A stretch of DNA of 61,708 nucleotides, counting the filler. It is 3 parts of 3 records of this genome, joined end to end, with 100 filler letters (N's around TTAATTAATTAA, not from the genome) between each part and the next. Parts side by side here need not be neighbours in the genome. Positions count along the whole stretch, not along the records: positions 30,166 to 61,708 come from SRR22947725_4471; 2 more parts are not named here. One strand, written 5' to 3'. The notes under the pieces are model-generated. The model was not told where the DNA came from and did no database searches. It saw only the letters and a list, made by a program, of their open reading frames with translations. Every line of letters starts with the position of its first letter. The stretch's first letter is position 1. A program made the position numbers and the translations under genes. Positions 1 through 61,708 of the stretch are shown here, one piece after another.

Positions 1-183
1 AGAATTAAGGATTAGCCGCTTGCCCGTCAACTTTGTCTGACAATGCCATCTCGATCAAACTTCTTCCAACCTTTGCCTGCGAAAACATCGTGACCAACCT
101 GCAACGCAACATTGGCGCAATCGACACTGACCTTTTTGTAGACAATCCGGCTCATCGCGAACTTCCCAGAAGTCGATATAGTA

Positions 184-687
184 TCAAAGCTTAATTCCTG
201 TGCCCACCAACGAAACAATTAATCCATTTTTTTTGAAATCACCAAGAATTATATAGTCCACACTAAGGCCAATGATAGCATTGGCGTCCAACCTAATTGC
301 CTTAGCCTTAAGCTCGAGCATGGCCATTTCGATTGCATGTTGAAGAAAATCAGATTTTTGTTCCGGCTTTTTACGCAAAAAATTCCATACACGTTTTGTG
401 ACTGGAGTTCTTTTGAATTCATAGTGAAAATCAGTTGTTATTACCCCGCAGCGTGCCTTTATCCTCATGTTTGTGGTGTTTTCCGTTGTAACCAACATGT
501 CCTGAAACTTATTGAACACATTTTCAGTAGATCGTTGAGTTGTGGACATGCCCGGATCTTTGGAGGTTATTATTTTAGTTTGCACTCGATGCTTTACATG
601 GCAAGTAATGCATAACCCATTGTACTGAGAAGCAGCCTGACTTTCAGCATAACCCATCGAAATAGAGCACTCACGACACTTTGCCAA
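184..687 (-). CDS. YbjQ/UPF0145-like (heavy-metal-binding) domain protein with N-terminal CxxC...CxxC zinc ribbon
   Basis: C-terminal part MLVTTENT...AMLELKAKAIRLDANAIIGLSVDY...VSLVGTGIKL fits the YbjQ pattern; N-terminus has CREC and CITC; GAGGA RBS before the TTG start. Confidence 0.65.
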   Translation of the reverse strand: MAKCRECSISMGYAESQAASQYNGLCITCHVKHRVQTKIITSKDPGMSTTQRSTENVFNKFQDMLVTTENTTNMRIKARCGVITTDFHYEFKRTPVTKRVWNFLRKKPEQKSDFLQHAIEMAMLELKAKAIRLDANAIIGLSVDYIILGDFKKNGLIVSLVGTGIKL

Positions 688-784
688 ATTCTTTATCCTC
701 TCCAGAGCATTGAAGGATGTAGACTTTTGTAAATAAGCTTCATGTGTTTAACAAAAGGCTTCATCCCATAGAATTAGTATAAAT

Positions 785-1627
785 CTATCGGGTCATTTTT
801 TCTATCATATCAGAGTTAGTTTGCATCATCCTTGCTGATCCATTAAATTGTTGTTGCGCACGGATCATGTTTGTCATTTCCGTCGTGATATCAACATTAG
901 AACCTTCAACATAGCCCGTCTCTAAATTACCAAAACCTGATGAATTTGGAATACCAACAAAAAATTTCCCTGCGAGAGCCGAAGGCAAATACTTACCATC
1001 ACCTAACTGTTTCAAACTGTTTGGATTTGAAAAGATAGAAAGTGGAATGGTTCCAACGACCGTATCGTCACCCCGTCCAAATGCAGCTAGAATATTGCCA
1101 TTGCTTTCAATTCTAATACTTGAAAGCGGCTCCTCGTTTTCTTCAATCGGAACCTGAATTTTTTCCAGTGCAGTCGCATCCAATTCTTCCAGATCCGCAG
1201 TGACACCGCCCACAGCAGGCAGGCCCAGAACAAAATCTCCATCTTGAGAAACTAAGAAGCCTTCGGAGTCGAGAGAAAAGGCTCCATTTCGTGTTAACTG
1301 GAAACCTAACTCACCTTCTGCTAGCTCAACGTCTGCATCTGCAGGGCGCTCCGTCATAAAATATCCGTTGCCTACAATCGCGGTATCTAACGCGCCGCCC
1401 ATTTCAATTAAGGCACCTTGTGCATCACTACGCCTTGTATGTTCAGCATTTGCACCATTACCAACAAGCGCTCTCTCGACGCCCCCTACAGTTCTACCAA
1501 TGTAGAATTCAGAAAACGAAACCGAGCTTTTTTTGTACCCTATAGAATTTGAATTGGAAATATTGTTTGAAATCATTGACAGCTCCTGCATCGCAGTATC
1601 CATGCCAGACTTAATTATAGAAAACAT
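785..1627 (-). CDS. Extra flagellar hook/rod-family protein (FlgE/FlgG-like, ~280 aa, no D2 domain)
   Basis: ISNNISNSNSIGYKKS N-terminus, LDTAIVGNGYF and TRNGAF D1 motifs, C-terminal EGSNVDITTEMTNMIRAQ; AGGAG RBS supports the ATG at 1627 rather than 1660. Confidence 0.85.
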   Translation of the reverse strand: MFSIIKSGMDTAMQELSMISNNISNSNSIGYKKSSVSFSEFYIGRTVGGVERALVGNGANAEHTRRSDAQGALIEMGGALDTAIVGNGYFMTERPADADVELAEGELGFQLTRNGAFSLDSEGFLVSQDGDFVLGLPAVGGVTADLEELDATALEKIQVPIEENEEPLSSIRIESNGNILAAFGRGDDTVVGTIPLSIFSNPNSLKQLGDGKYLPSALAGKFFVGIPNSSGFGNLETGYVEGSNVDITTEMTNMIRAQQQFNGSARMMQTNSDMIEKMTR

Positions 1628-1655
1628 TACTGAGGCTCCTCTTCTGATAGGTATG

Positions 1656-1672
1656 AGCAATTTTTATGCCAA
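1656..1672 (-). promoter_or_regulatory. sigma54 (-24/-12) promoter of the extra flgE/G-like gene
   Basis: Minus strand TTGGCATAAAAATTGCT; exact GG-N10-GC spacing, ~30 nt upstream of the start codon. Confidence 0.8.
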
Positions 1673-1722
1673 AGTTGAGGCAAATATTAGCCCCTCCGAT
1701 TACGCTAGACATGTATGAAGAT

Positions 1723-2991
1723 CTATCCCATGAAGTCGAACAAATTTTTACTACTCAGGCGAGCAAATGTTGCTTGCGCAGCTTCTTTATTTGTCAGCAA
1801 TTCCTGAAGCTTAGTAAGTAACTCTGCCATATCTGCATCTTCAATTTTGGAAATATCTTCACTTAAATCAACGAGAGTGTTTTGCGTACTATCAACAAAA
1901 TTTTGAGCGGTACTGGAAGCCACACCCAACTCTGTACGCTTTGATATGAAATGTTCAAAAACATTATGCAATTTATTTTGAACAGCCAAATTAGATAGTG
2001 AATGTGGTAAAATTATTTCATCACTTACGTTTGAGCCAACTGTCTTTTGTACCCCAATCGATTGATCCGCTGTATTGGGCAAATCAGTAACGAAATTTGA
2101 AATTTTAAGGTCAACGCCATTTCCCGAAAGTCTAATTTTATTAGCTGAAGATACCACCGCAGTTATACCTGACGCAGAAGTATGTTGGTTTATCGCAGCA
2201 ACCAGCCCATTAAAATCATTTGCATAAACATGAGCTTCAACATTATAAATTGCGCCATTAGCTGAAAGATCAAATTTATATTCGTTCATTTGTCCTGAAG
2301 CAGGCAGCACCACGTCTACAGCTGTTCCGTTTGAGAGCAAATTTGAAGATGACCCAGCATAAATACCATAGTCTAGGCTTCTAGAAAATTCATCAAGAGC
2401 TTCAAATATAGAAAATTTTTCATTTCCTGTGTTTGCAGAAAGAAAAACTTCTGTGCCAGAGAAATTCTGTCTTAAATCGCTACCGCGCGAAACTTGCAAA
2501 GTTTTGTTAACAGCTGAACCTACGTAGTTAACTTCACCTAAATTATTAATCTCAAAAGGTTTAGCCGCTACCGACGTGCCAGAAAAATATCCATTTCCAA
2601 GAGCGTCTTGTCCATTTGCGAGGCTAAGAATTTCTTTTTTAATATTAGCAATTTCAATTTGAAACAATTTTCGTTCTTCAGAAGTTAGAAAACCATTTGA
2701 AATCTCAATATGCATTTCTTTCAAACGCACCGAAGCATTCTGCAATTGTTCAAAACTTATATCAATTCTCTCAAGATCAGAAACTATCTGTTCGGCATTA
2801 CTCTTGAACTGAGTGATCTCGAGTTTGTGTTCTTCCGATGCATTTAAGAGCGATATGTCTTGAATATCATGCTTTAATGATAAAGATTTTTTTCCCGTAC
2901 TTACCTGAACTTGTAGATCACTAACCTCATTATTCAAGCGTGAAAAAAGATCTATATTTTTTTGATAAAATCCAGAAGTAGATATCGTCAT
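1723..2991 (-). CDS. flgL: Flagellar hook-associated protein 3 FlgL (enlarged)
   Basis: QVSTGKK, LANGQDALGNGYFSG, C-terminal SKIEDADMAE...NLFDF; follows flgK; GGAG RBS favours the ATG at 2991. Confidence 0.9.
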   Translation of the reverse strand: MTISTSGFYQKNIDLFSRLNNEVSDLQVQVSTGKKSLSLKHDIQDISLLNASEEHKLEITQFKSNAEQIVSDLERIDISFEQLQNASVRLKEMHIEISNGFLTSEERKLFQIEIANIKKEILSLANGQDALGNGYFSGTSVAAKPFEINNLGEVNYVGSAVNKTLQVSRGSDLRQNFSGTEVFLSANTGNEKFSIFEALDEFSRSLDYGIYAGSSSNLLSNGTAVDVVLPASGQMNEYKFDLSANGAIYNVEAHVYANDFNGLVAAINQHTSASGITAVVSSANKIRLSGNGVDLKISNFVTDLPNTADQSIGVQKTVGSNVSDEIILPHSLSNLAVQNKLHNVFEHFISKRTELGVASSTAQNFVDSTQNTLVDLSEDISKIEDADMAELLTKLQELLTNKEAAQATFARLSSKNLFDFMG

Positions 2992-3006
2992 ATTATTCAA
3001 CTCCCG

Positions 3007-6000
3007 CTACATTGATCGCAATAAGGTGTCTAGTAATTCACGAGCTGTAGTTAGCACCCGAGCGAGCGCCTGATAGGCCTGCTGTTGCTCCATTAAGCGT
3101 GCAGCTTCAGTATCGAGGTCAACACCTGTGAATTCATTTTTAATATCCACGGCCAATTGATAAGCTACTTGATTACTTTCTAACGTTTGCTGATTAGCCT
3201 GAATTTCTGCGCCTGTACTAGACACAATATTACCAAAAATTTCGGCATATCCACCAACACCAGTCTGATTATTGCTTAACGACGTATCTAACATATTGTT
3301 TAGATTGCTCGCATCATCAGCATTAGTTGATACTAATACCTTAAACGCGTCACCACCCGCTACTGCACCATCGAAGTCCAACGACAATCCCTGAAACGTA
3401 GTATTATTATCGCTAGCAATTGAACGCGTCCCCACAATATGCCCGGATTGAAAATCATAAATATCGATACTTGTTGGGTCCGCTTTGTTAACCTCGATAG
3501 AATATTCTCTTGTCTCGCTCGTCGTCGCAGTCTTTATTTCTCCAATAGCCAATGGATTGCGAGTGCCGCTCGAAATAAAAATTAAATCTTCACCACGCAT
3601 TCCATCAATAGACAAAACTTCACTGGCCAACGAATTCACCGCCACACTAGACCTAACCCTTTGATCCCCAATATTTGAAATTCTCAAGCCTTCATTAGAA
3701 GCTATGAGCTGTGCCGATATCGTAGAAATGCCATAATTCTTGGAGACCACATTAGATTTTATTCTTATATTCTTATCCCTAGAAGGATTGTCATTTACCA
3801 CCACTTTCACACGAATTTGTGTTGCCACATTTGGGTTCACTTCCGTGGAAAAAGACATCCAGGACGGTAGAGAACCAGACGTTAAGGCTACGGTATTGTT
3901 CGTCGTATCAAAGGAGAAGTCATATTCTGTGTCCCCAATCATCACGGAACCGATGTCATTGTTACTGGCAATAGTTTGCTCAAAATACTTAGAATATATT
4001 TCCGTTTTGGATGTATTTGAAATATGAAAATCAGCGGCCGTTTGGCTGGTATTAGAAGACGAATAGGTAATGCCGTGCCCACTGACAACACCATTATTAG
4101 CCGTTGCAGTTAGCCGGATTCCAGAGCTATCCGATTCAAAATTCACTGTTAAACGATCTGCTTCAGGTCCAGTTACAACAAATTTGGAACTCGAAATGAG
4201 CTCTGAAAGGCCAGCTGAACCTGAATAAGTATTAGTGCCAACAATAACGTTAGTACCTTGAACTTGGACGTCGTCATCTATGTTTAACGTGGCGGTATAT
4301 GTCTGTTCACCTATAGAAAATTGGATCTGCGATCCATCGCTAGGAAAACCATCCGTCAAGTCAAATGTGTCTCCAAAAAATACAGTAGATGTTGCCAGAT
4401 CTCGTAAATTTGAAGCCAAATTACTAGAGATAACACCGGTAGAAAATTCATCAGCTTTCTGGGGCACAAAACTACTTTCTAAATTTCCAAACACTGGATC
4501 AGAAAGAGTTAAACTGTATTTTGATGCTGATGATACAACATTAATATTACTTGCATCCGCATACCCGCTGTCCAATTTATAATTTGCATAAAAACTGATA
4601 TCAGTATGGTCATTTTCGATGTCAAAACTTTTACTGGAAAACCCCATATCAAAGGCTGAGTTAGTGCTGTTTAAATTGTTACCATTGTAGCTAGCCGTGA
4701 AGTCAGAGGTGCTTTTCATCTGCACATTGCCACCAATGACAAGGTGCTGCCCATCAGAAAGTGTCTTAGAATTTGTTAGCATTCTATCACCAAATCGATC
4801 TAATTGATTTACTGAAATTCCAACACCACTGTCTAAATTTACAGTTTTCAATGCGATATCGCCAGCGTCAACATGCTCTAAGATAACACCAGAATTTCCG
4901 CTCGAATAGGCTTTCACCCCAGTCGTGTCTGAAAACGAGTTGATTTGACTTATTAAGCCAGCATGTGAACCATTTGATACAGTTGTACTAATTTGCACGG
5001 TAGATAAGTTGTTTCCAACCAACTCAAATTCCACTAAGCCGTTTGCAATCCCAGATAATTCAACCAAATTTGAAGCAGTGGCACTTATTCCCAAACTGCT
5101 AAGACCCGTTGATAGGCTTTTAGCAATTTGCCCCGCCATCATACCGCTTTCAAAGGTAACGCTAGCACTTCGGCCACTAGCGGTTGTTACCGAAACAGGA
5201 CCAACCAATTGTGTTCGATTTGTTGGAAAGGCATTAGACGCATATACGGAAACATTATTATTAATACTGTCAGGAAAACCTGCGCCAGATAAAGAAATGA
5301 CATCTAGACCTTCAGTTGTCTTTCTAGTGACATTAGCACCTGAAAAGCCTTCATTCGATGATGTTGGCAAATAATTCGCTCTATAAATTGCTTCGCTTGA
5401 AAATCCATTTTCTCGTGTCAGGTAACTTGTTACTTCATCCTGGCTTAAGGTCTTTCCTGAAATTTGTATGCCTTCTTTGGTAAATACGCTCAAATCAGAC
5501 AGGCCAGTATCCTCCCTGGCCAAGATACCAGAAACTCCACCTAATGAACCAGATTCTAACGCCGGAAAATTAGAATTTGACGCCTGCGCTGCCGAAGAAA
5601 TTACGAAACTTGACCCCGATGCAACTGCATGAAGTCCAAGGTCCCTGAACGACTTTAAGGAACTATTTGAGACTATCGCCCCATTATTTAAAATTTCGGC
5701 CAGATCATTCGTTGTATCTAAGTCGTCAAATACAGACGAAATATTAAAAGTGTAGTTAGTTGAATTAAGGGTTACGCTTAATTGGTCAGACGAGCTCAAT
5801 TGAGTTATGTCAGTAAAAATCCGTAAACTTGACTGTGATTTTAAAATCGAGAGTTCTTCAATGGAGCCAACATTTTCAATTACGCCCAAAACACCCAAAG
5901 AGTTAAAACTTGCTGGATTCGCTGCATTTCGTGTGTCTGAAAATAAGCTTTGTAAGTTGGAATTACCGAGAGGAGTATTCTCATTGAAATATCCAATATT

Positions 6001-7344
6001 TAACTTAGACGAGCCAGAGTTTTTAATGTCTGGCTCAACAGAATGAAGACCTGCTGCCGCTAATTTACTTGCATCAGAAATTAAAACTGCCATGTCAGCG
6101 CCAGAAGTATCAGTCACCTCTATGAAAAATTTATCTCCATTTTTTGGCTGTCCCTCAACCGAAATACTTAACTCTCCAAGTTCTAATCGGGATACAAAAT
6201 TTGGTATGGATTCACCCTTACTGCTGGAGACGCTCCAGGAGCCACGTTCCGCATTAAAAATCATTTGTAATTTTGATCCGACTAAACTGTCATTAAAACC
6301 CTCTACCCTTAACGAAATAGCCCCTATATTTGCAGCAGATTTTTGTACAGATACGGCACCTAAACTGAACAAATCAGTTCCCCGTTCTCCATTTAAATCC
6401 AAACCCATGCGATGAATTGAATTCATCTCCAACACAAATTTTTGAGCTAGAGCATTTACTTCAGAAATAGTTTTTCCAGCTAAATTATCGGCAGACACCA
6501 ATCCAGCCAATTGCCCTGAAGAGAAATGGATGCTGGAGAGATTTCCGTTCGGACCATTTAGATACGACTTGATCCCATGGTCATCTGCTTTAAAGGAAAT
6601 TTCGTTAAAGGAATTACCCTCCAAAAGCGTTGCGACCTCACCAAATTTACCCAGAGATACCGTAACACCACCATTTTTATGGTATTCAACACTAATGTCA
6701 GCGAGCTGGCTTATGTTTGAAAGTAGGCTATCCCGCTTATCTAAAAGTGAGTTGGGAGCCCCACTTTTATTCGCATTCCCTAATATTTCATTCTGTATGT
6801 TCGAAAGGTTGCGTAAGTTAGTATTGAACTCTCCTGCCGCAAGGGACAGGGTGTCGTGCGTGAGCGTTCGAAGATCACTCAGTCCAGAATGTAATTGCGA
6901 AATCTCTCTCGAAACAGCCTTCGCTCCAGTAAGCGCTAATGTTCTGAGGTTCATATCAGAAGGGTCTTGGGCAAGGCTATTAATACCGTCAAAAAATTCA
7001 CTTATGCGGGTACCAACTGTGGCACCCTTAGGTATCAGTACATTTTCAAGGCGGTTTAAAATTTCAGACTTTGATTTCGAAAATGAGAACGACGAGGACG
7101 CATTTTGTAATTGTAGATCTAGAAACTGGTCGAATGCTCTAGTGATGCCTCCCATTCGCACACCCAAGCCACTTGTTTTGGAAATTGTCAAAACATCAGC
7201 ACTAGCTACAGTAATTTCCTCGATTGAAGCATCTCGTCTCGCGTAGCCCTCCGTGCCAACGTTTGCAATATTTTGACCTGTAGCTGCTAGGCTACTTTTG
7301 TATGCGCTAATGCCGGCCTTACCAATATCAAATAAGTCTCCCAT
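3007..7344 (-). CDS. flgK: Flagellar hook-associated protein 1 FlgK, giant (1445 aa)
   Basis: N-terminal GQNIANVGTEGYARR, LLDKRD motif, C-terminal GVDLDTEAARLMEQQQAYQALAR; large central insertion. Confidence 0.92.
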   Translation of the reverse strand: MGDLFDIGKAGISAYKSSLAATGQNIANVGTEGYARRDASIEEITVASADVLTISKTSGLGVRMGGITRAFDQFLDLQLQNASSSFSFSKSKSEILNRLENVLIPKGATVGTRISEFFDGINSLAQDPSDMNLRTLALTGAKAVSREISQLHSGLSDLRTLTHDTLSLAAGEFNTNLRNLSNIQNEILGNANKSGAPNSLLDKRDSLLSNISQLADISVEYHKNGGVTVSLGKFGEVATLLEGNSFNEISFKADDHGIKSYLNGPNGNLSSIHFSSGQLAGLVSADNLAGKTISEVNALAQKFVLEMNSIHRMGLDLNGERGTDLFSLGAVSVQKSAANIGAISLRVEGFNDSLVGSKLQMIFNAERGSWSVSSSKGESIPNFVSRLELGELSISVEGQPKNGDKFFIEVTDTSGADMAVLISDASKLAAAGLHSVEPDIKNSGSSKLNIGYFNENTPLGNSNLQSLFSDTRNAANPASFNSLGVLGVIENVGSIEELSILKSQSSLRIFTDITQLSSSDQLSVTLNSTNYTFNISSVFDDLDTTNDLAEILNNGAIVSNSSLKSFRDLGLHAVASGSSFVISSAAQASNSNFPALESGSLGGVSGILAREDTGLSDLSVFTKEGIQISGKTLSQDEVTSYLTRENGFSSEAIYRANYLPTSSNEGFSGANVTRKTTEGLDVISLSGAGFPDSINNNVSVYASNAFPTNRTQLVGPVSVTTASGRSASVTFESGMMAGQIAKSLSTGLSSLGISATASNLVELSGIANGLVEFELVGNNLSTVQISTTVSNGSHAGLISQINSFSDTTGVKAYSSGNSGVILEHVDAGDIALKTVNLDSGVGISVNQLDRFGDRMLTNSKTLSDGQHLVIGGNVQMKSTSDFTASYNGNNLNSTNSAFDMGFSSKSFDIENDHTDISFYANYKLDSGYADASNINVVSSASKYSLTLSDPVFGNLESSFVPQKADEFSTGVISSNLASNLRDLATSTVFFGDTFDLTDGFPSDGSQIQFSIGEQTYTATLNIDDDVQVQGTNVIVGTNTYSGSAGLSELISSSKFVVTGPEADRLTVNFESDSSGIRLTATANNGVVSGHGITYSSSNTSQTAADFHISNTSKTEIYSKYFEQTIASNNDIGSVMIGDTEYDFSFDTTNNTVALTSGSLPSWMSFSTEVNPNVATQIRVKVVVNDNPSRDKNIRIKSNVVSKNYGISTISAQLIASNEGLRISNIGDQRVRSSVAVNSLASEVLSIDGMRGEDLIFISSGTRNPLAIGEIKTATTSETREYSIEVNKADPTSIDIYDFQSGHIVGTRSIASDNNTTFQGLSLDFDGAVAGGDAFKVLVSTNADDASNLNNMLDTSLSNNQTGVGGYAEIFGNIVSSTGAEIQANQQTLESNQVAYQLAVDIKNEFTGVDLDTEAARLMEQQQAYQALARVLTTARELLDTLLRSM

Positions 7345-7353
7345 TTTGGCGCC

Positions 7354-7674
7354 CTATTTAACCAAATCAGTTCGCAACTGACGGACGATCACATCTCTTA
7401 GGCCTAAGTTAAAAGATGTGCTTCCAGCCTGAGACAGTTCACTATCAAACATCTCTTGAAAGTTATCACTTGCGGTAGAACCCAGAAGGTCATCGCTCAA
7501 TTTGCTTTGACGAGCCTGATCTAGAAACATTTTTAGAAATATTGCTTCAAACTGGCTGGCTGCCTCCTCTAATTCTGTTAAATTTTGCAGTTTGGCTCCA
7601 CCCGAGGGATCCATATTTAATTTTGACGTTTTAAACTTGGTCAACATTTCCGCTTGGTTGGGAATATTAGTCAC
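7354..7674 (-). CDS. flgJ: Rod-cap FlgJ, single rod-binding domain (no muramidase)
   Basis: LEEAASQFEAIFLKMFLDQAR...FQEMFDSELS...LGLRDVIVRQL; 106 aa; lies between flgI and flgK. Confidence 0.88.
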   Translation of the reverse strand: MTNIPNQAEMLTKFKTSKLNMDPSGGAKLQNLTELEEAASQFEAIFLKMFLDQARQSKLSDDLLGSTASDNFQEMFDSELSQAGSTSFNLGLRDVIVRQLRTDLVK

Positions 7675-7686
7675 TTAACTACACTC

Positions 7687-8811
7687 CTATATCACAATCA
7701 ATTCAGCATTGAGAGCTCCAGCCTCTCTCAATGCTTCAAGTATTGCGACCAAATCTGATGATGTCGCTCCCACTGCGTTGATTGAATCAACGATGTCGCT
7801 TAATGAAACTCCCTGACCGAATAGAAACGCTTTGGCCACATCTTCTTCAACTTCTATTTCAGTATCTGGATTTTGCACTGCAGGGCCTGCATTTGCATTG
7901 GCGCCTGCACCAACAGCCAACGCATCTGCTTGATCAACATTTACATTTTCATTTACCGTAACTTTTAGGGATCCGTGCGCAACAGCCGCCGGCATAACTT
8001 TAACATCACCACTTATAACTATAGTACCAGTTCTAGAGTTGATAATTATTTTTGCAGGCGGTGAAGCTTTCTCGACATCTAAATTTTCTAACATTGAAAC
8101 AAAGCCGACCTTTTGACTTGGATCATTTGGAGCCCGAACACGAATACTATTTTTATCCAATGGCATAGCCATTCCATCACCAAACGTTTCATTTATAGCT
8201 TGTGAGATATTCAATGCAGTTGAGAAATCGCCTTGATGTAAATTTAAAATTACGAAATCAGTATCAAGAAAAGCTGTTTCCACCATTCTCTCAACCGATG
8301 CACCCCCAGGTATGCGTCCAACTGTTGGTATATTAACTGTTAAAGATGAATTATCCGCACCCTCAACTCCCAATCCGCCAACCACCACATTTCCCTGAGC
8401 AATAGCATATGTCTCTCCATCAGAACCCAGCAAAGGCGACATCAAAAGTGTACCGCCTTTTAACGATTCCGATCCGCCGATTGTGGAAACTGTAACATCG
8501 ATAGTTTGCCCAGGTTTAGAGAAAGGCGGCAACTCCGCCGTCAACATAACTGCTGCCGCATTGTCACCATTAAATCCATCTAACGCACTTGTAATCCCAA
8601 ATCGAGCTACGAGGGACTGCATAGATTGCAATGTAATCCCGGTATTCCCATCCCCGGATCCAGCTAGTCCCACTACGATCCCATAGCCCACAAGCTGGTT
8701 TGAGCGTATGCCCGCAAGTGAGGTAAGGTCTTTTATTCTATCGGCCTGTGCAGGCAAAATAAAAGACTGGAAAAGTCCACAAAACAGAAGAAGGCTGATT
8801 AATTTTTTCAT
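7687..8811 (-). CDS. flgI: Flagellar P-ring protein FlgI
   Basis: Signal peptide then RIKD...[42 protein letters not shown]-terminal AGALNAEL. Confidence 0.97.
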
Positions 8812-8822
8812 TGGGACAACTC

Positions 8823-9479
8823 TTATAAAGGATTAATTGTATCAAGGATCTTGCTGTACCAACCCTTTTTACCTGATGCAGCGATGTCTCCTGCGCCAAT
8901 GTATTGAATATTTGCGTTTGCTATACGGTCAGACGACACAATATTTTTTTCATTAATGTCTTTTGGCCTTACAATGCCATGAACCCGAATATACTCATCA
9001 CCGTTATTTAAAGTGAGCTTTTTTTGACCTAAAATTTCGAGATTTCCATTCTGGAAAACGCGCACTACGTGCACTGAAACTTGTCCATTCAAAGAATTTG
9101 ATTGTGCTGACGAGCCACTACCAGAAAAAGTATTTGCCAAACTAGAACCCAATTTTGTGGATAACTCGGGAGTGCCTAGTGCAGTCGGCAAAGAAATCGA
9201 ACTGTCGTTTGATTTCGCCGTGGCTGCATTTTGTGATTTTGTCGCTTGAAAACTTTCTGCAAATTGGACCGTAATAATGTCGCCAACCATTTGAGCTCTA
9301 CTTTCCATAGAAAATAGATTACCCCTGGTCGCATTAAAAATTGTACCCGAACGATTATTTGTTTCCACGAGAGGCATTTCTTGAGGATACATTGGTTCAA
9401 AGTCGATGCTTACACGATCTGCATTATGCTGGGCGCAGCCAGAGAGCATAATCACTAAAACTGGAACTATTTTATGCAT
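8823..9479 (-). CDS. flgH: Flagellar L-ring lipoprotein FlgH
   Basis: Lipobox [55 protein letters not shown]. Confidence 0.96.
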
Positions 9480-9487
9480 AATTTCGC

Positions 9488-10276
9488 CTATAAATTATTT
9501 GAAATGTAACGCATCATTTCGTCCACAGCGGTTATGGATTTTGAGCTAACTTCATAAGCACGCTGTGTTTCAATCATATCTACTAATTGCTGCACCACAT
9601 TCACATTTGAGCCCTCAACAAATCCCTGTATGACGGAGCCAAAACCACCATCTAAGGGTGCGCCCTCCTGTGGCTGACCGCTCTCTGATGATTCAACCAA
9701 AAAGTTCTGTCCAATTGGAAGCAGACCGCGCGGATTTCCAAAATTTACAAGAGAAATCTGGCCCACCTCTTGCGCAAAAGCGTTTCCAGCCACAGTAACA
9801 TTAACGGCCCCATTCGCTGCAATATTAATATTTGTTGCGTCCTCTGGGATTTCGACCTGTGGCTGAACGACATAACCGCTAGCTGTAGTCAGCAACCCCT
9901 CTGCATTACGCGAAAACGCACCGTCCCGCGTATAACCAACACTACCATCTGGCAATAAAGCTTGGAAAAAGCCTTCACCATCAATTGCAAGATCAAGCGA
10001 ATTATCCGTAGCGACTAGGCCGCCCTGGGTGAAAAGTTTTTGAGTACTCACCACCTTCACACCAGTACCCACCGCAAGTGGAGACGTCAGTGAAGTATCA
10101 TCAGCAGTCTGTGCTCCAGCTTCTTTTATTACTTGGTAAAAAAGGGTTTCAAAATTTGCCCGGTCACGTTTAAAGCCAGTGGTATTAACGTTGGCCAAAT
10201 TGTTCGCAATTACCTGCATTTTGAATTGTTGGGCATTTAGCCCAGTTTTTGCCACGTGCATTGCGGTTGTTGACAT
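9488..10276 (-). CDS. flgG: Distal rod protein FlgG
   Basis: AKTGLNAQQ...IANNLANVNTTGFKRDRANF, LDLAIDGEGFF, EGSNVNVVQQLVDMIETQRAYE. Confidence 0.97.
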   Translation of the reverse strand: MSTTAMHVAKTGLNAQQFKMQVIANNLANVNTTGFKRDRANFETLFYQVIKEAGAQTADDTSLTSPLAVGTGVKVVSTQKLFTQGGLVATDNSLDLAIDGEGFFQALLPDGSVGYTRDGAFSRNAEGLLTTASGYVVQPQVEIPEDATNINIAANGAVNVTVAGNAFAQEVGQISLVNFGNPRGLLPIGQNFLVESSESGQPQEGAPLDGGFGSVIQGFVEGSNVNVVQQLVDMIETQRAYEVSSKSITAVDEMMRYISNNL

Positions 10277-10311
10277 TTCTTCGACCTTTCAACTGACTTA
10301 CGCAGTAGAAG

Positions 10312-10328
10312 AGCAAGGATCGTGCCAA
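10312..10328 (-). promoter_or_regulatory. sigma54 promoter upstream of flgG
   Basis: Minus strand TTGGCACGATCCTTGCT, matching the TGGCACG-N4-TTGC consensus exactly, in the flgF-flgG gap. Confidence 0.9.
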
Positions 10329-10333
10329 ACAAA

Positions 10334-11089
10334 TTATGTTGGTAATCCCATCAATTTTGTACCCGATTTATCAATCTCTTCAGCCTGCTTAATCAATTTA
10401 ACATTTATTTCAAATTGTCGCTGCATATCCATGTTGAATACCATCTCTTCAATTGCATTAACGTTGGAACCCTCCAAAACCCCTTGGGCAAATAAACCAG
10501 ACTGATCAACATCAGGCACAGAACCATCCAAGTTACGAATTTTGCCATCTAAACTCTTAGTCAAGCTGTTGGACGGTGGGGATGCAGAACCCAAAAATCC
10601 AATACTGGTGAAGTCACCCGGCAAAGCTCCAGGCTGATGTACTAATACCTCGCCGTTATCACTGAACTTCATAGCCGTAAACGGAGGCAAGACTATGGGC
10701 TGCAGGCCATCAGACAATACAAGGTTACCAACACCATCGACGAGACGATTTTCAGTATCAACACCAAAGTCACCACGTCGAGATAGTGCAACTTCGCCAT
10801 CCGGTGGTTGGATGAATAAATACGCACCATTCAACAAGGCAACATCAGTTTCTACACCAGTATTTTGAAGTTGTCCTACCTCACTAGAGAAAATTCGATC
10901 TCCCGTTTCCAGCGGGAATATTCTCGCTGTGGCTTGGTTCAAAGACGACAAAAACCCAGCGTTACCCTCGTTAGGTAAATCTCGACGAAAGCCTGGCACA
11001 TTAGCATTTGCCAAGTTATTGGCCAAATCAAATTTAAGATCTTTTAGACCCGTAATTGAGCTTAATGCCGTTTGAACCATTCTATCCAT
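10334..11089 (-). CDS. flgF: Proximal rod protein FlgF
   Basis: MDRMVQTAL...ANNLANANVPGFRRD, C-terminal LEGSNVNAIEEM...RQFEINVKLI; position between flgE and flgG. Confidence 0.93.
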   Translation of the reverse strand: MDRMVQTALSSITGLKDLKFDLANNLANANVPGFRRDLPNEGNAGFLSSLNQATARIFPLETGDRIFSSEVGQLQNTGVETDVALLNGAYLFIQPPDGEVALSRRGDFGVDTENRLVDGVGNLVLSDGLQPIVLPPFTAMKFSDNGEVLVHQPGALPGDFTSIGFLGSASPPSNSLTKSLDGKIRNLDGSVPDVDQSGLFAQGVLEGSNVNAIEEMVFNMDMQRQFEINVKLIKQAEEIDKSGTKLMGLPT

Positions 11090-11105
11090 AGCGTAGAACC
11101 TTTAA

Positions 11106-14100
11106 TTATAGCCTAATGTTAATAATAGTCTGCGTCATGCTAGTTGTAGTTTCCATTGCCTTTGCCGCAGCTTGGTAATTCCGTTGGGCGGTTATTAAGT
11201 TTACCAGTTCTTCCGTAATGTCCACATTGGAACGCTCCAGAGAACCCGAAAGAATATTTCCAAACCCATCCTCAGCAGCTTCACCTAGTTCTGGATCACC
11301 ACTCGCAGCCGTCGACGTAAACGTAGAATTACCAATTTGCTTGAGCCCACTATTGTTACTAAAGTTAGCGATGATTATTTTACCCAAGCTTACATTTTCA
11401 CCATTCGAGTATCCTGCCAGAACATTTCCATAGTTATCAATTTCCAGATTCGTTAACCGACCAGACGCAGCTCCATCTTGGCTAACGTTTTGCGCAGAAA
11501 ATGGTTGTGCAAATTGAGTGGCTTCAGAAAAATCAACCGTGATGCTAGCGTTTGGTAATCCGTCATAACTTACTTTAGTTATTGGACTAATTAATTCTCC
11601 AGCCTTGTTAAAGGTAAGCTCTCCATCATCCAAATATAAAGGATAAAAATCTTCAACGATGTTATCAGCAAAGTCATCTGTGCGCGTAGTGATCTCACCG
11701 GTAGGTGACACAAACAATGGACGCCCCAAATTATCTGTAGCTTGCGTCGGTGTCTTTATTTCAGTGGTGTTTCCTATTCCCAATGGAATATCTTGCAAAC
11801 CAAATCGCAGAGCGCCATCAATTTTAAAAGTCGATGTGTCACCCATTGTACCTGTTGTGAACACAAAATTATTGTTCGCAGCATTGTAGCTAACATCCAC
11901 ACCACCGACTGGCTGCCCCGTAATCGGATGCTGCATTTGATTAATCCTTGCTTCCAAAGCGGTAGCCATCGTTATGCCAGTATAGTTTTTCTCTGGCAGT
12001 TCAATGAACGCACTTACTCCATTGACAACAACATTAAATCTATTCTCGTCGCCTACAGTCGTAAGTGTGAAGGCATTTTGCATGTCAATAAGTGCCTCAG
12101 CTCCCGTCGCAACCGCTGGAGTAGATCTGATACCAGTAGCAGCAGTATAGCCAACCTCACCCTCACGTGGAAAGCCAAGGACCTGGTTTGTACCCGCACC
12201 AATCTTGTGCGCCGTGTATGCTGCTGCATCAGTGGGGTCTTTTTCCCCCAAGATGGTTAATTTATAGCGCCCAATGCTAATGTCAGACTTAGATTGGTTC
12301 GCAGAAACACCTTGCACGCTGTTGGCTGCTAGCGCCTCACCAGTAGACCCACTCTTAAATTCAAATGCATTATTGACGGTATCAAAATAAACATCCATGC
12401 CGAAGCGCTGGTTTTGAGCCTGCACAGCAGGACCATCATTTATAAATGAGTTGCCAATCGCTTTATCGTCGCCGGCAAGGCTAATGTCTTTATTATTGCC
12501 GTAGGCCTGAATACCTATACCGTTCGTGCCTGCTGAAAGAACCTGACTATAAACAGTAAAGTTATTCATCCCAAGGCCAGTGCCCAGTCCCAACTGCGCG
12601 TTATCAGCATCAAATGTTAATCGTTGTTCTTTATCATCATAATTAATTTTTATTGCAGGATTTCGATCATCAACCCAATTAGTGCTCAACGTATTTGTAT
12701 TGAGTCCCAAAGTAGACAACGCTTGGCCAGACGCTAGTGTCCCGGTAAAAGCCAGCGCAGCTCCACCAGCATTTGTTGTTGTGGTTTGAGCCGCTGTTCT
12801 TTTAGCCGATGCGCCGATTTCTTGAACAACAATTTTGTTGGTATAAAAAGCTTCATTTACACCATCCACTAGGCCCTCAGTATCCTCAAAATATGCGACA
12901 ATGTGATCTGACGGTTTTGCTAAAACTTGGATTGGACGCTCGGTAGCTGCGTTAATGGCCGGGAAGGTCGCACCATTCATAGCATAATCTAATGTTACTC
13001 TGTAATGGTTAGAAGACGCCCCAGTTGTTGTCACTTCTGTGACTGCAATATCTTTGTCACCAAACATGGCTGTCATCGCACTTGTAGTTTTACCATTAGC
13101 AGGAAATTGCATAAACCGAACCGTTTCAGGCGTAAGTGTGAACCCAGACGTCGGAACCTCAAAATATGGTTTTCCGGCATGTGGTGTGCCAGCGGCGTGA
13201 ACACCAAATCCAGCAGCCAGTCTTGCTGCGACATTGTTATCATATGCTTTTACGGTAGGTATATTAGCAGAAGCTCCTGTCGCGTCATTCGAGTAAGCTA
13301 AATACCTTGAAGTAGTTACTAGATTGCCACCAGCATCATTGGTTTTGTGAGTTACAGTTGCAATATCATTACCTGTAATTCTTGCCACAGGAATACCCGC
13401 AGCAGGGATAGCGGTGTTGGGAATTACACCAGATACGAGTTTTTTGAACAATCTACCATCAGCATTAAGGGCTGCAACATTTGCTGCATTTACGCCAGCG
13501 GCGCCCGCCCCGCCAACTTCATGAATATACGCATTCAATTCATCATTTATCCGAACCTGTGCGTGGCTTAAAAAATTTGTTTGAGTCATGCCAGCCTTAG
13601 CTTCCGCTGCGGTGTTGACTATAGATGCCTCATGCAAGTCTACTACAATCGGCGTTGCAAGCCCAGTAGACAATCCGTCACCAGTCGTAACCTTCAAATC
13701 AATACTAAATTTATTATCGACATCGTCAGTTAGCTGAATTTTTTTATCGTCTCCAAACGCATTTTTAGTAGCCACTTCAACCGCCGCAGCCAATTGAGTG
13801 CCGTTATATGTCCCAGGAGGGATGTCAATTGAGACTGGACCGCTTGCATCTACGTCAACTAAAAGAAAATCTTTGCCCCAAAAAGTTGATCCAGTTGGAT
13901 TTGCTGTACCGTTAAGACTTTGATATTCACGAGTTGCCTTAAATTGAAGTGGATCAGTTACAATCGTGACAGTTCGGCCATCACCCAAGAATGTTTCAAT
14001 CCCATTCGACTTAAGGGTCGCAGGCGTTGAATCAGTGGCAGCTCCAAGGGCATCAGCCTTATAAAGAGGAAACCCCTTACCCTCTAAAATGTAGGCGGGA

Positions 14101-14891
14101 TCCTGCGGGAGATTAGTTTGTTGCCCAAATTTATCAATATATAAAGCGGCCTCTTGCGGATCAACAGCACGTGTAAGTCTAGGAGTTATCTCCAGTCCAT
14201 CCACCATTAATTTAGTATCATACTTAAACGTTGGATCCGCATCTGTAGAACTTTGCGTTTTCAAATAAAATACAGTAGCGGATTGAGGATTCCCTGAACG
14301 ATCAAAAATAGTCACCGATGAGTTGGATGTGTATGTTTCAGGATCGTCTGGATCAAAAATATTATCCGCAGGCAATACTGGAGAGTCAGACGAAAGATTT
14401 ACGCCCATTGACATCGTGGTAGTTTGCTTCGGCTCACCATACTCAGACTTCAATTGTAGCTTATTTGACCCGGACAACGTTTTGTCAGACACAGCACCAT
14501 CGTCATCCACTGGATAACCCAACAAAAATTGCCCGTTACTGTCGACTATGAAGCCATTGTCATCGACGTTGAATGCACCATTTCTTGTGTAGACAGTTTG
14601 CTGCGCGTTACCGCCAGCTTGCAATGCAAAAAATCCTTGCCCCGAAATTGCCATGTCCAATGAATTGGAAGACGTAGCTATATTACCTTGCGAAAATTGT
14701 TGGGTAATAGACTTTGTTAGTGTACCAACACCAACTGACTTAGCCTGCAGGGGAGTAGACCCATAAATATCACCAAATTCTGCCCGGCTTTTTTTAAAGC
14801 CATTTGAGCCAACGTTAGCGATATTGTTTGAGGTTGTGGAAATATCGGTCTGTGCGCCTTTGAGGCCGGTAAGTGCGGTATAAAACGACAT
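11106..14891 (-). CDS. flgE: Flagellar hook protein FlgE, giant (~1261 aa)
   Basis: MSFYTALTGL...SNNIANVGSNGFKKSRAEFGDIY, QQFSQG, YTRNGAF, FDPDDPETYT, C-terminal QDG..SGRL, LERSNVDITEELVNLITAQRNYQA; GGAG RBS before the ATG at 14891. Confidence 0.95.
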   Translation of the reverse strand: MSFYTALTGLKGAQTDISTTSNNIANVGSNGFKKSRAEFGDIYGSTPLQAKSVGVGTLTKSITQQFSQGNIATSSNSLDMAISGQGFFALQAGGNAQQTVYTRNGAFNVDDNGFIVDSNGQFLLGYPVDDDGAVSDKTLSGSNKLQLKSEYGEPKQTTTMSMGVNLSSDSPVLPADNIFDPDDPETYTSNSSVTIFDRSGNPQSATVFYLKTQSSTDADPTFKYDTKLMVDGLEITPRLTRAVDPQEAALYIDKFGQQTNLPQDPAYILEGKGFPLYKADALGAATDSTPATLKSNGIETFLGDGRTVTIVTDPLQFKATREYQSLNGTANPTGSTFWGKDFLLVDVDASGPVSIDIPPGTYNGTQLAAAVEVATKNAFGDDKKIQLTDDVDNKFSIDLKVTTGDGLSTGLATPIVVDLHEASIVNTAAEAKAGMTQTNFLSHAQVRINDELNAYIHEVGGAGAAGVNAANVAALNADGRLFKKLVSGVIPNTAIPAAGIPVARITGNDIATVTHKTNDAGGNLVTTSRYLAYSNDATGASANIPTVKAYDNNVAARLAAGFGVHAAGTPHAGKPYFEVPTSGFTLTPETVRFMQFPANGKTTSAMTAMFGDKDIAVTEVTTTGASSNHYRVTLDYAMNGATFPAINAATERPIQVLAKPSDHIVAYFEDTEGLVDGVNEAFYTNKIVVQEIGASAKRTAAQTTTTNAGGAALAFTGTLASGQALSTLGLNTNTLSTNWVDDRNPAIKINYDDKEQRLTFDADNAQLGLGTGLGMNNFTVYSQVLSAGTNGIGIQAYGNNKDISLAGDDKAIGNSFINDGPAVQAQNQRFGMDVYFDTVNNAFEFKSGSTGEALAANSVQGVSANQSKSDISIGRYKLTILGEKDPTDAAAYTAHKIGAGTNQVLGFPREGEVGYTAATGIRSTPAVATGAEALIDMQNAFTLTTVGDENRFNVVVNGVSAFIELPEKNYTGITMATALEARINQMQHPITGQPVGGVDVSYNAANNNFVFTTGTMGDTSTFKIDGALRFGLQDIPLGIGNTTEIKTPTQATDNLGRPLFVSPTGEITTRTDDFADNIVEDFYPLYLDDGELTFNKAGELISPITKVSYDGLPNASITVDFSEATQFAQPFSAQNVSQDGAASGRLTNLEIDNYGNVLAGYSNGENVSLGKIIIANFSNNSGLKQIGNSTFTSTAASGDPELGEAAEDGFGNILSGSLERSNVDITEELVNLITAQRNYQAAAKAMETTTSMTQTIINIRL

Positions 14892-14939
14892 CAAGTCACT
14901 CCTTGCAGAAACTTAGTTCAATTCTTGTTGGATAAGTCG

Positions 14940-14956
14940 TGCAATATACATGCCAA
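14940..14956 (-). promoter_or_regulatory. sigma54 promoter upstream of flgE
   Basis: Minus strand TTGGCATGTATATTGCA in the ~110-nt flgD-flgE gap; correct spacing. Confidence 0.82.
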
Positions 14957-15005
14957 AACTAACCAACTAATTATTTTTGGAGCCAGATGCTCCTTGGTAG
15001 TTAAC

Positions 15006-15698
15006 TTATCTAAAGTTGACGGCGTTGCTGACGTCCATTTCACCGAAGTCTTCAACATCGATAAGAACACTTTCAGAATTCCCAGACCCTATAGAAGCGG
15101 ACAACACTCGTGCATAAACAGATGGGTTCAATTCCTGCGGACCTTCACCGAAGTTTATGGTGGCGTTAATCTGAAGGCGGCGATTAGAATTCTGAATTTC
15201 GTCAGGAATATTTTTCCACGAAAAACCAACTAAACCAGCGGCCTGTGGGCCTAAGTCCATGACATTAAGTTCTTCTCCGCTATCAGCGTCACTTATCACA
15301 ACTCTGGCCATGCTGGTCGCCTGAGGTAAATCTAAAACACCATGCAACTCACCCTTATCATCCGGCCGGGATATGTTCCCTGGAACCAAAACCGAGTGCC
15401 CTAATAAATTCGAAGCAGTCGCAATACGGCCCTGATCAAACTTTTCCACAAGAGTTTTCAATGACGAATTAACTTCTTCGATGCCTGTCACTGTGGAGAA
15501 TTGCGCCATTTGAGCAATAAAATCCCCATTATCCATTGGAGCAAACGGGTCCTGATTTTGCAACTGAGTGGTCATCAGCTTTAGAAAATCGGACTGGCCT
15601 AACGTATCAGAGCTAGCTTTGTTAACGTCTTTGTTTGTAGATATTCCTAATTTTTCGAAAAGCGCAGTTTGTGCTGCAGACGGATCAATTGACGACAT
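15006..15698 (-). CDS. flgD: Hook-capping protein FlgD
   Basis: LGQSDFLKLMTTQLQNQDPFAPMDNGDFIAQMAQFSTVTGI. Confidence 0.96.
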   Translation of the reverse strand: MSSIDPSAAQTALFEKLGISTNKDVNKASSDTLGQSDFLKLMTTQLQNQDPFAPMDNGDFIAQMAQFSTVTGIEEVNSSLKTLVEKFDQGRIATASNLLGHSVLVPGNISRPDDKGELHGVLDLPQATSMARVVISDADSGEELNVMDLGPQAAGLVGFSWKNIPDEIQNSNRRLQINATINFGEGPQELNPSVYARVLSASIGSGNSESVLIDVEDFGEMDVSNAVNFR

Positions 15699-15711
15699 AA
15701 TGTTTCTAACC

Positions 15712-16128
15712 TCACTTACCCATACTAATTGTACGCATCATCAAGCCACGCAACGTTGTGACCATTTCTACGTTGTTTTCGTATTGCCGAGACGCCTCTA
15801 GCATCTCTACTAATTCTTCATCTACGTTCACCGCTGCAGTATATATGAACCCATCTTTGTCGGCCTTTGGATGCCCAGGCTGATATGACTTCTCAGCGGG
15901 CCGATCGACTGTAATAATTTCATCAACGTCAACGGAAGACACACCAGTCTTTTGAACATCATCTGCATAAACTGATTTAAACACTGCCTTTATGGCTTTG
16001 TAGGCTTCGGCATCAGAAGACGCGACAGTTCTTGCGTTGGCCAAATTACTCGCAACTGTGTTAAGACGCACCATCTGGGCAGACATACCCCTACCGGCGA
16101 TATCGAAAATGTTTTTAATATCCGACAA
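15712..16128 (-). CDS. flgC: Rod protein FlgC
   Basis: IFDIAGRGMSAQMVRLNTVASNLANA, YQPGHPKADKDGF, VNVDEELVEMLEASRQYENN. Confidence 0.96.
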   Translation of the reverse strand: MSDIKNIFDIAGRGMSAQMVRLNTVASNLANARTVASSDAEAYKAIKAVFKSVYADDVQKTGVSSVDVDEIITVDRPAEKSYQPGHPKADKDGFIYTAAVNVDEELVEMLEASRQYENNVEMVTTLRGLMMRTISMGK

Positions 16129-16129
16129 G

Positions 16130-16516
16130 CTATTCTCCTTTAATGGCCGACATTAAGCCACTGAATTTTCGGTTTAAAAATTCCAAAGAGGTTTGGTATC
16201 GCATTACATTTTCAGAAAACTGCATCTGCTCAACGTGGAGCTCTACAGTGTTGCCATCAACAGACGGGTTTATTGATTGTCGAAATTGAGCCGCCTCATC
16301 ACCACTACCAGTATAAAATTTAAAATGACGTTCATTAGAAACATTTACAGGTCCGACATCCATTCGAGCCTGCAGCGCCTGATTGAAGTCAATATCCCTA
16401 GCCTTAAAGTTCGGTGTCGCAGAGTTCACAATATTGGATGCCAAAATTTCATTTCGTTTGGATCGCAGATTTAATGCGTCCGCATGCGTCTGTATATGAT
16501 TTGCTATCGACTTCAT
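16130..16516 (-). CDS. flgB: Rod protein FlgB
   Basis: ALNLRSKRNEILASNIVNSATPNFKARDIDF, SVDGNTVE, YQTSLEFL. Confidence 0.96.
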   Translation of the reverse strand: MKSIANHIQTHADALNLRSKRNEILASNIVNSATPNFKARDIDFNQALQARMDVGPVNVSNERHFKFYTGSGDEAAQFRQSINPSVDGNTVELHVEQMQFSENVMRYQTSLEFLNRKFSGLMSAIKGE

Positions 16517-16557
16517 TTTACGATCATCACTTGCAATGTTACGTTTGGTGTGGATGT

Positions 16558-16574
16558 TGCAAGGAGTGTGCCAA
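16558..16574 (-). promoter_or_regulatory. sigma54 promoter upstream of flgB
   Basis: Minus strand TTGGCACACTCCTTGCA, ~40 nt upstream of the flgB ATG. Confidence 0.88.
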
Positions 16575-16594
16575 CTAATCAGTGGAGATTTGAG

Positions 16595-16934
16595 ATGAAT
16601 GAGAACAACGATAAATCACTCTCAGCGGTAATGCTAAAGGCACGCAATAAAATTTTAATTGAATTTGGAGACTACTCCTTTGACCAAGCTCTAGATGAAA
16701 TCAAAAATTCTCTAGCTACGGAAAAAGATCGTGCCAAGCGGCTGACACTATTATCTGCTAAAAGCTGGATTATTCGAAACAAGGTTTACGCAATGATGCA
16801 CGAACCATTCGTGTATTCACTAAATGAATTAGAAAATACAAATATTTTTTCAGACTTCGAAGCCGAAGATTCAGGTGGTATAACTGGTCTTTTTGATGAC
16901 GATGACGATGGCGATGGCGATGGCGATGGCGATG
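16595..16934 (+). CDS. Hypothetical protein divergent from flgB, acidic Asp/Gly tail, truncated by contig end
   Basis: GGAG RBS then ATG at 16595 (MNENNDK...); frame stays open to the contig end; no family recognised. Confidence 0.55.
16895..16934 (+). repeat. Hexamer simple repeat (GATGAC)2(GATGGC)4GATG at contig end
   Basis: Directly visible; encodes DDDDDGDGDGDGD. Confidence 0.9.
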
Positions 16935-17034
16935 NNNNNNNNNNNNNNNNNNNNNNNNNNNNNNNNNNNNNNNNNNNNTTAATTAATTAANNNNNNNNNN
17001 NNNNNNNNNNNNNNNNNNNNNNNNNNNNNNNNNN
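16935..17034. other. Artificial contig spacer (44 N + TTAATTAATTAA + 44 N)
   Basis: Linker has stops in all six frames; composition and gene content change abruptly across it. Confidence 0.98.
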
Positions 17035-17035
17035 C

Positions 17036-17275
17036 TGGGGGCAGGCCAGAGTTGACCACTTCAACAAACACGGCGAGGTCGTGGATTCGGTCGAGGTAGC
17101 TTCTCCGCACTCGACAAGCCTCTGTTTTGCGGGGGATGATCTAAACATCCTTGTCTGCACCTCTGCCCTCTTCGCAATGGACGAGGCGACCATGGGCCAA
17201 TATCCGAATCGCGGGGATATCTTCTCGGTTGACTTAGGAGTTTCTGGAAGGCCAGCAAACTCCCTTTTCACCTAG
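17036..17275 (+). CDS. SMP-30/gluconolactonase/LRE family protein, C-terminal fragment
   Basis: WGQARVDHFNKHGEVVDSVEVASPHSTSLCFAGDDLNILVCTSA matches the last propeller blades of this family; 5' end cut by the contig edge. Confidence 0.8.
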   Translation, partial: WGQARVDHFNKHGEVVDSVEVASPHSTSLCFAGDDLNILVCTSALFAMDEATMGQYPNRGDIFSVDLGVSGRPANSLFT

Positions 17276-17343
17276 TTCCGACAGTTTCATCAATTGCCTT
17301 TGAGCGCAGCGTCTCCTGAGGACTTTTCGTTACCCTTGGAATC

Positions 17344-18312
17344 ATGAGCCTTGAGTTTCAGCCCGATAGAAACCTTGCGATGGAGCTGGTCCGGGCGACT
17401 GAGGCAGCAGCGATTAGGTCCTTTCCCTTCATCGGTCGCGGCGACAAAAATGGTGCTGATGGCGCTGCTGTGGATGCAATGCGGGCATTCTTAGGAACCG
17501 TTCACTTTGAGGGCAAAGTTGTAATTGGTGAGGGCGAAAAGGACAACGCCCCAATGCTCTTTAATGGTGAAATCCTGGGAACAGGCAGCGGCCCAAGGGT
17601 TGATATCGCAGTAGACCCAATTGATGGCACCTCCCTCACGGCTGCGGGGCGCATGAATGCAATCTCAGTTATTGCCGTTTCAGACCGGGGCACGATGCTG
17701 GATGCATCATCGGTTTTCAAGATGAACAAACTTGTGGTCGGCAAGCCCGGGGTTGGCGTTTGCGACTTAAGCATATCTATCGCGGAAAACATTAGGGAAT
17801 ATTCCAAGAGCGCAGGTAAGCCGGTTGATGAGGTTCTGGTCGCGGTATTAGATCGGGATTACAACCAAGGAGTTGTTGATGAGGTGCGCAGTGCTGGTGC
17901 CGCTACAAGGTTGCTTAGAGATGGCGATGTTGCAGCTGGCATTCAAGCAGCTCGCTCGGAGTCGCGAATCGACATTGCCCTCGGAGTCGGAGGCTCGCCC
18001 GAGGGTGTAATTACCGCGGCTGGAGTAAGGGCGCTTGGTGGTCAGATGCAGGGAATTCTCCACCCTTTGAGCGAGGAGGAGAGGTTGAGGGGCGGTGAGG
18101 CTGGACTGAGGTTTGACCACGTGTATCAAATGAATGAAATGGTTAGCTCTGACAATACTTTCTTTGTTGCGACCGGTGTCACAGACGGACCCTTGGTTTC
18201 GGGGGTGCGAAAGCGAGGCGAAGTTATTTTCGCTGAGTCGATTGTTGTGCGGGGCAAATCCGGGACCGTCCGCAAGGTCTTTGCAGAGTACCAAGCCTCC
18301 CGGTGGTTGTAA
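17344..18312 (+). CDS. glpX: Class II fructose-1,6-bisphosphatase (GlpX family), atypical substrate-binding residues
   Basis: PDRNLAMELVRATEAAA, GRGDKNGADGAAV, VIGEGEKD, VDPIDGT, DGDV, GGSPEG, ATGVTDG. Confidence 0.9.
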   Translation: MSLEFQPDRNLAMELVRATEAAAIRSFPFIGRGDKNGADGAAVDAMRAFLGTVHFEGKVVIGEGEKDNAPMLFNGEILGTGSGPRVDIAVDPIDGTSLTAAGRMNAISVIAVSDRGTMLDASSVFKMNKLVVGKPGVGVCDLSISIAENIREYSKSAGKPVDEVLVAVLDRDYNQGVVDEVRSAGAATRLLRDGDVAAGIQAARSESRIDIALGVGGSPEGVITAAGVRALGGQMQGILHPLSEEERLRGGEAGLRFDHVYQMNEMVSSDNTFFVATGVTDGPLVSGVRKRGEVIFAESIVVRGKSGTVRKVFAEYQASRWL

Positions 18313-18379
18313 TTACTCGTTAGGTAGTTCCTTCGCAGCAGATTAAGGCGTAGCCTGAGAAAGAACTAAGGGGGCCAAA

Positions 18380-19186
18380 TTGGCTAAGAAACAAAGAACA
18401 CAGGATGAATACATCGCAAGATTGCGCAGCTACAACGTAGTTGCCGGATTCCTCCACCTCGCTCAGGCAGCTGGCCTCAGCTTTGTCCTAACTCTGTTGG
18501 ACAACCAGATCCTTTTCCCAGTAACGATTGAATACCCGACAGGCCCTCCAGGGGTTCCACTTCCACCAGAGCGGGTTGAGCTCTTCGACATCAACATCGG
18601 CGCTGGCGTTATCGGCTTTCTGCTGCTCTCTGCCTTCTTCCACTTCTTGATTTCTTCGCCCTGGTTCTTCTCTCGCTACAAGGGCGGACTAAAGCAAAAC
18701 CGCAACTACTTCCGTTGGGTTGAGTATTCGCTCTCCTCCTCGGTGATGATCTGGTTGATTGCGCAGCTTACGGGCGTATCGGGCTTTGCTGCCCTCACCG
18801 GAATCTTCGCTGTAAACGCCTCGATGATCTTCTTTGGAGCACTGCAGGAGAAGTATGAGGAGCCAGGCAACGGCCAGGGCCTTCCATTCATCATGGGTTC
18901 GATCACGGGCATCGTGCCTTGGCTTATCTTGATCGTTTACACAATCCAGCCGGGTAGTGAAAATGCTGCTGAGATTCCTGGATTTGTCTACGGCATCATC
19001 GTGGCGCTGTTCCTGTTCTTCAACACCTTCGCCTTTAACCAGGCGTTCCAGTACAAGAAGATTGGTCCCTGGAAGAACTACCTCTACGGCGAGGCAACCT
19101 ATATCACGCTGAGCCTGGTTGCGAAGTCCGTGCTGGCTTGGCAGGTGTTCTCAGGAGCCATCATCCCGGCGATTGCAAGCACCTAG
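18380..19186 (+). CDS. Heliorhodopsin (HeR)
   Basis: Seven hydrophobic segments, basic N-terminus, GFLHLAQ, SAFFH, NYFRWVEYSLSSS, YLYGE..YITLSLVAKS (retinal-binding Lys in SLVAK). Confidence 0.95.
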   Translation: MAKKQRTQDEYIARLRSYNVVAGFLHLAQAAGLSFVLTLLDNQILFPVTIEYPTGPPGVPLPPERVELFDINIGAGVIGFLLLSAFFHFLISSPWFFSRYKGGLKQNRNYFRWVEYSLSSSVMIWLIAQLTGVSGFAALTGIFAVNASMIFFGALQEKYEEPGNGQGLPFIMGSITGIVPWLILIVYTIQPGSENAAEIPGFVYGIIVALFLFFNTFAFNQAFQYKKIGPWKNYLYGEATYITLSLVAKSVLAWQVFSGAIIPAIAST

Positions 19187-19189
19187 AGT

Positions 19190-19555
19190 TTGGCCATTTC
19201 GAAAGGTTCAATCTCTCGGGCCTTACTCTTTGTCGCACTACCGGCACTAGTCCTCGGGCTCTTTGATCCGCTCGAAGGAGGTATGGGTCTACTCATAGCA
19301 ATCGCCATCTACGCGATTGCCTACGGGTTGATTCGCTCCAAGCCGCCCAAGACGCTTTGGATTCCGTTGGCAGCAACATTTGGCTTTGCGCTTGTGACGA
19401 TTGCGGTTGCAGTCATGGTTGCAGAAACCTCTCAGGCAGAAGGACTGCCTTTTTATTTGATGGTGATGATTGCTATCTATGAGCTGGGAGCTGTAATTAC
19501 CCTGATTGCCGGTATCCACACCGCCTACCGAAGTGTGAAACCAAAGGCGGTTTAG
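19190..19555 (+). CDS. Small hypothetical membrane protein (~4 TM, DPLEG loop)
   Basis: 121 aa, strongly hydrophobic, starts 3 nt after the HeR stop codon. Confidence 0.7.
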   Translation: MAISKGSISRALLFVALPALVLGLFDPLEGGMGLLIAIAIYAIAYGLIRSKPPKTLWIPLAATFGFALVTIAVAVMVAETSQAEGLPFYLMVMIAIYELGAVITLIAGIHTAYRSVKPKAV

Positions 19556-19649
19556 GGAGCACCTTGGGTTGGACTGAGAAGTTGTGACTTTTCAGCTTGG
19601 TATCAGCTAGGACTGCCATAATTTAGTTTCACCGGCCCTAAGAGCGAAG

Positions 19650-19922
19650 ATGGAAAAGCTAAAGAAGATCCTTTCAAACCTCCCACACCCCATTCGCTGG
19701 GCTTTGGTTATGGTTTTGGGTTTTGTCCTTTTGGGCATGGGACTTGTAATGATGGTCACCCCGGGCCCGGGACTGCTTTTCATCTTTTTTGGGCTCTCAA
19801 TTCTTGCCCTCGAGATTAAGTGGGCGAGAGAGCTGAATCAGCAGGGCATGCAGGGCCTTGAGCGAATTGTCGCGAAGCTAAAGTCCATTTTTGGCAAGAA
19901 AAACAAAGGCGAGACTAAGTAG
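19650..19922 (+). CDS. PGPGW-family small transmembrane protein
   Basis: GLVMMVTPGPGLLFIFFGLSILALEIKWA fits the PGPGW family pattern. Confidence 0.8.
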   Translation: MEKLKKILSNLPHPIRWALVMVLGFVLLGMGLVMMVTPGPGLLFIFFGLSILALEIKWARELNQQGMQGLERIVAKLKSIFGKKNKGETK

Positions 19923-20000
19923 GCATCAAATAGCGATAGCTTTTCTTGGAAGCCTCACGCTATAAATCCAGTTGATAACTGAGATTGCCTAAGGAGAAAC

Positions 20001-21536
20001 GTGTCGTCTATTGGTGTTGTTTTAGAGCCTCAAGCTGAGTCTCGGGTTGCAGCAACCCCCGAAACTGTCAAAGCTATCCGCGCGCTTGGTTATCAGGTGC
20101 TGATTGAAAAGGGTGCAGGGGCCAAGGCCTCTTTCCCGGATAGTGCCTACGTCGCAGCTGGAGCCAAGGTGGCAACCACAGCCGCCGCTTGGAAGGCAGA
20201 CATTGTTCTCAAGGTCAATGCGCCCACACCCACCGAGATCAAGCGGCTCAAAAAGGGTGCGATTCTGGTGGGCATTCTCAGCCCCGCACTGAACCCCAAT
20301 CTTTTGAAGGCACTTGCAAAGCAGGGCGTTACCGCTCTCGCGATGGATGCTGTCCCAAGAATTTCCAGGGCTCAGTCGATGGACGTTCTGAGCTCAATGG
20401 CCAACATCGCCGGCTATCGTGCGGTTGTTGAGTCGGCCCATGAGTTTGGCCGCTTCTTTACCGGCCAGGTAACGGCCGCGGGTAAGGTCGCTCCCGCCAA
20501 GGTGCTGGTGGCAGGTGCCGGAGTTGCAGGCCTTGCGGCCATTGGTGCTGCATCCAGTCTTGGAGCAATCGTCAGGGCTACCGACCCGCGCCCAGAGGTC
20601 GCAGATCAGGTCAAGTCAATTGGCGGTGAGTATTTAGCTGTCGAGGTCGAGGAGCAGATGGAGTCCTCTGACGGCTACGCGAAGGCCACCAGCAAGGCCT
20701 ATGACCAAAGAGCTGCCGAGATCTACACCGAGCAGGCCGAGGATGTTGACATCATCATCACGACCGCGCTCATCCCGGGAAGGCCAGCGCCAAAGCTCAT
20801 CACAGCCAAGGATGTTGCCAAGATGAAGCCCGGCAGCGTGATTGTGGACATGGCCGCAGCCCAGGGCGGGAACGTAGCCGGTTCGGTTGCGGGAAAGCGC
20901 ATCGTCACCAAAAACGGCGTAATCATTCTTGGCTACACAGACCTCCCCTCGAGACTCCCCGCACAGTCCTCTCAGCTCTATGGCACAAACCTTGTGAACC
21001 TTTTGAAGCTGCTCACGCCAAAGAAGAAGGGCAAGCTAGAGCTTGACTTTGAGGACGTGGTTCAGCGCTCAGTGACGGTCGTGAAGTCCGGCGAGATAAC
21101 CTGGCCACCGCCACCGGTTCAGGTCTCTGCAGCACCCACGGCTAAGCCGGCAGAGCCGCAGGAGATGCCCGAAAAGAAGAAAATGTCGGGCCGCACAAAG
21201 GGACTATTGATTACCGCCGGACTGGCTGCACTGTTTGGGGTTGTTTCACTTGCACCACCACCGCTACCTCAGCACTTCCTGGTGCTGACGCTGTCGGTGG
21301 TGGTTGGGTTCTATGTAATTGGTAAGGTCCACCATGCCCTCCACACCCCGCTGATGAGCGTCACCAACGCCATCTCCGGAATTGTGGTGGTGGCGGCAAT
21401 CTTGCAGGTGACTGATTCGATTCTGCTGGTGCAGATCCTTGCCTTTATTGGGGTGCTGATTGCCAGCATCAACGTCTTTGGTGGCTTCGCGGTCACCCGT
21501 CGAATGCTCAAGATGTTCACGAAGGGAGACCAGTAA
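20001..21536 (+). CDS. pntA: NAD(P) transhydrogenase subunit alpha
   Basis: [69 protein letters not shown] before the GTG. Confidence 0.98.
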
Positions 21537-22933
21537 TGACTGCTCTAGCCATTGCCAACGCAGCTTACGTTGCTGCCGCCCTTCTATTCATCATGAGCCT
21601 CGCAGGTCTCAGCAAGCACGAGACCGGTAGGACCGGTATCCGCTACGGCATCGCCGGAATGACAATTGCGATGTCGGCCACCATATGGCTCACCTTCTCG
21701 GGCGAGTGGAATGAAAGCACTTCCACAGGCTTCGTGCTTCTGCTGGTGGCACTTTGTGCAGGTGCGGTCATCGGGCTCTGGCGAGCCAAGGTAGTCGCGA
21801 TGACCGGCATGCCGGAACTTATCGCTCTCTTCCACAGCTTTGTTGGACTTACGGCAGTTTTGGTTGGCTGGAATGGTGCACTGCACTCAGGTGATCTTTC
21901 GCCTGACTTGGTTGGCGTCCACAGAGCCGAGGTATTCATCGGCATCTTCATTGGTGCGGTGACTTTTACAGGCTCAATCGTCGCCTACCTAAAGCTCTCG
22001 GCCAAGATGTCCTCGAAGCCACTAATTCTCCCAGGCCGAAATCTGCTGAACCTATCTGCCTTGATTGGCTTCGTCGGTCTCACTGTTGCCTACGTGATCA
22101 CGCCCGAGATGGGCTTCTTGATCGCAGTCACCATTTTGGCGCTGGCACTGGGTTGGCACCTAGTTGCCTCCATTGGTGGTGGCGACATGCCGGTGGTGGT
22201 CTCGATGCTCAACAGCTACTCCGGTTGGGCCGCTGCCGCAACAGGCTTCCTGCTCAGCAACGACCTATTAATTGTTACCGGTGCACTGGTTGGATCCTCG
22301 GGTGCGTACCTGTCCTACATCATGTGCCGCGCGATGAACCGCTCGTTTATCTCGGTTATCTTCGGTGGCTACGGCATCGAGGCGCCAACCGAGAGCGATG
22401 AGGAAACCGGTGAGCACACCGAGATTGACGCCGCGCAGGTTGCCGAGATGCTCTCGGCAGCGAAGACCGTGGTAATCACACCCGGCTACGGCATGGCAGT
22501 GGCTCAGGCTCAGTATCCGGTGGCCGAGCTTGCCAAGCGCCTGAAAGAGAAGGGTGTCGAGGTTCGCTTCGGTATTCACCCGGTTGCGGGAAGACTCCCC
22601 GGCCACATGAACGTGCTGCTTGCCGAGGCCAAGGTTCCTTACGACATCGTTCTGGAAATGGACGAGATTAACGATGACCTTGCGGGAACAAACGTGGTGT
22701 TGGTAATTGGAGCTAATGACACCGTGAATCCTGCAGCAACTGAGAACCCCGGCAGCCCAATAGCGGGCATGCCCGTGCTCAAGGTCTGGGAGGCCGAGAA
22801 CGTCATCGTGTTTAAGCGCTCGATGGCCTCCGGTTACGCCGGTGTTGCAAACCCACTGTTCTATAAGCCAAACGCCAAGATGCTATTTGGCGATGCTAAG
22901 GACAAGGTCGGAGACATTCTCAAGGCGCTCTAG
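21536..22933 (+). CDS. pntB: NAD(P) transhydrogenase subunit beta
   Basis: [70 protein letters not shown]; overlaps the pntA stop. Confidence 0.98.
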
Positions 22934-22968
22934 CGTTATCCTTTTCAGGCGCCGAAGAACGGAGTCTC

Positions 22969-24036
22969 ATGGCTAATCAGCGTGGGTTTGCAAGCGATAA
23001 CTACGCTGGCGTTCACCCTGAAGTTATGGCTCGCATGGCCGAGGTGAACCAAGGTCACCAGGTCTCCTATGGTGATGACACCGAGACTGCAAGATTCCAA
23101 GAGATCGTCAAAGAACTCTTTGGGAAAAATGCCGTCGGCTTCCCCGTCTTCAATGGCACAGGAGCAAACGTCATTGCACTGCAGTCCGCTGTCAAGCGCT
23201 GGGAAGCTGTTATTTGCGTTGAGTCCGCCCATATCCACATGGACGAGGGCGGTGCTCCGGAAAAGATGGGCGGTCTCAAGCTTTGGACCGTGCCATCGTC
23301 AGACGGCAAGCTGTCGGTGGATGGGCTTAGGTCACAGCTATTTGACTTTGGTTTTGTTCATCGCTCGCAACCTGGTGTGGTGAGCATCACTCAGACCACT
23401 GAGATGGGCACCGTCTATCAGCCAGAGGAAGTTTCGGCGCTCGCAGATGTTGCCCATGAGCACGGCCTGCTCCTTCACATGGACGGAGCGAGGCTCTCAA
23501 ATGCGGCTGCAGCCTTGGGCAAGAGCTTCAAGGAGTTCACGACAGATGTCGGTGTGGATCTGGTTTCGCTAGGCGGAACAAAGATCGGAGCGTTGGCTGC
23601 AGAGGCGGTGGTTGTCACTGACATCACAACTGAGCGTGGAGCGGAATTGGCGAGCGCTATGCCTTTCTTGAGAAAGACCTCCATGCAGCTTCCCTCAAAG
23701 ATGCGCTTTGTGTCCGCTCAGCTGAATGCACTGTTTGCCGATGGGGCAAAGGTCGCGATGGAGAATGCTCAACTAGCCAACTCAATGGCGGCAAAGCTTT
23801 ATGAGGGAGTGATGGAGATTGCTAGAGAGCACTCCGACGTGAGCATTCCGAATAGGGCACAGGCAAACGCAGTCTTTCCGATTCTCCCCCGCGAAGTAAC
23901 TGCAAAGATTCAAGAGGACTTTCGCTTCTACATCTGGGACCAGACCACCGGTCAGGTTCGGTGGATGTGTTCCTGGGATACCACCGAAGAAGATGTTGAG
24001 GGTTTGCTAGGTTCCCTCAGGAGAGCACTGGCCTGA
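22969..24036 (+). CDS. ltaE: Low-specificity L-threonine aldolase (PLP, beta-eliminating lyase family)
   Basis: FASDNYAGVHP, FNGTGAN, TQTTEMGTVY, LHMDGARLSNA, GGTKIG, VRWMCSWDT. Confidence 0.88.
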   Translation: MANQRGFASDNYAGVHPEVMARMAEVNQGHQVSYGDDTETARFQEIVKELFGKNAVGFPVFNGTGANVIALQSAVKRWEAVICVESAHIHMDEGGAPEKMGGLKLWTVPSSDGKLSVDGLRSQLFDFGFVHRSQPGVVSITQTTEMGTVYQPEEVSALADVAHEHGLLLHMDGARLSNAAAALGKSFKEFTTDVGVDLVSLGGTKIGALAAEAVVVTDITTERGAELASAMPFLRKTSMQLPSKMRFVSAQLNALFADGAKVAMENAQLANSMAAKLYEGVMEIAREHSDVSIPNRAQANAVFPILPREVTAKIQEDFRFYIWDQTTGQVRWMCSWDTTEEDVEGLLGSLRRALA

Positions 24037-24062
24037 ATCTCTGTAACAAGCGTCGCTTGCGG

Positions 24063-25325
24063 CTAAATTCGCCGAACTGAGCCGCCTCTTCTTCTTGAGA
24101 CGGCATCCACGGTAGCGGCCAAGGCCAATACTGTTCCTGTTACTACGAAGCTGATTCCGGCAGAGAATCCGAGAAGCCCTAAACCGTTGTCGATAATCGA
24201 GATAACGAGCGCACCAAGGGCAGCGTGAACGAGTCGCCCACGACCACCGAAGAGACTGACACCACCAACAACCGCAGCCGCAACACCACTCAAAACGATG
24301 GTTCGTCCCGAGGCAGCCTCGACGACTCCGATTCGACTTACATGGAAGAGGCCCGCGACTACGGCGAGGCTGGAAGTAATGACAAAGGCAGTGATGCGGA
24401 TCCTTACAACCTTGATTCCAGCTCTTCTCGCTGCCTCTGGGTTGCCTCCAACGGCGTATAGGTGTCGACCAAATTTGGTTCTGTCTAGCAAGAAAGTGCC
24501 CGCAAAGATAATGAATAGCACAATCGGTATCACGATTGGCACTCCTGAAATCTGAATTACATCAGAGGCGCTTCTGTTGAGATTCAGCACATAAATAACG
24601 ACACCACCAACAACAGTGATGAATGCCAATTTGATGAGCAACAGGGAAACGGGACGGTTTACAAGCCCACTTGCTGATCTGCGGTAGCGATCATAGAACC
24701 CCAGGCCTGCGGAGATGGCTACAACTACAAACAGCAGTAGCCAGCCACCCCAAAGTGGCAAGGTGTCATTCATAATTGCACGAACTTCGGGCACCTCAAC
24801 GCGGAATAGACCCCCGTCGCCAAGCAAAATTAGTGCAACACCTTGAAGCCCTAGGAAGAAGGCAAGAGAGATTACGAAGGATGGAACTCCCACCTTCGCA
24901 ACAAAAAAGCCAAGGATTAGTCCGAGGATTACACCCACCATCAGAGCGGATACCAGGCCAATTGGCCACGGAACCCCAAAGGTAGTTGTTAGGTAGAACA
25001 CATCCATGGCCACCGCGGCTGCAACACCAGCGGAGAGGTCAATCTCCGCAATTAGAAGAACGAAAACCAGAGCAATGGCCAGAGTTGTAAGCTGCGCCGC
25101 CTGTACAAAGAGGTTGGCAAAATTTAGTTTGGTTAGGAAGTATGGGCTGAGGTAGGCAAAGAGCGCAGTTAGGACGAGAAGTGCTCCTGTTGCCGGCAGG
25201 GCTCCCATATCTCCATTTTTTATCCTGGAGAAGTAAGCCTTCACCTGGTCTACAAGTCCACCCTCGTGACCAGAAGAGATTTCCTGAGGGGCCAGATTCA
25301 GCCCAGGCTGATTTGGGTTAGACAT
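24063..25325 (-). CDS. Monosaccharide ABC transporter permease (XylH-like)
   Basis: EIDLSAG, GVPSFVISLA, RTKFGRHLYAVGGNPEAARRAGI, AAAVVGGVSLFGGRG. Confidence 0.92.
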   Translation of the reverse strand: MSNPNQPGLNLAPQEISSGHEGGLVDQVKAYFSRIKNGDMGALPATGALLVLTALFAYLSPYFLTKLNFANLFVQAAQLTTLAIALVFVLLIAEIDLSAGVAAAVAMDVFYLTTTFGVPWPIGLVSALMVGVILGLILGFFVAKVGVPSFVISLAFFLGLQGVALILLGDGGLFRVEVPEVRAIMNDTLPLWGGWLLLFVVVAISAGLGFYDRYRRSASGLVNRPVSLLLIKLAFITVVGGVVIYVLNLNRSASDVIQISGVPIVIPIVLFIIFAGTFLLDRTKFGRHLYAVGGNPEAARRAGIKVVRIRITAFVITSSLAVVAGLFHVSRIGVVEAASGRTIVLSGVAAAVVGGVSLFGGRGRLVHAALGALVISIIDNGLGLLGFSAGISFVVTGTVLALAATVDAVSRRRGGSVRRI

Positions 25326-25333
25326 GCTTACTC

Positions 25334-26071
25334 CTAAGTGCTCTTCGTGCCAGTGATGTAACCAACTACATCGTTTTGAGACGTTTCTGAGGTTTTTATT
25401 TGAGTGACCATGCGACCTAGGTAAAGGACCGCTATTTCATCACAAACCTTGAAGACGTCGGCAAGATTGTGGCTGATAATCAAGACGGCTACACCCGAGG
25501 AGGCGAGGCGCTGAACGAGGTTCAAAACTTGTTCGGTCTGAGCAACGCCGAGCGCAGCGGTCGGCTCATCTAGAATCACCAGCTTTGCGTTCCGCAAAAC
25601 TGACCTAGCGATTGCAACAGTTTGACGCTGTCCACCAGATAGCGACGAGACCTTTTGGCGCACTGACTTTACGGTGCGAACGGAAAGCGACTGCAAGGCC
25701 TGAGTTGCCTGCAATTCCATGCTGGGTTCATCGAGAGTACGCTGCATTAGCTCCTCTCGACCGAGAAACATGTTTTGGACAATGTCTAGATTCTCGCAAA
25801 GGGCCAAGTCTTGGTATACGACCTCAATTCCGAGCTCAGCTGCCTGAATCGGGTCGTGAATGTCTACCTCTTTACCCTCAAACAGAACCGTTCCACTGTC
25901 GTAGGGTTGAACACCCGATAGGCCCTTGATGAGGGTTGACTTACCAGCACCGTTGTCTCCAACGAGTGCGGTTACTCTTCCTGCGTGAACCTCAAGGTTC
26001 ACGCCTTTCAGCACCTCGACTGGGCCGAAGCCCTTTTTGACGTCAGTTAGTTCGATCACCGGGGTTGCCAC
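25334..26071 (-). CDS. Monosaccharide ABC transporter ATP-binding protein (single domain)
   Basis: Walker A GDNGAGKST, VYQDLAL, signature LSGGQRQ, Walker B ILDEPTAALG, ISHN. Confidence 0.95.
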   Translation of the reverse strand: MATPVIELTDVKKGFGPVEVLKGVNLEVHAGRVTALVGDNGAGKSTLIKGLSGVQPYDSGTVLFEGKEVDIHDPIQAAELGIEVVYQDLALCENLDIVQNMFLGREELMQRTLDEPSMELQATQALQSLSVRTVKSVRQKVSSLSGGQRQTVAIARSVLRNAKLVILDEPTAALGVAQTEQVLNLVQRLASSGVAVLIISHNLADVFKVCDEIAVLYLGRMVTQIKTSETSQNDVVGYITGTKST

Positions 26072-26142
26072 GGTATCTCCTGATCTGTCTTCTCTACCTT
26101 GAGAAGACCCACTCGCAATAAAGATTACAAAAAACTTTTGGG

Positions 26143-26178
26143 GGAGTGCGCCGAAGACGTTTTGCTCCGGCGCACTCC
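26143..26178 (-). terminator. GC-rich hairpin after the binding-protein gene (terminator or mRNA-stabilising stem)
   Basis: GGAGTGCGCCG...CGGCGCACTCC 11-bp inverted repeat just downstream of the SBP stop; U-tract is displaced from the stem. Confidence 0.6.
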
Positions 26179-26195
26179 TTTGTTGCTAAATGTTG

Positions 26196-27284
26196 CTAGT
26201 TGATGCCGTACTGCTCACAAGCAGCAGCGACATCTGCGGTGCAGAGTTCCTCAACAGAGGCGTCGCCGTTGGCAACTACGTCCTTAACCTGCTCAGCGCT
26301 GACCGAGATTGGGTCAAGAGCAAGGAACGGAGTTCCGTCTGCGAGTGTCTTGTTGGTCTCTGGCACCTCACCGCTCAGGATGGTGATCGCCATGGCGGCA
26401 CCGGCCTCAGCCTGAATGGTGAATGGCTTGTAAACAGTTCCGTACTGCTTACCAAGAAGCACATTCTGAAGACCTGCAATCGAAGCGTCCTGACCGGAGA
26501 CTGGAACAGTCAGACCGTTCTTGTCCAAGATCGCGATGATTGAAGCAGCGTTGTTGTCGTTTGGTGCAAGCACCGCGTCAACGCTTCCGGATACTGCAGT
26601 GAAGGCCTGCTCAAACAGCGTGCCAGCCTTGGTTCCATCCCAGGTACCTTCCATGGTGAAGACAGGAGATGCACCGGCAGCCTCAAGGACAGACAGCGCA
26701 CCGTTTAGGAACATTGCTGCGTTGCCATCAGCTGGGTCTCCCGAAGAGTAGATGATGCTGGCAGTGGTTACGTCTTTACCTGCAGCCTCTAGACCATCGA
26801 TGATCATCTGACCCTGCATAGCTCCTACAACCTCGTTGTCGAATGACAGGTAGTAGTCAGCGCCAGCAATTGGTCGGTCGTAAGCAATGACAGGCACACC
26901 TTGAGCCTTAGCCTTCTCTGCCACGGACACACCTGCACCCTGGTAGTCGACTAGAAGCATTACACCGCAGCCCTTAGTGAGCTGCTGGTCACCAATGGTG
27001 GCGTACTTGGCGGTGTCAGACTGTGCGTTCTGAATGTCTGCCTCGTATCCAGCAGCAGTAAGTGCCTTCTCCAAAGCTGGACGGTCGCCTGGCTCCCAGC
27101 GAGTTCCGCTGTCGGCGTCAGGGAGGATTACGCAAGCGCGACCTGCAGTCGCCTCGACAGTTTCTTCAGTTGACGAACCAGCGGCTGTCTCTGAAGGAGT
27201 TGTAGTTTCTGCTGCACAACCGGTTAAGGCTAGTGCTGCAGCCGCTGCAAGTGCCGAAAATGAAAATAATGAAGACTTCTTCAT
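26196..27284 (-). CDS. Sugar-binding lipoprotein (XylF/ChvE-like)
   Basis: MKKSS...lipobox LTGC; RWEPGDRP, VPVIAYDRPI, SFDNEVVG, APND, VSGQDA, TVYKP; AAGGA RBS supports the ATG at 27284. Confidence 0.9.
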   Translation of the reverse strand: MKKSSLFSFSALAAAAALALTGCAAETTTPSETAAGSSTEETVEATAGRACVILPDADSGTRWEPGDRPALEKALTAAGYEADIQNAQSDTAKYATIGDQQLTKGCGVMLLVDYQGAGVSVAEKAKAQGVPVIAYDRPIAGADYYLSFDNEVVGAMQGQMIIDGLEAAGKDVTTASIIYSSGDPADGNAAMFLNGALSVLEAAGASPVFTMEGTWDGTKAGTLFEQAFTAVSGSVDAVLAPNDNNAASIIAILDKNGLTVPVSGQDASIAGLQNVLLGKQYGTVYKPFTIQAEAGAAMAITILSGEVPETNKTLADGTPFLALDPISVSAEQVKDVVANGDASVEELCTADVAAACEQYGIN

Positions 27285-27361
27285 AATTTGATCGGTCCTT
27301 TCATTTGATGTGCTACCCGAGAGGGTCCCCCCGAATAGTTCTTGAGTGAAACTCAAGACTA

Positions 27362-27453
27362 TGTTGTAGCAAACAACAAAATATTGCAACCACAGAGAAA
27401 GGAAAAACGCTAACAAAGGCATAACGTTACCTATTTGTTGTTTAGGACAACAA
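27362..27453. promoter_or_regulatory. Two TGTTGT-N5-ACAACA palindromes, candidate ROK repressor operators
   Basis: TGTTGTagcaaACAACA (27362-27378) and TTGTTGTttaggACAACAA (27435-27453) in the divergent SBP/ROK intergenic region. Confidence 0.65.
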
Positions 27454-27491
27454 GTATCGTTGAGTTAGGACGGTGAAAGGAGTTTGAGCCT

Positions 27492-28694
27492 GTGACGACT
27501 AACTCTGGAGCGGTAAGCAATCGCGGGCAGAGCTCTGACAGTGTTCGCCAGCACAACTTGACTACTGTGCTGAGGCTGGTGCACCTAAACCGCAAAATCC
27601 TTCGTTCCCAACTCACTGCGATTACAGGGTTGAATCGCTCGACGGTTTCGGCTCTAATTTCCGAACTTGAGGAGCTTGGACTTGTTGTAGAGAGCGAGTC
27701 GCAGGGTTCCTCTGGCGTTGGACGTCCATCACTGATGGTTGCTCCGAATGAGAATGTTGTGGCGTTTTCAGTCAATCCAGAAATTGATGCGACAACTGTT
27801 TCCGTCGTTACGCTTTCCGGCCAGGTCATAGACAGGCGTCGAAAGCTCATGGGGTCACACCCCTCTTCGGAGGACGCGATCCGCGTTTCGGCCGAAGTTA
27901 TATCTGAAATGCGAAAGGCTTTTCGCCCCGGAACCCAAATTGCCGGGGTCGGCGTTTCAGTTCCAGGTCAGGTGAGAACCTCTGACGGTGTGATTCGGTA
28001 TGCCCCTCAGCTCGGTTGGGTCGAGTCGGCGTTTGCTACAGCGCTGAGTCAGGAAACAGGACTGAATGTGTTCCTTGGGAACGATGCAAGCCTTGGCTGC
28101 CTTGCTGAGGCGAGGTTTGGAACCGCAAAAAATGTCAACGACCTCGTTTTCCTGTTCGCTGGATCGGGCGGTATCGGCGGTGGCGTTGTAAGCAATGGAA
28201 TGACGGTCGGTGGCGCCGCCGGTTACGCCGGGGAGCTTGGCCACATGAAGGTTTCTAGCTCTGGCCGACTCGATTACTCAGGCCTTCCCGGCACCCTGGA
28301 GTCTCTGGTAAGGCGTGAAGATCTGCTGGACTTCTTCAAGCTCTACGTTGCAACCGATGAAGAACTGGCTGCGGAAATTAGGTCCAGTGAATCTTCGCGC
28401 GCAAAGCGCCTAATCCACGATCAACTTGACAGCCTTGCTGAGGGCCTGAGCAACCTCGTCAACATATTCAACCCCGAGGTTATTGTGCTCGCTGGTTTCC
28501 TCACATCACTTTTTGAATTTGATCCGGATTACCTACTGTCACAGGTTAAGAAAGGTTCACTAGCAGCTGCAGCTGAGCGAGTAGTTATTCGAAATGGCGC
28601 ATTGGGCGCCGACCTTCTTGTGCTTGGAGCGGCAGAGCTTCCTTTTGACGCACTAATCTCATCGCCTTCCAGTTACAGCTTGAAATCTGCGTAG
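27492..28694 (+). CDS. ROK family transcriptional repressor (XylR/NagC-like)
   Basis: N-terminal wHTH (RSQLTAITGLNRSTVSALISEL, GRP), GVGVSVPG, NDA, GIGGG, AGELGHM. Confidence 0.93.
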   Translation: MTTNSGAVSNRGQSSDSVRQHNLTTVLRLVHLNRKILRSQLTAITGLNRSTVSALISELEELGLVVESESQGSSGVGRPSLMVAPNENVVAFSVNPEIDATTVSVVTLSGQVIDRRRKLMGSHPSSEDAIRVSAEVISEMRKAFRPGTQIAGVGVSVPGQVRTSDGVIRYAPQLGWVESAFATALSQETGLNVFLGNDASLGCLAEARFGTAKNVNDLVFLFAGSGGIGGGVVSNGMTVGGAAGYAGELGHMKVSSSGRLDYSGLPGTLESLVRREDLLDFFKLYVATDEELAAEIRSSESSRAKRLIHDQLDSLAEGLSNLVNIFNPEVIVLAGFLTSLFEFDPDYLLSQVKKGSLAAAAERVVIRNGALGADLLVLGAAELPFDALISSPSSYSLKSA

Positions 28695-28827
28695 GCGCGA
28701 AGAGCCGGATAAGTAGTAAAGGATTTCTCTCAGAGCGAGAGACCTCACGTTTGGCGGAGAATGCTTGATTCGAACTACCGCCCTCTTGCCCTCCTAAATA
28801 CTGGGGTTGGGGTTTAGGAAATTGCTT

Positions 28828-28853
28828 TCTACGCCATCTATCTACGCCATCTA
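28828..28853 (+). repeat. 13-bp tandem duplication (TCTACGCCATCTA)x2
   Basis: Directly visible in the ROK-kinase intergenic region. Confidence 0.8.
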
Positions 28854-28958
28854 TGCAGCATCTAGCCATTAACTCGTCACGGTTGCTATCAAAGTAAAAT
28901 TGACCCAGATCGAAATTCATTGAAATTTTTAACTAAGTGTCGAGAAAGGGGTTGTGTC

Positions 28959-29939
28959 TTGGCTTTCTCAGACCTAACCACTGAACAACAAATTCAAAGC
29001 TTGCTTGCGCCAGCCAACTCTGTACTGCTTGATTACGGAATCATTCCTGTTGGGCTCGAAAGTATCAACCACGAATACAACTCAACGTTTTCGGTAACTG
29101 CGGCTGATGGGAGCAGGTTTGCCCTTCGAATAAACGTAAATTCAACTCGAACAAAAGAGAACGTTGCCGCTGAGATGTCGTTTGTAAACACCTTGGCTGA
29201 GCTCGGAACATTCGGGCTTGCCACTCCACTGCGAAATCTTTCTGGAGACTTTGTTAGCGAGGTCGCACACGAGGAGACTGGTAGGGACCTGTTGTGCGTA
29301 CTCTTTACCTGGCTCGAGGGTGAAGACGTCGGTGATGAGCCCACCTTGGAAGTGGTCTTCAAGATGGGAGCACTTATGGCTCAGCTTCACGAGGCAACTA
29401 AGGAACTGGTTTTACCTGTCGGTGAAGAGCTCCCAATCTTGGATGACTTTATGTGGCACGAGGAGGACTTGCTCTTAGGACCCAAATCGACTTTGACGCC
29501 TGAAGAGCAGCACAAAATTCAATCCTTTAAAAATGCGATTGAACAAGAGCTTGCTCTACTATTCAAGGCAACCCCGAAACAGCCAATTCATGCGGATCTT
29601 CACGGGTGGAATCTAATGTTTCACAACGATTCGCTTTCTGTGTTCGACTTCGATGATTCTGGTATCGGCTTGCCGATTCAAGATTTAGCCACGACCATTT
29701 ACTACTTAGACACCGAGGAGCAGGAGCAGGCGCTGAGAGATGGCTATTCATCAGTTCGAGAATTGCCGATTTGTAGTGAATACCAAATGAAAGCATTGCT
29801 GCTTCAACGAAGGATTCACTTGCTCAACTATATTCACGAGACTCAGAATCCCGAGCATCGTGAAATGCTGCCCGAGTATCAGCTCGAGACTTTACGTCGA
29901 ATTGAAGATTTTCTCGCTACAAAGACGGGGCAGAGGTAG
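28959..29939 (+). CDS. APH/homoserine kinase type II-family phosphotransferase
   Basis: FALRIN, MAQLH, IHADLHGWN (Brenner motif), VFDFDD, QDLA; GAAAGGGG RBS before the TTG at 28959. Confidence 0.85.
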   Translation: MAFSDLTTEQQIQSLLAPANSVLLDYGIIPVGLESINHEYNSTFSVTAADGSRFALRINVNSTRTKENVAAEMSFVNTLAELGTFGLATPLRNLSGDFVSEVAHEETGRDLLCVLFTWLEGEDVGDEPTLEVVFKMGALMAQLHEATKELVLPVGEELPILDDFMWHEEDLLLGPKSTLTPEEQHKIQSFKNAIEQELALLFKATPKQPIHADLHGWNLMFHNDSLSVFDFDDSGIGLPIQDLATTIYYLDTEEQEQALRDGYSSVRELPICSEYQMKALLLQRRIHLLNYIHETQNPEHREMLPEYQLETLRRIEDFLATKTGQR

Positions 29940-30004
29940 GGGAACTTACTTGAGTGTTTTGATTTTCTAATGGCTGTCAAAGCACATAAAACTGCACAAG
30001 TAGC

Positions 30005-30054
30005 AAAAACTCCCTCGATAAACGCCCCTACTGAGGCTCTAAATCAAGGGAGTT
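30005..30054 (-). terminator. Rho-independent terminator on the minus strand, downstream of the probable tRNA
   Basis: Minus strand AACTCCCTTGAT...GCCTC AGTA GGGGC...ATCGAGGGAGTT followed by a T run. Confidence 0.6.
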
Positions 30055-30056
30055 GC

Positions 30057-30065
30057 TGGCGGAGA
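30057..30065 (-). tRNA. Possible 3' end of a tRNA (Ser-like ...TCTCCGCCA), truncated by contig end
   Basis: Only 9 nt visible: acceptor-stem 3' strand, discriminator G and CCA, followed by a terminator hairpin. Confidence 0.35.
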
Positions 30066-30165
30066 NNNNNNNNNNNNNNNNNNNNNNNNNNNNNNNNNNN
30101 NNNNNNNNNTTAATTAATTAANNNNNNNNNNNNNNNNNNNNNNNNNNNNNNNNNNNNNNNNNNNN
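30066..30165. other. Artificial contig spacer (44 N + TTAATTAATTAA + 44 N)
   Basis: Same linker as at 16935-17034. Confidence 0.98.
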
Positions 30166-30166
30166 A

Positions 30167-30841
30167 GGTTGTGGAAAAACAACATTATTAAATATCGTTG
30201 CTGGTTTTCTTGCGCCGACGGAAGGAAAAGTCGTTCTTAATGGGCAAACTGTTCAAGGTCCAGGAGCCGAGCGTGGAATGGTTTTTCAACAGGGCGCTTT
30301 GTTTGAGTGGATGGATGTTCGTGCTAATGTTGCTTTTGGTCCTCGTATGAAAGGAACTCCAAAAGCAGAACAAGATGAAAAGGTTAAGCGCCTTCTAGAA
30401 ATTGTTGGATTAGCTGATTTTGAAGATAAAGCTGTTTATGAGCTATCGGGCGGTATGCAACAAAGAGTCGCTTTGGCGAGATGTCTCGCAAATGATCCAG
30501 ATGTCATTTTAATGGATGAACCCTTAGGCGCTCTTGACGCACTAACAAGAGAAAAAATGCAGGGTTTGGTTTTAAAACTTTGGAAGGAAACAGGAAAAAC
30601 AATTTTATTAATTACTCACTCAGTTGAAGAGGCTGTCCTTTTGGGCGAAAGACTTTTGGTTCTTGCGCCAAGACCAGGAAGAATACATAAAGAATACAAG
30701 TTGCCGTTTGCTGAAATGGGAGTCAATATGGACTTGAGAGAGGTTAAAAAATCTGAAGGCTATTCTGAAACTCGAGATGAAATCCTCTCTATTATTTGGG
30801 AGATGGAAGAAGAAATTATGGGCAGGGCGGACGAAAACTAA
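30167..30841 (+). CDS. tauB: Taurine ABC transporter ATP-binding subunit, 5'-truncated
   Basis: Frame starts in Walker A (GCGKTTLLN), PGAERGMVFQ, LSGGMQQRVALAR, LMDEPLGALDALTRE, ITHSVEEA; taurine cluster context. Confidence 0.88.
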   Translation, partial: GCGKTTLLNIVAGFLAPTEGKVVLNGQTVQGPGAERGMVFQQGALFEWMDVRANVAFGPRMKGTPKAEQDEKVKRLLEIVGLADFEDKAVYELSGGMQQRVALARCLANDPDVILMDEPLGALDALTREKMQGLVLKLWKETGKTILLITHSVEEAVLLGERLLVLAPRPGRIHKEYKLPFAEMGVNMDLREVKKSEGYSETRDEILSIIWEMEEEIMGRADEN

Positions 30842-32109
30842 TGACTATTTTAATTATTTATATCTTAATTTTCATAGCTGCTTTTTACTTAGTAAAGATA
30901 GTCAGTTCAATGAGAGCTGTAAAAGATGATTTTACAAGTTTAAAGACTGTTACATTTGGTGACGAAAGTGCAGTATCACCCAATAGAGCTGCATCTATTA
31001 TTTCAGTTATTGCAATTTTTGCAATTTGGGCTGCGTTTACTGGCTCTAAATATATTCCAGTTCATGTTCCTGGGCCATTTATTGGTGAACTTTCGTTTGA
31101 GTACACTGCAATGAATGCATTAGGACAAACTGATGATGCTGAAGTTACAGTTACAGTTTATGATGTTCAGTCTGGAGATATTCCAGATAAGCTAGAAATT
31201 GATCCTGGCTCAGGTTTTGCTCTAAACGATACTGCCCAGATTATTACTTACAGAAGTGGTTTAGTAAAAGTCCAAAAAAATGATGTTGGCGGCAAAGAAA
31301 AAGGTTACAAAGTGATTGCTATTAATGGCCAAGAGATATCACCAAGTACTGAGCTTTTTATTGACAATGCCCGAATCTATATGACTGCAAAGGGCACCTT
31401 GAGTGTAAAACCTGAACAAGGATGGCAGATGCAGCCTGTTTGGCTTCCTGCTCCAGAAGCTGTCGGCTCAAGATTATTAAAAGTTTATAATGAAGGTTTT
31501 AAAAACTTCACACTTTTTGAGCATCTAGGTTGGTCCTTGCTTAGGGTTGTTGTTGGCTTTGTGGCTGGAGCTATTGTTGGAATTCCTTTAGGTTACGCAA
31601 TGGGACTTTCTGGATGGTTTCGTGGTTGGTTTGATCCGATAGTTGAATTTATGAGACCAGTGCCTCCATTAGCTTTAATTCCATTGGTCATCATCTGGTT
31701 TGGAATTGGTGAACAAGGAAAGATTATTTTGCTATTCCTTGCTTCACTTTGGATCATGACAATTTCTGCTAGGGCAGGCGTATCTGGTGTAAAAATTTCT
31801 AAAATACATGCCGCATACTCCTTAGGCGCTTCTAAGTGGCAGATTATGAGATTAGTTATTGTTCCAAATAGTTTACCAGAGATATTTACTGGTGCCCGAG
31901 TGTCTATGGGTGTCTGCTGGGGAACTGTTGTTGCGGCAGAGCTTGTTGCCGCTCAAAAGGGTGCTGGCATGATGATTATTAATGCCTCTAAGTTTCAGAT
32001 GACTGATCTAGTTATTATGGGAATTGTACTCATTGGCGTAATTGGATATGCAATTGACATATTAATGCGTATTTCAGAAAATTATCTTGTCCCATGGAAA
32101 GGTAAATAG
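30841..32109 (+). CDS. tauC: Taurine ABC transporter permease with extracytoplasmic Ig-like insertion
   Basis: WLPAP, HLGWSLLRV, DPIVEFMRPVPPLALIPLVIIWFGIGE, AAYSLGAS, LPEIFTGAR, VAAELVAA; ATG overlaps the tauB stop. Confidence 0.88.
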   Translation: MTILIIYILIFIAAFYLVKIVSSMRAVKDDFTSLKTVTFGDESAVSPNRAASIISVIAIFAIWAAFTGSKYIPVHVPGPFIGELSFEYTAMNALGQTDDAEVTVTVYDVQSGDIPDKLEIDPGSGFALNDTAQIITYRSGLVKVQKNDVGGKEKGYKVIAINGQEISPSTELFIDNARIYMTAKGTLSVKPEQGWQMQPVWLPAPEAVGSRLLKVYNEGFKNFTLFEHLGWSLLRVVVGFVAGAIVGIPLGYAMGLSGWFRGWFDPIVEFMRPVPPLALIPLVIIWFGIGEQGKIILLFLASLWIMTISARAGVSGVKISKIHAAYSLGASKWQIMRLVIVPNSLPEIFTGARVSMGVCWGTVVAAELVAAQKGAGMMIINASKFQMTDLVIMGIVLIGVIGYAIDILMRISENYLVPWKGK

Positions 32110-32147
32110 CTTTTTATAATTTCTTACTTTTTTTACTGGAATAAATA

Positions 32148-34616
32148 ATGTCGCAAATATTACCCAAACAAGCACAAGCTGTCATTATCGGAGGAGGAGT
32201 TGTTGGATGTTCAGTGGCCTATCATCTCGCTAAACTTGGCTATACAGATGTTGTGCTTCTAGAACGTAAAAAATTGACTTCGGGTACCACATGGCATGCG
32301 GCAGGACTTGTTGGCCAAATGCGCTCTTCTCTCAATTTGACACAAATGGTTAAGTATTCAGGCAATCTTTATGAAACTTTAGAGGCTGAAACTGGTATGG
32401 CAACTGGCTACAGACGGACTGGCTCTGTGAGCCTCGCTACTAATCAAGAAAGGCTTACTGAATATAAGCGAAATGCCTCGCTTGCAAAAGTGCATGGTGT
32501 AGATGTTCAAATTTTAACGACTGATGAGTTAAGAGATAAAGTCAATTTCTTTAATCTTGATGATGTAGTTGGTGGTGCGTGGATTCCAAAAGATGGAAAA
32601 GCTGATCCAGCAAATGTTGCAATGGCCTTAGCCAAAGGTGCAAAAAATAAAGGTGTTAAAATTTTTGAGGATGTAAAGGTTACTGGAATTCTTAAAGAGA
32701 ATGGAAAAGCAACTGGAGTTCAAACTGAGTTTGGGGAAATTAAATCTGAAGTAGTTGTTAATTGCGGCGGAATGTGGGCCAGAGAAGTTGGAAAAATGGC
32801 TGGTGTTTCAGTGCCGCTTCATGCATGTGAGCACTTTTATTTTCTAACTTCAGCAGTTCCAGGGTTAGGAGATATGCCTGTAGTAAGAGTCCCTGATGAG
32901 TCTGCATACTACAAAGAAGATGCTGGAAAAATATTAGTTGGACTCTTTGAGCCAAATGCAAAACCTTGGGCTCAAAATGGCATACCTGAGGACTTTTGTT
33001 TTGATCAAATTCAAGATGACCTAGATCACTGTATGCCTTATCTAGAGTTAGCAATGAACAGAGTTCCAGTTATGGATAGCTTAGGTATTGAAACACTCTT
33101 TAATGGGCCAGAAAGCTTTACTCCAGATGACAATTTTCAAATCGGTGAGTCCCCAGAACTGAAAAGCTTTTATATCGCCGCTGGATTCAATTCAATTGGA
33201 ATTCAGGCTGCTGGAGGAGCTGGAAAATATTTGGCAGAATGGATTGTGGGCAAAGAGCCACCCTGTGATCTATGGGATGTAGATATCAGAAGAAATCAGT
33301 CATTCCAAAGCAATAAGACTTATCTAGCTAACAGAGTAACTGAAACCCTTGGCTATCTCTATGAAAATCATTTTCCTTATCATCAATATGAAACTGCAAG
33401 GGGGCTAAGGAAAACACCTCTTTATGATTTCTACAAAAAACGTGGAGCCTGTTTTGGTGAAGTTGCTGGCTGGGAGAGACCTAACTGGTTCGTTCCAGAA
33501 GAGTTGATTGGCAAAGCTGAGGCAAAGTATGAATACTCATGGGGAAGGCAAAATTGGTTTGATTATCATAAACTTGAACAACAAGCCATTAGAGAGTCTG
33601 TTGGTATGTACGAAATGTCCTCGTACGCAAAAATCAGAGTTAAAGGCAATGATGCTATGGACTTTCTACAGCTGATTTGTGCAAATGACATAGATGTTGA
33701 GCCTGGAAAGATGGTTTACACTCAGTGGCTTAACGGTAAAGGCGGTATCGAGGCTGATGTTACTGTGACTCGACTTGCTTTAGATGATTACTTGATTGTG
33801 AGCGGAACGGTTTGCCTCAATAGGGATATGCATTGGCTTCAGAAGAATATGCCTATTGGTGCTAATTGTTCATTGTTTGATGCAACAAGTTCTGAGGGGT
33901 GTATAGCCATTATGGGGCCAAATTCGAGAGATTTACTTCAGTCTCTTACAGATACTGATTTGAGCAATAAAAGCTTTCCATTTGCAAATGTTCGAAATAT
34001 TGAAATAGGTATGGCAAATGTTAGAGCTCATAGAATCACTTATGTTGGCGAGTTGGGTTGGGAGCTTTATTTTCCAATTGAATTTTCAAGTTATGTTGCT
34101 GAATTATTAGATGAAAGAGGCAAAGAGTTTTCACTAAGACATATCGGAATGCATACCGTTGATAGCTGTAGAATTGAAAAAGCATACAGACACTTTGGGC
34201 ATGATATTACCGATGAAGATCACGTAATTAATGCAGGCCTTGGATTTGCAGTAAAGCTTGATAAAAAGCCTTCAAAATACGGAAACTTTATTGGTTATGA
34301 ATCTGTTCAATCAAAAAAAACTGCTGGTTATGATATGCGTGTCATGCAATTTTTATTAGATAATTCAGATTTAATGCTTTACCACAACGAGCCTATCCTT
34401 AAAAATGGAGAAATTGTTGGTCATTTGACAAGCGGTACATATAGCCATACTCTTGGAAGTGCTGTGGGTCTCGGTTACATACCATGTAAACCAAATGAAA
34501 GCCAAGAGGATATCTTGAGCGCTGATTACTCAGTCGAGGTAGAAGGTGTTATTGAGAAGTGTAAGGTTTCTCTAAAGCCAATGTATGATCCACTAAATGA
34601 GAAAATTAGAATCTAA
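32148..34616 (+). CDS. Sarcosine/dimethylglycine dehydrogenase-like FAD oxidoreductase with GcvT (THF-binding) C-terminus
   Basis: IIGGGVVG, SGTTWHAAG (covalent-flavin His), EHFY, NGPESFTPD, GWERPNWF, GGIEADVTV, RITYVGELGWEL, RIEKAYR. Confidence 0.92.
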   Translation: MSQILPKQAQAVIIGGGVVGCSVAYHLAKLGYTDVVLLERKKLTSGTTWHAAGLVGQMRSSLNLTQMVKYSGNLYETLEAETGMATGYRRTGSVSLATNQERLTEYKRNASLAKVHGVDVQILTTDELRDKVNFFNLDDVVGGAWIPKDGKADPANVAMALAKGAKNKGVKIFEDVKVTGILKENGKATGVQTEFGEIKSEVVVNCGGMWAREVGKMAGVSVPLHACEHFYFLTSAVPGLGDMPVVRVPDESAYYKEDAGKILVGLFEPNAKPWAQNGIPEDFCFDQIQDDLDHCMPYLELAMNRVPVMDSLGIETLFNGPESFTPDDNFQIGESPELKSFYIAAGFNSIGIQAAGGAGKYLAEWIVGKEPPCDLWDVDIRRNQSFQSNKTYLANRVTETLGYLYENHFPYHQYETARGLRKTPLYDFYKKRGACFGEVAGWERPNWFVPEELIGKAEAKYEYSWGRQNWFDYHKLEQQAIRESVGMYEMSSYAKIRVKGNDAMDFLQLICANDIDVEPGKMVYTQWLNGKGGIEADVTVTRLALDDYLIVSGTVCLNRDMHWLQKNMPIGANCSLFDATSSEGCIAIMGPNSRDLLQSLTDTDLSNKSFPFANVRNIEIGMANVRAHRITYVGELGWELYFPIEFSSYVAELLDERGKEFSLRHIGMHTVDSCRIEKAYRHFGHDITDEDHVINAGLGFAVKLDKKPSKYGNFIGYESVQSKKTAGYDMRVMQFLLDNSDLMLYHNEPILKNGEIVGHLTSGTYSHTLGSAVGLGYIPCKPNESQEDILSADYSVEVEGVIEKCKVSLKPMYDPLNEKIRI

Positions 34617-34619
34617 TAG

Positions 34620-35375
34620 TTAGTTTTGTATAAATACGCCTATTAATGTTGCTACTCCAACGATTCCAAGTGCTATCAAAGAGAAGTTTCTATAGTATTT
34701 ATTACCAGAAACATTAAAAAACCTTGTGCCTAAATATGTAGAAAAGACATAGAGTGGGGCGGTTATTGCGCCTGTCAAGAGAATATTTTTTGTAAATAGA
34801 CCAAAAAAGTAAAGGCTAATAATAGCGCTCATTACTAGACCAGAGGTAATAACTAAAATATTTGCGCGTGCAACTTCATCACTGTCCTTCTTAGATAATA
34901 GAACAGTTACATATGGCGGACCTCCCATACCTGTTGCTCCCTGCATTAATCCACTAATAGCTCCTCCTAGGGTGAGAACATGATTAGTTATCGTAGATTT
35001 AATTCTCCAACCACTACCAATAAGAATAACAAAAAATATTAATAAGATAGACATCAAAGTTTTTATGATTTGTTCATCTATTGAAACTAAAAATATTGTT
35101 CCTAAAGGAATGGTCAACATCATTGTTAACATCATAGGGGTTATCTCTTTCAAATTAGATTTCTTAACGCCAATAAAAGTCAAGTATATAGTTGCCGGGA
35201 TTTCAATGACAATATTGAAAACCATCGCAAAGATTGGAGAGTAGAAATAGGATAAGATTGGGATCATTAGTAAGCCTGATCCAAAACCAATGAACCCTCT
35301 TAAAAAACCAGAAAGAACAACAACTATAACAATTAAAAAATAATTATCAGGAACAAAGTTAAAGAAATCTACCAT
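34620..35375 (-). CDS. tauE: Sulfite exporter TauE/SafE family
   Basis: GFLRGFIGFGSGLL and SGLMQGATGMGGPP repeats, ~8 TM; downstream of tauR. Confidence 0.85.
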   Translation of the reverse strand: MVDFFNFVPDNYFLIVIVVVLSGFLRGFIGFGSGLLMIPILSYFYSPIFAMVFNIVIEIPATIYLTFIGVKKSNLKEITPMMLTMMLTIPLGTIFLVSIDEQIIKTLMSILLIFFVILIGSGWRIKSTITNHVLTLGGAISGLMQGATGMGGPPYVTVLLSKKDSDEVARANILVITSGLVMSAIISLYFFGLFTKNILLTGAITAPLYVFSTYLGTRFFNVSGNKYYRNFSLIALGIVGVATLIGVFIQN

Positions 35376-35380
35376 TAAAT

Positions 35381-36865
35381 TTAGTGAGATTTAGGAATCA
35401 AAGATTTAATTTCTTTGATGATAATATCCATACCCTTGTTTATCTTGTTTGTATCTATAGCGGAATACCCAAGATGTAAAAAATTTGAAGGAGGGTTTTT
35501 CTCATTAAATAGTGTATTGCCAGATCTTACTGAAACACCTTTTTTTAACAGTCTCTTGCAAAGCATGTCGCTATCAACTGATTCAGGAATTTCAACCCAA
35601 AAAGTTGAGCCTCCAAGAGTTGGTGCACAGGACAATAGCGGCTCTTGATGAATTTTTTCATTAATTAGCCCCCATCGTTCTTTATTTGTTTTTTGTATTT
35701 TGGTAAACATGTTATGGTAATGACCTAAGCCAATAAATAGAGCAACAGATCTTTGATTGTTTGCAGGTATGTGTCTTATCATCAAGCGCCTTAAAGCTTT
35801 AGCCTCTTTTATGAAGCTCTCTGGTGCTACCATATATCCAAGCCTTAGGCCTGGCGCAAATGCTTTAGAGAAGCTGCCAACATAGATGACGTTATTATCT
35901 TTATCAAGACTTTTTAATGAAGGATGAGGTTTTTTTTGAAAGTTAATTTCAGCTTCATAATCATCCTCAATAATAACCATTTGATTTTCTTTGGCAACTG
36001 ATAGAAGTTCATTTCGTCTATCCATGCTCATAGTGACACCGGTTGGATATTGATGACTTGGAGTGGTAAAAATAATATCAGTTTTAGGGTCAATATCTTT
36101 GATGACAATTCCATCCTTATCAATACTAATTGGGACAATATTGTCAGTTTTTGAGCTAAATATATTTCTGACATCTGGATATCCTGGGTTTTCCATACCC
36201 ACAACAGTACCTTGCTTGGTAAGTAAGCTGGCGATTATATATATCGCATTCTGACTTCCTGATGTAATTAGAATTTGATCTTTATTTGCCCAAATACCTC
36301 TCTTTGGAAGTACCTTAGATTGAATCTGTTTAATTAAAGAAGGGTCATCATTGTCTACATGATCTATATTCCATTTTTGAATTTCAGGAAGTGTCGATGA
36401 ATGCCTGACTACCTCTCTCCATTCATAGTAAGGAATTAGACTTTTATCAATTTGACCAATAGTAAATGAATAGGGCAGACTTTGCCAGTTTTCTGGATTA
36501 TGAATATTTGTTTGGGTCGATGGTTTTTTTGTGATTAACTTATCATGCCATATAGGTGATTCAACATTACTTGACTGTTCGCTATCATTTGAATTGTAGC
36601 TTTCATAAAACTGTTCATTTACATAATACCCTCTCCTTTCTTGAGGGGTAATATAGCCATCAAACTCTAACTCTTTATAGGCTGCAATGACTGTATTTCT
36701 TGCAACTTTAAGAGCACTTGCAAGATTTCTGGATGATGGGAGGGGTTCATTTGGACCAATTAAACCATTTGTAATTGCATCAATCAACTGCTGGCGAATT
36801 TGAAGTTGAAGGGTCCGAGGCTTGTCATGCCTAAGAGAAAAAAACTGGTTCCACATTTCATCCAT
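35381..36865 (-). CDS. tauR: MocR/GabR-type GntR regulator of taurine catabolism
   Basis: LPSSRNLASALKVARNTV wHTH, ITSGSQNA, TPSHQYPTG, IIEDDYE, GSFSKAFAPGLRLGY; divergent from tpa. Confidence 0.88.
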   Translation of the reverse strand: MDEMWNQFFSLRHDKPRTLQLQIRQQLIDAITNGLIGPNEPLPSSRNLASALKVARNTVIAAYKELEFDGYITPQERRGYYVNEQFYESYNSNDSEQSSNVESPIWHDKLITKKPSTQTNIHNPENWQSLPYSFTIGQIDKSLIPYYEWREVVRHSSTLPEIQKWNIDHVDNDDPSLIKQIQSKVLPKRGIWANKDQILITSGSQNAIYIIASLLTKQGTVVGMENPGYPDVRNIFSSKTDNIVPISIDKDGIVIKDIDPKTDIIFTTPSHQYPTGVTMSMDRRNELLSVAKENQMVIIEDDYEAEINFQKKPHPSLKSLDKDNNVIYVGSFSKAFAPGLRLGYMVAPESFIKEAKALRRLMIRHIPANNQRSVALFIGLGHYHNMFTKIQKTNKERWGLINEKIHQEPLLSCAPTLGGSTFWVEIPESVDSDMLCKRLLKKGVSVRSGNTLFNEKNPPSNFLHLGYSAIDTNKINKGMDIIIKEIKSLIPKSH

Positions 36866-36869
36866 TATT

Positions 36870-36924
36870 CTGGCCTATTAATTGTAAGTTTCCTGGTTCT
36901 ATATATATGTTAAATCAGGACCAG
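36870..36924. promoter_or_regulatory. Candidate TauR binding sites (two direct CTGG boxes plus one inverted)
   Basis: CTGGCCTAT at 36870, CTGGTTCTAT at 36893 (23-bp period), inverted AGGACCAG at 36917-36924. Confidence 0.5.
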
Positions 36925-36980
36925 TTATATTTTACAATTCGTTTCTTAAAAAATGCACTGAATTTGAACTAGGAGGGAGT

Positions 36981-38342
36981 ATGTCAAATACTACAGTTGT
37001 AGATAATGCTAAAGATCACGTCTGGCACCATTTAACTCAACATAAAGCTTTTGAAGAGAACGATCCTTTAGTGATGACTAAAGCAAAAGGGATGATCATA
37101 ACAGATTCTAAGGGTGATGAATATCTAGATGCCACCTCTGGAGGTGTTTGGACCGTTAACCTTGGCTATGGAAGAGATGACATGGTTAAGACAGTCTCTG
37201 ACCAACTTTCAAAAATACCATACTTTGCTGGTGCTTTTGGAAATGAGCCAGCGTCTCATTATGCTCAAGAAATAACATCTCTGATGCCTGGAATGAATCG
37301 CGTTTATTATTCAAACTCAGGCTCTGAGGCGAATGAAAAGGGATACAAAATGGTCCGTCAGTTAGCGCATTTTGATAACGATGGAAAAAAACATAAAATT
37401 ATTTTTCGTGATCGTGACTATCATGGCACTACTATTGGGGCTATGAGTTCATCGGCCCAAATTCAAAGAAAGAAACAGTATGGACCTTTTGCGCCAGGTT
37501 TTGTAGAAATGCCTAATTGTTGTTGCTATCGTTGTCCGTTTGGTAAAAAGTATGGGGAATGTAATATTGAATGTGCAACAGTTCTTGAAGATATTATTTT
37601 GAAAGAAGACCCTGATACTGTTGGTTCAGTTGTGCTTGAGCCAATTACTGCTGGTGGCGGTGTAATACCTCCAGTTCCAGAGTATTTCCCAATCATTCAG
37701 TCGATTTGTAAAAAATATGACGTTTTGCTTCACATTGATGAGGTGGTTTGCGGACTTGGAAGAACGGGAAAATGGTTTGGTTATCAGCACTTTGATGTAC
37801 AGCCTGACATTGTCACAACTGCAAAAGGTTTGGCGGCGGGTTATGCTGCAATATCTGTAACTATTACATCTGAGGAAATTTTTCAAAGATTTAAGCAAGA
37901 TCATACTAATCCAGATAGTTACTTTAGAGATATTTCTACTTTCGGTGGCTGTACTGCTGGTCCAGCAGCAGCGCTTGAGGTGGTTAATATTATCAAAAAA
38001 GAAAATCTGCTTGAAAACGTAACAAACATGGGTAACTATCTTAAGGATAAGTTGAGCGCTCTTCAAGATAAGTATGAAATTATTGGAGATGTTAGAGGAA
38101 AAGGACTGTTTTGTGGTGTTGAGCTAGTCAAAGATAGACAAACTAAAGAGCCAGTTCATGAAAGCGTTGCTATGGCTATTGCGGGGCATTGTTTAAAAAA
38201 TAAAGTAATGATTGGAAGAACCAATCGTAGTTTTGAGTTTAACAACAACGTGCTGCTTTTTAGTCCATCTTTTATATGCTCTAAAAATGAAATTGATCAA
38301 ATTGTTGCAGCTGTTGATAATGCTATTGCTGCAAATACATAA
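36981..38342 (+). CDS. tpa: Taurine--pyruvate aminotransferase
   Basis: Class III aminotransferase: VWHHLTQHK, YLDATSGGVWTVN, NSGSEANEK, RDYHGTT, EPITAGGG, DEVVCG, TTAKG, RDISTFGGC; followed by ald and xsc. Confidence 0.9.
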   Translation: MSNTTVVDNAKDHVWHHLTQHKAFEENDPLVMTKAKGMIITDSKGDEYLDATSGGVWTVNLGYGRDDMVKTVSDQLSKIPYFAGAFGNEPASHYAQEITSLMPGMNRVYYSNSGSEANEKGYKMVRQLAHFDNDGKKHKIIFRDRDYHGTTIGAMSSSAQIQRKKQYGPFAPGFVEMPNCCCYRCPFGKKYGECNIECATVLEDIILKEDPDTVGSVVLEPITAGGGVIPPVPEYFPIIQSICKKYDVLLHIDEVVCGLGRTGKWFGYQHFDVQPDIVTTAKGLAAGYAAISVTITSEEIFQRFKQDHTNPDSYFRDISTFGGCTAGPAAALEVVNIIKKENLLENVTNMGNYLKDKLSALQDKYEIIGDVRGKGLFCGVELVKDRQTKEPVHESVAMAIAGHCLKNKVMIGRTNRSFEFNNNVLLFSPSFICSKNEIDQIVAAVDNAIAANT

Positions 38343-38373
38343 AATTTTTTATTAAATTTATAGGAAAAATAAA

Positions 38374-39492
38374 ATGATTATTGGTGTTCCAAAAGAGATT
38401 AAAAACCATGAGTACAGAGTAGGATTAACGCCTAGAAGTGTTAAGGAGTTTATTAATCATGGCCATAAAGTTTTAGTTCAAACCAATGCAGGTGTTGGAA
38501 TTGGTGCAAGTGACGATGAATATCTAGATACTGGGGCTGAAATCATATCTACTGCCAAGGAAGTTTTTGATAAAGCGGAAATGATTGTAAAGGTAAAAGA
38601 GCCTCAAGCAGAAGAAATTGCAATGCTTAGAGAAGGTCAAATTCTATACACTTATCTTCATCTCGCTCCAGATCCAGAGCAAACTAAAGGTTTAGTAGAA
38701 AGTGGTGCAATTTGTATAGCCTATGAAACAGTAACATCTCCAAGAGGTGGCCTTCCATTATTAGCGCCAATGTCAAAGGTTGCTGGAAGAATGGCAGTCC
38801 AAGCTGGCGCTCACTTTTTAGAGCATCCAAATGGTGGCATGGGTGCACTACTTGGCGGTGTTCCAGGGGTTGATCCACTCAATGTTGTGATACTAGGTGG
38901 TGGCGTTGTTGGTGCTCATGCTGCTCATATGGCAGTTGGAATGGGAGCAGATGTCTGGGTTCTTGATAACAATCCTGAAACCTTAGAGTCTCACTGGCAG
39001 CAATTTGGTAGAAGTACCAATACGGTATTCTCAACAAAAAGTTCGGTAGAGGAGTATGTGCTTCAGGCAGACCTGGTTATTGGTGGTGTTTTAATCCCAG
39101 GTGCTGAGGCACCAAAATTAGTTTCTAAAGAGATGATTAAGGCAATGAAGCCTGGATCTGTGATTGTTGATGTTGCAATTGACCAAGGCGGTTGCTTTGA
39201 AACCTCAAAAGCAACAACACATGCTGAGCCAACTTATATTATTGATGATGTGGTTCATTATTGTGTTGCAAATATGCCTGGAGGCGTTCCAAAGACATCT
39301 ACTTATGCCCTGAACAATGTAACATTGCCTTTTGGGCTTACTATTGCAAATAAAGGCGTTAAACAAGCTTTATTGGATGATGAACATTTGAGAGCAGGAT
39401 TGAATGTCCACAGTGGAAAAGTAACCTGTCTTGAGGTGGCTCAAGATTTGGGATATGATTATGTTCCAGCTCTTGATATGCTCAATAAATAA
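38374..39492 (+). CDS. ald: Alanine dehydrogenase
   Basis: MIIGVPKEIKNHEYRV, KVKEP, YTYLHLAP, LPLLAPMS, DVAIDQGGCFETS, HYCVANMPG. Confidence 0.97.
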   Translation: MIIGVPKEIKNHEYRVGLTPRSVKEFINHGHKVLVQTNAGVGIGASDDEYLDTGAEIISTAKEVFDKAEMIVKVKEPQAEEIAMLREGQILYTYLHLAPDPEQTKGLVESGAICIAYETVTSPRGGLPLLAPMSKVAGRMAVQAGAHFLEHPNGGMGALLGGVPGVDPLNVVILGGGVVGAHAAHMAVGMGADVWVLDNNPETLESHWQQFGRSTNTVFSTKSSVEEYVLQADLVIGGVLIPGAEAPKLVSKEMIKAMKPGSVIVDVAIDQGGCFETSKATTHAEPTYIIDDVVHYCVANMPGGVPKTSTYALNNVTLPFGLTIANKGVKQALLDDEHLRAGLNVHSGKVTCLEVAQDLGYDYVPALDMLNK

Positions 39493-39516
39493 ATAATATA
39501 AATAGGAGAGAAAGAA

Positions 39517-41289
39517 ATGGCAAAGATGACCTCAAGTGAGGCTTTCGTTGAAACAATGGTCGCTAATGATGTAACTGATATATTCGGTATCATGGGTTCA
39601 GCGTTTATGGATGCAATGGATATTTTTGAACCAGCAGGAATCAGATTTATTCCGGTAGTTCATGAACAAGGCGCTGCTCATATGGCAGATGGGTACTCAA
39701 GAGTTAGTGGTAGACATGGTGTAGTAATTGGTCAGAACGGTCCTGGTATCTCCAACTGCGTAACAGCTATTGCTGCTGCTTACTGGGCTCATAGTCCTGT
39801 TGTTATTGTGACTCCTGAAGCCGGAACTATGGGTATGGGTCTTGGAGGTTTTCAAGAAGCAAATCAGCTTCCTATGTTCCAAGAGTTTACTAAGTACCAA
39901 GGTCACGTTGTTAATCCGATGAGGATGGCTGAATTTACGGGTCGTTGCTTTGATAGGGCTATGAGCGAAATGGCTCCTACACAGTTAAACATTCCAAGAG
40001 ATTACTTTTATGCAGATGGTGAGTTTACAATTCCTACTCCAAGAAGAATTGATAGAGGATCTGGAGGCGAGGATACTTTAAATGAGGCTGTTGCTTTAAT
40101 TGCAAAGGCTAAGTTTCCAGTTATTGTTTCAGGTGGCGGTGTTGTTATGGCGGATGGTGTTCAGGAATGTGCTGCATTAGCGGAACGTCTTGGCGCACCG
40201 GTCGTTAATAGTTATCTTCACAATGATTCTTTCCCTGCGAGTCACGATTTATGGTGTGGTCCACTAGGCTATCAAGGCTCAAAAGCAGCTATGAAGTTAA
40301 TCTCAAAAGCAGACGTGGTTATTGCTTTAGGGACTCGCTTAGGTCCTTTTGGAACGCTGCCTCAGCACGGGATGGATTATTGGCCTAAAGATGCTCAAAT
40401 TATTCAAATTGATGCTGATCACAAAATGTTAGGTTTGGTAAAACCAATCAATGTAGGTATCTGTGGTGATGCAAAAGCTGTAGCTGAAGTTCTATGTCAA
40501 AAACTAAAATCAGAAACGTTGAGCTGTGATTCAACTAAGTCTGAAAGATCCACAACAATTGCTGATGAAAAATCAGCTTGGGAGCTCGAGCTTGATGAGT
40601 GGATTCATGAAACTGACTCTTATAGTATGGATATGATTGCTAACAAAGAAGAAGGATGGCTTCACCCAAGACAAGTCCTACGCGAACTTGAAAAAGCTAT
40701 GCCTGAGGATGTCATGGTCTCTACTGATATTGGAAATATCAATTCTGTAGCCAATAGTTATCTTAGATTTGAAAAGCCACGTAGTTTTTTTGCAGCGATG
40801 AGTTTTGGAAACTGTGGTTATGCCTTTCCAACAATTATTGGAGCCAAAGCAGCGGCTCAACACAGGCCCGCTGTTTCCTACGCAGGTGATGGTGCTTGGG
40901 CAATGAGCATGGTTGAAACTATGACTTGTGTGCGTCATGATATTCCAGTGACTGCAGTTGTTTTTCATAATCGTCATTGGGGCGCTGAAAAGAAAAATCA
41001 AGTAGATTTTTATGACAGACGTTTTATTGCTGCTGAGCTTACTGATCAGCACTTTGTTAATATTGCAGAATCAATGGGTGCTGAAGGAATACGAGTTGAT
41101 AAACTTGAAGATGTAGGTCCAGCTCTTAAAAAAGCGATAGATATGCAAATGAATGAAAGAAAGACAACAATCATTGAAATTATGTGCTCAAGAGAGCTTG
41201 GAGATCCGTTCAGAAAAGACGCATTAAGCAAGCCAGTTAGATTCCTTGACAAGTATAAAGATTTTGGTGAAAAATCTCCTCATCGATAA
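39517..41289 (+). CDS. xsc: Sulfoacetaldehyde acetyltransferase (ThDP)
   Basis: FGIMGSAFMD, QNGPGISN, GFQEANQLPMF, GPLGYQGSKAAM, GDGAW, WGAEKKNQVDFY, ELGDPFR. Confidence 0.96.
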   Translation: MAKMTSSEAFVETMVANDVTDIFGIMGSAFMDAMDIFEPAGIRFIPVVHEQGAAHMADGYSRVSGRHGVVIGQNGPGISNCVTAIAAAYWAHSPVVIVTPEAGTMGMGLGGFQEANQLPMFQEFTKYQGHVVNPMRMAEFTGRCFDRAMSEMAPTQLNIPRDYFYADGEFTIPTPRRIDRGSGGEDTLNEAVALIAKAKFPVIVSGGGVVMADGVQECAALAERLGAPVVNSYLHNDSFPASHDLWCGPLGYQGSKAAMKLISKADVVIALGTRLGPFGTLPQHGMDYWPKDAQIIQIDADHKMLGLVKPINVGICGDAKAVAEVLCQKLKSETLSCDSTKSERSTTIADEKSAWELELDEWIHETDSYSMDMIANKEEGWLHPRQVLRELEKAMPEDVMVSTDIGNINSVANSYLRFEKPRSFFAAMSFGNCGYAFPTIIGAKAAAQHRPAVSYAGDGAWAMSMVETMTCVRHDIPVTAVVFHNRHWGAEKKNQVDFYDRRFIAAELTDQHFVNIAESMGAEGIRVDKLEDVGPALKKAIDMQMNERKTTIIEIMCSRELGDPFRKDALSKPVRFLDKYKDFGEKSPHR

Positions 41290-41303
41290 GTCTTAACTAT
41301 CAA

Positions 41304-41350
41304 TCCCTCAGAGTGGTATATTATTGCGCTCTGAGGGAATAAATTTTTTT
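41304..41350 (+). terminator. Rho-independent terminator after xsc
   Basis: TCCCTCAGAG...CTCTGAGGGA stem followed by ATAAATTTTTTT. Confidence 0.7.
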
Positions 41351-41353
41351 ACA

Positions 41354-41905
41354 ATGAATGAAAATTCGATAACACCATCTGATGTTTTAGATTATTGGTT
41401 TTCAGAAAAAAGTAAACAATTCTGGTTTGCTTCAACCCCCCAAGTAGACAACGAAATTAAAGTACGTTTTGAAAGCGTTTGGGAAAAAGCAGCGGAAGGA
41501 GAATATAGTCAGTGGAGAGAAACAGCTGATGGCTCTGTTGCTCTTATAGTAATTTTGGATCAGCTACCCCTTAATATGTTCAGATCAGACCCAAAAGGCT
41601 TTCAAACAGAGAGTATGGCAGTTGAAGTAGCTTTAAATGCAATTAATAATGGGTTTGATGAGGAGCTCAATGATGAAAAGCTATTATTTCTGTTTATGCC
41701 ATTGATGCATAGTGAAAATATTGATCATCAAAATTTACAAGTTTATTTGTTTGATAAGTACAACTTTAACCTTGAGTTTTCAAAGCATCACAGAGATCTC
41801 GTTAAAAAATTTGGTCGCTTCCCTCATAGAAATGAAATTCTAGGGCGCATGAGTACCATGGAGGAGCTTGACTATCTTCTCTCTGATAACGCATTTAAGG
41901 GTTAG
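41354..41905 (+). CDS. DUF924 family protein
   Basis: VLDYWF, WF, LIVILDQLPLNMFR, FLFMPLMHSE, FGRFPHRNEILGR; the upstream TTG lies in the terminator so the ATG at 41354 is preferred. Confidence 0.9.
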   Translation: MNENSITPSDVLDYWFSEKSKQFWFASTPQVDNEIKVRFESVWEKAAEGEYSQWRETADGSVALIVILDQLPLNMFRSDPKGFQTESMAVEVALNAINNGFDEELNDEKLLFLFMPLMHSENIDHQNLQVYLFDKYNFNLEFSKHHRDLVKKFGRFPHRNEILGRMSTMEELDYLLSDNAFKG

Positions 41906-41915
41906 AACTTATTAT

Positions 41916-42338
41916 TTATTTAACAGAAAGTATTGCGTCAATCCCCGCTTGAGAAACCACTATATCTTGGTCAGAGCTGCCAGAACTGCAACCAATCCCA
42001 CCAACAATCTGACCATCAACAAAAAGAGGTAGGCCACCACCAACTACACAAAAACGACCTTGATGTGAGGTTTGAATACCAAATGCTGGCCCATGATTAA
42101 TAACAGATTTACCATAATCTAAGGTCGCCTTTCTAGCTGCCGCAGCAGTAAATGCCTTATCGATAGAGACATTAATGCTTGTAATTTTTGCATTATCCAT
42201 TCTTGTAAATAACATGAGGTGACCACCATCGTCCACAATAGCGATATCCATGTCTATACCAAGTTCAATTGCTTTATTAATGGCACCATCCATCATTTTC
42301 TTTGTATCTTCAAGCGTAAGTTTTAGTACTTGTTTCAT
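41916..42338 (-). CDS. glcG: GlcG/HbpS heme-binding family protein
   Basis: IAIVDDGGHL...RMD, IDKAFTAA, GGGLPL..DGQIVGGIGCS, DQD; downstream of glcB. Confidence 0.8.
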   Translation of the reverse strand: MKQVLKLTLEDTKKMMDGAINKAIELGIDMDIAIVDDGGHLMLFTRMDNAKITSINVSIDKAFTAAAARKATLDYGKSVINHGPAFGIQTSHQGRFCVVGGGLPLFVDGQIVGGIGCSSGSSDQDIVVSQAGIDAILSVK

Positions 42339-42599
42339 AATATAACTCGCAGAGCAACTAATTTGTTTCGCTGCAACCTCTGTTTAACTTGCTCATAGAT
42401 AATATGAATCATAAAAACCCCTTTATATTGATCACTTTCGTAATAATATAGCTACATTTTCAAAGAGTAGATTTAGTAATTGTCAAAGGTGATTTAGGTC
42501 AAATCAACTGACACATCTATTGCGGTTTAATATTTACTTTAAGTTAGCGTTCCATTGGTGATAAGAGCTAGCTGTTTCCAAGAAAAAATGACAATCCAT

Positions 42600-44750
42600 C
42601 TACTTTGCCTTCTTAGCTTCAAGAAATTTACGTCTAAACCTTATTAATATATCTTCTGTGTATCCATTTGCCTGATCTGCACCTTCAAGTGCAAGTGCTA
42701 TTGAGGCTTTGTAAGCAAAACTATCATAGTTTGGTGCCAATGCAAGATAGTTAGGGTCATTTTTGTTTTGATCATCAACAATAACAGCCATATCTTGAAA
42801 TGCTTTATTTACCTGATCTTTTGTACATATTTTATGATGAAGCCAATTTGCCATATGTTGTGAAGAAATTCTTAGTGTTGCTCGGTCTTCCATTAGACCA
42901 ATATGATTGATATCTTGAACTTTTGAGCAACCAATCCCCTGGTTAATCCATTTAACGACATACCCTAAGATGCTCTGCGCATTGTTATTGATTTCCTTAA
43001 TAATTTTCTCTTCAGATAATTGATCAGCTAACTTCAAAAATGGAATTTTATACAGGTCATCCTGGTTTGGTTTTTGGTGCTTAGATAAGAGTTCTTGTTG
43101 CTGTCTAAATACATTAAAACGATGATAATGAGTAGCATGTAGAGTTGCTGCTGTTGGTGAAGGAACCCATGAACAGCTTGCTCCAGCCTCTAAATGGACC
43201 ATTTTGTTATCTAGCATTTGACGCATTTGGTCGGGCTGAGCCCACATACCTTTTCCAATTTGTGCTCTTTTATAAAGACCACATTCAAGGCCTGAACTGA
43301 CATTATTTTCTTCATAGGCAGAAAACCATGCCTCTTCCTTGATGAGGTTTTTACAGCGCATCGCTCCCGCCATCATAGAGGTATGTATTTCGTCACCCGT
43401 TCTATCAAGAAATCCGGTATTAATAAAAATGATGCGATTTTTAGCTTCGTAAATACAGGCTTTTAGATTTAGAGTTGTTCTTCTTTCTTCATCCATAACC
43501 CCAATCTTAAGAGTGTTTTCCTTAATTGACAGTGCTTTCTCAACTGCTGAAAATAAATCCATAGTGAATTTAACTTCTTCAGGGCCATGAAGCTTGGGCT
43601 TGACAATGTAGATGCTGCCTTTTTTGGAATTCATTTTGAGTTTTAAATCATGAAGGGCAATCAGTGAAGTAACCATTGCGTCCAAAATGCCTTCTGGGAT
43701 TGGTGATCCATCATTATTCGTGACCATTTCAGTTGTCATGTGGATGCCTACATTTCGAACAAGCGTTAAACTTGTTCCAGGCAGCTTACAGATAGCTCCA
43801 TGAGTATCAGTATAGGTCTTATCGTTATTCAATGATCTCGTAATAGTTTCGCCACCCTTTACAAAAGAGGCACTTAATTCACGCTTCATGAGTCCAAGAT
43901 AGTTTCGATATGCATGAATTTTTTCTTCGTCTGAGACAGTGGATGCAGAATCCTCAAAGTCAACGATTGTAGTCACAGCAGACTCCAATATGACATCAAA
44001 GATCCCACTCTTATGAAGACTCCTTTCTTGGTCACATACAATCTCAATATGAAGATTATTGTTTTTTAATAATATATTTCCATTTTCAGTAAGCCCAATA
44101 TATTGACTAGGGTTTATTAAGGTTGCTACTTCACCGTCATTCAAATTAAAAATTAAAGTTCCCTTATACTTAACTTGAGTTGTAATTTGTCGATATGAAG
44201 CGCCCTTAAGGGGTGCAATTTCATCGAGAAAATCACAAGCAAGTTCTGCTGTTCGATTAACCCTTTGAAGATTATGCGCAAATGAGGTACTCATGCTACC
44301 CTTATTAGGTATGACATTGGTTCCATAAAGTGAGTCAAAGAGACTACCCCATCTTGCATTTACAGCATTTAGGACAAATCTTTGATTGGTAATAGGGACA
44401 ACGAGTTGAGGTCCTGCAACTTGAGAAATTTCATCGTCAACCTCTTCTACTTCAATAGAGAATTCATCTGGCTTTTCAGCGACATAACCAATACTCTGCA
44501 AAAATTCTTTGTATTTCTGAGGGTCGATACGTTTATTTTGAAGATGCCACTCATCTATTTGTGATTGTATTTCATCACGTTTATCTAAGAGTAATTGGTT
44601 AGACTCTTGAAGTTCACTCAAAATTTTCGAAAGCGATTCGAAGAAATCAGTTGCAGTGATTTCTAATCCATCACATACTTCGTTATCAATAAAGTCAAAG
44701 AAGATTTTATCAACTTTAATATCTTGAATTATTTGTTGGCCAGCGTTCAT
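42600..44750 (-). CDS. glcB: Malate synthase G
   Basis: AGPQLVVP, NARWGSLFDSLYGT, DFEDS, VRNVG, YIVKPKLHGPEEV, MDEERRT, NTGFLDRTGDEIHT, WVPSPTAATLHA, LMEDRATLRISSQ. Confidence 0.97.
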   Translation of the reverse strand: MNAGQQIIQDIKVDKIFFDFIDNEVCDGLEITATDFFESLSKILSELQESNQLLLDKRDEIQSQIDEWHLQNKRIDPQKYKEFLQSIGYVAEKPDEFSIEVEEVDDEISQVAGPQLVVPITNQRFVLNAVNARWGSLFDSLYGTNVIPNKGSMSTSFAHNLQRVNRTAELACDFLDEIAPLKGASYRQITTQVKYKGTLIFNLNDGEVATLINPSQYIGLTENGNILLKNNNLHIEIVCDQERSLHKSGIFDVILESAVTTIVDFEDSASTVSDEEKIHAYRNYLGLMKRELSASFVKGGETITRSLNNDKTYTDTHGAICKLPGTSLTLVRNVGIHMTTEMVTNNDGSPIPEGILDAMVTSLIALHDLKLKMNSKKGSIYIVKPKLHGPEEVKFTMDLFSAVEKALSIKENTLKIGVMDEERRTTLNLKACIYEAKNRIIFINTGFLDRTGDEIHTSMMAGAMRCKNLIKEEAWFSAYEENNVSSGLECGLYKRAQIGKGMWAQPDQMRQMLDNKMVHLEAGASCSWVPSPTAATLHATHYHRFNVFRQQQELLSKHQKPNQDDLYKIPFLKLADQLSEEKIIKEINNNAQSILGYVVKWINQGIGCSKVQDINHIGLMEDRATLRISSQHMANWLHHKICTKDQVNKAFQDMAVIVDDQNKNDPNYLALAPNYDSFAYKASIALALEGADQANGYTEDILIRFRRKFLEAKKAK

Positions 44751-45226
44751 GAATTTACCTTATTTTCAATTACAATTACACCATCTTCATCAGCATAAAG
44801 ATAATGATTTGGGATAAATTTTACATTTGAAAAGTCAACAGTTAAATTTCTTTTTCCATTTCCTTTTTTAATACTTTTTCGAGGACAAACGCCTAGAGCT
44901 TTTATGCCAATAGTCATGGAATTAATCATTACAGAGTCCCTAATTGATCCATTTACAACAATTCCCTCCCACTCATTTTTAATTGCGTCTGATGCTCTTT
45001 TATCGCCGAGCATTGCGCACCTAAAAGATTCTCCAGCATCGATAACTAAAACGCATCCTTTGCCATTCATTTTTAAAGCTTCTTCAACGAGAGAATTGTC
45101 TTCAAAGCATTTGATAGTAACAATGCGACCTGAAAAAGCAGTTTTACCTCCATAGCTTTTAAATATGGGATCTAAGTACTGAACATGTGGATGCAGCTGA
45201 TCTGAAATATCACAGGTTGACTTCAT
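44747..45226 (-). CDS. rraA: RraA / HMG-aldolase-like protein
   Basis: TCDISD, FSGRIVTIKCFEDNSLV, LVIDAG, AMLGD, GSIRD, LYADEDG. Confidence 0.9.
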   Translation of the reverse strand: MKSTCDISDQLHPHVQYLDPIFKSYGGKTAFSGRIVTIKCFEDNSLVEEALKMNGKGCVLVIDAGESFRCAMLGDKRASDAIKNEWEGIVVNGSIRDSVMINSMTIGIKALGVCPRKSIKKGNGKRNLTVDFSNVKFIPNHYLYADEDGVIVIENKVNS

Positions 45227-47020
45227 TTAGTTGTCCTTATAAATTTCACACATACGTTTTTCAGAGCCATAGGGGTAATAATCCATCACACCATTTTGTT
45301 TGATTTTTTCTTGAATAGAGACCCAGTAGTCAGCATCTAGTAATTTTTTATACTTTTTATTGAATACTTCCTTCATGTATGGATTTGGCAGCATAAAGTA
45401 TTTAAATTCTTCGGGAAATACATCGTTCTGACCCACGTAGTACCAGGGCTCAGAGGCCATCTCTTGTTCATATGTTTTAGCTTTAGGTATTTTTTTAAAG
45501 ATAGGAGTGCTCATTAATGTAATTTCATCATAATCATAAAACACAACTCTATTCTGACGGGTTACCCCAAAATTTTTGGTCAGCATATCTCCAGGGAAAA
45601 TATTTGAATTAATTAGCTCATCAATAGCCTTTCCATAGTCATTAATGATATGGTTTTGTTGTTTTATATTTGCAGTTTCGAGATACATATTTAGAGGCGT
45701 CATTTTGTTCTCAATATACATATGTTTGATTATGAGCAGGTCATTTTCTATCTCAATATTGGAGCTCGCCTTTTTTTCTAATTCTTTAAGTAAAGCATCA
45801 TCGATATCTTTCAATGGAAAGGCAACATTTGAAAATTCCCAGGTATCAGCTAGCCTTCCAATTCTGACATGATTTTTCACGAAATAGTATCTATCTTTGA
45901 CCATTTCTTTTGTGCCCATCTTAGGCGGTGCAAATTGATCATTGATTACTTTAAAAACATATGGATACATAGGAAAAGTGAAAACTGACATGACCATCCC
46001 TTTGATGCCTGGAGCAATAATTAATTTTTCACTAGTGATTTTTGAGTATTTAAGGAAATGCCTATATAAAAGCGTTTTGCCTTGTTTGTGAAGGCCAATT
46101 GCGCTATAGAGGACAGCTCTTGTTTTTCCAGGTAGAAGTTCTTTTAGATACTCTACAATGGCAGAAGGGTAATCAGTAGTTATAAAAAAATAGGATCTAG
46201 AAAAGCTAAAAATAATAGATATTGATCCAATATCAGTCAGCAAACTGTCAACATACAGCCCTTTATTTTCATCATTCAATAGAGCTATAAGAACAGGGAC
46301 ATCAGAATGGAGCTGGGTGACAATTTTTCCTACAATATAAGCACATTTTCCTCTAATAAAAGGGGTACTGATAAATTGAAGCTCAAATACCTCAGACTGA
46401 AGTCTTGGCATTTGCTTGATAAGTTGTTCTTGAAGCCTTTCGATGTCTTGATCAAGATTCCCAAATTTACAACTAAATTTATAGTTATTTAGGACTGAAG
46501 TTAAAGTCTCTTTAAGCTGACCATCATCGACAAAATAGCTATCGATAACTGGCTCATCCATATCGATATAGTTCAGAGAGACGCAGGGTTTAGTAAATAT
46601 ATATTGATTATTATAAAAGCTTCTTGAAAATATCCTGCAAAAAACTGAGTTGTAAAAGGTTTCTGCAAGTTCAGGTTGCTTATGTGATGTGATGAGTTCA
46701 ATATAGACATGTTTGGTGTTTTTCCAAAAATCTGAATTAAACTTATCCATCTTCTGAGTCTCATTGAATTCAGCTTTTGCACCATAAAGGGTTTGTTTTT
46801 TTAATTCAGAAGATAGGTTTTTACAAAACACATCAACTTGCTCATCATAGAAATTAAGTCTCAGCTTAGAGTCATTCTCAATTTTTTCCCATTCTTTTTC
46901 CTCAAAACATCTTTTTGCTTCAATGGAAGCACTTTTAATGTTTTGATAATGATGCTCGAATCCCAACAAAATCTTCTTGGCAATTGAGAGTGAGATTTTT
47001 TGAGATGAGCTGCTTAGCAT
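45227..47020 (-). CDS. aceK: Isocitrate dehydrogenase kinase/phosphatase
   Basis: ELAETFYNSV, FSFSRSYF, GLHKQGKT, APGIKGMVM, VFKVI, GRLADT, IFPGDML, FYDYDE, DVFPEEF. Confidence 0.97.
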   Translation of the reverse strand: MLSSSSQKISLSIAKKILLGFEHHYQNIKSASIEAKRCFEEKEWEKIENDSKLRLNFYDEQVDVFCKNLSSELKKQTLYGAKAEFNETQKMDKFNSDFWKNTKHVYIELITSHKQPELAETFYNSVFCRIFSRSFYNNQYIFTKPCVSLNYIDMDEPVIDSYFVDDGQLKETLTSVLNNYKFSCKFGNLDQDIERLQEQLIKQMPRLQSEVFELQFISTPFIRGKCAYIVGKIVTQLHSDVPVLIALLNDENKGLYVDSLLTDIGSISIIFSFSRSYFFITTDYPSAIVEYLKELLPGKTRAVLYSAIGLHKQGKTLLYRHFLKYSKITSEKLIIAPGIKGMVMSVFTFPMYPYVFKVINDQFAPPKMGTKEMVKDRYYFVKNHVRIGRLADTWEFSNVAFPLKDIDDALLKELEKKASSNIEIENDLLIIKHMYIENKMTPLNMYLETANIKQQNHIINDYGKAIDELINSNIFPGDMLTKNFGVTRQNRVVFYDYDEITLMSTPIFKKIPKAKTYEQEMASEPWYYVGQNDVFPEEFKYFMLPNPYMKEVFNKKYKKLLDADYWVSIQEKIKQNGVMDYYPYGSEKRMCEIYKDN

Positions 47021-47042
47021 TTTAAGTTCGTTATATGCAGAA

Positions 47043-47062
47043 GCCCTTCAAATATGAAGGGC
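47043..47062 (-). terminator. Intercistronic hairpin between aceA and aceK
   Basis: GCCCTTCA-AATA-TGAAGGGC perfect 8-bp stem with only a weak U tract. Confidence 0.55.
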
Positions 47063-47087
47063 ATCATAGAATTATTACTGATAAGAC

Positions 47088-48395
47088 TTAACTAAACTGC
47101 TCTTCCTCAGTTGAGCCTTTCAGTGCAGTTACTGATGATTCTCCACCCTGAATAACAGTTGTAACGTCATCAAAATAACCTGCTCCAACTTCTTGCTGAT
47201 GAGATGCAAAGGTGTACCCTTTCTTTGCAGCATTAAACTCTGGCTCTTGAACCTTTTCAACATAGTGTTTCATGCCTTCGCCTTTTGCATATTCATAAGC
47301 AAGGTCAAACATGTTATACCACATATTGTGTATGCCAGCCAAAGTGATAAATTGATACTTATAACCCATCTCAGAAATCTTTTCCTGAAAAGAGGCAATT
47401 TGACTATCATTTAAATTCTTTTTCCAGTTGAACGATGGAGAGCAATTGTAGGCTAGAAGTTGGCCGGGATTCTCTGCAAGGACTGCTTCAGCAAACTCGC
47501 GCGCAAATCCAAGATCAGGTTTGCCCGTTTCACACCATACCAAGTCAGCATAAGGGGCATAAGCAACTCCTCTTGAGATGGATTGTTCAAGGCCATTTTT
47601 AACAACATAAAAACCCTCAGCAGTTCTCTTTCCAGTAATAAAGGCAGCATCATGTGGATCAACATCTGAAGTAAGTAGATTTGCTGCTTCTGCATCAGTT
47701 CTGGCAAGCAGAAGTGTAGGAACCCCCATAACATCTGAGGCCAAGCGAGCAGAAATCAGTTTTTGAACTGCTTCTTGTGTTGGCACTAAAACTTTACCAC
47801 CCATATGGCCGCACTTCTTAACTGCAGCCAGCTGATCTTCGAAGTGAGCACCAGCGGCACCATTAGCAATCATATTCTTCATTAACTCAAATGAATTCAA
47901 TACGCCGCCAAATCCAGCCTCTGCGTCGGCAACGATTGGTAAAAAGAAATCAATATATTTATCATCACTAGGGTCGATACCTTGCGACCACTGAATTTCA
48001 TCTGCTCTTTTAAATGTATTGTTAATTCTTCTTACCATTGTAGGCACAGAGTCATAAGCATAGAGTGATTGGTCCGGGTACATTGTTTCAGAGGTATTTC
48101 CATCAGCAGCAACTTGCCATCCAGAAAGATAAATTGCCTCAATGCCAGCCTTTGCCTGCTGCATTGCTTGACCTGCAGTGATTGCTCCCATGCAGTTGAC
48201 ATAGCCTTTTTTGGATGAGCCATTAACCAGATCCCAAAGCTTTTCAGCCCCTCTTCTAGCATAAGTACATTCAGGCTGAACTGATCCACGAAGCCTTACA
48301 ACATCTTCAGCAGAATAAGTTCTTTTGACGTTGGACCATCTGGGGTTATCTTGCCAGTCTTTCTCTAATGCTTTAATTTGCTCTTTTCTGTTCAC
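47088..48395 (-). CDS. aceA: Isocitrate lyase
   Basis: [67 protein letters not shown] before the GTG at 48395. Confidence 0.98.
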
Positions 48396-48589
48396 CTTTC
48401 TCTCCTTAGTTATCACTATTTTATGAAATAGATTCTTTTAAAATATTATGTATTATGTCAGTTTTTAGACAGATATCATGTTTAACATATCAGTCCTAAA
48501 GTATTGATAAAACTATTAATTGCATACCTTTTTTATAATACCAATATTACATCTAGTAAGTTTATTTTTTTCACTATATAATATATATT

Positions 48590-48604
48590 TTTCATAATAT
48601 GAAA
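48590..48604. promoter_or_regulatory. Palindrome TTTCATAaTATGAAA, candidate IclR operator
   Basis: Perfect 7-1-7 inverted repeat ending 4 nt before the iclR start codon; region is AT-rich, so a chance match is possible. Confidence 0.45.
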
Positions 48605-48608
48605 TTAA

Positions 48609-49298
48609 ATGAAGCCAAGATCGATTGATAAGAACTACAATGCCATAGAAAAATGCTTACAAATACTATCTATGTATTCTCTAGACAAGACTCAATTTTC
48701 TATCAAGGAGATTTGCACTCAACTAAACTTTAACGTTTCAACTGCATATCGAATTTTGTCTACTCTTGAGGAGTATGGCTATGTATCTCGCTTAAAAAAT
48801 AAAGACTATGTCATTGGGACTCAGGCACTCTATTTGAGTGCAATATACACTCAAAGTAATCATCTTGAGCAAATCAGACCTATTGTTGATCGAATAAGGG
48901 ATATATCTGGTGAAACCTCATCTTTTTTTGTAGAAGAGGATGACAATCGTATTTGTTTGTATAGGGCTCATTCTCGTGATGAAATTAGACATAATATTGA
49001 GCAAGGATCTCGATTAGAGCTCAATAGAGGGGCATCAGGACGAATCATTTTGGCTTATGGCAAGAGACAAAAAGATCAAAAAGGGTTTTATAAAGATATT
49101 CGTGACCAGGGTTACTATCTATCAATTAATGAACACAATGCATCTCTATTTGCTTTAGCAGTTCCGGTGCTGTCGAACAGTGATAAATTTGTGGGTGCGA
49201 TTGTAGTTTCAGGACCGATAAGTCGCTTTGATGATCAACAAAAAATATCATTATTAAAGCTTTTGAATGATCAACTAGACAATATTGTAATGCCATAA
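48609..49298 (+). CDS. IclR family transcriptional regulator
   Basis: AIEKCLQIL, STAYRILSTLEEYGYV HTH, GETS, GASGRIILAY, LAVPV, VSGP; divergent from aceA. Confidence 0.92.
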   Translation: MKPRSIDKNYNAIEKCLQILSMYSLDKTQFSIKEICTQLNFNVSTAYRILSTLEEYGYVSRLKNKDYVIGTQALYLSAIYTQSNHLEQIRPIVDRIRDISGETSSFFVEEDDNRICLYRAHSRDEIRHNIEQGSRLELNRGASGRIILAYGKRQKDQKGFYKDIRDQGYYLSINEHNASLFALAVPVLSNSDKFVGAIVVSGPISRFDDQQKISLLKLLNDQLDNIVMP

Positions 49299-49474
49299 TT
49301 TATAGGTGATATGGGACTAAGCTTGTTAGACGTGATTTATCTATTTATATCTACAAATTATTAGCTAATAGTATCTTAATTTTTAGTCACTTATTTTTTT
49401 TTATTTTCTCTTGTTCATATGTATCATTACTCATTGGATTATGTCCTAATACCTTTATTACTTATTGTTAATTT

Positions 49475-50929
49475 ATGAAGCACCACCTATATATTGATGG
49501 CAATTATTTAGCGTCTTCCTCTGGCGAAACATTTATGTCGATCAATCCTGCGAATGGAGAGACGATTGCTATTGTTGATCAGGCAAGTGAAAAAGATGTT
49601 GAAAAGGCAGTTTTATCGTCTGAGAAAGCTTTTAGTGTTTGGACTGAAATGAGTGCATTTGAGAGAGGTAGGATTCTTCTCAAAGCCGTCTCTATTCTTC
49701 GAGAAAGAAATGATGAGCTTGCTGAACTTGAAGTTCTAGATAGCGGCAAGCCACTCCAAGAGGCAAACTGTGTTGATATTCAAACTGGGGCTGATGTCAT
49801 TGAATACTATGCTGGATTAGCACCCACTCTTCAAGGGTCTCAGCAGGACCTAGATTCGAATACTTTTTTTATGTCTAAAAGAGAGCCCTTAGGAGTGTGC
49901 GCTGGTATTGGAGCATGGAATTACCCTATTCAAATTGCCTGCTGGAAGTCCGCTGCATGTCTGGCTGCTGGAAACACTATGATTTTTAAGCCTTCTGAAG
50001 AAACACCACTCAGTGTTCTAAAATTGGCTGAGATATATACCGAGGCAGGAATGCCTCCAGGTGTCTTTAATGTGGTCCAGGGCGACTATAGAGTTGGTCA
50101 ATTCCTAACAAGACACCCTAGAATTGCTAAAGTTTCATTTACTGGTGAGAGTGGTACTGGGAAAAAGGTAATGACCGATGCCTCTGGTTCATTAAAGGAG
50201 GTAACCTTGGAGCTTGGAGGAAAGTCACCTTTAATTATCTTTAATGACGCGAACCTTGATAATGCCGTTTCTGGAGCTCTTTTGGCAAATTTTTATACGC
50301 AGGGTGAAGTCTGTACTAATGGAACAAGGGTTTTTGTTCAGTCTGCTATTTATGACAGTTTTCTTGAATTGGCATGTCAGCGAACTAAAAATATTAAAGT
50401 TGGCAATCCCTCGAATATAGAGACCCAAATGGGAGCATTAATTAGCTCTAAACATCTTGAGAAGGTTATGGGTTATATCGATCATGCTAAAAAATCAGGT
50501 GCACGACTTATAACTGGTGGCAACCGATTTAAATCGGATGAAACAAAAAATGGATTCTTTGTGGAACCTACCATTTTTGCTGATTGTGAAGATGAAGCAA
50601 GTTTTGTCAAAGATGAAATTTTTGGCCCTGTAATGTCTGTACTCCGCTTTGAAGAGGAGTCTGAGGTTATTCAAAGAGCAAACAATACTAGGTTTGGTCT
50701 GGCAGCTGGAGTTTTTACTCAAGATATTAGTCGTGCTCATAGAGTTATTAATGAACTTGAGGCCGGAATTTGCTGGATAAACAGCTGGGGAGATTCTCCT
50801 GCTGAAATGCCAGTTGGAGGATTCAAAGAGTCAGGAATTGGTCGAGAAAATGGCCCTGAAACTTTAAAGAGCTATACTCAAATCAAAAGTGTCTTTATTC
50901 GCCTTGATGATGTTGAGAGTCCTTACTAA
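49475..50929 (+). CDS. betB: Betaine-aldehyde dehydrogenase
   Basis: [66 protein letters not shown]; upstream of betA. Confidence 0.95.
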
Positions 50930-50942
50930 ATAATAAAAAAGT

Positions 50943-52634
50943 ATGAATATAAATTTTGATTACATTGTTGTTGGCGCTGGTTCTGCGGGGTGCGTTTTGG
51001 CTAATCGTTTGAGTGAATCAGGCGAGCACAGTGTGATTCTTCTAGAGAACGGTGGTAGCGATAAAAATATCATGATTCAAATGCCAACAGCGCTCTCTTA
51101 TCCGATGAATACTAATAAGTATGCCTGGCAATTTCATACTGAGCCGGAGCCTTTTTTAGATAACAGAAAAATGCACTGTCCAAGAGGCAGAGTCATGGGA
51201 GGGTCCTCCTCAATCAATGGAATGGTTTATGTTCGAGGACATGCTGAAGATTTTAACCAGTGGGAGGAACATGGTGCTAAAGGCTGGGCTTATAAGGATT
51301 GCTTACCTTACTTTAAGCGCTGCGAAAGTTGGCACGAAGGTGAGAATGATTACCGTGGTGGAAATGGTCCTGTTTCAACTTCGAATGGCAATAATATGAA
51401 GCTTAATCCTCTATATGAGGCTTTTATTGAGGCTGGAAAAGAGGCTGGGTATCCAGAAACTAAAGACTATAACGGAGAACAGCAAGAAGGTTTTGGTCCA
51501 ATGCATATGACAGTAGGTGGCGGCGTTCGCTCTTCAACCTCTAATGCCTACATTAAGCCTGCAAAAAATAGATCTAATCTCAAGATATTAACTAACGTAC
51601 TTGTTCAAAAAGTCATACTTGAAAATAAAATAGCTACGGGCGTTGAGTATTCAATAAATGGAAATAAAAAAGCTTTAAAGGCAAATAGAGAGGTGATTCT
51701 TTGTGCAGGTTCAATTGGCTCGCCACAGCTTCTTCAGTTGTCAGGCATTGGACCAAAAAAAGTTCTAGATGATGCAGGCGTAGATGTTTTGCATGAGTTG
51801 CCAGGAGTTGGGGAAAATCTTCAAGACCATCTTGAGGTTTACTTCCAATATCATTGTAAAAAACCAATTACTCTTAACAGCAAGCTAAACCTTTTCAGTA
51901 AGGGGCTTATAGGCTTTGAATGGATATTAGCAAAGACCGGATTAGGCGCAACTAACCACTTTGAATCATGTGGCTTTATTCGCTCTCGTGCTGGCCTTAA
52001 ATGGCCAAATATACAATACCATTTTCTTCCAGCTGCCATGCGATATGATGGAAATGCGGCTATGGATGGGCATGGCTATCAGGTTCATGCTGGCGTTAAT
52101 AAAGTAACTAGTCGAGGCAATGTTCGGATAAACAGTTCAGATCCAAAAGCAAAGCCAACAATTATTTTTAACTATATGGAAACTGAGCAAGATAGACAGG
52201 ACTGGAGGGACTGCATCCGTCTCACCAGAGAAATTTTAAGCCAGCCAGCGCTTGATGATTTTAATGCTGGAGAAGCGAGCCCTGGTTTAGATGTAAGTAG
52301 TGATGAAGAAATTGACGCTTGGGTGAGGGCAAATGTTGAGAGTGCTTACCATCCATCATGTTCTTGCAAAATGGGCTCACTTGATGATCCAATGACGGTG
52401 GTCAATAATGAAGGTCAGGTTAATGGTATAGAGAGTCTTAGAGTAATTGATTCCTCAGTTTTTCCAACCATTCCAAATGGTAATCTTAATGGCCCTACCA
52501 TAATGTTGGCAGAAAAAATGGCGGACTTGGTCCTTGGTAAAAAGCCCCTCATATCTAGCGAAGTGAATGTATGGATTGATTCACGTTGGAAGGAACTTCA
52601 ACGTCTTAGTAACCCCAAGCGAAAAGTAACATAG
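50943..52634 (+). CDS. betA: Choline dehydrogenase
   Basis: [76 protein letters not shown]. Confidence 0.96.
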
Positions 52635-52725
52635 GATTAATTATTTCAATTGTTTAAAAATTTACTTGCTTCTTTGTATAAATCCGTATAAAAATTAACT
52701 CAACTTACTCATAACTTCTTCATCA

Positions 52726-53928
52726 ATGGAAGTAGCTAAACTAAATTCTTATGTTGTTGCAACACCTGAGCCTCACATTGGAGGGATGTATTGGATTTTC
52801 TTGTCTATTGAAACTAAGTGTGGAATTTTAGGAGTTGGTGAAGTTTACTCGGCATCTTTCCATCCTGAGGTTGTTGTCAAAGGAATCAAAGATGTGTTTG
52901 AAAGATATCTCATAGGCCATGATCCTCATCACGTGGAACGTTTTTATAGAGAGTGTTACTCGAGTGGTTTTACTCAGAGGCCTGATTTAACGATGATGGG
53001 GGTCTTAAGTGGTCTTGAGATGGCTTGTTGGGATATTATTGGAAAAGCTGCAAATAAGCCAATTTATGAGCTTATAGGAGGCAAAGTCCATGATAAGCTT
53101 CGTTCATATACCTACCTGTATCCAAAAGACAAGAATGGAGTACTTAATTACGAAGATCCCGAGCTTGGTGCAGAGTCTGCTGTTAGTTTTATGGAGCAGG
53201 GCTTCAGTGCAATTAAGTTTGATCCTGCTGGTCCTTACTCTTCATACTCTGGGCATCAAATTTCACTAAAAAGACTTACTCACTGCGAAAACTATACTCA
53301 AAAAATTAGGGATGCAGTTGGTGATAATTGTGACATACTTATTGGTACGCATGGGCAACTCTCTCCGTCATCAGCTGTAAGGCTTGCAAAAAGACTTGAG
53401 AAATTTGATCCTCTATGGTTTGAGGAGCCAGTTCCACCTGGGCAATCTAGTGCAATGAGTGAAGTTGCTAAAAAAACTAAGATTCCAGTTGCAACGGGTG
53501 AGCGATTAACAACAAAGTATGAATTTTATGATGTTTTAAAAAATAATGCGGCTTCCATTATTCAAATGAACTTAGGCCGAGTAGGTGGAATCTTAGAGGC
53601 TAAAAAAATTGCGAGTTTGTCAGAAGTTTTTTATGCTCAGATTGCTCCACATATATATAACGGCCCAGTTGGTGCTGCAGCCAGTATTCAGCTTTCTGCT
53701 GCAACTCCAAATTTTTTAATTATGGAAAGTGTAAGGACTTGGGATGGTTTTCACTCCGAAGTTTTAAAAGATTCAATTCAGTGGAGTAATGGAAATATTA
53801 TTCCATCAGATAAACCTGGCTTAGGTATCGAGTTGAATTTTGACGTTGTTATTTCAAACTCACCTTACAAAGGAAAAAAACTTCACCTTTCTATGAATCA
53901 AAAGCCATATTACGTTGACGATGATTAA
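52726..53928 (+). CDS. Mandelate racemase/muconate lactonising enzyme (enolase superfamily) protein, substrate unknown
   Basis: SGLEMACWDIIGK, KFD, GTHGQ, WFEEP, ATGERL, APH, KPGLGIE. Confidence 0.88.
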   Translation: MEVAKLNSYVVATPEPHIGGMYWIFLSIETKCGILGVGEVYSASFHPEVVVKGIKDVFERYLIGHDPHHVERFYRECYSSGFTQRPDLTMMGVLSGLEMACWDIIGKAANKPIYELIGGKVHDKLRSYTYLYPKDKNGVLNYEDPELGAESAVSFMEQGFSAIKFDPAGPYSSYSGHQISLKRLTHCENYTQKIRDAVGDNCDILIGTHGQLSPSSAVRLAKRLEKFDPLWFEEPVPPGQSSAMSEVAKKTKIPVATGERLTTKYEFYDVLKNNAASIIQMNLGRVGGILEAKKIASLSEVFYAQIAPHIYNGPVGAAASIQLSAATPNFLIMESVRTWDGFHSEVLKDSIQWSNGNIIPSDKPGLGIELNFDVVISNSPYKGKKLHLSMNQKPYYVDDD

Positions 53929-53949
53929 TTTAGTATTTAGGAGGGTTTA

Positions 53950-54915
53950 ATGAAGGTAGGTTTTATTGGTCTGGGTAATGCAGGTGGCAAGCTTGCAGGA
54001 AGCTTATTAAGAAATGGTTTTGATCTTACAGTTCTTGATCTCGATAAGTCATTAGTGAATGAGTTTATAGATCGAGGTGCATCGAGCAGTATCTCTGCAA
54101 GAGAGATGGCTGAGCTTTGTGATGTTGTAATCACTTGTCTACCATCACCAAAGGCTTGTTCAGAGGTCATGGAGTCGAAAGATGGAGTTATAGCTGGCCT
54201 CAGAGAAGGGAAGGTTTGGCTGGAGATGAGTACAACCGATGAGGCTGAAATAAGAAGAATAGGAGCAATCGTTGAGTCAACAGGTGCCCTGCCAATTGAC
54301 TGTCCTGTGTCTGGAGGTTGTCATAGAGCAGATACTGGAAATATTTCAATTTTTGCTGGTTGTAAAAGAGAGGCATTCGATAAAGTCTTGCCGATTCTTA
54401 CAACAATGGGAAGACGAGTCCTTCATACAGGTGACCTGGGAACAGCATCAACATTAAAAGTAATGACTAATTACCTCGCTACAGTTAATCTAGTGTCAAT
54501 TTCTGAAGCTCTTACAACGATGAAAGTGCTTGGTATGGATATGAATGTCACCTATGAAGCAATAAAAGCCTCGTCAGGCAATTCGTTTGTTCATGAAACA
54601 GAGTCGCAGGTCATTTTAAATGGAAGTAGAGATATAAGCTTCACGATGGACCTAGTATCTAAAGACGTAGGAATATTTAATGAGCTTGCTGAACGAAAAG
54701 GGCTTGAATTGGAAATTGCACCTATGATTGTAGATATTTTTAAGGATGGCGAAAAACGTTACGGATCACGTGAGCTATCTCCAAATATTATTAAAAGGCT
54801 TGAAGAGAAAGCAGATGTTGAGGTTCTGGGTAGTGGGTTTCCTCCTGAGATGATCGATGAAGAGCCTGAAGAGAAAGGTTATGAGGTTGAGATTCAGAAC
54901 AGGAAAGATAACTAA
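53950..54915 (+). CDS. beta-hydroxyacid dehydrogenase (3-hydroxyisobutyrate/tartronate-semialdehyde reductase family)
   Basis: VGFIGLGNAG Rossmann motif, TCLP, EMST, DCPVSGG, catalytic K in LKVMTN, KD. Confidence 0.88.
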   Translation: MKVGFIGLGNAGGKLAGSLLRNGFDLTVLDLDKSLVNEFIDRGASSSISAREMAELCDVVITCLPSPKACSEVMESKDGVIAGLREGKVWLEMSTTDEAEIRRIGAIVESTGALPIDCPVSGGCHRADTGNISIFAGCKREAFDKVLPILTTMGRRVLHTGDLGTASTLKVMTNYLATVNLVSISEALTTMKVLGMDMNVTYEAIKASSGNSFVHETESQVILNGSRDISFTMDLVSKDVGIFNELAERKGLELEIAPMIVDIFKDGEKRYGSRELSPNIIKRLEEKADVEVLGSGFPPEMIDEEPEEKGYEVEIQNRKDN

Positions 54916-55008
54916 TTTCACTCAATCTATCTCGAAACAACTTCAAAACTTCATTTAATAAACAAGCTCGTTATTTTATAATTTTATATTGAATCAAACC
55001 TTTATCTT

Positions 55009-56937
55009 ATGAGTGCAGACTTAAAACCTAATTTCGAACCTGACAACATCGTCAAAAATATAAGCAAAGCTATAAACATTGGAATGACTCATTCTGCTCT
55101 AGCAAGCAATGGGGTCGACTGGGATAGTGTTGTTGGTGTTTTGGATGAGGCCGAGCATCTGATTGGAAGGGTGATGAGCGTTAACTCTCATCTGAACTCA
55201 GTTAGATTTTCAGATGAGTTCAATACTCAGTATGAAAAAACACTTCCTTTAATTTCAAATTTTTATAGTGATCTTGGTGCAAATAAAGATCTTTACCAAG
55301 CATTTAAGAGGGTTAGTCAGACTGAGTTAAATATCCAACAACAGCATATTGTGAATGATTCATTGCGAAGCTTTGAACTCTCTGGTGTTGCTCTAGATGG
55401 AGCTAAGTCTGAGCGATTTAAAGAAATTAAAGAGCAGTTAAGTGTTCTCAGTAATCAGTTTTCTAAAAATGTTTTACAATCAACTAATTCATGGAAAAAA
55501 ACTGTCTCAGCTAATGATTTAAAAGGGTATGGCGCTGATGAGTTTTCTAAGGTCAAAAAAGGCGATCACTATGAGATCAGTCTCCAAGTGCCAGTTTATA
55601 TTGATCTTATGACTTATGCTGATAGTAGCGATCTCAGAGAAGAGGTTTATAAGGCCTACATTTCAAGGGCTTCAGATATTGGGATTACTTCAAAAGAGTT
55701 TAATAATCGTCCAATTATGGATGAAATTTTAAAACTACGATCAGAAATGTCAGAATTAGTTGGGTTTTCAAATTATGCTGAATATTCGACCCAGTCAAAA
55801 ATGGTTGAGTCGCCAGATGCAGTTGTTGAGTTTTTAAACAGTCTTATAGAGCTTTCAACCCCGCAAGCAAAAGCTGAATTGATTGATCTAGAAAGCTTTG
55901 CAGGACATCCTTTAATGCCTTGGGATTTGATGTACTACTCAGAAAAATTAAAACAAAAAACATTTAGTTTTAAAAGTACTGACTTGAAACCCTTTTTTCC
56001 TGAAAGCAGTGTTTTTGATGGTTTATTTGAAACCATTCAAAATCTCTACAATGTTAAATTAACTGAAATTCATGAAAAGACCTATCATGAGGATGTAAGA
56101 GTCGTTAATCTTGAAGATAATAATGGAGTAATTGGTAGAATATATTTAGATGTTTATGCTCGAGAGAATAAGAGAGGCGGTGCATGGATGTCAGATTATC
56201 AGGGACTTTTCAAAGAATCATTGCCGGTTGCTTTTGTTGTTTGTAACCTTAACTCTCCCTCAGAAGGGAAGCCTGCTCTATTCGATTTTGATGAAATTGT
56301 AACTATCTTTCATGAATTTGGTCATGCACTTCATCATCTTTTAACAAAGGTTCCTTTTCCATGTGCTGCGGGCATTAGTGGTGTTCCTTGGGATGGTGTT
56401 GAGCTTCCGAGTCAGTATATGGAAAATTTTTGTTATGAAAGGGAGGTGGTTAATTTAATTTCAGGTCACTGGGAGACAGGTGAAAAACTTCCTAAAGTGC
56501 TATTTCAGAAGGTAATTGAATCCAAAAACTTTCAATCTGGTCTACAAATGCTCAGGCAGTGTGAGTTTGCTTTATGGGATATCAGTACTCACATGACAAG
56601 CAATGACACATATGAGGTCCTCAGAAAAGTTAGAGAGAAAACAGCTCTATTACCTATAGTTAATGAAAATCGTTTTCTTAATTCATTTTCTCACATCTTT
56701 AGTGGAGGCTATGCAGCAGGTTATTTTAGCTACAAGTGGGCAGAAGTCTTGGCAGCGGATGCTTATGAATTTGTTAAAGAGAGTGGAGGAATTGGATCTA
56801 AATCATCCAATGATTTCAGGCGCTACATTCTTGAAATTGGGGGAAGTTTGGATTTTATGGACCAATATGTCAAATTTAGAGGAAGTAGGCCAAAAATGGA
56901 TGGACTTTTAAAAGCCTCTGGAATTTCGACTAAATGA
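55009..56937 (+). CDS. prlC: Oligopeptidase A (M3A peptidase)
   Basis: KRGGAWM, FHEFGHALH (HExxH), WDGVELPSQ, FSHIFSGGYAAGYFSYKWAEVL. Confidence 0.93.
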   Translation: MSADLKPNFEPDNIVKNISKAINIGMTHSALASNGVDWDSVVGVLDEAEHLIGRVMSVNSHLNSVRFSDEFNTQYEKTLPLISNFYSDLGANKDLYQAFKRVSQTELNIQQQHIVNDSLRSFELSGVALDGAKSERFKEIKEQLSVLSNQFSKNVLQSTNSWKKTVSANDLKGYGADEFSKVKKGDHYEISLQVPVYIDLMTYADSSDLREEVYKAYISRASDIGITSKEFNNRPIMDEILKLRSEMSELVGFSNYAEYSTQSKMVESPDAVVEFLNSLIELSTPQAKAELIDLESFAGHPLMPWDLMYYSEKLKQKTFSFKSTDLKPFFPESSVFDGLFETIQNLYNVKLTEIHEKTYHEDVRVVNLEDNNGVIGRIYLDVYARENKRGGAWMSDYQGLFKESLPVAFVVCNLNSPSEGKPALFDFDEIVTIFHEFGHALHHLLTKVPFPCAAGISGVPWDGVELPSQYMENFCYEREVVNLISGHWETGEKLPKVLFQKVIESKNFQSGLQMLRQCEFALWDISTHMTSNDTYEVLRKVREKTALLPIVNENRFLNSFSHIFSGGYAAGYFSYKWAEVLAADAYEFVKESGGIGSKSSNDFRRYILEIGGSLDFMDQYVKFRGSRPKMDGLLKASGISTK

Positions 56938-56989
56938 TATGAAACTTGGTAAAATAAAATTTTTTTGCTGACAATAACTAGAAAAAATA

Positions 56990-57208
56990 ATGATTAAATA
57001 TTTATTAGGTGCAATTCTTACATTAGCCATTATTGGCGGCGCCTTTTCATTCCAGTCTAATGACCAAAGTTGGCAAATAATTGTTCATAAAGAGGAAGCT
57101 TTCAAAAGCGTCACCAATGGGGCCCTAAGAATTTATAAGATTGGATTAGGTTTCTTCACAGATAAAGACTTAGTTGACAAGGCTTCAATTGTGTTGGAAG
57201 AAAGCTAA
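56990..57208 (+). CDS. Small hypothetical exported or membrane-anchored protein (72 aa)
   Basis: MIKYLLGAILTLAIIGGAFS signal/anchor-like N-terminus; fills the prlC-fabF gap. Confidence 0.6.
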   Translation: MIKYLLGAILTLAIIGGAFSFQSNDQSWQIIVHKEEAFKSVTNGALRIYKIGLGFFTDKDLVDKASIVLEES

Positions 57209-57214
57209 GAGTCT

Positions 57215-58456
57215 CTAGGGTCCTTTAGAAATCAGGATTGATCCGTTTGTACCACCAAACCCAAAAGAATTTGAAATTGCATGATCTATTTTCATTTCTC
57301 TTGCCTCATTAGCGGCATAATCTAAGTCACAATTTGGATCTTGATTAAAAATATTAATCGTTGGAGGGGCTATTTGATCTCTAATGGCTAGAGCCGTAAA
57401 CACTGCCTCAATTCCACCTGCAGCGCCAAGAAGATGTCCAGTCATCGATTTTGTGGAGCTCATGACAATATTTTTTGAATGAGCACCCAATGCTAATTTG
57501 GCAGCATCCGTTTCTGCAATATCACCAGCAGGGGTTGAGGTTCCATGCGCATTAATATAGTCAAGTTGGTCTTCATTAATCTTGGCGTTTCTCATAGCGT
57601 TTCTCATGCATCTTGCAGCTCCCTCGCCACCTTCAGAAGGAAGAGTCATGTGGTATGCATCACTACTCATGCCATATCCAGAAAGTTCGCCATAAATTCT
57701 CGCGCCTCGTTTTTTAGCATGTTCGTATTCTTCTAGGACAACGACACCAGCTCCGTCACCAAGGACGAAGCCATCTCTATCAACATCCCAAGGCCTTGAG
57801 GCCGTCTCAGGATCATCGTTTCTTGTTGACAGTGCGCGAGCAGCTGCAAAGCCGCCTAGGCCACAATTGGTAGAGGACATTTCAGTTCCTCCAGCAATCA
57901 TCACGTCAGCATCACCATATTCAATTATTCTTGAAGCATCTCCAATATTATGAGTTCCAGTAGTGCAAGCAGTAACAATGGCAAAATTAGGCCCTTTAAG
58001 CCCATATTTGATAGACATATTACCTGAGACCATATTAATGATAGAGGAGGGCACAAAGAAAGGTGAAATCCTTTTTGGGCCTTTTTCTCTAAAAAGATCT
58101 GCAGTTTTTTCAATCGTTGTCAAGCCACCAATCCCAGCTCCAATTGCAACGCCAATTCTTTCAGCATTAGATTCTGTCACCTCAAGTCCACTATCTTCAA
58201 ATGCTTGAATACCAGCAGCCATTCCATAATGAATGAAAACATCCATTTTTTTTGCTTCCTTTGGGCTTAGGTACTGAGAGACATCAAAGCCTTTAACAGC
58301 TCCACCAAATTTCACTGCTTGAAGTTCAGTATCTATATTGTCAATTGGGGCAATACCAGAAACGCCATTAATAATATTTTTCCAGGCATCATTTACATTA
58401 TTACCAACTGGACATACAATGCCTAAACCGGTTATCACAACTCTTCTTTTGCTCAT
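57215..58456 (-). CDS. fabF: 3-oxoacyl-ACP synthase II
   Basis: [23 protein letters not shown] (catalytic Cys), [32 protein letters not shown]. Confidence 0.97.
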
Positions 58457-58519
58457 AATGGATTAAGTATTAAATTTAATGAAGTAATTTTAAAGGGTTT
58501 TACAAATTAAAAATTGAGT

Positions 58520-58556
58520 AAAAAAAAGGCGTTTTACTTTTTAAAGTAAACGCCTT
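58520..58556 (-). terminator. Rho-independent terminator after acpP
   Basis: Minus strand AAGGCGTTTACTTT-AA-AAAGTAAAACGCCTT followed by a T run. Confidence 0.8.
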
Positions 58557-58576
58557 AATAGATTTATTGATGAATA

Positions 58577-58804
58577 TTATGTATTTGCGTTAATGTAGTC
58601 GATTGCCTGTTGGATGGTTGTAATATTTTCAGCTTCCTCATCTGCAATTTCACAGTCAAACTCTTCTTCAAGTGACATTACAAGCTCTACAGTATCTAAT
58701 GAATCTGCCCCTAAGTCGTCTATGAATGATGCATTGTTATCAATTTCACCACTAACATCTAACTGCTCACTTACGACTTTTCGCACTCTATCTTCAATAC
58801 TCAT
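58577..58804 (-). CDS. acpP: Acyl carrier protein
   Basis: [21 protein letters not shown] phosphopantetheine motif. Confidence 0.98.
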
Positions 58805-58987
58805 TTTGAGTTAAATCCTTAAATTGTTTAAAAGTGTACATTTTATCTTCAAAAAACACTAAATAGCGTTAAATTTTTAAATATTTATTGATAATTATTA
58901 GTACTGTTTAATTAATGTATTTTGGAATTATGTTTTTAAGAAGAAATTAAATTTAATATATCACTAATCACTGTTACTAGATATTAT

Positions 58988-60871
58988 TTAGACATTAGCA
59001 AGATTGCCTTTTGTTTCTAGCCAAGATTTTCGGTCAGACGCTCTTTTTTTGGAAAGAAGCATATCCATGGTCTCCTGTATCTGCAGAGGGTGATTAAGAG
59101 TTAGCTGAATAAGTCTCCTTGTATCAGGCTGCATAGTGGTTTCTCTGAGCTGCTTAGGATTCATTTCACCTAGCCCTTTAAATCTTTGAACCTGAATTTT
59201 TTGACGTTTATTCTCTTTTAAAAGTCTTGCTTCGAACTGTTCTTTTTCTTTGTCATCAAGTGCATAAAAAACCTGTTTTCCTGCATCTATTCTATAAAGT
59301 GGAGGCATTGCAACATAGACATGTCCTTGGCTAACTAACTTAGGAAAATGTTTTACGAAAAGAGCACAAATTAATGTTGCAATATGAAGGCCATCTGAGT
59401 CAGCATCAGCCAAGATGCAGACCTTTCCATACCTCAGTCCAGAAAGGTCATTGTTATCTGGCTCGAGTCCAATTGCGATACTTATGTCATGAATTTCATT
59501 TGAAGCAAGAACTTGTGAAGAGTCAACCTCCCATGTATTAAGAATCTTACCTCTTAGAGGAAGTATTGCTTGATAATTCTTGTCTCTCGCTTGCTTTGCT
59601 GAGCCACCAGCCGAATCACCCTCAACTAAAAAAACTTCTGTTTGCTCAAGGTCTGAACTCGTGCAATCTGAAAGCTTGCCAGGGAGAGCTGGCCCACTAA
59701 CAATTTTTTTTCTGACAACTTTTTTAGCAGTTTTTAACCTTGACTGAGCGTTAAGGATGGCTAACTCAGCAATTTTTTCAGCGATATCGGTATGCTGATT
59801 GAGCCATAAACTAAAAGAGTCTTTAACGACACCAGAAACAAATGAAGCGCACTCTCTTGAGGAGAGTCTTTCTTTTGTTTGACCTGAAAACTGAGGATCT
59901 AAAATTTTTATTGAGAGAACATAAGCAATTCTTTGCCAAACATCGTCGGGAGTCAGCTTAATATTTTTTGGAATAAGATTTCTAAATTCACAGAATTCTT
60001 TAAGGGCATCAGTCAGTCCAGATCTTAGGCCATTAACATGGGTTCCTCCGCCAATAGTTGGAATAAGATTCACAAAACTTTCAGCAGTAATATTGCTGGT
60101 GTTTTCAGTCCAAGTTAAAGCGCAATCTAGTTGCTCTTCCTTAGTTTCAAAAGAGGTTACAAATGGAATAGATGGGACGCATTCAAGACCATCCAAAGAA
60201 GCCTGCAAGTAATCCTTTATGCCATCTTTAAAGAGCCAAGTATCTTCAGTTTCATCTATTTCATTTTTAAAATTAACCTCAAGACCAGGACATAAGACAG
60301 CTTTAGAACGAAGGTTATGTCTCAGTTTCTTTATTGAAAATTTTACCGAATCAAAAAAATGTGCATCAGGCATAAATTTAATCAGAGTTCCTGTATTGCG
60401 CTTCCCAACAGTGCCTATTTCCTCAAGATCATTGGACTTGACACTGGATTCAAATTTCATATAGTACTGTTTTGCATCTCTTTTAATCCAAACTTCAATT
60501 GATCTTGATAAGGCGTTTACGACAGATATGCCAACACCATGAAGTCCTCCAGAAAATTGGTACGAGTCATTAGAAAATTTTCCACCAGCATGGAGCTTAG
60601 TCAGGATAACCTCAACTGCAGGTGTTCCTTCTTTTGGATGAATATCTATTGGTATTCCTCTACCGTTGTCTTCGACCGACATAGAGTTGTCTGTGTGAAG
60701 CGTAACATTAATCTGGGTAGCATAGCCCGAGACTGCCTCGTCGACACTATTATCAACCACTTCTTGTGCAAGATGATTAGGGTTTTCAGTATCTGTATAC
60801 ATGCCTGGGCGTTTTTTGACTGGCTCCAGGCCAGTAAGAACTTCTATAGAAGATGCGTCGTAATTAGACAT
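58988..60871 (-). CDS. parE: DNA topoisomerase IV subunit B
   Basis: GLEPVKKRPGMYT, EVVDNSVDE, LHAGGKF, FSGQTKERL, VEGDSAGGSAKQAR, PLRGKILNTWE, DADSDG; no GyrB insertion. Confidence 0.96.
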   Translation of the reverse strand: MSNYDASSIEVLTGLEPVKKRPGMYTDTENPNHLAQEVVDNSVDEAVSGYATQINVTLHTDNSMSVEDNGRGIPIDIHPKEGTPAVEVILTKLHAGGKFSNDSYQFSGGLHGVGISVVNALSRSIEVWIKRDAKQYYMKFESSVKSNDLEEIGTVGKRNTGTLIKFMPDAHFFDSVKFSIKKLRHNLRSKAVLCPGLEVNFKNEIDETEDTWLFKDGIKDYLQASLDGLECVPSIPFVTSFETKEEQLDCALTWTENTSNITAESFVNLIPTIGGGTHVNGLRSGLTDALKEFCEFRNLIPKNIKLTPDDVWQRIAYVLSIKILDPQFSGQTKERLSSRECASFVSGVVKDSFSLWLNQHTDIAEKIAELAILNAQSRLKTAKKVVRKKIVSGPALPGKLSDCTSSDLEQTEVFLVEGDSAGGSAKQARDKNYQAILPLRGKILNTWEVDSSQVLASNEIHDISIAIGLEPDNNDLSGLRYGKVCILADADSDGLHIATLICALFVKHFPKLVSQGHVYVAMPPLYRIDAGKQVFYALDDKEKEQFEARLLKENKRQKIQVQRFKGLGEMNPKQLRETTMQPDTRRLIQLTLNHPLQIQETMDMLLSKKRASDRKSWLETKGNLANV

Positions 60872-60906
60872 ATTTTGAATTGGGTTTGAGTGGCAATAAT
60901 AATACC

Positions 60907-60935
60907 AAAAAAAAGCCCCAAAAAATGGGGCTTTT
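60907..60935 (-). terminator. Rho-independent terminator after groEL (potentially bidirectional)
   Basis: A8-GCCCCA-AAAAA-TGGGGC-TTTT. Confidence 0.85.
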
Positions 60936-60954
60936 CACTATAAAACAAATAGAA

Positions 60955-61707
60955 TTACATCATGCCTGGCATGCCGCCACCCATGCCGCCCATATCAGGC
61001 ATTGCGGGACCGCTTTCTTGAGGCATATCAGTAATCATTGCTTCAGTTGTAATCATTAAACCAGAGATACTTGCCGCATGTTGAAGCGCTGCACGTGATA
61101 CCTTGGTTGGATCTAAGATACCCATTTTAAGCATGTCTCCATACTCTTCTGAAGAAGCATTGTAGCCATAATTACCCTTGCCTTTTAAAACTTCATTTAA
61201 AACAACAGAGGCCTCACCACCACCATTAGTAACGATTTGTCTTAAAGGTTCTTCTAAGGCGCGTCTACAGATGCTGATACCTACATCTTGATCACTGTTA
61301 TCACCTTTAAGTTTATCTAGTGATGAGATAGCGCGAACAAATGCGACACCACCGCCAGGTACAACACCTTCTTCAACAGCTGCACGAGTTGCATGAAGTG
61401 CATCATCAACACGATCTTTTTTCTCTTTCATTTCGACTTCAGTTGCCGCGCCTACTTTAATGACTGCAACGCCGCCAGAAAGTTTAGCTAAACGTTCTTG
61501 CAGCTTCTCTTTGTCATAATCTGAGCTTGTAGCTTCGATTTGAGTTTTGATTTGACCAATACGAGAGGTGATATTCTTTTTAGCACCTGCACCATCAATT
61601 ACAGTAGTATTGTCTTTACCGATTTCAATACGTTTAGCTGTGCCTAAATGCTCTTCAGTAATAGCTTCAAGTGACAAGCCAACTTCTTCAGAAATAACTG
61701 TTCCACC
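60955..61707 (-). CDS. groEL: Chaperonin GroEL, C-terminal part (5' end beyond window)
   Basis: [63 protein letters not shown] tail. Confidence 0.98.
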
Positions 61708-61708
61708 A

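Follow-up and report, generated by a model that had tools for sequence, protein, structure and literature searches.

FlgE of Salmonella is given as 403 aa (PMC7277832), and in Campylobacter jejuni the protein reaches 851-864 aa through domains nested inside D2 (PDB 5az4; PMC5097172). According to the available text of the latter report, these domains, D3 and D4, stiffen and strengthen the Campylobacter hook, are stated to be found only in Epsilonproteobacteria, and vary at the surface in a way that is related to selection on exposed determinants. Axial proteins of more than 1000 aa have also been described in the marine bacteria Bermanella marisrubri and Oleibacter marinus, whose giant flagellins carry extra central domains that thicken the structure (PMC6248924); that work concerns the filament, and its available text uses FlgE solely to train a filter. 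In R. sphaeroides (Cereibacter), FlgK has 1363 aa, of which 860 residues make up a central region; the hook-associated region is described as bulky, and FlgE1 is of normal length, 423 aa (PMC7277832). The fla1-type gene order is motB-flgE-flgK-flgL-flgI (PMC12363192, Table 1).

Here we analyse a window of 61,708 nucleotides, the whole stretch of DNA at our disposal, which is a composite of three organisms with joins at ~16934 and ~30166, both outside the gene described below. This gene, flgE, belongs to a marine alphaproteobacterium with a gamma-type flagellar cluster, unlike the FlgE genes of Campylobacter and related Epsilonproteobacteria. Its product is three times the usual size because ~860 extra amino acids, predicted to form nested folded domains, lie inside the outer domain.

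Results

The sequence-only reading of this DNA had described a FlgE frame of ~1261 aa at 11106-14891. This is a single open reading frame on the minus strand (the strand had been left unstated), running from an ATG at 14891 to a stop codon at 11106-11108, which is included in that interval. The computed product has 1261 aa, 132.5 kDa, a pI of 4.5 and no cysteine. The gene is placed between flgD and flgF, on the same strand as both (Table 1), and the same flg gene order is found in related loci. The flgB-to-flgL order seen here and in the fla3 type differs from the fla1-type order (available text of PMC12363192). Likened by gene content alone, the cluster has its gamma-type order and accessory genes in common with the R. 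sphaeroides Fla1, fla3-type Rhodobacterales cluster. FlgG, FlgJ and FlgK of the window have 262, 106 and 1445 aa, respectively; FlgJ of R. sphaeroides is likewise short and is not known to carry a muramidase domain. A giant FlgK (1445-1452 aa) accompanies the giant flgE in all six related loci that reach that far; such a FlgK is common to this system and R. sphaeroides Fla1, and beside a giant FlgE it recalls the bulky hook-associated region reported there (PMC7277832).

Table 1. Features of the giant flgE gene and its surroundings, in positions of the window; residues are those of the giant FlgE
Feature	Position	Strand	Basis
Operon flgB, C, D, E, F, G, H, I, J, K, L + 291-aa FlgE-like paralogue + YbjQ-like protein	184..16516	(-)	Pfam, NCBIfam
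FlgE-like paralogue without D2, 291 aa	785-1660	(-)	NCBIfam FlgE models are best equivalog matches, none past cut-off
flgF (251 aa)	10334-11089	(-)	Pfam
flgE, giant hook protein	11106..14891	(-)	ORF and translation; Pfam FlgE domains at both ends; NCBIfam
D2 C-terminal half (1090-1130, from GELTFNKAGEL) and D1/D0 (1131-1261)	11109..11624	(-)	Pfam Flg_bbr_C; split D2 structural alignments
Segment A2 (1045-1092), returning arm to D2	11616..11759	(-)	Motif located
Insertion in D2 (233-1089, 857 aa, 89.9 kDa)	11625..14195	(-)	Motif positions
B2 domain (922-1044), uninterrupted copy, FliD-D3/flagellin/phage-sheath outer-domain fold	11760..12128	(-)	VIA-align
B1 C-terminal hairpin (830-853), contains GMDVYFDTVNNAFEFKSGSTG	12333..12404	(-)	Shuffle test; hhalign E 4.9e-7
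Inner nested unit (381-829, 449 aa), inserted after B1 helix	12405..13751	(-)	AF2 model 2
Fast-evolving tip (~421-660), includes small beta-barrel ~552-659	12912..13631	(-)	Low identity, highest dN
B1 N-terminal part (~340-380), strand-strand-helix, contains IDIPPGTYNGTQLAAAVE	13752..13874	(-)	hhalign to B2, E 6.1e-6
Segment A1 (236-285), outgoing arm from D2	14037..14186	(-)	Motif located
D2 N-terminal half (161-232), ends YDTKLMVDG	14196..14411	(-)	Pfam FlgE_D2; D2 structural alignments
N-terminal D0, Dc, D1 (1-160)	14412..14891	(-)	Pfam Flg_bb_rod 3-33, D1 81-125
Ribosome-binding site AAGGAG	14892..14910	(-)	7 nt 5' of ATG, read from sequence
flgD	15006-15698	(-)	Pfam

The protein is a FlgE. 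Hook motifs had been noticed at both ends, and Pfam finds there PF00460 Flg_bb_rod (residues 3-33; 21.1 bits against a cut-off of 20.7), PF22692 D1 (81-125; 43.9 bits), PF07559 FlgE_D2 in two stretches (165-297; 50.8 bits) and PF06429 Flg_bbr_C (1215-1259; 59.8 bits). Together the two ends sum to a normal 404-aa FlgE, and both flanks of the predicted model align in VIA-align to solved FlgE D2 domains (8z5y_D, Z 10.4; 1wlg, 9.2; 6jzt, 8.9; 9wx3, 8.6-8.8). In NCBIfam, the FlgEFG subfamily model TIGR03506 was passed (277 bits against 70.25), and the FlgE equivalog cut-off was not reached, the best model, NF004240, giving 371.1 bits against 472 in two stretches, a shortfall that fits the 857-residue interruption. 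In an alignment with the FlgG of the window, FlgE has an 11-residue gap at residues 50/51, the FlgG-type stretch being absent; in FlgG this extra stretch is reported to stiffen the rod (title of reference 89 in PMC7277832). The sizes previously quoted for comparison (about 400 aa in enteric bacteria, less than 900 aa in Campylobacter) agree with the published lengths of 403 and 851-864 aa (PMC7277832 and PMC5097172, available text).

All the motifs quoted in the sequence-only reading were found in the sequence, and its insert of ~850 aa at ~11630-14190 was refined to 857 aa at 11625-14195, between YDTKLMVDG (residues 224-232) and GELTFNKAGEL (1090-1100). An AlphaFold2 model of residues 150-1130 (model 1) gave a confident fold (pLDDT 89.7), in which the several extra outer domains proposed earlier appear as confidently predicted domains nested in D2. 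The insert had no family match in Pfam, even at E 10, and no sequence match in PDB. Flagellin_IN (PF07196), a candidate for motif B, was rejected, with no Pfam match to the insert or to B2 alone at the same E of 10.

Motif B is a true duplicated domain, one copy of which is split by a nested unit of 449 aa. Its repetition, already claimed from the sequence, lies beyond chance by shuffles, by family profiles and by an unbiased scan. In Smith-Waterman comparisons with B2, the C-terminal part of B1 gave z 6.7 and the joined B1 halves z 6.4, scores that none of 500 shuffles attained in either case, and hhalign of the family profiles gave E 4.9e-7 for the C-terminal hairpin and 6.1e-6 for the N-terminal part. 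When the B2 profile was scanned over residues 150-1130, the two B1 halves were its best two non-self matches, in the right order; the hairpin came top, and the N-terminal part, with a predicted secondary structure of E204-206, E211-213 and H215-230 (model 1 numbering), second or third. B2 (model residues 773-895) aligns as a whole domain, over 102-113 positions at an rmsd of 2.5-3.2, with phage sheath proteins (7kh1_A6 and 9b42_S, both Z 9.9; 8env, 9.2), with FliD (6kty, 8.4; 5fhy, 8.3) and with V. cholerae FlaA (9n8h, 8.2). It has its fold in common with the outer domains of FliD (D2-D3), flagellin and phage contractile sheaths, with no detectable sequence relationship to them; unlike in those proteins, the domain is duplicated in the giant FlgE and one copy hosts the 449-residue insertion.

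The second claimed repeat, that of motif A, lacks statistical support. For A1 and A2, segments picked after the fact, the score (z 3.4) was attained by 3 of 500 shuffles, and a profile comparison gave a probability of 6.5%; they are each other's top non-self match, yet at P 0.07 and 0.012. Self-BLASTP of the giant FlgE gave no off-diagonal match, nor did Tandem Repeats Finder detect a repeat at the DNA level.

The first B copy had been described as interrupted by a long Ala/Gly/Thr-rich segment; the split, by ~450 residues, stood, and the composition did not, A+G+T amounting to 35% against 27.5% in the core, a mild bias in a segment that is confidently folded and not of low complexity. In model 2 (pLDDT 89.5, pTM 0.88) this inner unit, residues 381-829, apparently comprises at least three further domains, themselves nested. 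VIA-align gave a split jelly-roll-like match at 1..439 (Z 7.1), a split FliD/sheath-like match at 100..360 (Z 4.5-4.8) and a contiguous barrel at 172..279 (Z 5-6), all in model 2 numbering, and none at Z 8; Foldseek against PDB gave nothing at E<=1e-3. Since the inner 449 residues resemble no known fold convincingly (best Z 7.1), a non-mechanical role is possible. The adhesive or anti-phage surface suggested in the sequence-only reading is hypothetical: structural searches of the insert brought up no fold indicative of binding or of an enzymatic function.

Small-genome marine bacteria commonly carry the giant hook gene. Of 8000 candidates scored, 1631 proteins were matched at E<=1e-3; 120 homologues among the matches listed are 58-98% identical and have 975-1349 aa, full-size ones (1215-1349 aa) being abundant in marine metagenomes. 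The insert has 299 relatives at E<=1e-3 in a 50% representative library. Among 401 genomes sampled from the same family, 14 carry it, as open frames of 1244-1469 aa and some contig-end fragments; among 401 sampled from the same class, 10 carry its conserved module. The sequence-only reading had raised the possibility that the architecture is both common and structurally characterised, of which only the former was found: our literature search returned no paper and no solved structure for a giant FlgE with such an insert, and the gene appears unstudied.

Divergence along the protein supports conservation of the giant FlgE under purifying selection. dN/dS was 0.01-0.24 for most parts and 0.70 for the tip, the latter value being that against the 98%-identical L001 copy, the closest pair, and coming from few changes. 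In close homologues the tip is 35-53% identical, as against 60-80% elsewhere, with more indels and the highest dN of the protein. The suggestion that the innermost segment is hypervariable thus holds in a weak sense for the tip, the fastest-evolving part between species, and does not hold within populations: a 2874-nt contig covering 11716-14589 of the window is present, gap-free and with 15-21 differences, in three separate public runs, which therefore give no sign of hypervariation there. An RNA library is among these runs, and 70-81% of the words of the gene were present in six RNA-library runs; this is only a hint of expression, because RNA libraries can contain DNA.

Discussion

We consider, with a probability of roughly 0.6, that the giant FlgE is a working hook subunit and that the hook it builds is thick and reinforced, its exposed tip being variable. 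The host would be a low-GC Planktomarina-like roseobacter with a gamma-type polar flagellar system, and the ordinary FlgE ends would form the usual hook tube, polymerising via D0, Dc and D1. The outgrowth would leave and re-enter D2 through arms A1 and A2 and would bear two small alpha/beta domains of the FliD D3/flagellin/phage-sheath outer-domain fold, the first of them split by the unit of further nested domains that ends in the fast-evolving tip. On the assembled hook the insert domains may form successive outer layers, whose extra subunit-to-subunit contacts would stiffen and strengthen the hook, like Campylobacter D3/D4, freedom to vary being limited to the outermost tip. A thicker hook follows from the added mass of FlgE, and its width is estimated at 25-32 nm, calculated with an assumed helical rise. 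The data themselves establish that the gene is intact and encodes a FlgE, where the insertion lies, that it folds with confidence in the models, that it contains a duplicated domain and that it is conserved under purifying selection; polymerisation, hook width, lattice contacts and a mechanical role are what we infer from the model and the gene, and altered stiffness we infer only by analogy with C. jejuni D3/D4 (PMC5097172, available text). As a whole, the observations of the sequence-only reading were partly confirmed and its interpretation partly supported.

The likeness to C. jejuni FlgE lies in the nesting of extra domains inside D2 and in outer domains that are surface-exposed and variable there (available text of PMC5097172), as they appear to be here. 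The insert is about twice that of Campylobacter, its 857 residues making up at least five or six domains where Campylobacter has two. Our model aligns with C. jejuni 5az4_A only via D2, split in both (Z 6.8; model 7..977, chain 169..723), and no alignment of the insert, searched as multi-domain models, with D3/D4 is among the structural matches listed; the analogy is therefore functional and not evidence of homology. The flgE_epsilon equivalog (TIGR02489) was likewise not passed, at 157.5 bits against 412.85, its best stretch covering only the C-terminal 128 residues.

A bolder form of this explanation, which we offer tentatively and think rather doubtful, is a hook ~30 nm wide that carries its own armour. 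About 120 subunits would each contribute at least six nested domains to a continuous coat on the outside, capped by a matching collar of giant FlgK, and the hook would drive a thin filament of ~275-aa flagellin, the fast-evolving tip being the face shown to phages and grazers. The coat could have arisen from one small FliD/phage-sheath-like domain that inserted repeatedly into copies of itself, each time at the same loop. In the nearest public assembly, G002, the flagellin appears small (~275 aa, read across two frameshifts), so that a thick hook would join a thin filament, unlike in the giant-flagellin species. If true, thick flagellar structures would have been reached by a third independent route, in addition to those of Campylobacter hooks and giant flagellins, with hook mechanics unlike those of the flexible enteric universal joint, and a trait of abundant small-genome marine alphaproteobacteria.

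It is unlikely, to our mind, that the outgrowth is mainly an interaction surface, its tip serving attachment to particles or algae or forming a variable shield against flagellum-binding phages or grazers. The low conservation, highest dN and dN/dS of 0.70 of the tip would suit such a role, as would weak fold echoes of phage tail-spike and capsid-decoration proteins, and the variability of C. jejuni D3/D4 has likewise been related to selection on exposed determinants (PMC5097172, available text). However, no lectin, adhesin or enzyme fold was matched at a convincing score in VIA-align (best Z 7.1) or, in Foldseek against PDB, at E<=1e-3, and most of the 857 residues are conserved under purifying selection, a constraint unnecessary for a mere shield; the hook surface is very small compared with that of the filament, and one dominant sequence is found across the contigs of the three runs.

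Two further observations count against our preferred explanation: FlgE1 of R. sphaeroides, the studied relative with this kind of gene cluster, is of normal size (PMC7277832), and a D2-less FlgE-like paralogue is conserved in the operon, kept 3' of flgL in all six related loci that extend far enough. This 291-aa paralogue could build the hook or a portion of it, the giant protein forming only a short collar or a specialised segment; the N- and C-terminal regions of the paralogue are FlgE-like, 34-36% identical to those of the giant FlgE, and FlgE models are its best NCBIfam equivalog matches. We regard this as improbable, since the giant gene occupies the canonical slot between flgD and flgF and alone carries the FlgE-specific D2, whereas the paralogue clears none of the FlgE equivalog cut-offs and has about the length of the rod proteins of the window, FlgF (251 aa) and FlgG (262 aa). 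For a minor component, moreover, keeping 857 inserted residues strongly conserved would be costly.

As far as the data go, they refute the view that the long frame is chimeric, decaying or an artefact of assembly: the whole window is built from three sources, and G002 has frameshifts in other flagellar genes, but both joins fall outside flgE, no chimera or mis-assembly (a concern of the sequence-only reading) was found inside the frame, which is therefore not chimeric, its insert being crossed without gaps by contigs of identical length in three public runs, homologues of near-identical length among the matches listed come from many separate contigs, seven related loci have intact frames of 1244-1349 aa, and the gene is under purifying selection with a confidently predicted fold. 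The accessory genes that the cluster has in common with R. sphaeroides Fla1 lie upstream in G002: they encode FlhA, an FlhF-like product (425 aa, at the place of FlhF), FlhG, FliA and an LPP20-domain (FlgP-like) protein. The rpoN gene adjoins that of the flagellin.

An intact gene for a giant hook protein

The hook gene, flgE, codes for a protein of 1261 residues (computed mass 132.5 kDa, pI 4.5, no cysteine), and the motif AAGGAG lies 7 nt 5' of its ATG. The coordinates and single open frame given by the sequence-only reading were confirmed, the strand being minus, and all of the motifs it had quoted were located in the protein. Giant FlgE passes the NCBIfam model of the FlgE/F/G subfamily (277 bits, cut-off 70). 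FlgE equivalogs rank top among the NCBIfam models and none reaches its own cut-off, the best scoring 371 against 472 bits, a shortfall to be expected because the protein is interrupted. Pfam assignments give the minus-strand order flgB-C-D-E-F-G-H-I-J-K-L, with the giant gene between flgD and flgF. Furthermore, when giant FlgE is aligned with the window's FlgG, 11 residues of the FlgG Dc region have no counterpart in giant FlgE, which marks the latter as a hook-type rather than a rod-type protein. Without the insert, the two flanks would make a protein of 404 aa (42.6 kDa), which matches enteric FlgE in size.

Public sequencing data and related loci bear on the integrity of the frame. Of the words sampled from the gene, 70% or more turned up in each of 19 public runs from 11 studies, six of the 19 being RNA libraries. 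We compared the contigs of four runs, X4 and X12, taken by guess to be DNA, and X14 and X17, which are RNA libraries. In each of X4, X12 and X14 a contig of 2874 nt spans window positions 11716-14589 without gaps, with 15, 16 and 21 differences, respectively; in X17 the region is covered piecewise, and one piece, at a depth of about 4, carries a 1-base deletion. Intact frames of 1244-1349 aa occur in seven related loci. The gapless contigs and these seven frames rule out a misassembly or a pseudogene, and the mis-assembly or chimera inside the frame against which the sequence-only reading had cautioned was not seen. Because RNA libraries can hold DNA, expression of giant flgE is only hinted at.

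Coordinates of the features discussed in the text
Feature	Position	Strand	Remarks
flgE open reading frame	window 11106-14891	minus	start ATG 14891, stop 11106-11108
FlgE rod/hook N-terminal motif	residues 3-33		Pfam
FlgE D1	residues 81-125		Pfam
FlgE_D2	residues 165-297		Pfam, two stretches
FlgE C-terminal helix	residues 1215-1259		Pfam
FlgE insert	residues 233-1089; window 11625-14195
B1, N-terminal strand-helix part	residues 355-372
B1, C-terminal hairpin	residues ~831-853
B2	residues 922-1044
Inner unit	residues 381-829
Inner-unit domain built from both ends	model range 1..439		VIA-align
Inner-unit second domain	model range 100..360		weak FliD/sheath likeness, Z 4.5-4.8
Inner-unit small beta-barrel, contiguous	model range 172..279 = residues 552-659		Z 5-6
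FlgE-like protein	window 785-1660	minus	291 aa
FlgK	window 3007-7344	minus	1445 aa
FlgJ	window 7354-7674	minus	106 aa, rod-binding domain alone, no muramidase domain (Pfam)
Heliorhodopsin gene	window 18380-19186	plus	Pfam E 4e-92
Flagellin / flhA observations in the nearest public assembly, G002	L010 1468-2300; L002 2114-4239		related genome loci

A duplicated domain nested within D2

The insert is bounded by YDTKLMVDG, which ends at residue 232, and GELTFNKAGEL, which begins at residue 1090. An AlphaFold2 model of residues 150-1130, built on an alignment of 91 sequences, reached a mean pLDDT of 89.7 and a pTM of 0.82. Solved D2 domains fit both of its ends in VIA-align (8z5y_D, Z 10.4; 1wlg, Z 9.2; 6jzt, Z 8.9; 9wx3, Z 8.6-8.8), and this placement across the two ends puts the insertion within D2. 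The boundaries of the domains of the insert were taken from the ranges aligned by VIA-align together with secondary structure.

On sequence comparison, motif B is a real duplication, as the sequence-only reading had proposed, with one split copy (B1) and one intact copy (B2). The C-terminal hairpin of B1 matches B2 with z 6.7, a score reached by none of 500 shuffles, and with E 4.9e-7 when family profiles are compared; the N-terminal part of B1 matches B2 with E 6.1e-6 in the profile comparison. When the B2 profile is run over residues 150-1130, the two pieces of B1 are the top two non-self matches, in the correct order, and their secondary structure (strand-strand-helix, then hairpin) agrees with that of B2. 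The inner unit, of 449 residues, splits B1 behind the helix. A third, weak match to the B2 profile at residues 747-760 is not significant (P 0.01-0.03) and hints at a further degenerate copy within the inner unit. Self-BLASTP of the protein gave no off-diagonal matches, and Tandem Repeats Finder reported no repeats in window 11000-15000.

The proposed repeat of motif A is not established by its sequence: the paired segments A1 and A2, chosen post hoc, score z 3.4, a value that 3 of 500 shuffles also attained, and their profile probability is 6.5%; the two are reciprocal best non-self matches, though only at P 0.07 and 0.012. A1 is the outgoing and A2 the returning arm that link D2 with the outer domains. 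The Ala/Gly/Thr-rich segment said to interrupt the first B copy is mildly biased (35% vs 27.5% in the core), and this region is well folded.

No Pfam match was found for the insert, for B2 alone or for the inner unit, even at E 10, and the idea that motif B corresponds to Pfam Flagellin_IN was dropped as unsupported by this search. Among PDB sequences, phmmer found no relatives of the insert at E 1. At the level of structure, B2 forms a compact domain in the model that matches the outer domain of phage sheaths (7kh1_A6 and 9b42_S, Z 9.9; 8env, Z 9.2) and also FliD D2-D3 (6kty, Z 8.4; 5fhy, Z 8.3) and V. cholerae FlaA (Z 8.1-8.2), all by VIA-align. A separate AlphaFold2 model of the inner unit (pLDDT 89.5, pTM 0.88) gave no convincing known fold in VIA-align, with a best Z of 7.1 and none at 8 or more, and the ranges aligned within this model suggest further nesting. 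Neither model had a PDB match at E<=1e-3 in Foldseek, which gave a single unnamed match (E 4e-4) against BFVD; in the ESM Atlas, searched by features with residues 400-830, the best score was 0.82, under the usable level. A two-copy complex prediction of the inner unit, made with the alignment unused and with a fold that was uncertain in one run or more, scored 0.00 and points neither towards nor away from self-association.

The hook locus

The window's FlgK is also giant. Its ends are normal, and the roughly 1000 residues at its centre show no sequence relationship to the FlgE insert; when the two inserts were compared no similarity was found, the alignment being confined to the termini. Giant FlgK (1445-1452 aa) is present in all six related loci that reach its position. 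Directly after flgL lies the gene for a FlgE-like protein with D0 and D1 and without D2, which shares 34-36% identity with the termini of giant FlgE.

In G002, a Planktomarina assembly, the genes upstream are those for FlhA, FlhG, FliA and an LPP20-domain protein, with an ORF of 425 aa at the FlhF position. Together with these genes, the window's hook locus resembles the Fla1 system of R. sphaeroides, which the available text of two sources assigns to fla3, a Rhodobacterales type that has spread horizontally (PMC12363192, PMC5030684). According to the available text of a third (PMC7277832), FlgK of that system is giant as here (1363 residues vs 1445), with a bulky hook-associated region, whereas FlgE there is of ordinary length, at 423 residues. 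The sole flagellin found in G002, of about 275 aa, is readable only across two frameshifts, and flhA is in three pieces; the assembly looks error-prone. If this flagellin really is so small, the thick hook would carry a thin filament.

The window is composite, from three sources. Bases 181-16934 match G002 at 97%, and about 30166-61708 match G001, a genome of 1.7 Mb, at 95-96%; bases 16935-30165, with a GC of 47-58% vs about 41% for the G002 loci, closely match neither genome. The joins lie at 16934 and about 30166; the first cuts an ORF (16484-16990) that has 181 aa in G002, and the hook gene, 2 kb away, is unaffected. G001 belongs to a family of small genomes without flagella, with FlgE_D2 in none of 122 genomes; this family is related to another part of the composite window and has no bearing on the hook gene. 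A heliorhodopsin gene lies in the high-GC middle segment and so comes from another organism than the hook operon; since the window is composite, neither this gene nor the metabolic genes on the right adjoin that operon in a real genome. An Rfam search of the window had no hits.

Divergence and proposed role of the insert

Identity by region was computed among 54 close homologues with the window protein as reference. It was 0.59-0.82 over most of the length and 0.35-0.53, with more gaps, at residues 420-660, in the tip of the insert (residues 421-660). The tip also had the highest dN in each pair examined, and is thus the part that evolves fastest between lineages. Against the copy in the related locus L001 (98% identical), dN/dS, based on few changes, was 0.70 in the tip, 0.47 in the link plus B2 and 0.01-0.24 in most other parts; dS was saturated in more distant pairs. 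The hypervariability suggested for the innermost segment by the sequence-only reading holds in a weak sense, between lineages, and finds no support within populations, where three runs share one contig, as judged from contigs, in which rare variants drop out. In the same comparison with L001, dS was 0.246 in the D0/D1 ends (11109-11501 and 14412-14891) and about 0.04 in most other parts, and these conserved ends fragment into many short contigs in the runs examined, which suggests recombination or co-assembly among strains there.

As the flagellum's universal joint, the hook determines through its mechanics the turning of polar-flagellated marine bacteria and the torque that reaches the filament. 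Homology predicts that the core of giant FlgE assembles into a hook tube of the usual kind, on which the nested domains of the insert would form outer layers. For an assumed rise of 4.1 Å per subunit and packing fractions assumed to lie at 0.5-0.8 (this formula yields 0.49 for the Salmonella hook), giant FlgE would, by its mass, make a hook about 25-32 nm in outer diameter. D3 and D4 of C. jejuni are similarly inserted in D2, and on this parallel we favour, with a probability of roughly 0.6, a hook reinforced and stiffened by the insert, whose exposed tip varies. That the outgrowth serves mainly as an adhesive or protective surface seems unlikely; the rapid divergence of the tip between lineages speaks for it, and the one dominant sequence across three runs against it. 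More improbable still is a minor role for giant FlgE beside the D2-less paralogue, which is kept at the same place, followed by a YbjQ-like gene of 167 aa, in all six related loci reaching it (partially in L001). Giant FlgE, three times the normal size, costs together with giant FlgK about 8 kb of a 2.5-Mb genome; that streamlined ocean bacteria have conserved it implies that the benefit is strong. A reinforced hook of this kind would offer a natural test of outer domains tuning hook stiffness, and giant FlgE a clear example of domain growth via nested insertion. Neither the literature nor a PDB sequence search yielded a solved structure of, or an experiment on, giant FlgE; no paper on it was found, and the available portions of one on giant flagellins (PMC6248924) do not treat FlgE.

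Distribution of the insert

A word-indexed search supplied 8000 scored candidates of 693-2207 aa, 1631 of which reached E<=1e-3 with giant FlgE; the 120 matches listed range from 58 to 98% in identity and from 975 to 1349 aa in length, with Planktomarina among the source names. With the insert alone as query, a full HMMER scan gave 299 representatives at E<=1e-3, of which 169 remained at 1e-10 and 46 at 1e-30. FlgE_D2 was present in 36 of 37 longer representatives chosen from these, the complete ones having 887-1712 aa, and the 37 chiefly share the part of the insert closest to D2. Related loci are labelled uncultured Planktomarina, Rhodobacteraceae and Ascidiaceihabitans, and one contig of 2.3 kb is labelled Porticoccaceae.

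In an even sample of the G002 family the insert was found in 14 of 401 genomes, as frames of 1244-1469 aa and contig-end fragments. In a sample of the class of G002, the conserved module (residues 860-1089) occurred in 10 of 401 genomes, all of 1.4-2.5 Mb, in frames of 1254-1516 aa and one of 676 aa. A survey of Flg_bbr_C in 201 genomes listed mostly rod proteins. One distant metagenomic relative, P0148, is a single frame of 2492 aa with 28 ALTTAQ repeats, FlgE_D2 and a FlgD Ig-like domain, the possible result of a fusion or of faulty gene calling.

Follow-up and report, generated by a model that had tools for sequence, protein, structure and literature searches.

The taurine gene cluster and its dehydrogenase

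The window, meaning the whole stretch of 61,708 nucleotides that was analysed, is made up of three contigs with N...TTAATTAATTAA...N spacers between them (TTAATTAATTAA at 16979-16990 and 30110-30121), and its source organism is a relative of Candidatus Pseudothioglobus. Taurine genes on the last contig enclose the gene of an amine dehydrogenase, here designated X:

30167..30841, + strand: tauB, ABC ATPase (NF008421 taurine ABC ATP-binding subunit, 251.6 bits, below cut-off, profile positions 37-253 of 255)
30796..32109, + strand: tauC, permease (NF007545 TauC, 232 bits against a cut-off of 342, residues 212-436; PF00528)
32110..32147, + strand: tauC-X spacer, 38 nt
32148..34616, + strand: X, open reading frame of 822 residues, FAD and GcvT (THF) amine dehydrogenase of the DMGDH/SARDH family, group A; candidate N-methyltaurine dehydrogenase (demethylating)
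34620..35375, - strand: tauE-type sulfite exporter (PF01925, 6e-23)
35381..36865, - strand: MocR-type regulator, GntR plus aminotransferase-like (PF00392 and PF00155)
36871..36903, + strand: TauR-like double direct repeat, TGGCCTATTAA-N11-CTGGTTCTATA, between tauR and tpa
36981..38342, + strand: tpa-like class-III aminotransferase (PF00202, 311.5 bits)
38374..39492, + strand: ald, alanine dehydrogenase (TIGR00518, 515.7 bits against a cut-off of 391.85)
39517..41289, + strand: xsc, sulfoacetaldehyde acetyltransferase (TIGR03457, 1018.3 bits against a cut-off of 676.4)
41324..41905, + strand: DUF924 gene (PF06041), found behind xsc in many related loci

An earlier note on this DNA had placed X 38 nt past tauC on the same strand, among tauBC, tauE, tauR, tpa, ald and xsc, and both statements are confirmed (tauC stop codon TAG at 32107-32109, X start codon ATG at 32148), with the qualifications that tauB is cut and that the regulator is of the MocR type. 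The 5' end of tauB is missing because the end of the contig (spacer 30067-30166) cuts the gene, which is not a broken one; it is full-length in the nearest complete genome (G001, 1.71 Mb), used here as a stand-in for the source genome. tauA and its promoter lie off the window's contig. The tauC product is given as 437 residues, of which about 200 form an N-terminal extension that is covered in Thioglobaceae loci, and its start codon is uncertain. No NCBIfam model scored above its cut-off for the tpa-like gene, which is known only as a class-III aminotransferase, and the regulator scores best with a PdxR-type model (378 bits, cut-off 320), so that the name TauR is given to it from its context and operator.

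No terminator-like site was found in the 38-nt tauC-X spacer. RNA-library contigs of two runs bridge it; this is weak evidence, as depth in such contigs cannot rank genes and uncovered stretches are uninterpretable. A promoter scan returned 21 matches versus 22.6 expected from shuffles, i.e., no excess.

The 822-residue FAD/GcvT enzyme described in the earlier note is borne out by the open reading frame and its Pfam domains: a DAO domain (PF01266, residues 11-365, 6.3e-70) with the GxGxxG-type motif IIGGGVVG at residues 12-19, an FAO_M linker (PF16350, residues 370-422), GCV_T (PF01571, residues 425-701, 9.3e-73, 245 bits) and a C-terminal GCV_T_C barrel (PF08669, residues 731-814). Among solved structures the best matches to X are dimethylglycine dehydrogenase of rat (4pab, 7e-140 over residues 8-786) and human (5l46) and dimethylglycine oxidase of Arthrobacter (1pj5, 3.9e-108); X has the same four-part architecture, at full length, as the rat (4PAB, 4P9S, 4PAA), human (5L46) and Arthrobacter globiformis (1PJ5) enzymes. 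Its flavinylation-type His motif, catalytic His/Tyr and THF domain align with those of mammalian DMGDH and 1PJ5. The three motifs quoted in the earlier note are all present: TTWHAAG corresponds to STWHAAG of rat DMGDH, EHFY (His229) lies opposite the His of QHQY, with Tyr254/255 opposite YY, and GGIEADVTV, which contains the third, aligns with GRVYAELTV, but with Glu in the rat enzyme where X has Asp. The His of (S/T)TWHAAG is the covalent FAD site in DMGDH. The role of the His/Tyr dyad in DMGDH has been described in the available sections of PMC5082570. By its FAD domain, His motif, His/Tyr dyad, FAO_M and folate domains, X is a member of the DMGDH/SARDH/DMGO family. It is, however, distant from mammalian DMGDH (471 bits), it is surrounded by taurine genes instead of choline or betaine genes, and its predicted substrate carries a sulfonate in place of the carboxylate. 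One gene for an ETF alpha subunit (130 bits) is encoded in G001, and its product may be the partner of X.

TauXY consists of a DAO-only large subunit and a small cytochrome subunit, without a folate domain; X, which carries GCV_T and GCV_T_C, falls outside this definition. In Alcaligenes faecalis and Paracoccus versutus, (N-methyl)taurine dehydrogenase starts a route that leads via sulfoacetaldehyde to Xsc, and the sole bacterial N-methyltaurine route known to us employs such a taurine-dehydrogenase-type enzyme, with release of methylamine. The presumed growth substrate is the same in both cases, but TauXY cuts the other C-N bond, whereas X would yield taurine and a folate-bound one-carbon unit. 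The clusters of the sister genera represented by G799 and G801, which do not include X, contain a tauY-like gene.

Conservation and putative control of the locus

X adjoins tau genes in 33 of the 33 Thioglobaceae loci fetched; in 21 of them it is flanked by tauC on one side and by tauR or tpa on the other, and one locus (L024) has the arrangement tauABC-X-tpa-ald-xsc entirely on one strand. The locus is also present in many marine RNA-library assemblies. In G001 the gene order is nusB, tauA-like SBP gene, tauB, tauC, X; the tauA, tauB and tauC products best match taurine models, all under cut-offs (the SBP scores 131 against the TauA cut-off of 304). tauABC is missing upstream of X in three loci (L036, L037 and L023), which contain, respectively, a choline-kinase-like gene with a 43% identical paralogue, an Opp-type ABC system, and DUF1800/DUF1501 genes, none of which helps with the substrate. 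A special TauA subtype that travels with X was considered and rejected, as TauA of the window's type has orthologues (60-66%) in the alphaproteobacterial genomes G498, G309 and G279, far from their A genes; the TauA of G799 and G801 (41%) is merely a more distant type.

None of the 33 Thioglobaceae loci has a B paralogue, MttB, BHMT, Rieske betaine demethylase or cupin-HTH regulator within 10 kb of X. G001 encodes four other full-length paralogues of X, located near MttB, GMC oxidoreductases, soxBDAG and a Rieske oxygenase; because they sit beside such genes, the oxidation of betaine, dimethylglycine and sarcosine appears to be covered elsewhere in this genome.

The TauR regulon has been reported to comprise tauABC, tpa or tauXY, xsc, pta/ackA and tauE/tauZ, with the consensus CTGGACYTAA (PMC5320631, in the sections available), which the window's repeats resemble. 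Here too a MocR regulator is divergent from tpa and CTGGACYTAA-like direct repeats stand two helical turns apart, but in contrast to the published regulon, this one would also reach aprBA. The double repeat TGGnYYAYTA-N12-YTGGnTCYATA has three sites in G001 (none in the reversed control): about 230 nt before tauA of tauABC-X; in the tauR-tpa spacer, before tpa-ald-xsc; and before a 264-residue open reading frame, aprB and aprA, next to sat (sulfite oxidation). With at most 3 mismatches, the repeat precedes tauA in 14 of 22 loci versus 0 of 440 shuffles; it is degenerate or missing (at least 5 mismatches) in 7 of the 22. A putative TauR-like operator thus appears to link tauABC-X, tpa-ald-xsc and aprBA, all of which TauR may control. 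When 13 alphaproteobacterial loci were scanned strictly for paired CTGGACYTAA, nothing was found; TTGGCCCTAYC repeats before xsc of one locus (L089) were noticed by eye.

Group A orthologues in betaine and taurine contexts

In a quick IQ-TREE phylogeny of 67 rows, X falls inside group A with 100% SH-aLRT support, at 51-60% identity to group A members. It is in the same orthologous group as the enzymes of betaine operons in marine Alphaproteobacteria (PMC12478193, in the portion available) but has no B, MttB, BHMT, GFA or cupin regulator gene adjacent, and is located instead in tauABC-X behind the TauR-like operator. Half of what the earlier note had named as counting against its proposal is borne out: the Thioglobaceae copies are tau-linked in 33 of 33 loci, but among the closest homologues outside this lineage 26 of 40 group A contexts are of the glycine betaine type (12 with MttB, 7 with BHMT, 2 with a Rieske oxygenase and 5 with only cupin, GFA or AraC markers), as opposed to 4 that are tau-linked and 10 without a marker. 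Among genomes that possess both Xsc and an A-like gene, the two are at most 20 kb apart in 3 of 16 (phylum sample) and 4 of 40 (class sample).

Group A genes are nevertheless found inside taurine clusters of four alphaproteobacterial families. G498 has a cupin regulator-B-A-xsc-aminotransferase array on one strand with gaps of at most 44 nt, a divergent ackA and an adjacent formate-dehydrogenase-like pair; in G667, B-A is located beside pta-xsc, an aminotransferase and soeCBA-like genes; G309 and G279 have xsc-pta-aminotransferase-A with a MocR regulator; and in G153, A and B are flanked by tauCBA and a MocR regulator, at a distance of 17 kb from xsc-pta. The tau-linked copy is the sole group A copy in each of these five genomes. 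In G522, cupin-B-A-MttB abuts tpa-pta-soeABC. The regulon paper of 2016 includes a COG665 oxidoreductase in some TauR regulons, with no function given in the sections available (PMC5320631), and the arrays of G309 and G279 may correspond to its COG161/COG665 pair.

From the commonest contexts of group A (cupin-B-A-MttB or cupin-GFA-B-BHMT-A), X could be an ordinary sarcosine (or dimethylglycine) dehydrogenase that lies in a taurine operon by chance, e.g., through co-regulation or co-transfer of osmolyte genes. Such genes of Ruegeria pomeroyi are predicted to encode the dimethylglycine and sarcosine demethylation steps (PMC12478193, in the portion available), and no tau-specific residue signature was found. 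The tau-linked subfamily that the earlier note had proposed to look for did not emerge either: tau-linked copies are scattered in the tree, and a single clade for them is rejected by the AU test (delta lnL 414, p 7e-35). This explanation is nonetheless unlikely, since G001 already holds two soxBDAG-type sets and MttB-linked paralogues, since the putative operator before X is common to tpa-ald-xsc and aprBA, and since the pairing with xsc or tpa recurs in four alphaproteobacterial families, twice as one co-directional array without a betaine demethylase. Nor do we know of a metabolic connection of sarcosine with the Tpa-Xsc route. The pairing with tau genes recurs in independent lineages, and the AU test speaks against a single origin of the tau-linked copies.

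Group A might, alternatively, consist of broad-specificity demethylases for small anionic N-methyl amines (sarcosine as well as N-methyltaurine), with the operon setting the physiological substrate and X having no special adaptation. The mixture of tau-linked and betaine-linked copies on the tree is consistent with this: the alphaproteobacterial tau-linked copies branch within betaine-type ones, in some cases with short branches (0.13 for L087), and carry no distinguishing residues. Human DMGDH turns over sarcosine, although poorly (PMC5082570, in the sections available). The Thioglobaceae X clade, on the other hand, stands on a long stem (0.44) and differs from the rest at 19 fixed positions, Ser235, Phe330, Ala354 and His412 among them, which suggests some specialisation, and kinetics of bacterial group A enzymes were not found in the literature consulted; we consider this explanation rather improbable. 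A residue signature convergent between the Thioglobaceae X and the alphaproteobacterial tau-linked copies was rejected: because the latter have betaine-type residues at 18 of the 19 clade-specific positions, no convergent sulfonate-pocket signature exists, and the sole shared position (567, Asn) is shared with L089 and L101 only.

It is most doubtful that X acts on another amine of the taurine regulon (a different N-methylated aminosulfonate or aminophosphonate, or else taurine, which it would deaminate), because its complete GcvT/THF domain indicates one-carbon release and deamination is already supplied by Tpa and Ald of the same cluster, even though published TauR regulons vary and include unassigned oxidoreductases (PMC5320631, in the sections available).

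N-methyltaurine as the predicted substrate

The reading that we prefer, with a probability of roughly 0.5, is that X is an N-methyltaurine (perhaps also dimethyltaurine) dehydrogenase that would give taurine and methylene-THF. The earlier note had proposed this conversion for N-methyl- or N,N-dimethyltaurine; it is favoured by the synteny in 33 of 33 loci, the putative common operator and the four alphaproteobacterial families, and disfavoured by the 26 of 40 betaine contexts and the lack of a residue signature. N-methyltaurine fits X better than N,N-dimethyltaurine because only the second-step-like paralogue is present at the X locus: mammalian DMGDH matches paralogue B (562 bits) better than group A (471-475 bits), and the greater proximity of B fits A as the second-step, monomethyl enzyme. 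Literature searches, in agreement with the earlier note, found no gene assigned to N-methyltaurine demethylation. Mono-, di- and trimethyltaurine are present in red algae (PMC10538540, in the sections available), and the literature consulted contained no record of N-methyltaurine in open-ocean water.

X would thus have been recruited from the dimethylglycine/sarcosine dehydrogenase family into the taurine regulon of Pseudothioglobus, where it may be co-transcribed with tauABC under TauR. It would oxidise the N-methyl group of N-methyltaurine, with electrons passing to FAD, for which the His of TTWHAAG is the probable covalent attachment site, and presumably on to ETF. The one-carbon unit would travel through an internal chamber to the THF of the GcvT domain, and the products would be taurine and 5,10-methylene-THF. 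Taurine would then be converted to sulfoacetaldehyde by Tpa and Ald and to acetyl phosphate and sulfite by Xsc, and the sulfite would be exported via TauE or oxidised by AprBA-Sat.

More tentatively, and with greater doubt than for X itself, the various clusters may form a modular folate-linked demethylation ladder into the taurine pathway, by which methylated taurines would be degraded and in which A alone would admit N-methyltaurine (Pseudothioglobus, G309 and G279), B with A would admit N,N-dimethyltaurine (G498, G667 and G153), and an MttB-type methyltransferase with B and A may admit trimethyltaurine (G522).

Marine algae and invertebrates have taurine and its N-methyl derivatives among their major osmolytes, and Pseudothioglobus (relatives of Arctic96BD-19/SUP05) is a widespread marine heterotroph. 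If the proposed function of X is true, the marine organosulfur cycle would gain the gene for a step now missing, the demethylation of N-methyltaurine, and with it a tie to folate one-carbon metabolism and a marker gene for surveys. If the ladder is also true, the methyl-taurines of algae and animals would supply an abundant pelagic lineage with carbon and nitrogen as well as one-carbon units and sulfite that it can oxidise.

Structure of the taurine cluster

X, an 822-aa protein of the dimethylglycine/sarcosine dehydrogenase family, is an FAD/GcvT enzyme within a taurine cluster, as its open reading frame, domains and neighbours confirm. It comprises, in order, a DAO-type FAD domain, an FAO_M linker, a GcvT folate-binding domain and a GcvT C-terminal barrel; residues 8-786 match rat and human dimethylglycine dehydrogenase (DMGDH, 7e-140), and the Arthrobacter dimethylglycine oxidase is also matched (3.9e-108). 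All three motifs quoted in the earlier note occur in X and line up with their DMGDH counterparts; the Asp of the THF-domain motif is Glu in the rat enzyme. The start of X was correctly placed 38 nt past the end of tauC, according to the coordinates of both genes, and no terminator-like site was found in this gap.

X and its 3' neighbours
32148-34616, + strand: X, open reading frame of 822 aa
3' of X, strand opposite to X: tauE and a MocR-type regulator
Beyond tauE and the regulator: class-III aminotransferase, ald and xsc (ald and xsc above NCBIfam equivalog cut-offs)

Ten runs recorded as RNA contain at least half of the sampled words from a 9.9-kb stretch of the locus, and the tauC-X junction is spanned by contigs of two RNA runs from two studies (3078 nt, covering 30200-32932; 1088 nt, covering 31564-32650), which is no proof of transcription or of a single transcript. 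Read from its putative start codon, the tauC product (30796-32109) has an N-terminal extension of about 200 aa ahead of the permease domain (the TauC model covers residues 212-436); the extension is kept across related loci. A DUF924 gene comes after xsc, as in most related loci extending that far, with an HbpS-like gene opposite it in the window (41324-42338); these two genes are not known to take part in the breakdown of taurine. Genes for malate synthase G, an RraA-like protein, AceK and isocitrate lyase (42600-48416, - strand) lie just past the cluster; growth on Xsc-derived acetyl units would require the glyoxylate-shunt genes among them.

The window combines three contigs, with N/TTAATTAATTAA/N spacers between them at 16979-16990 and 30110-30121, so the truncation of tauB reflects a contig end and not gene breakage. 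The middle contig (~17.0-30.07 kb) has 47-58% GC versus 32-46% in the rest, and may come from a different organism in the bin; its genes (17000-30066) include a glpX-type FBPase, pntA/pntB-like genes, a ROK regulator, a sugar ABC system and an APH-family kinase. On the first contig, flagellar hook and rod genes (11106-16516) include a very long FlgE-like open reading frame (1262 aa). G001 (1.71 Mb), the nearest complete genome, encodes a 95% identical ortholog of X, with the gene order nusB, directly followed by a tauA-like binding protein gene, tauB, tauC and X. Candidatus Pseudothioglobus and Thioglobus assemblies make up the named public records at 82-95% identity.

The tauR-tpa spacer has a double direct repeat, TGGnCTAyTAA-N11-CTGGTTCTATA, in common with a region some 230 nt ahead of tauA; this repeat resembles the TauR consensus CTGGACYTAA of PMC5320631. 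The name TauR rests on context, since the regulator scores as PdxR-type in NCBIfam (378 bits, cut-off 320). With at most one mismatch, the degenerate repeat has three sites in all of G001 and none in the reversed control.

Repeat sites in G001
Before tauA
tauR-tpa spacer
G001:C1:261360-261392 (5361-5393 of the fetched locus L122), - strand: before a 264-aa open reading frame, then aprB and aprA, next to sat

The three sites fit together because the aprBA operon would oxidize the sulfite released by Xsc, which suggests that taurine-derived sulfite is oxidized via APS under the same regulator as the tau genes. The repeat before tauA is found with at most three mismatches in 14 of 22 loci (0 of 440 shuffles) and with at least five in seven of 22, including L024 and L046 from lineages with a tauR-less locus; the tauR-tpa repeat fits the strict pattern in 21 of 33 loci.

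Distribution in Thioglobaceae

A search for related loci yielded 35, of which 33 belong to the Thioglobaceae lineage. At least one tau gene lies beside X in all 33, and X is located between tauC and tauR or tpa in 21. Three loci (L023, L036 and L037) have genes other than tauABC upstream of X, and one (L024) has tauABC-X-tpa-ald-xsc on one strand, without tauR or tauE. In L036 (497-3819, - strand) a 43% identical paralog and a choline/ethanolamine-kinase-like gene directly upstream of X replace tauABC; this arrangement of a deep-branching Thioglobaceae lineage also occurs at G823:C7:36513-38948.

Among 121 sampled genomes of the family, X is present in 33 (31/42 in its own genus, 2/2 in a second and 0/77 in 17 others), Xsc scores above cut-off in 36, and both are present in 31. 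Incomplete assemblies account for both genomes with X only and for three of the five with xsc only, and two of these assemblies (G853 and G876) break within the tau cluster; the other two xsc-only genomes (G799 and G801), complete and from other genera, lack X but have tauABC, xsc, pta and a tauY-like gene. X thus belongs to one type of tau cluster as an accessory component.

One main rival explanation is that X is an ordinary sarcosine dehydrogenase. G001 encodes four further full-length paralogs of X (31-41% identity): one 3' of a GMC oxidoreductase gene and a strong MttB-family gene, one 3' of another MttB gene, one beside soxBDAG, a GMC oxidoreductase and a Rieske oxygenase, and one beside an M20 peptidase. 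From these contexts, betaine, dimethylglycine and sarcosine oxidation seem to be provided by genes other than X, as predicted assignments.

Orthologs outside the lineage

X falls within a well-supported orthologous group (group A), with 51-60% identity to proteins of many Alphaproteobacteria. Forty outside contexts, one per genus from 20 genera of a phylum-wide sample plus the 20 top-scoring hits from an alphaproteobacterial sample, were labeled by marker genes within 10 kb of the group-A gene.

Outside contexts of group-A genes (of 40)
MttB-family gene: 12
BHMT-like homocysteine S-methyltransferase: 7
Rieske oxygenase: 2
Just the cupin, GFA or AraC genes accompanying these: 5
No marker: 10
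tau-linked: 4

The commonest operon consists of a cupin regulator, paralog B, A, and then MttB or BHMT, a layout to be expected of stepwise glycine betaine demethylation; a 2025 paper mentions "predicted dimethylglycine and sarcosine demethylation steps" in Ruegeria pomeroyi (PMC12478193). Mammalian DMGDH is matched more closely by B (562 bits) than by A (471-475 bits), so that A is probably the enzyme of the last, monomethyl step.

tau-linked clusters outside the lineage
G498: cupin regulator, B, A, xsc (866 bits), class-III aminotransferase; one strand, gaps of at most 44 nt; flanked by divergent ackA and a formate-dehydrogenase-like pair
G667: B-A adjoining pta-xsc, aminotransferase and soeCBA-like genes
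G309 and G279 (one genus): xsc-pta-aminotransferase-A and a MocR regulator; in G309, direct repeats TTGGCCCTAYC ahead of xsc
G153: tauCBA and a MocR regulator enclosing cupin, B and A; xsc-pta-soeABC-like genes 17 kb away; tauY-like gene adjacent
G522 (L112 51-13715): cupin-B-A-MttB adjoining tpa-pta-soeABC-like genes, convergent, 10-nt gap

No betaine demethylase was found in the tau-linked clusters of G498, G667, G309/G279 and G153, and in all five of these genomes the tau-linked gene is the sole group-A copy. G522 raises the idea that some MttB-family enzymes beside group A may act on trimethyltaurine instead of glycine betaine. Where both genes are present, xsc and an A-like gene are at most 20 kb apart in 3/16 genomes of the phylum sample (G001 excluded) and 4/40 of the class sample, spread over four families; these are lower bounds, given that scoring was limited to two candidates per genome and that many of the assemblies are in pieces.

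A tree of 67 rows (IQ-TREE quick search, LG+G4), with context labels fixed beforehand, included X, 11 of the 27 Thioglobaceae copies of full length, every one of the 42 further group-A copies and, as outgroup, 13 of 32 B and other paralogs, leaving out partial copies or those without a 700-aa open reading frame (L030, L031, L038, L041, L042, L045, L046). The Thioglobaceae copies share one long stem (0.44), and the other tau-linked copies occupy four separate places amid betaine-type ones, so that the tau label needs five changes; the AU test rejects grouping the 17 tau-linked rows as one (delta lnL 414, p 7e-35). The tau-linked subfamily looked for thus does not exist as a separate group; pairing with taurine genes arose several times, and this repeated origin argues for a functional link.

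The other main rival explanation is that X has broad specificity. At 19 positions, 28 Thioglobaceae copies all share a residue that differs from the one in at least 85% of 37 other group-A copies. These positions include Ser235, which lies six residues past the catalytic His (Glu or Asp in the other copies), Ala354 (Ser; in rat DMGDH, His), Phe330 (Tyr) and His412 (Arg). At 18 of these positions, the five alphaproteobacterial tau-linked copies agree with the betaine-type ones.

Predicted role in N-methyltaurine utilization

The known bacterial route of N-methyltaurine utilization releases methylamine. As the earlier note held, no gene assigned to N-methyltaurine demethylation was found in the literature listed on N-methyl-, dimethyl- and trimethyltaurine and taurobetaine, nor was any literature joining sulfoacetaldehyde acetyltransferase with dimethylglycine dehydrogenase and taurine. 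Mono-, di- and trimethyltaurine are present in red algae (PMC10538540), N-methyltaurine is named as a dominant osmolyte of vent and seep tubeworms in the title of a cited reference, and Suvorova and Rodionov (2016) place "an oxidoreductase (COG665)", given no function, and a Tpa-related aminotransferase in TauR regulons of some Rhodobacterales (PMC5320631).

The reading of X as an N-methyltaurine demethylase is plausible and better supported than before, its substrate still being a matter of inference. X would demethylate N-methyltaurine, and the resulting taurine would enter the Tpa-Ald-Xsc pathway. The most likely function of X, with a probability of roughly one half, is predicted to be that of a folate-linked N-methyltaurine dehydrogenase supplying taurine to Tpa-Ald-Xsc.
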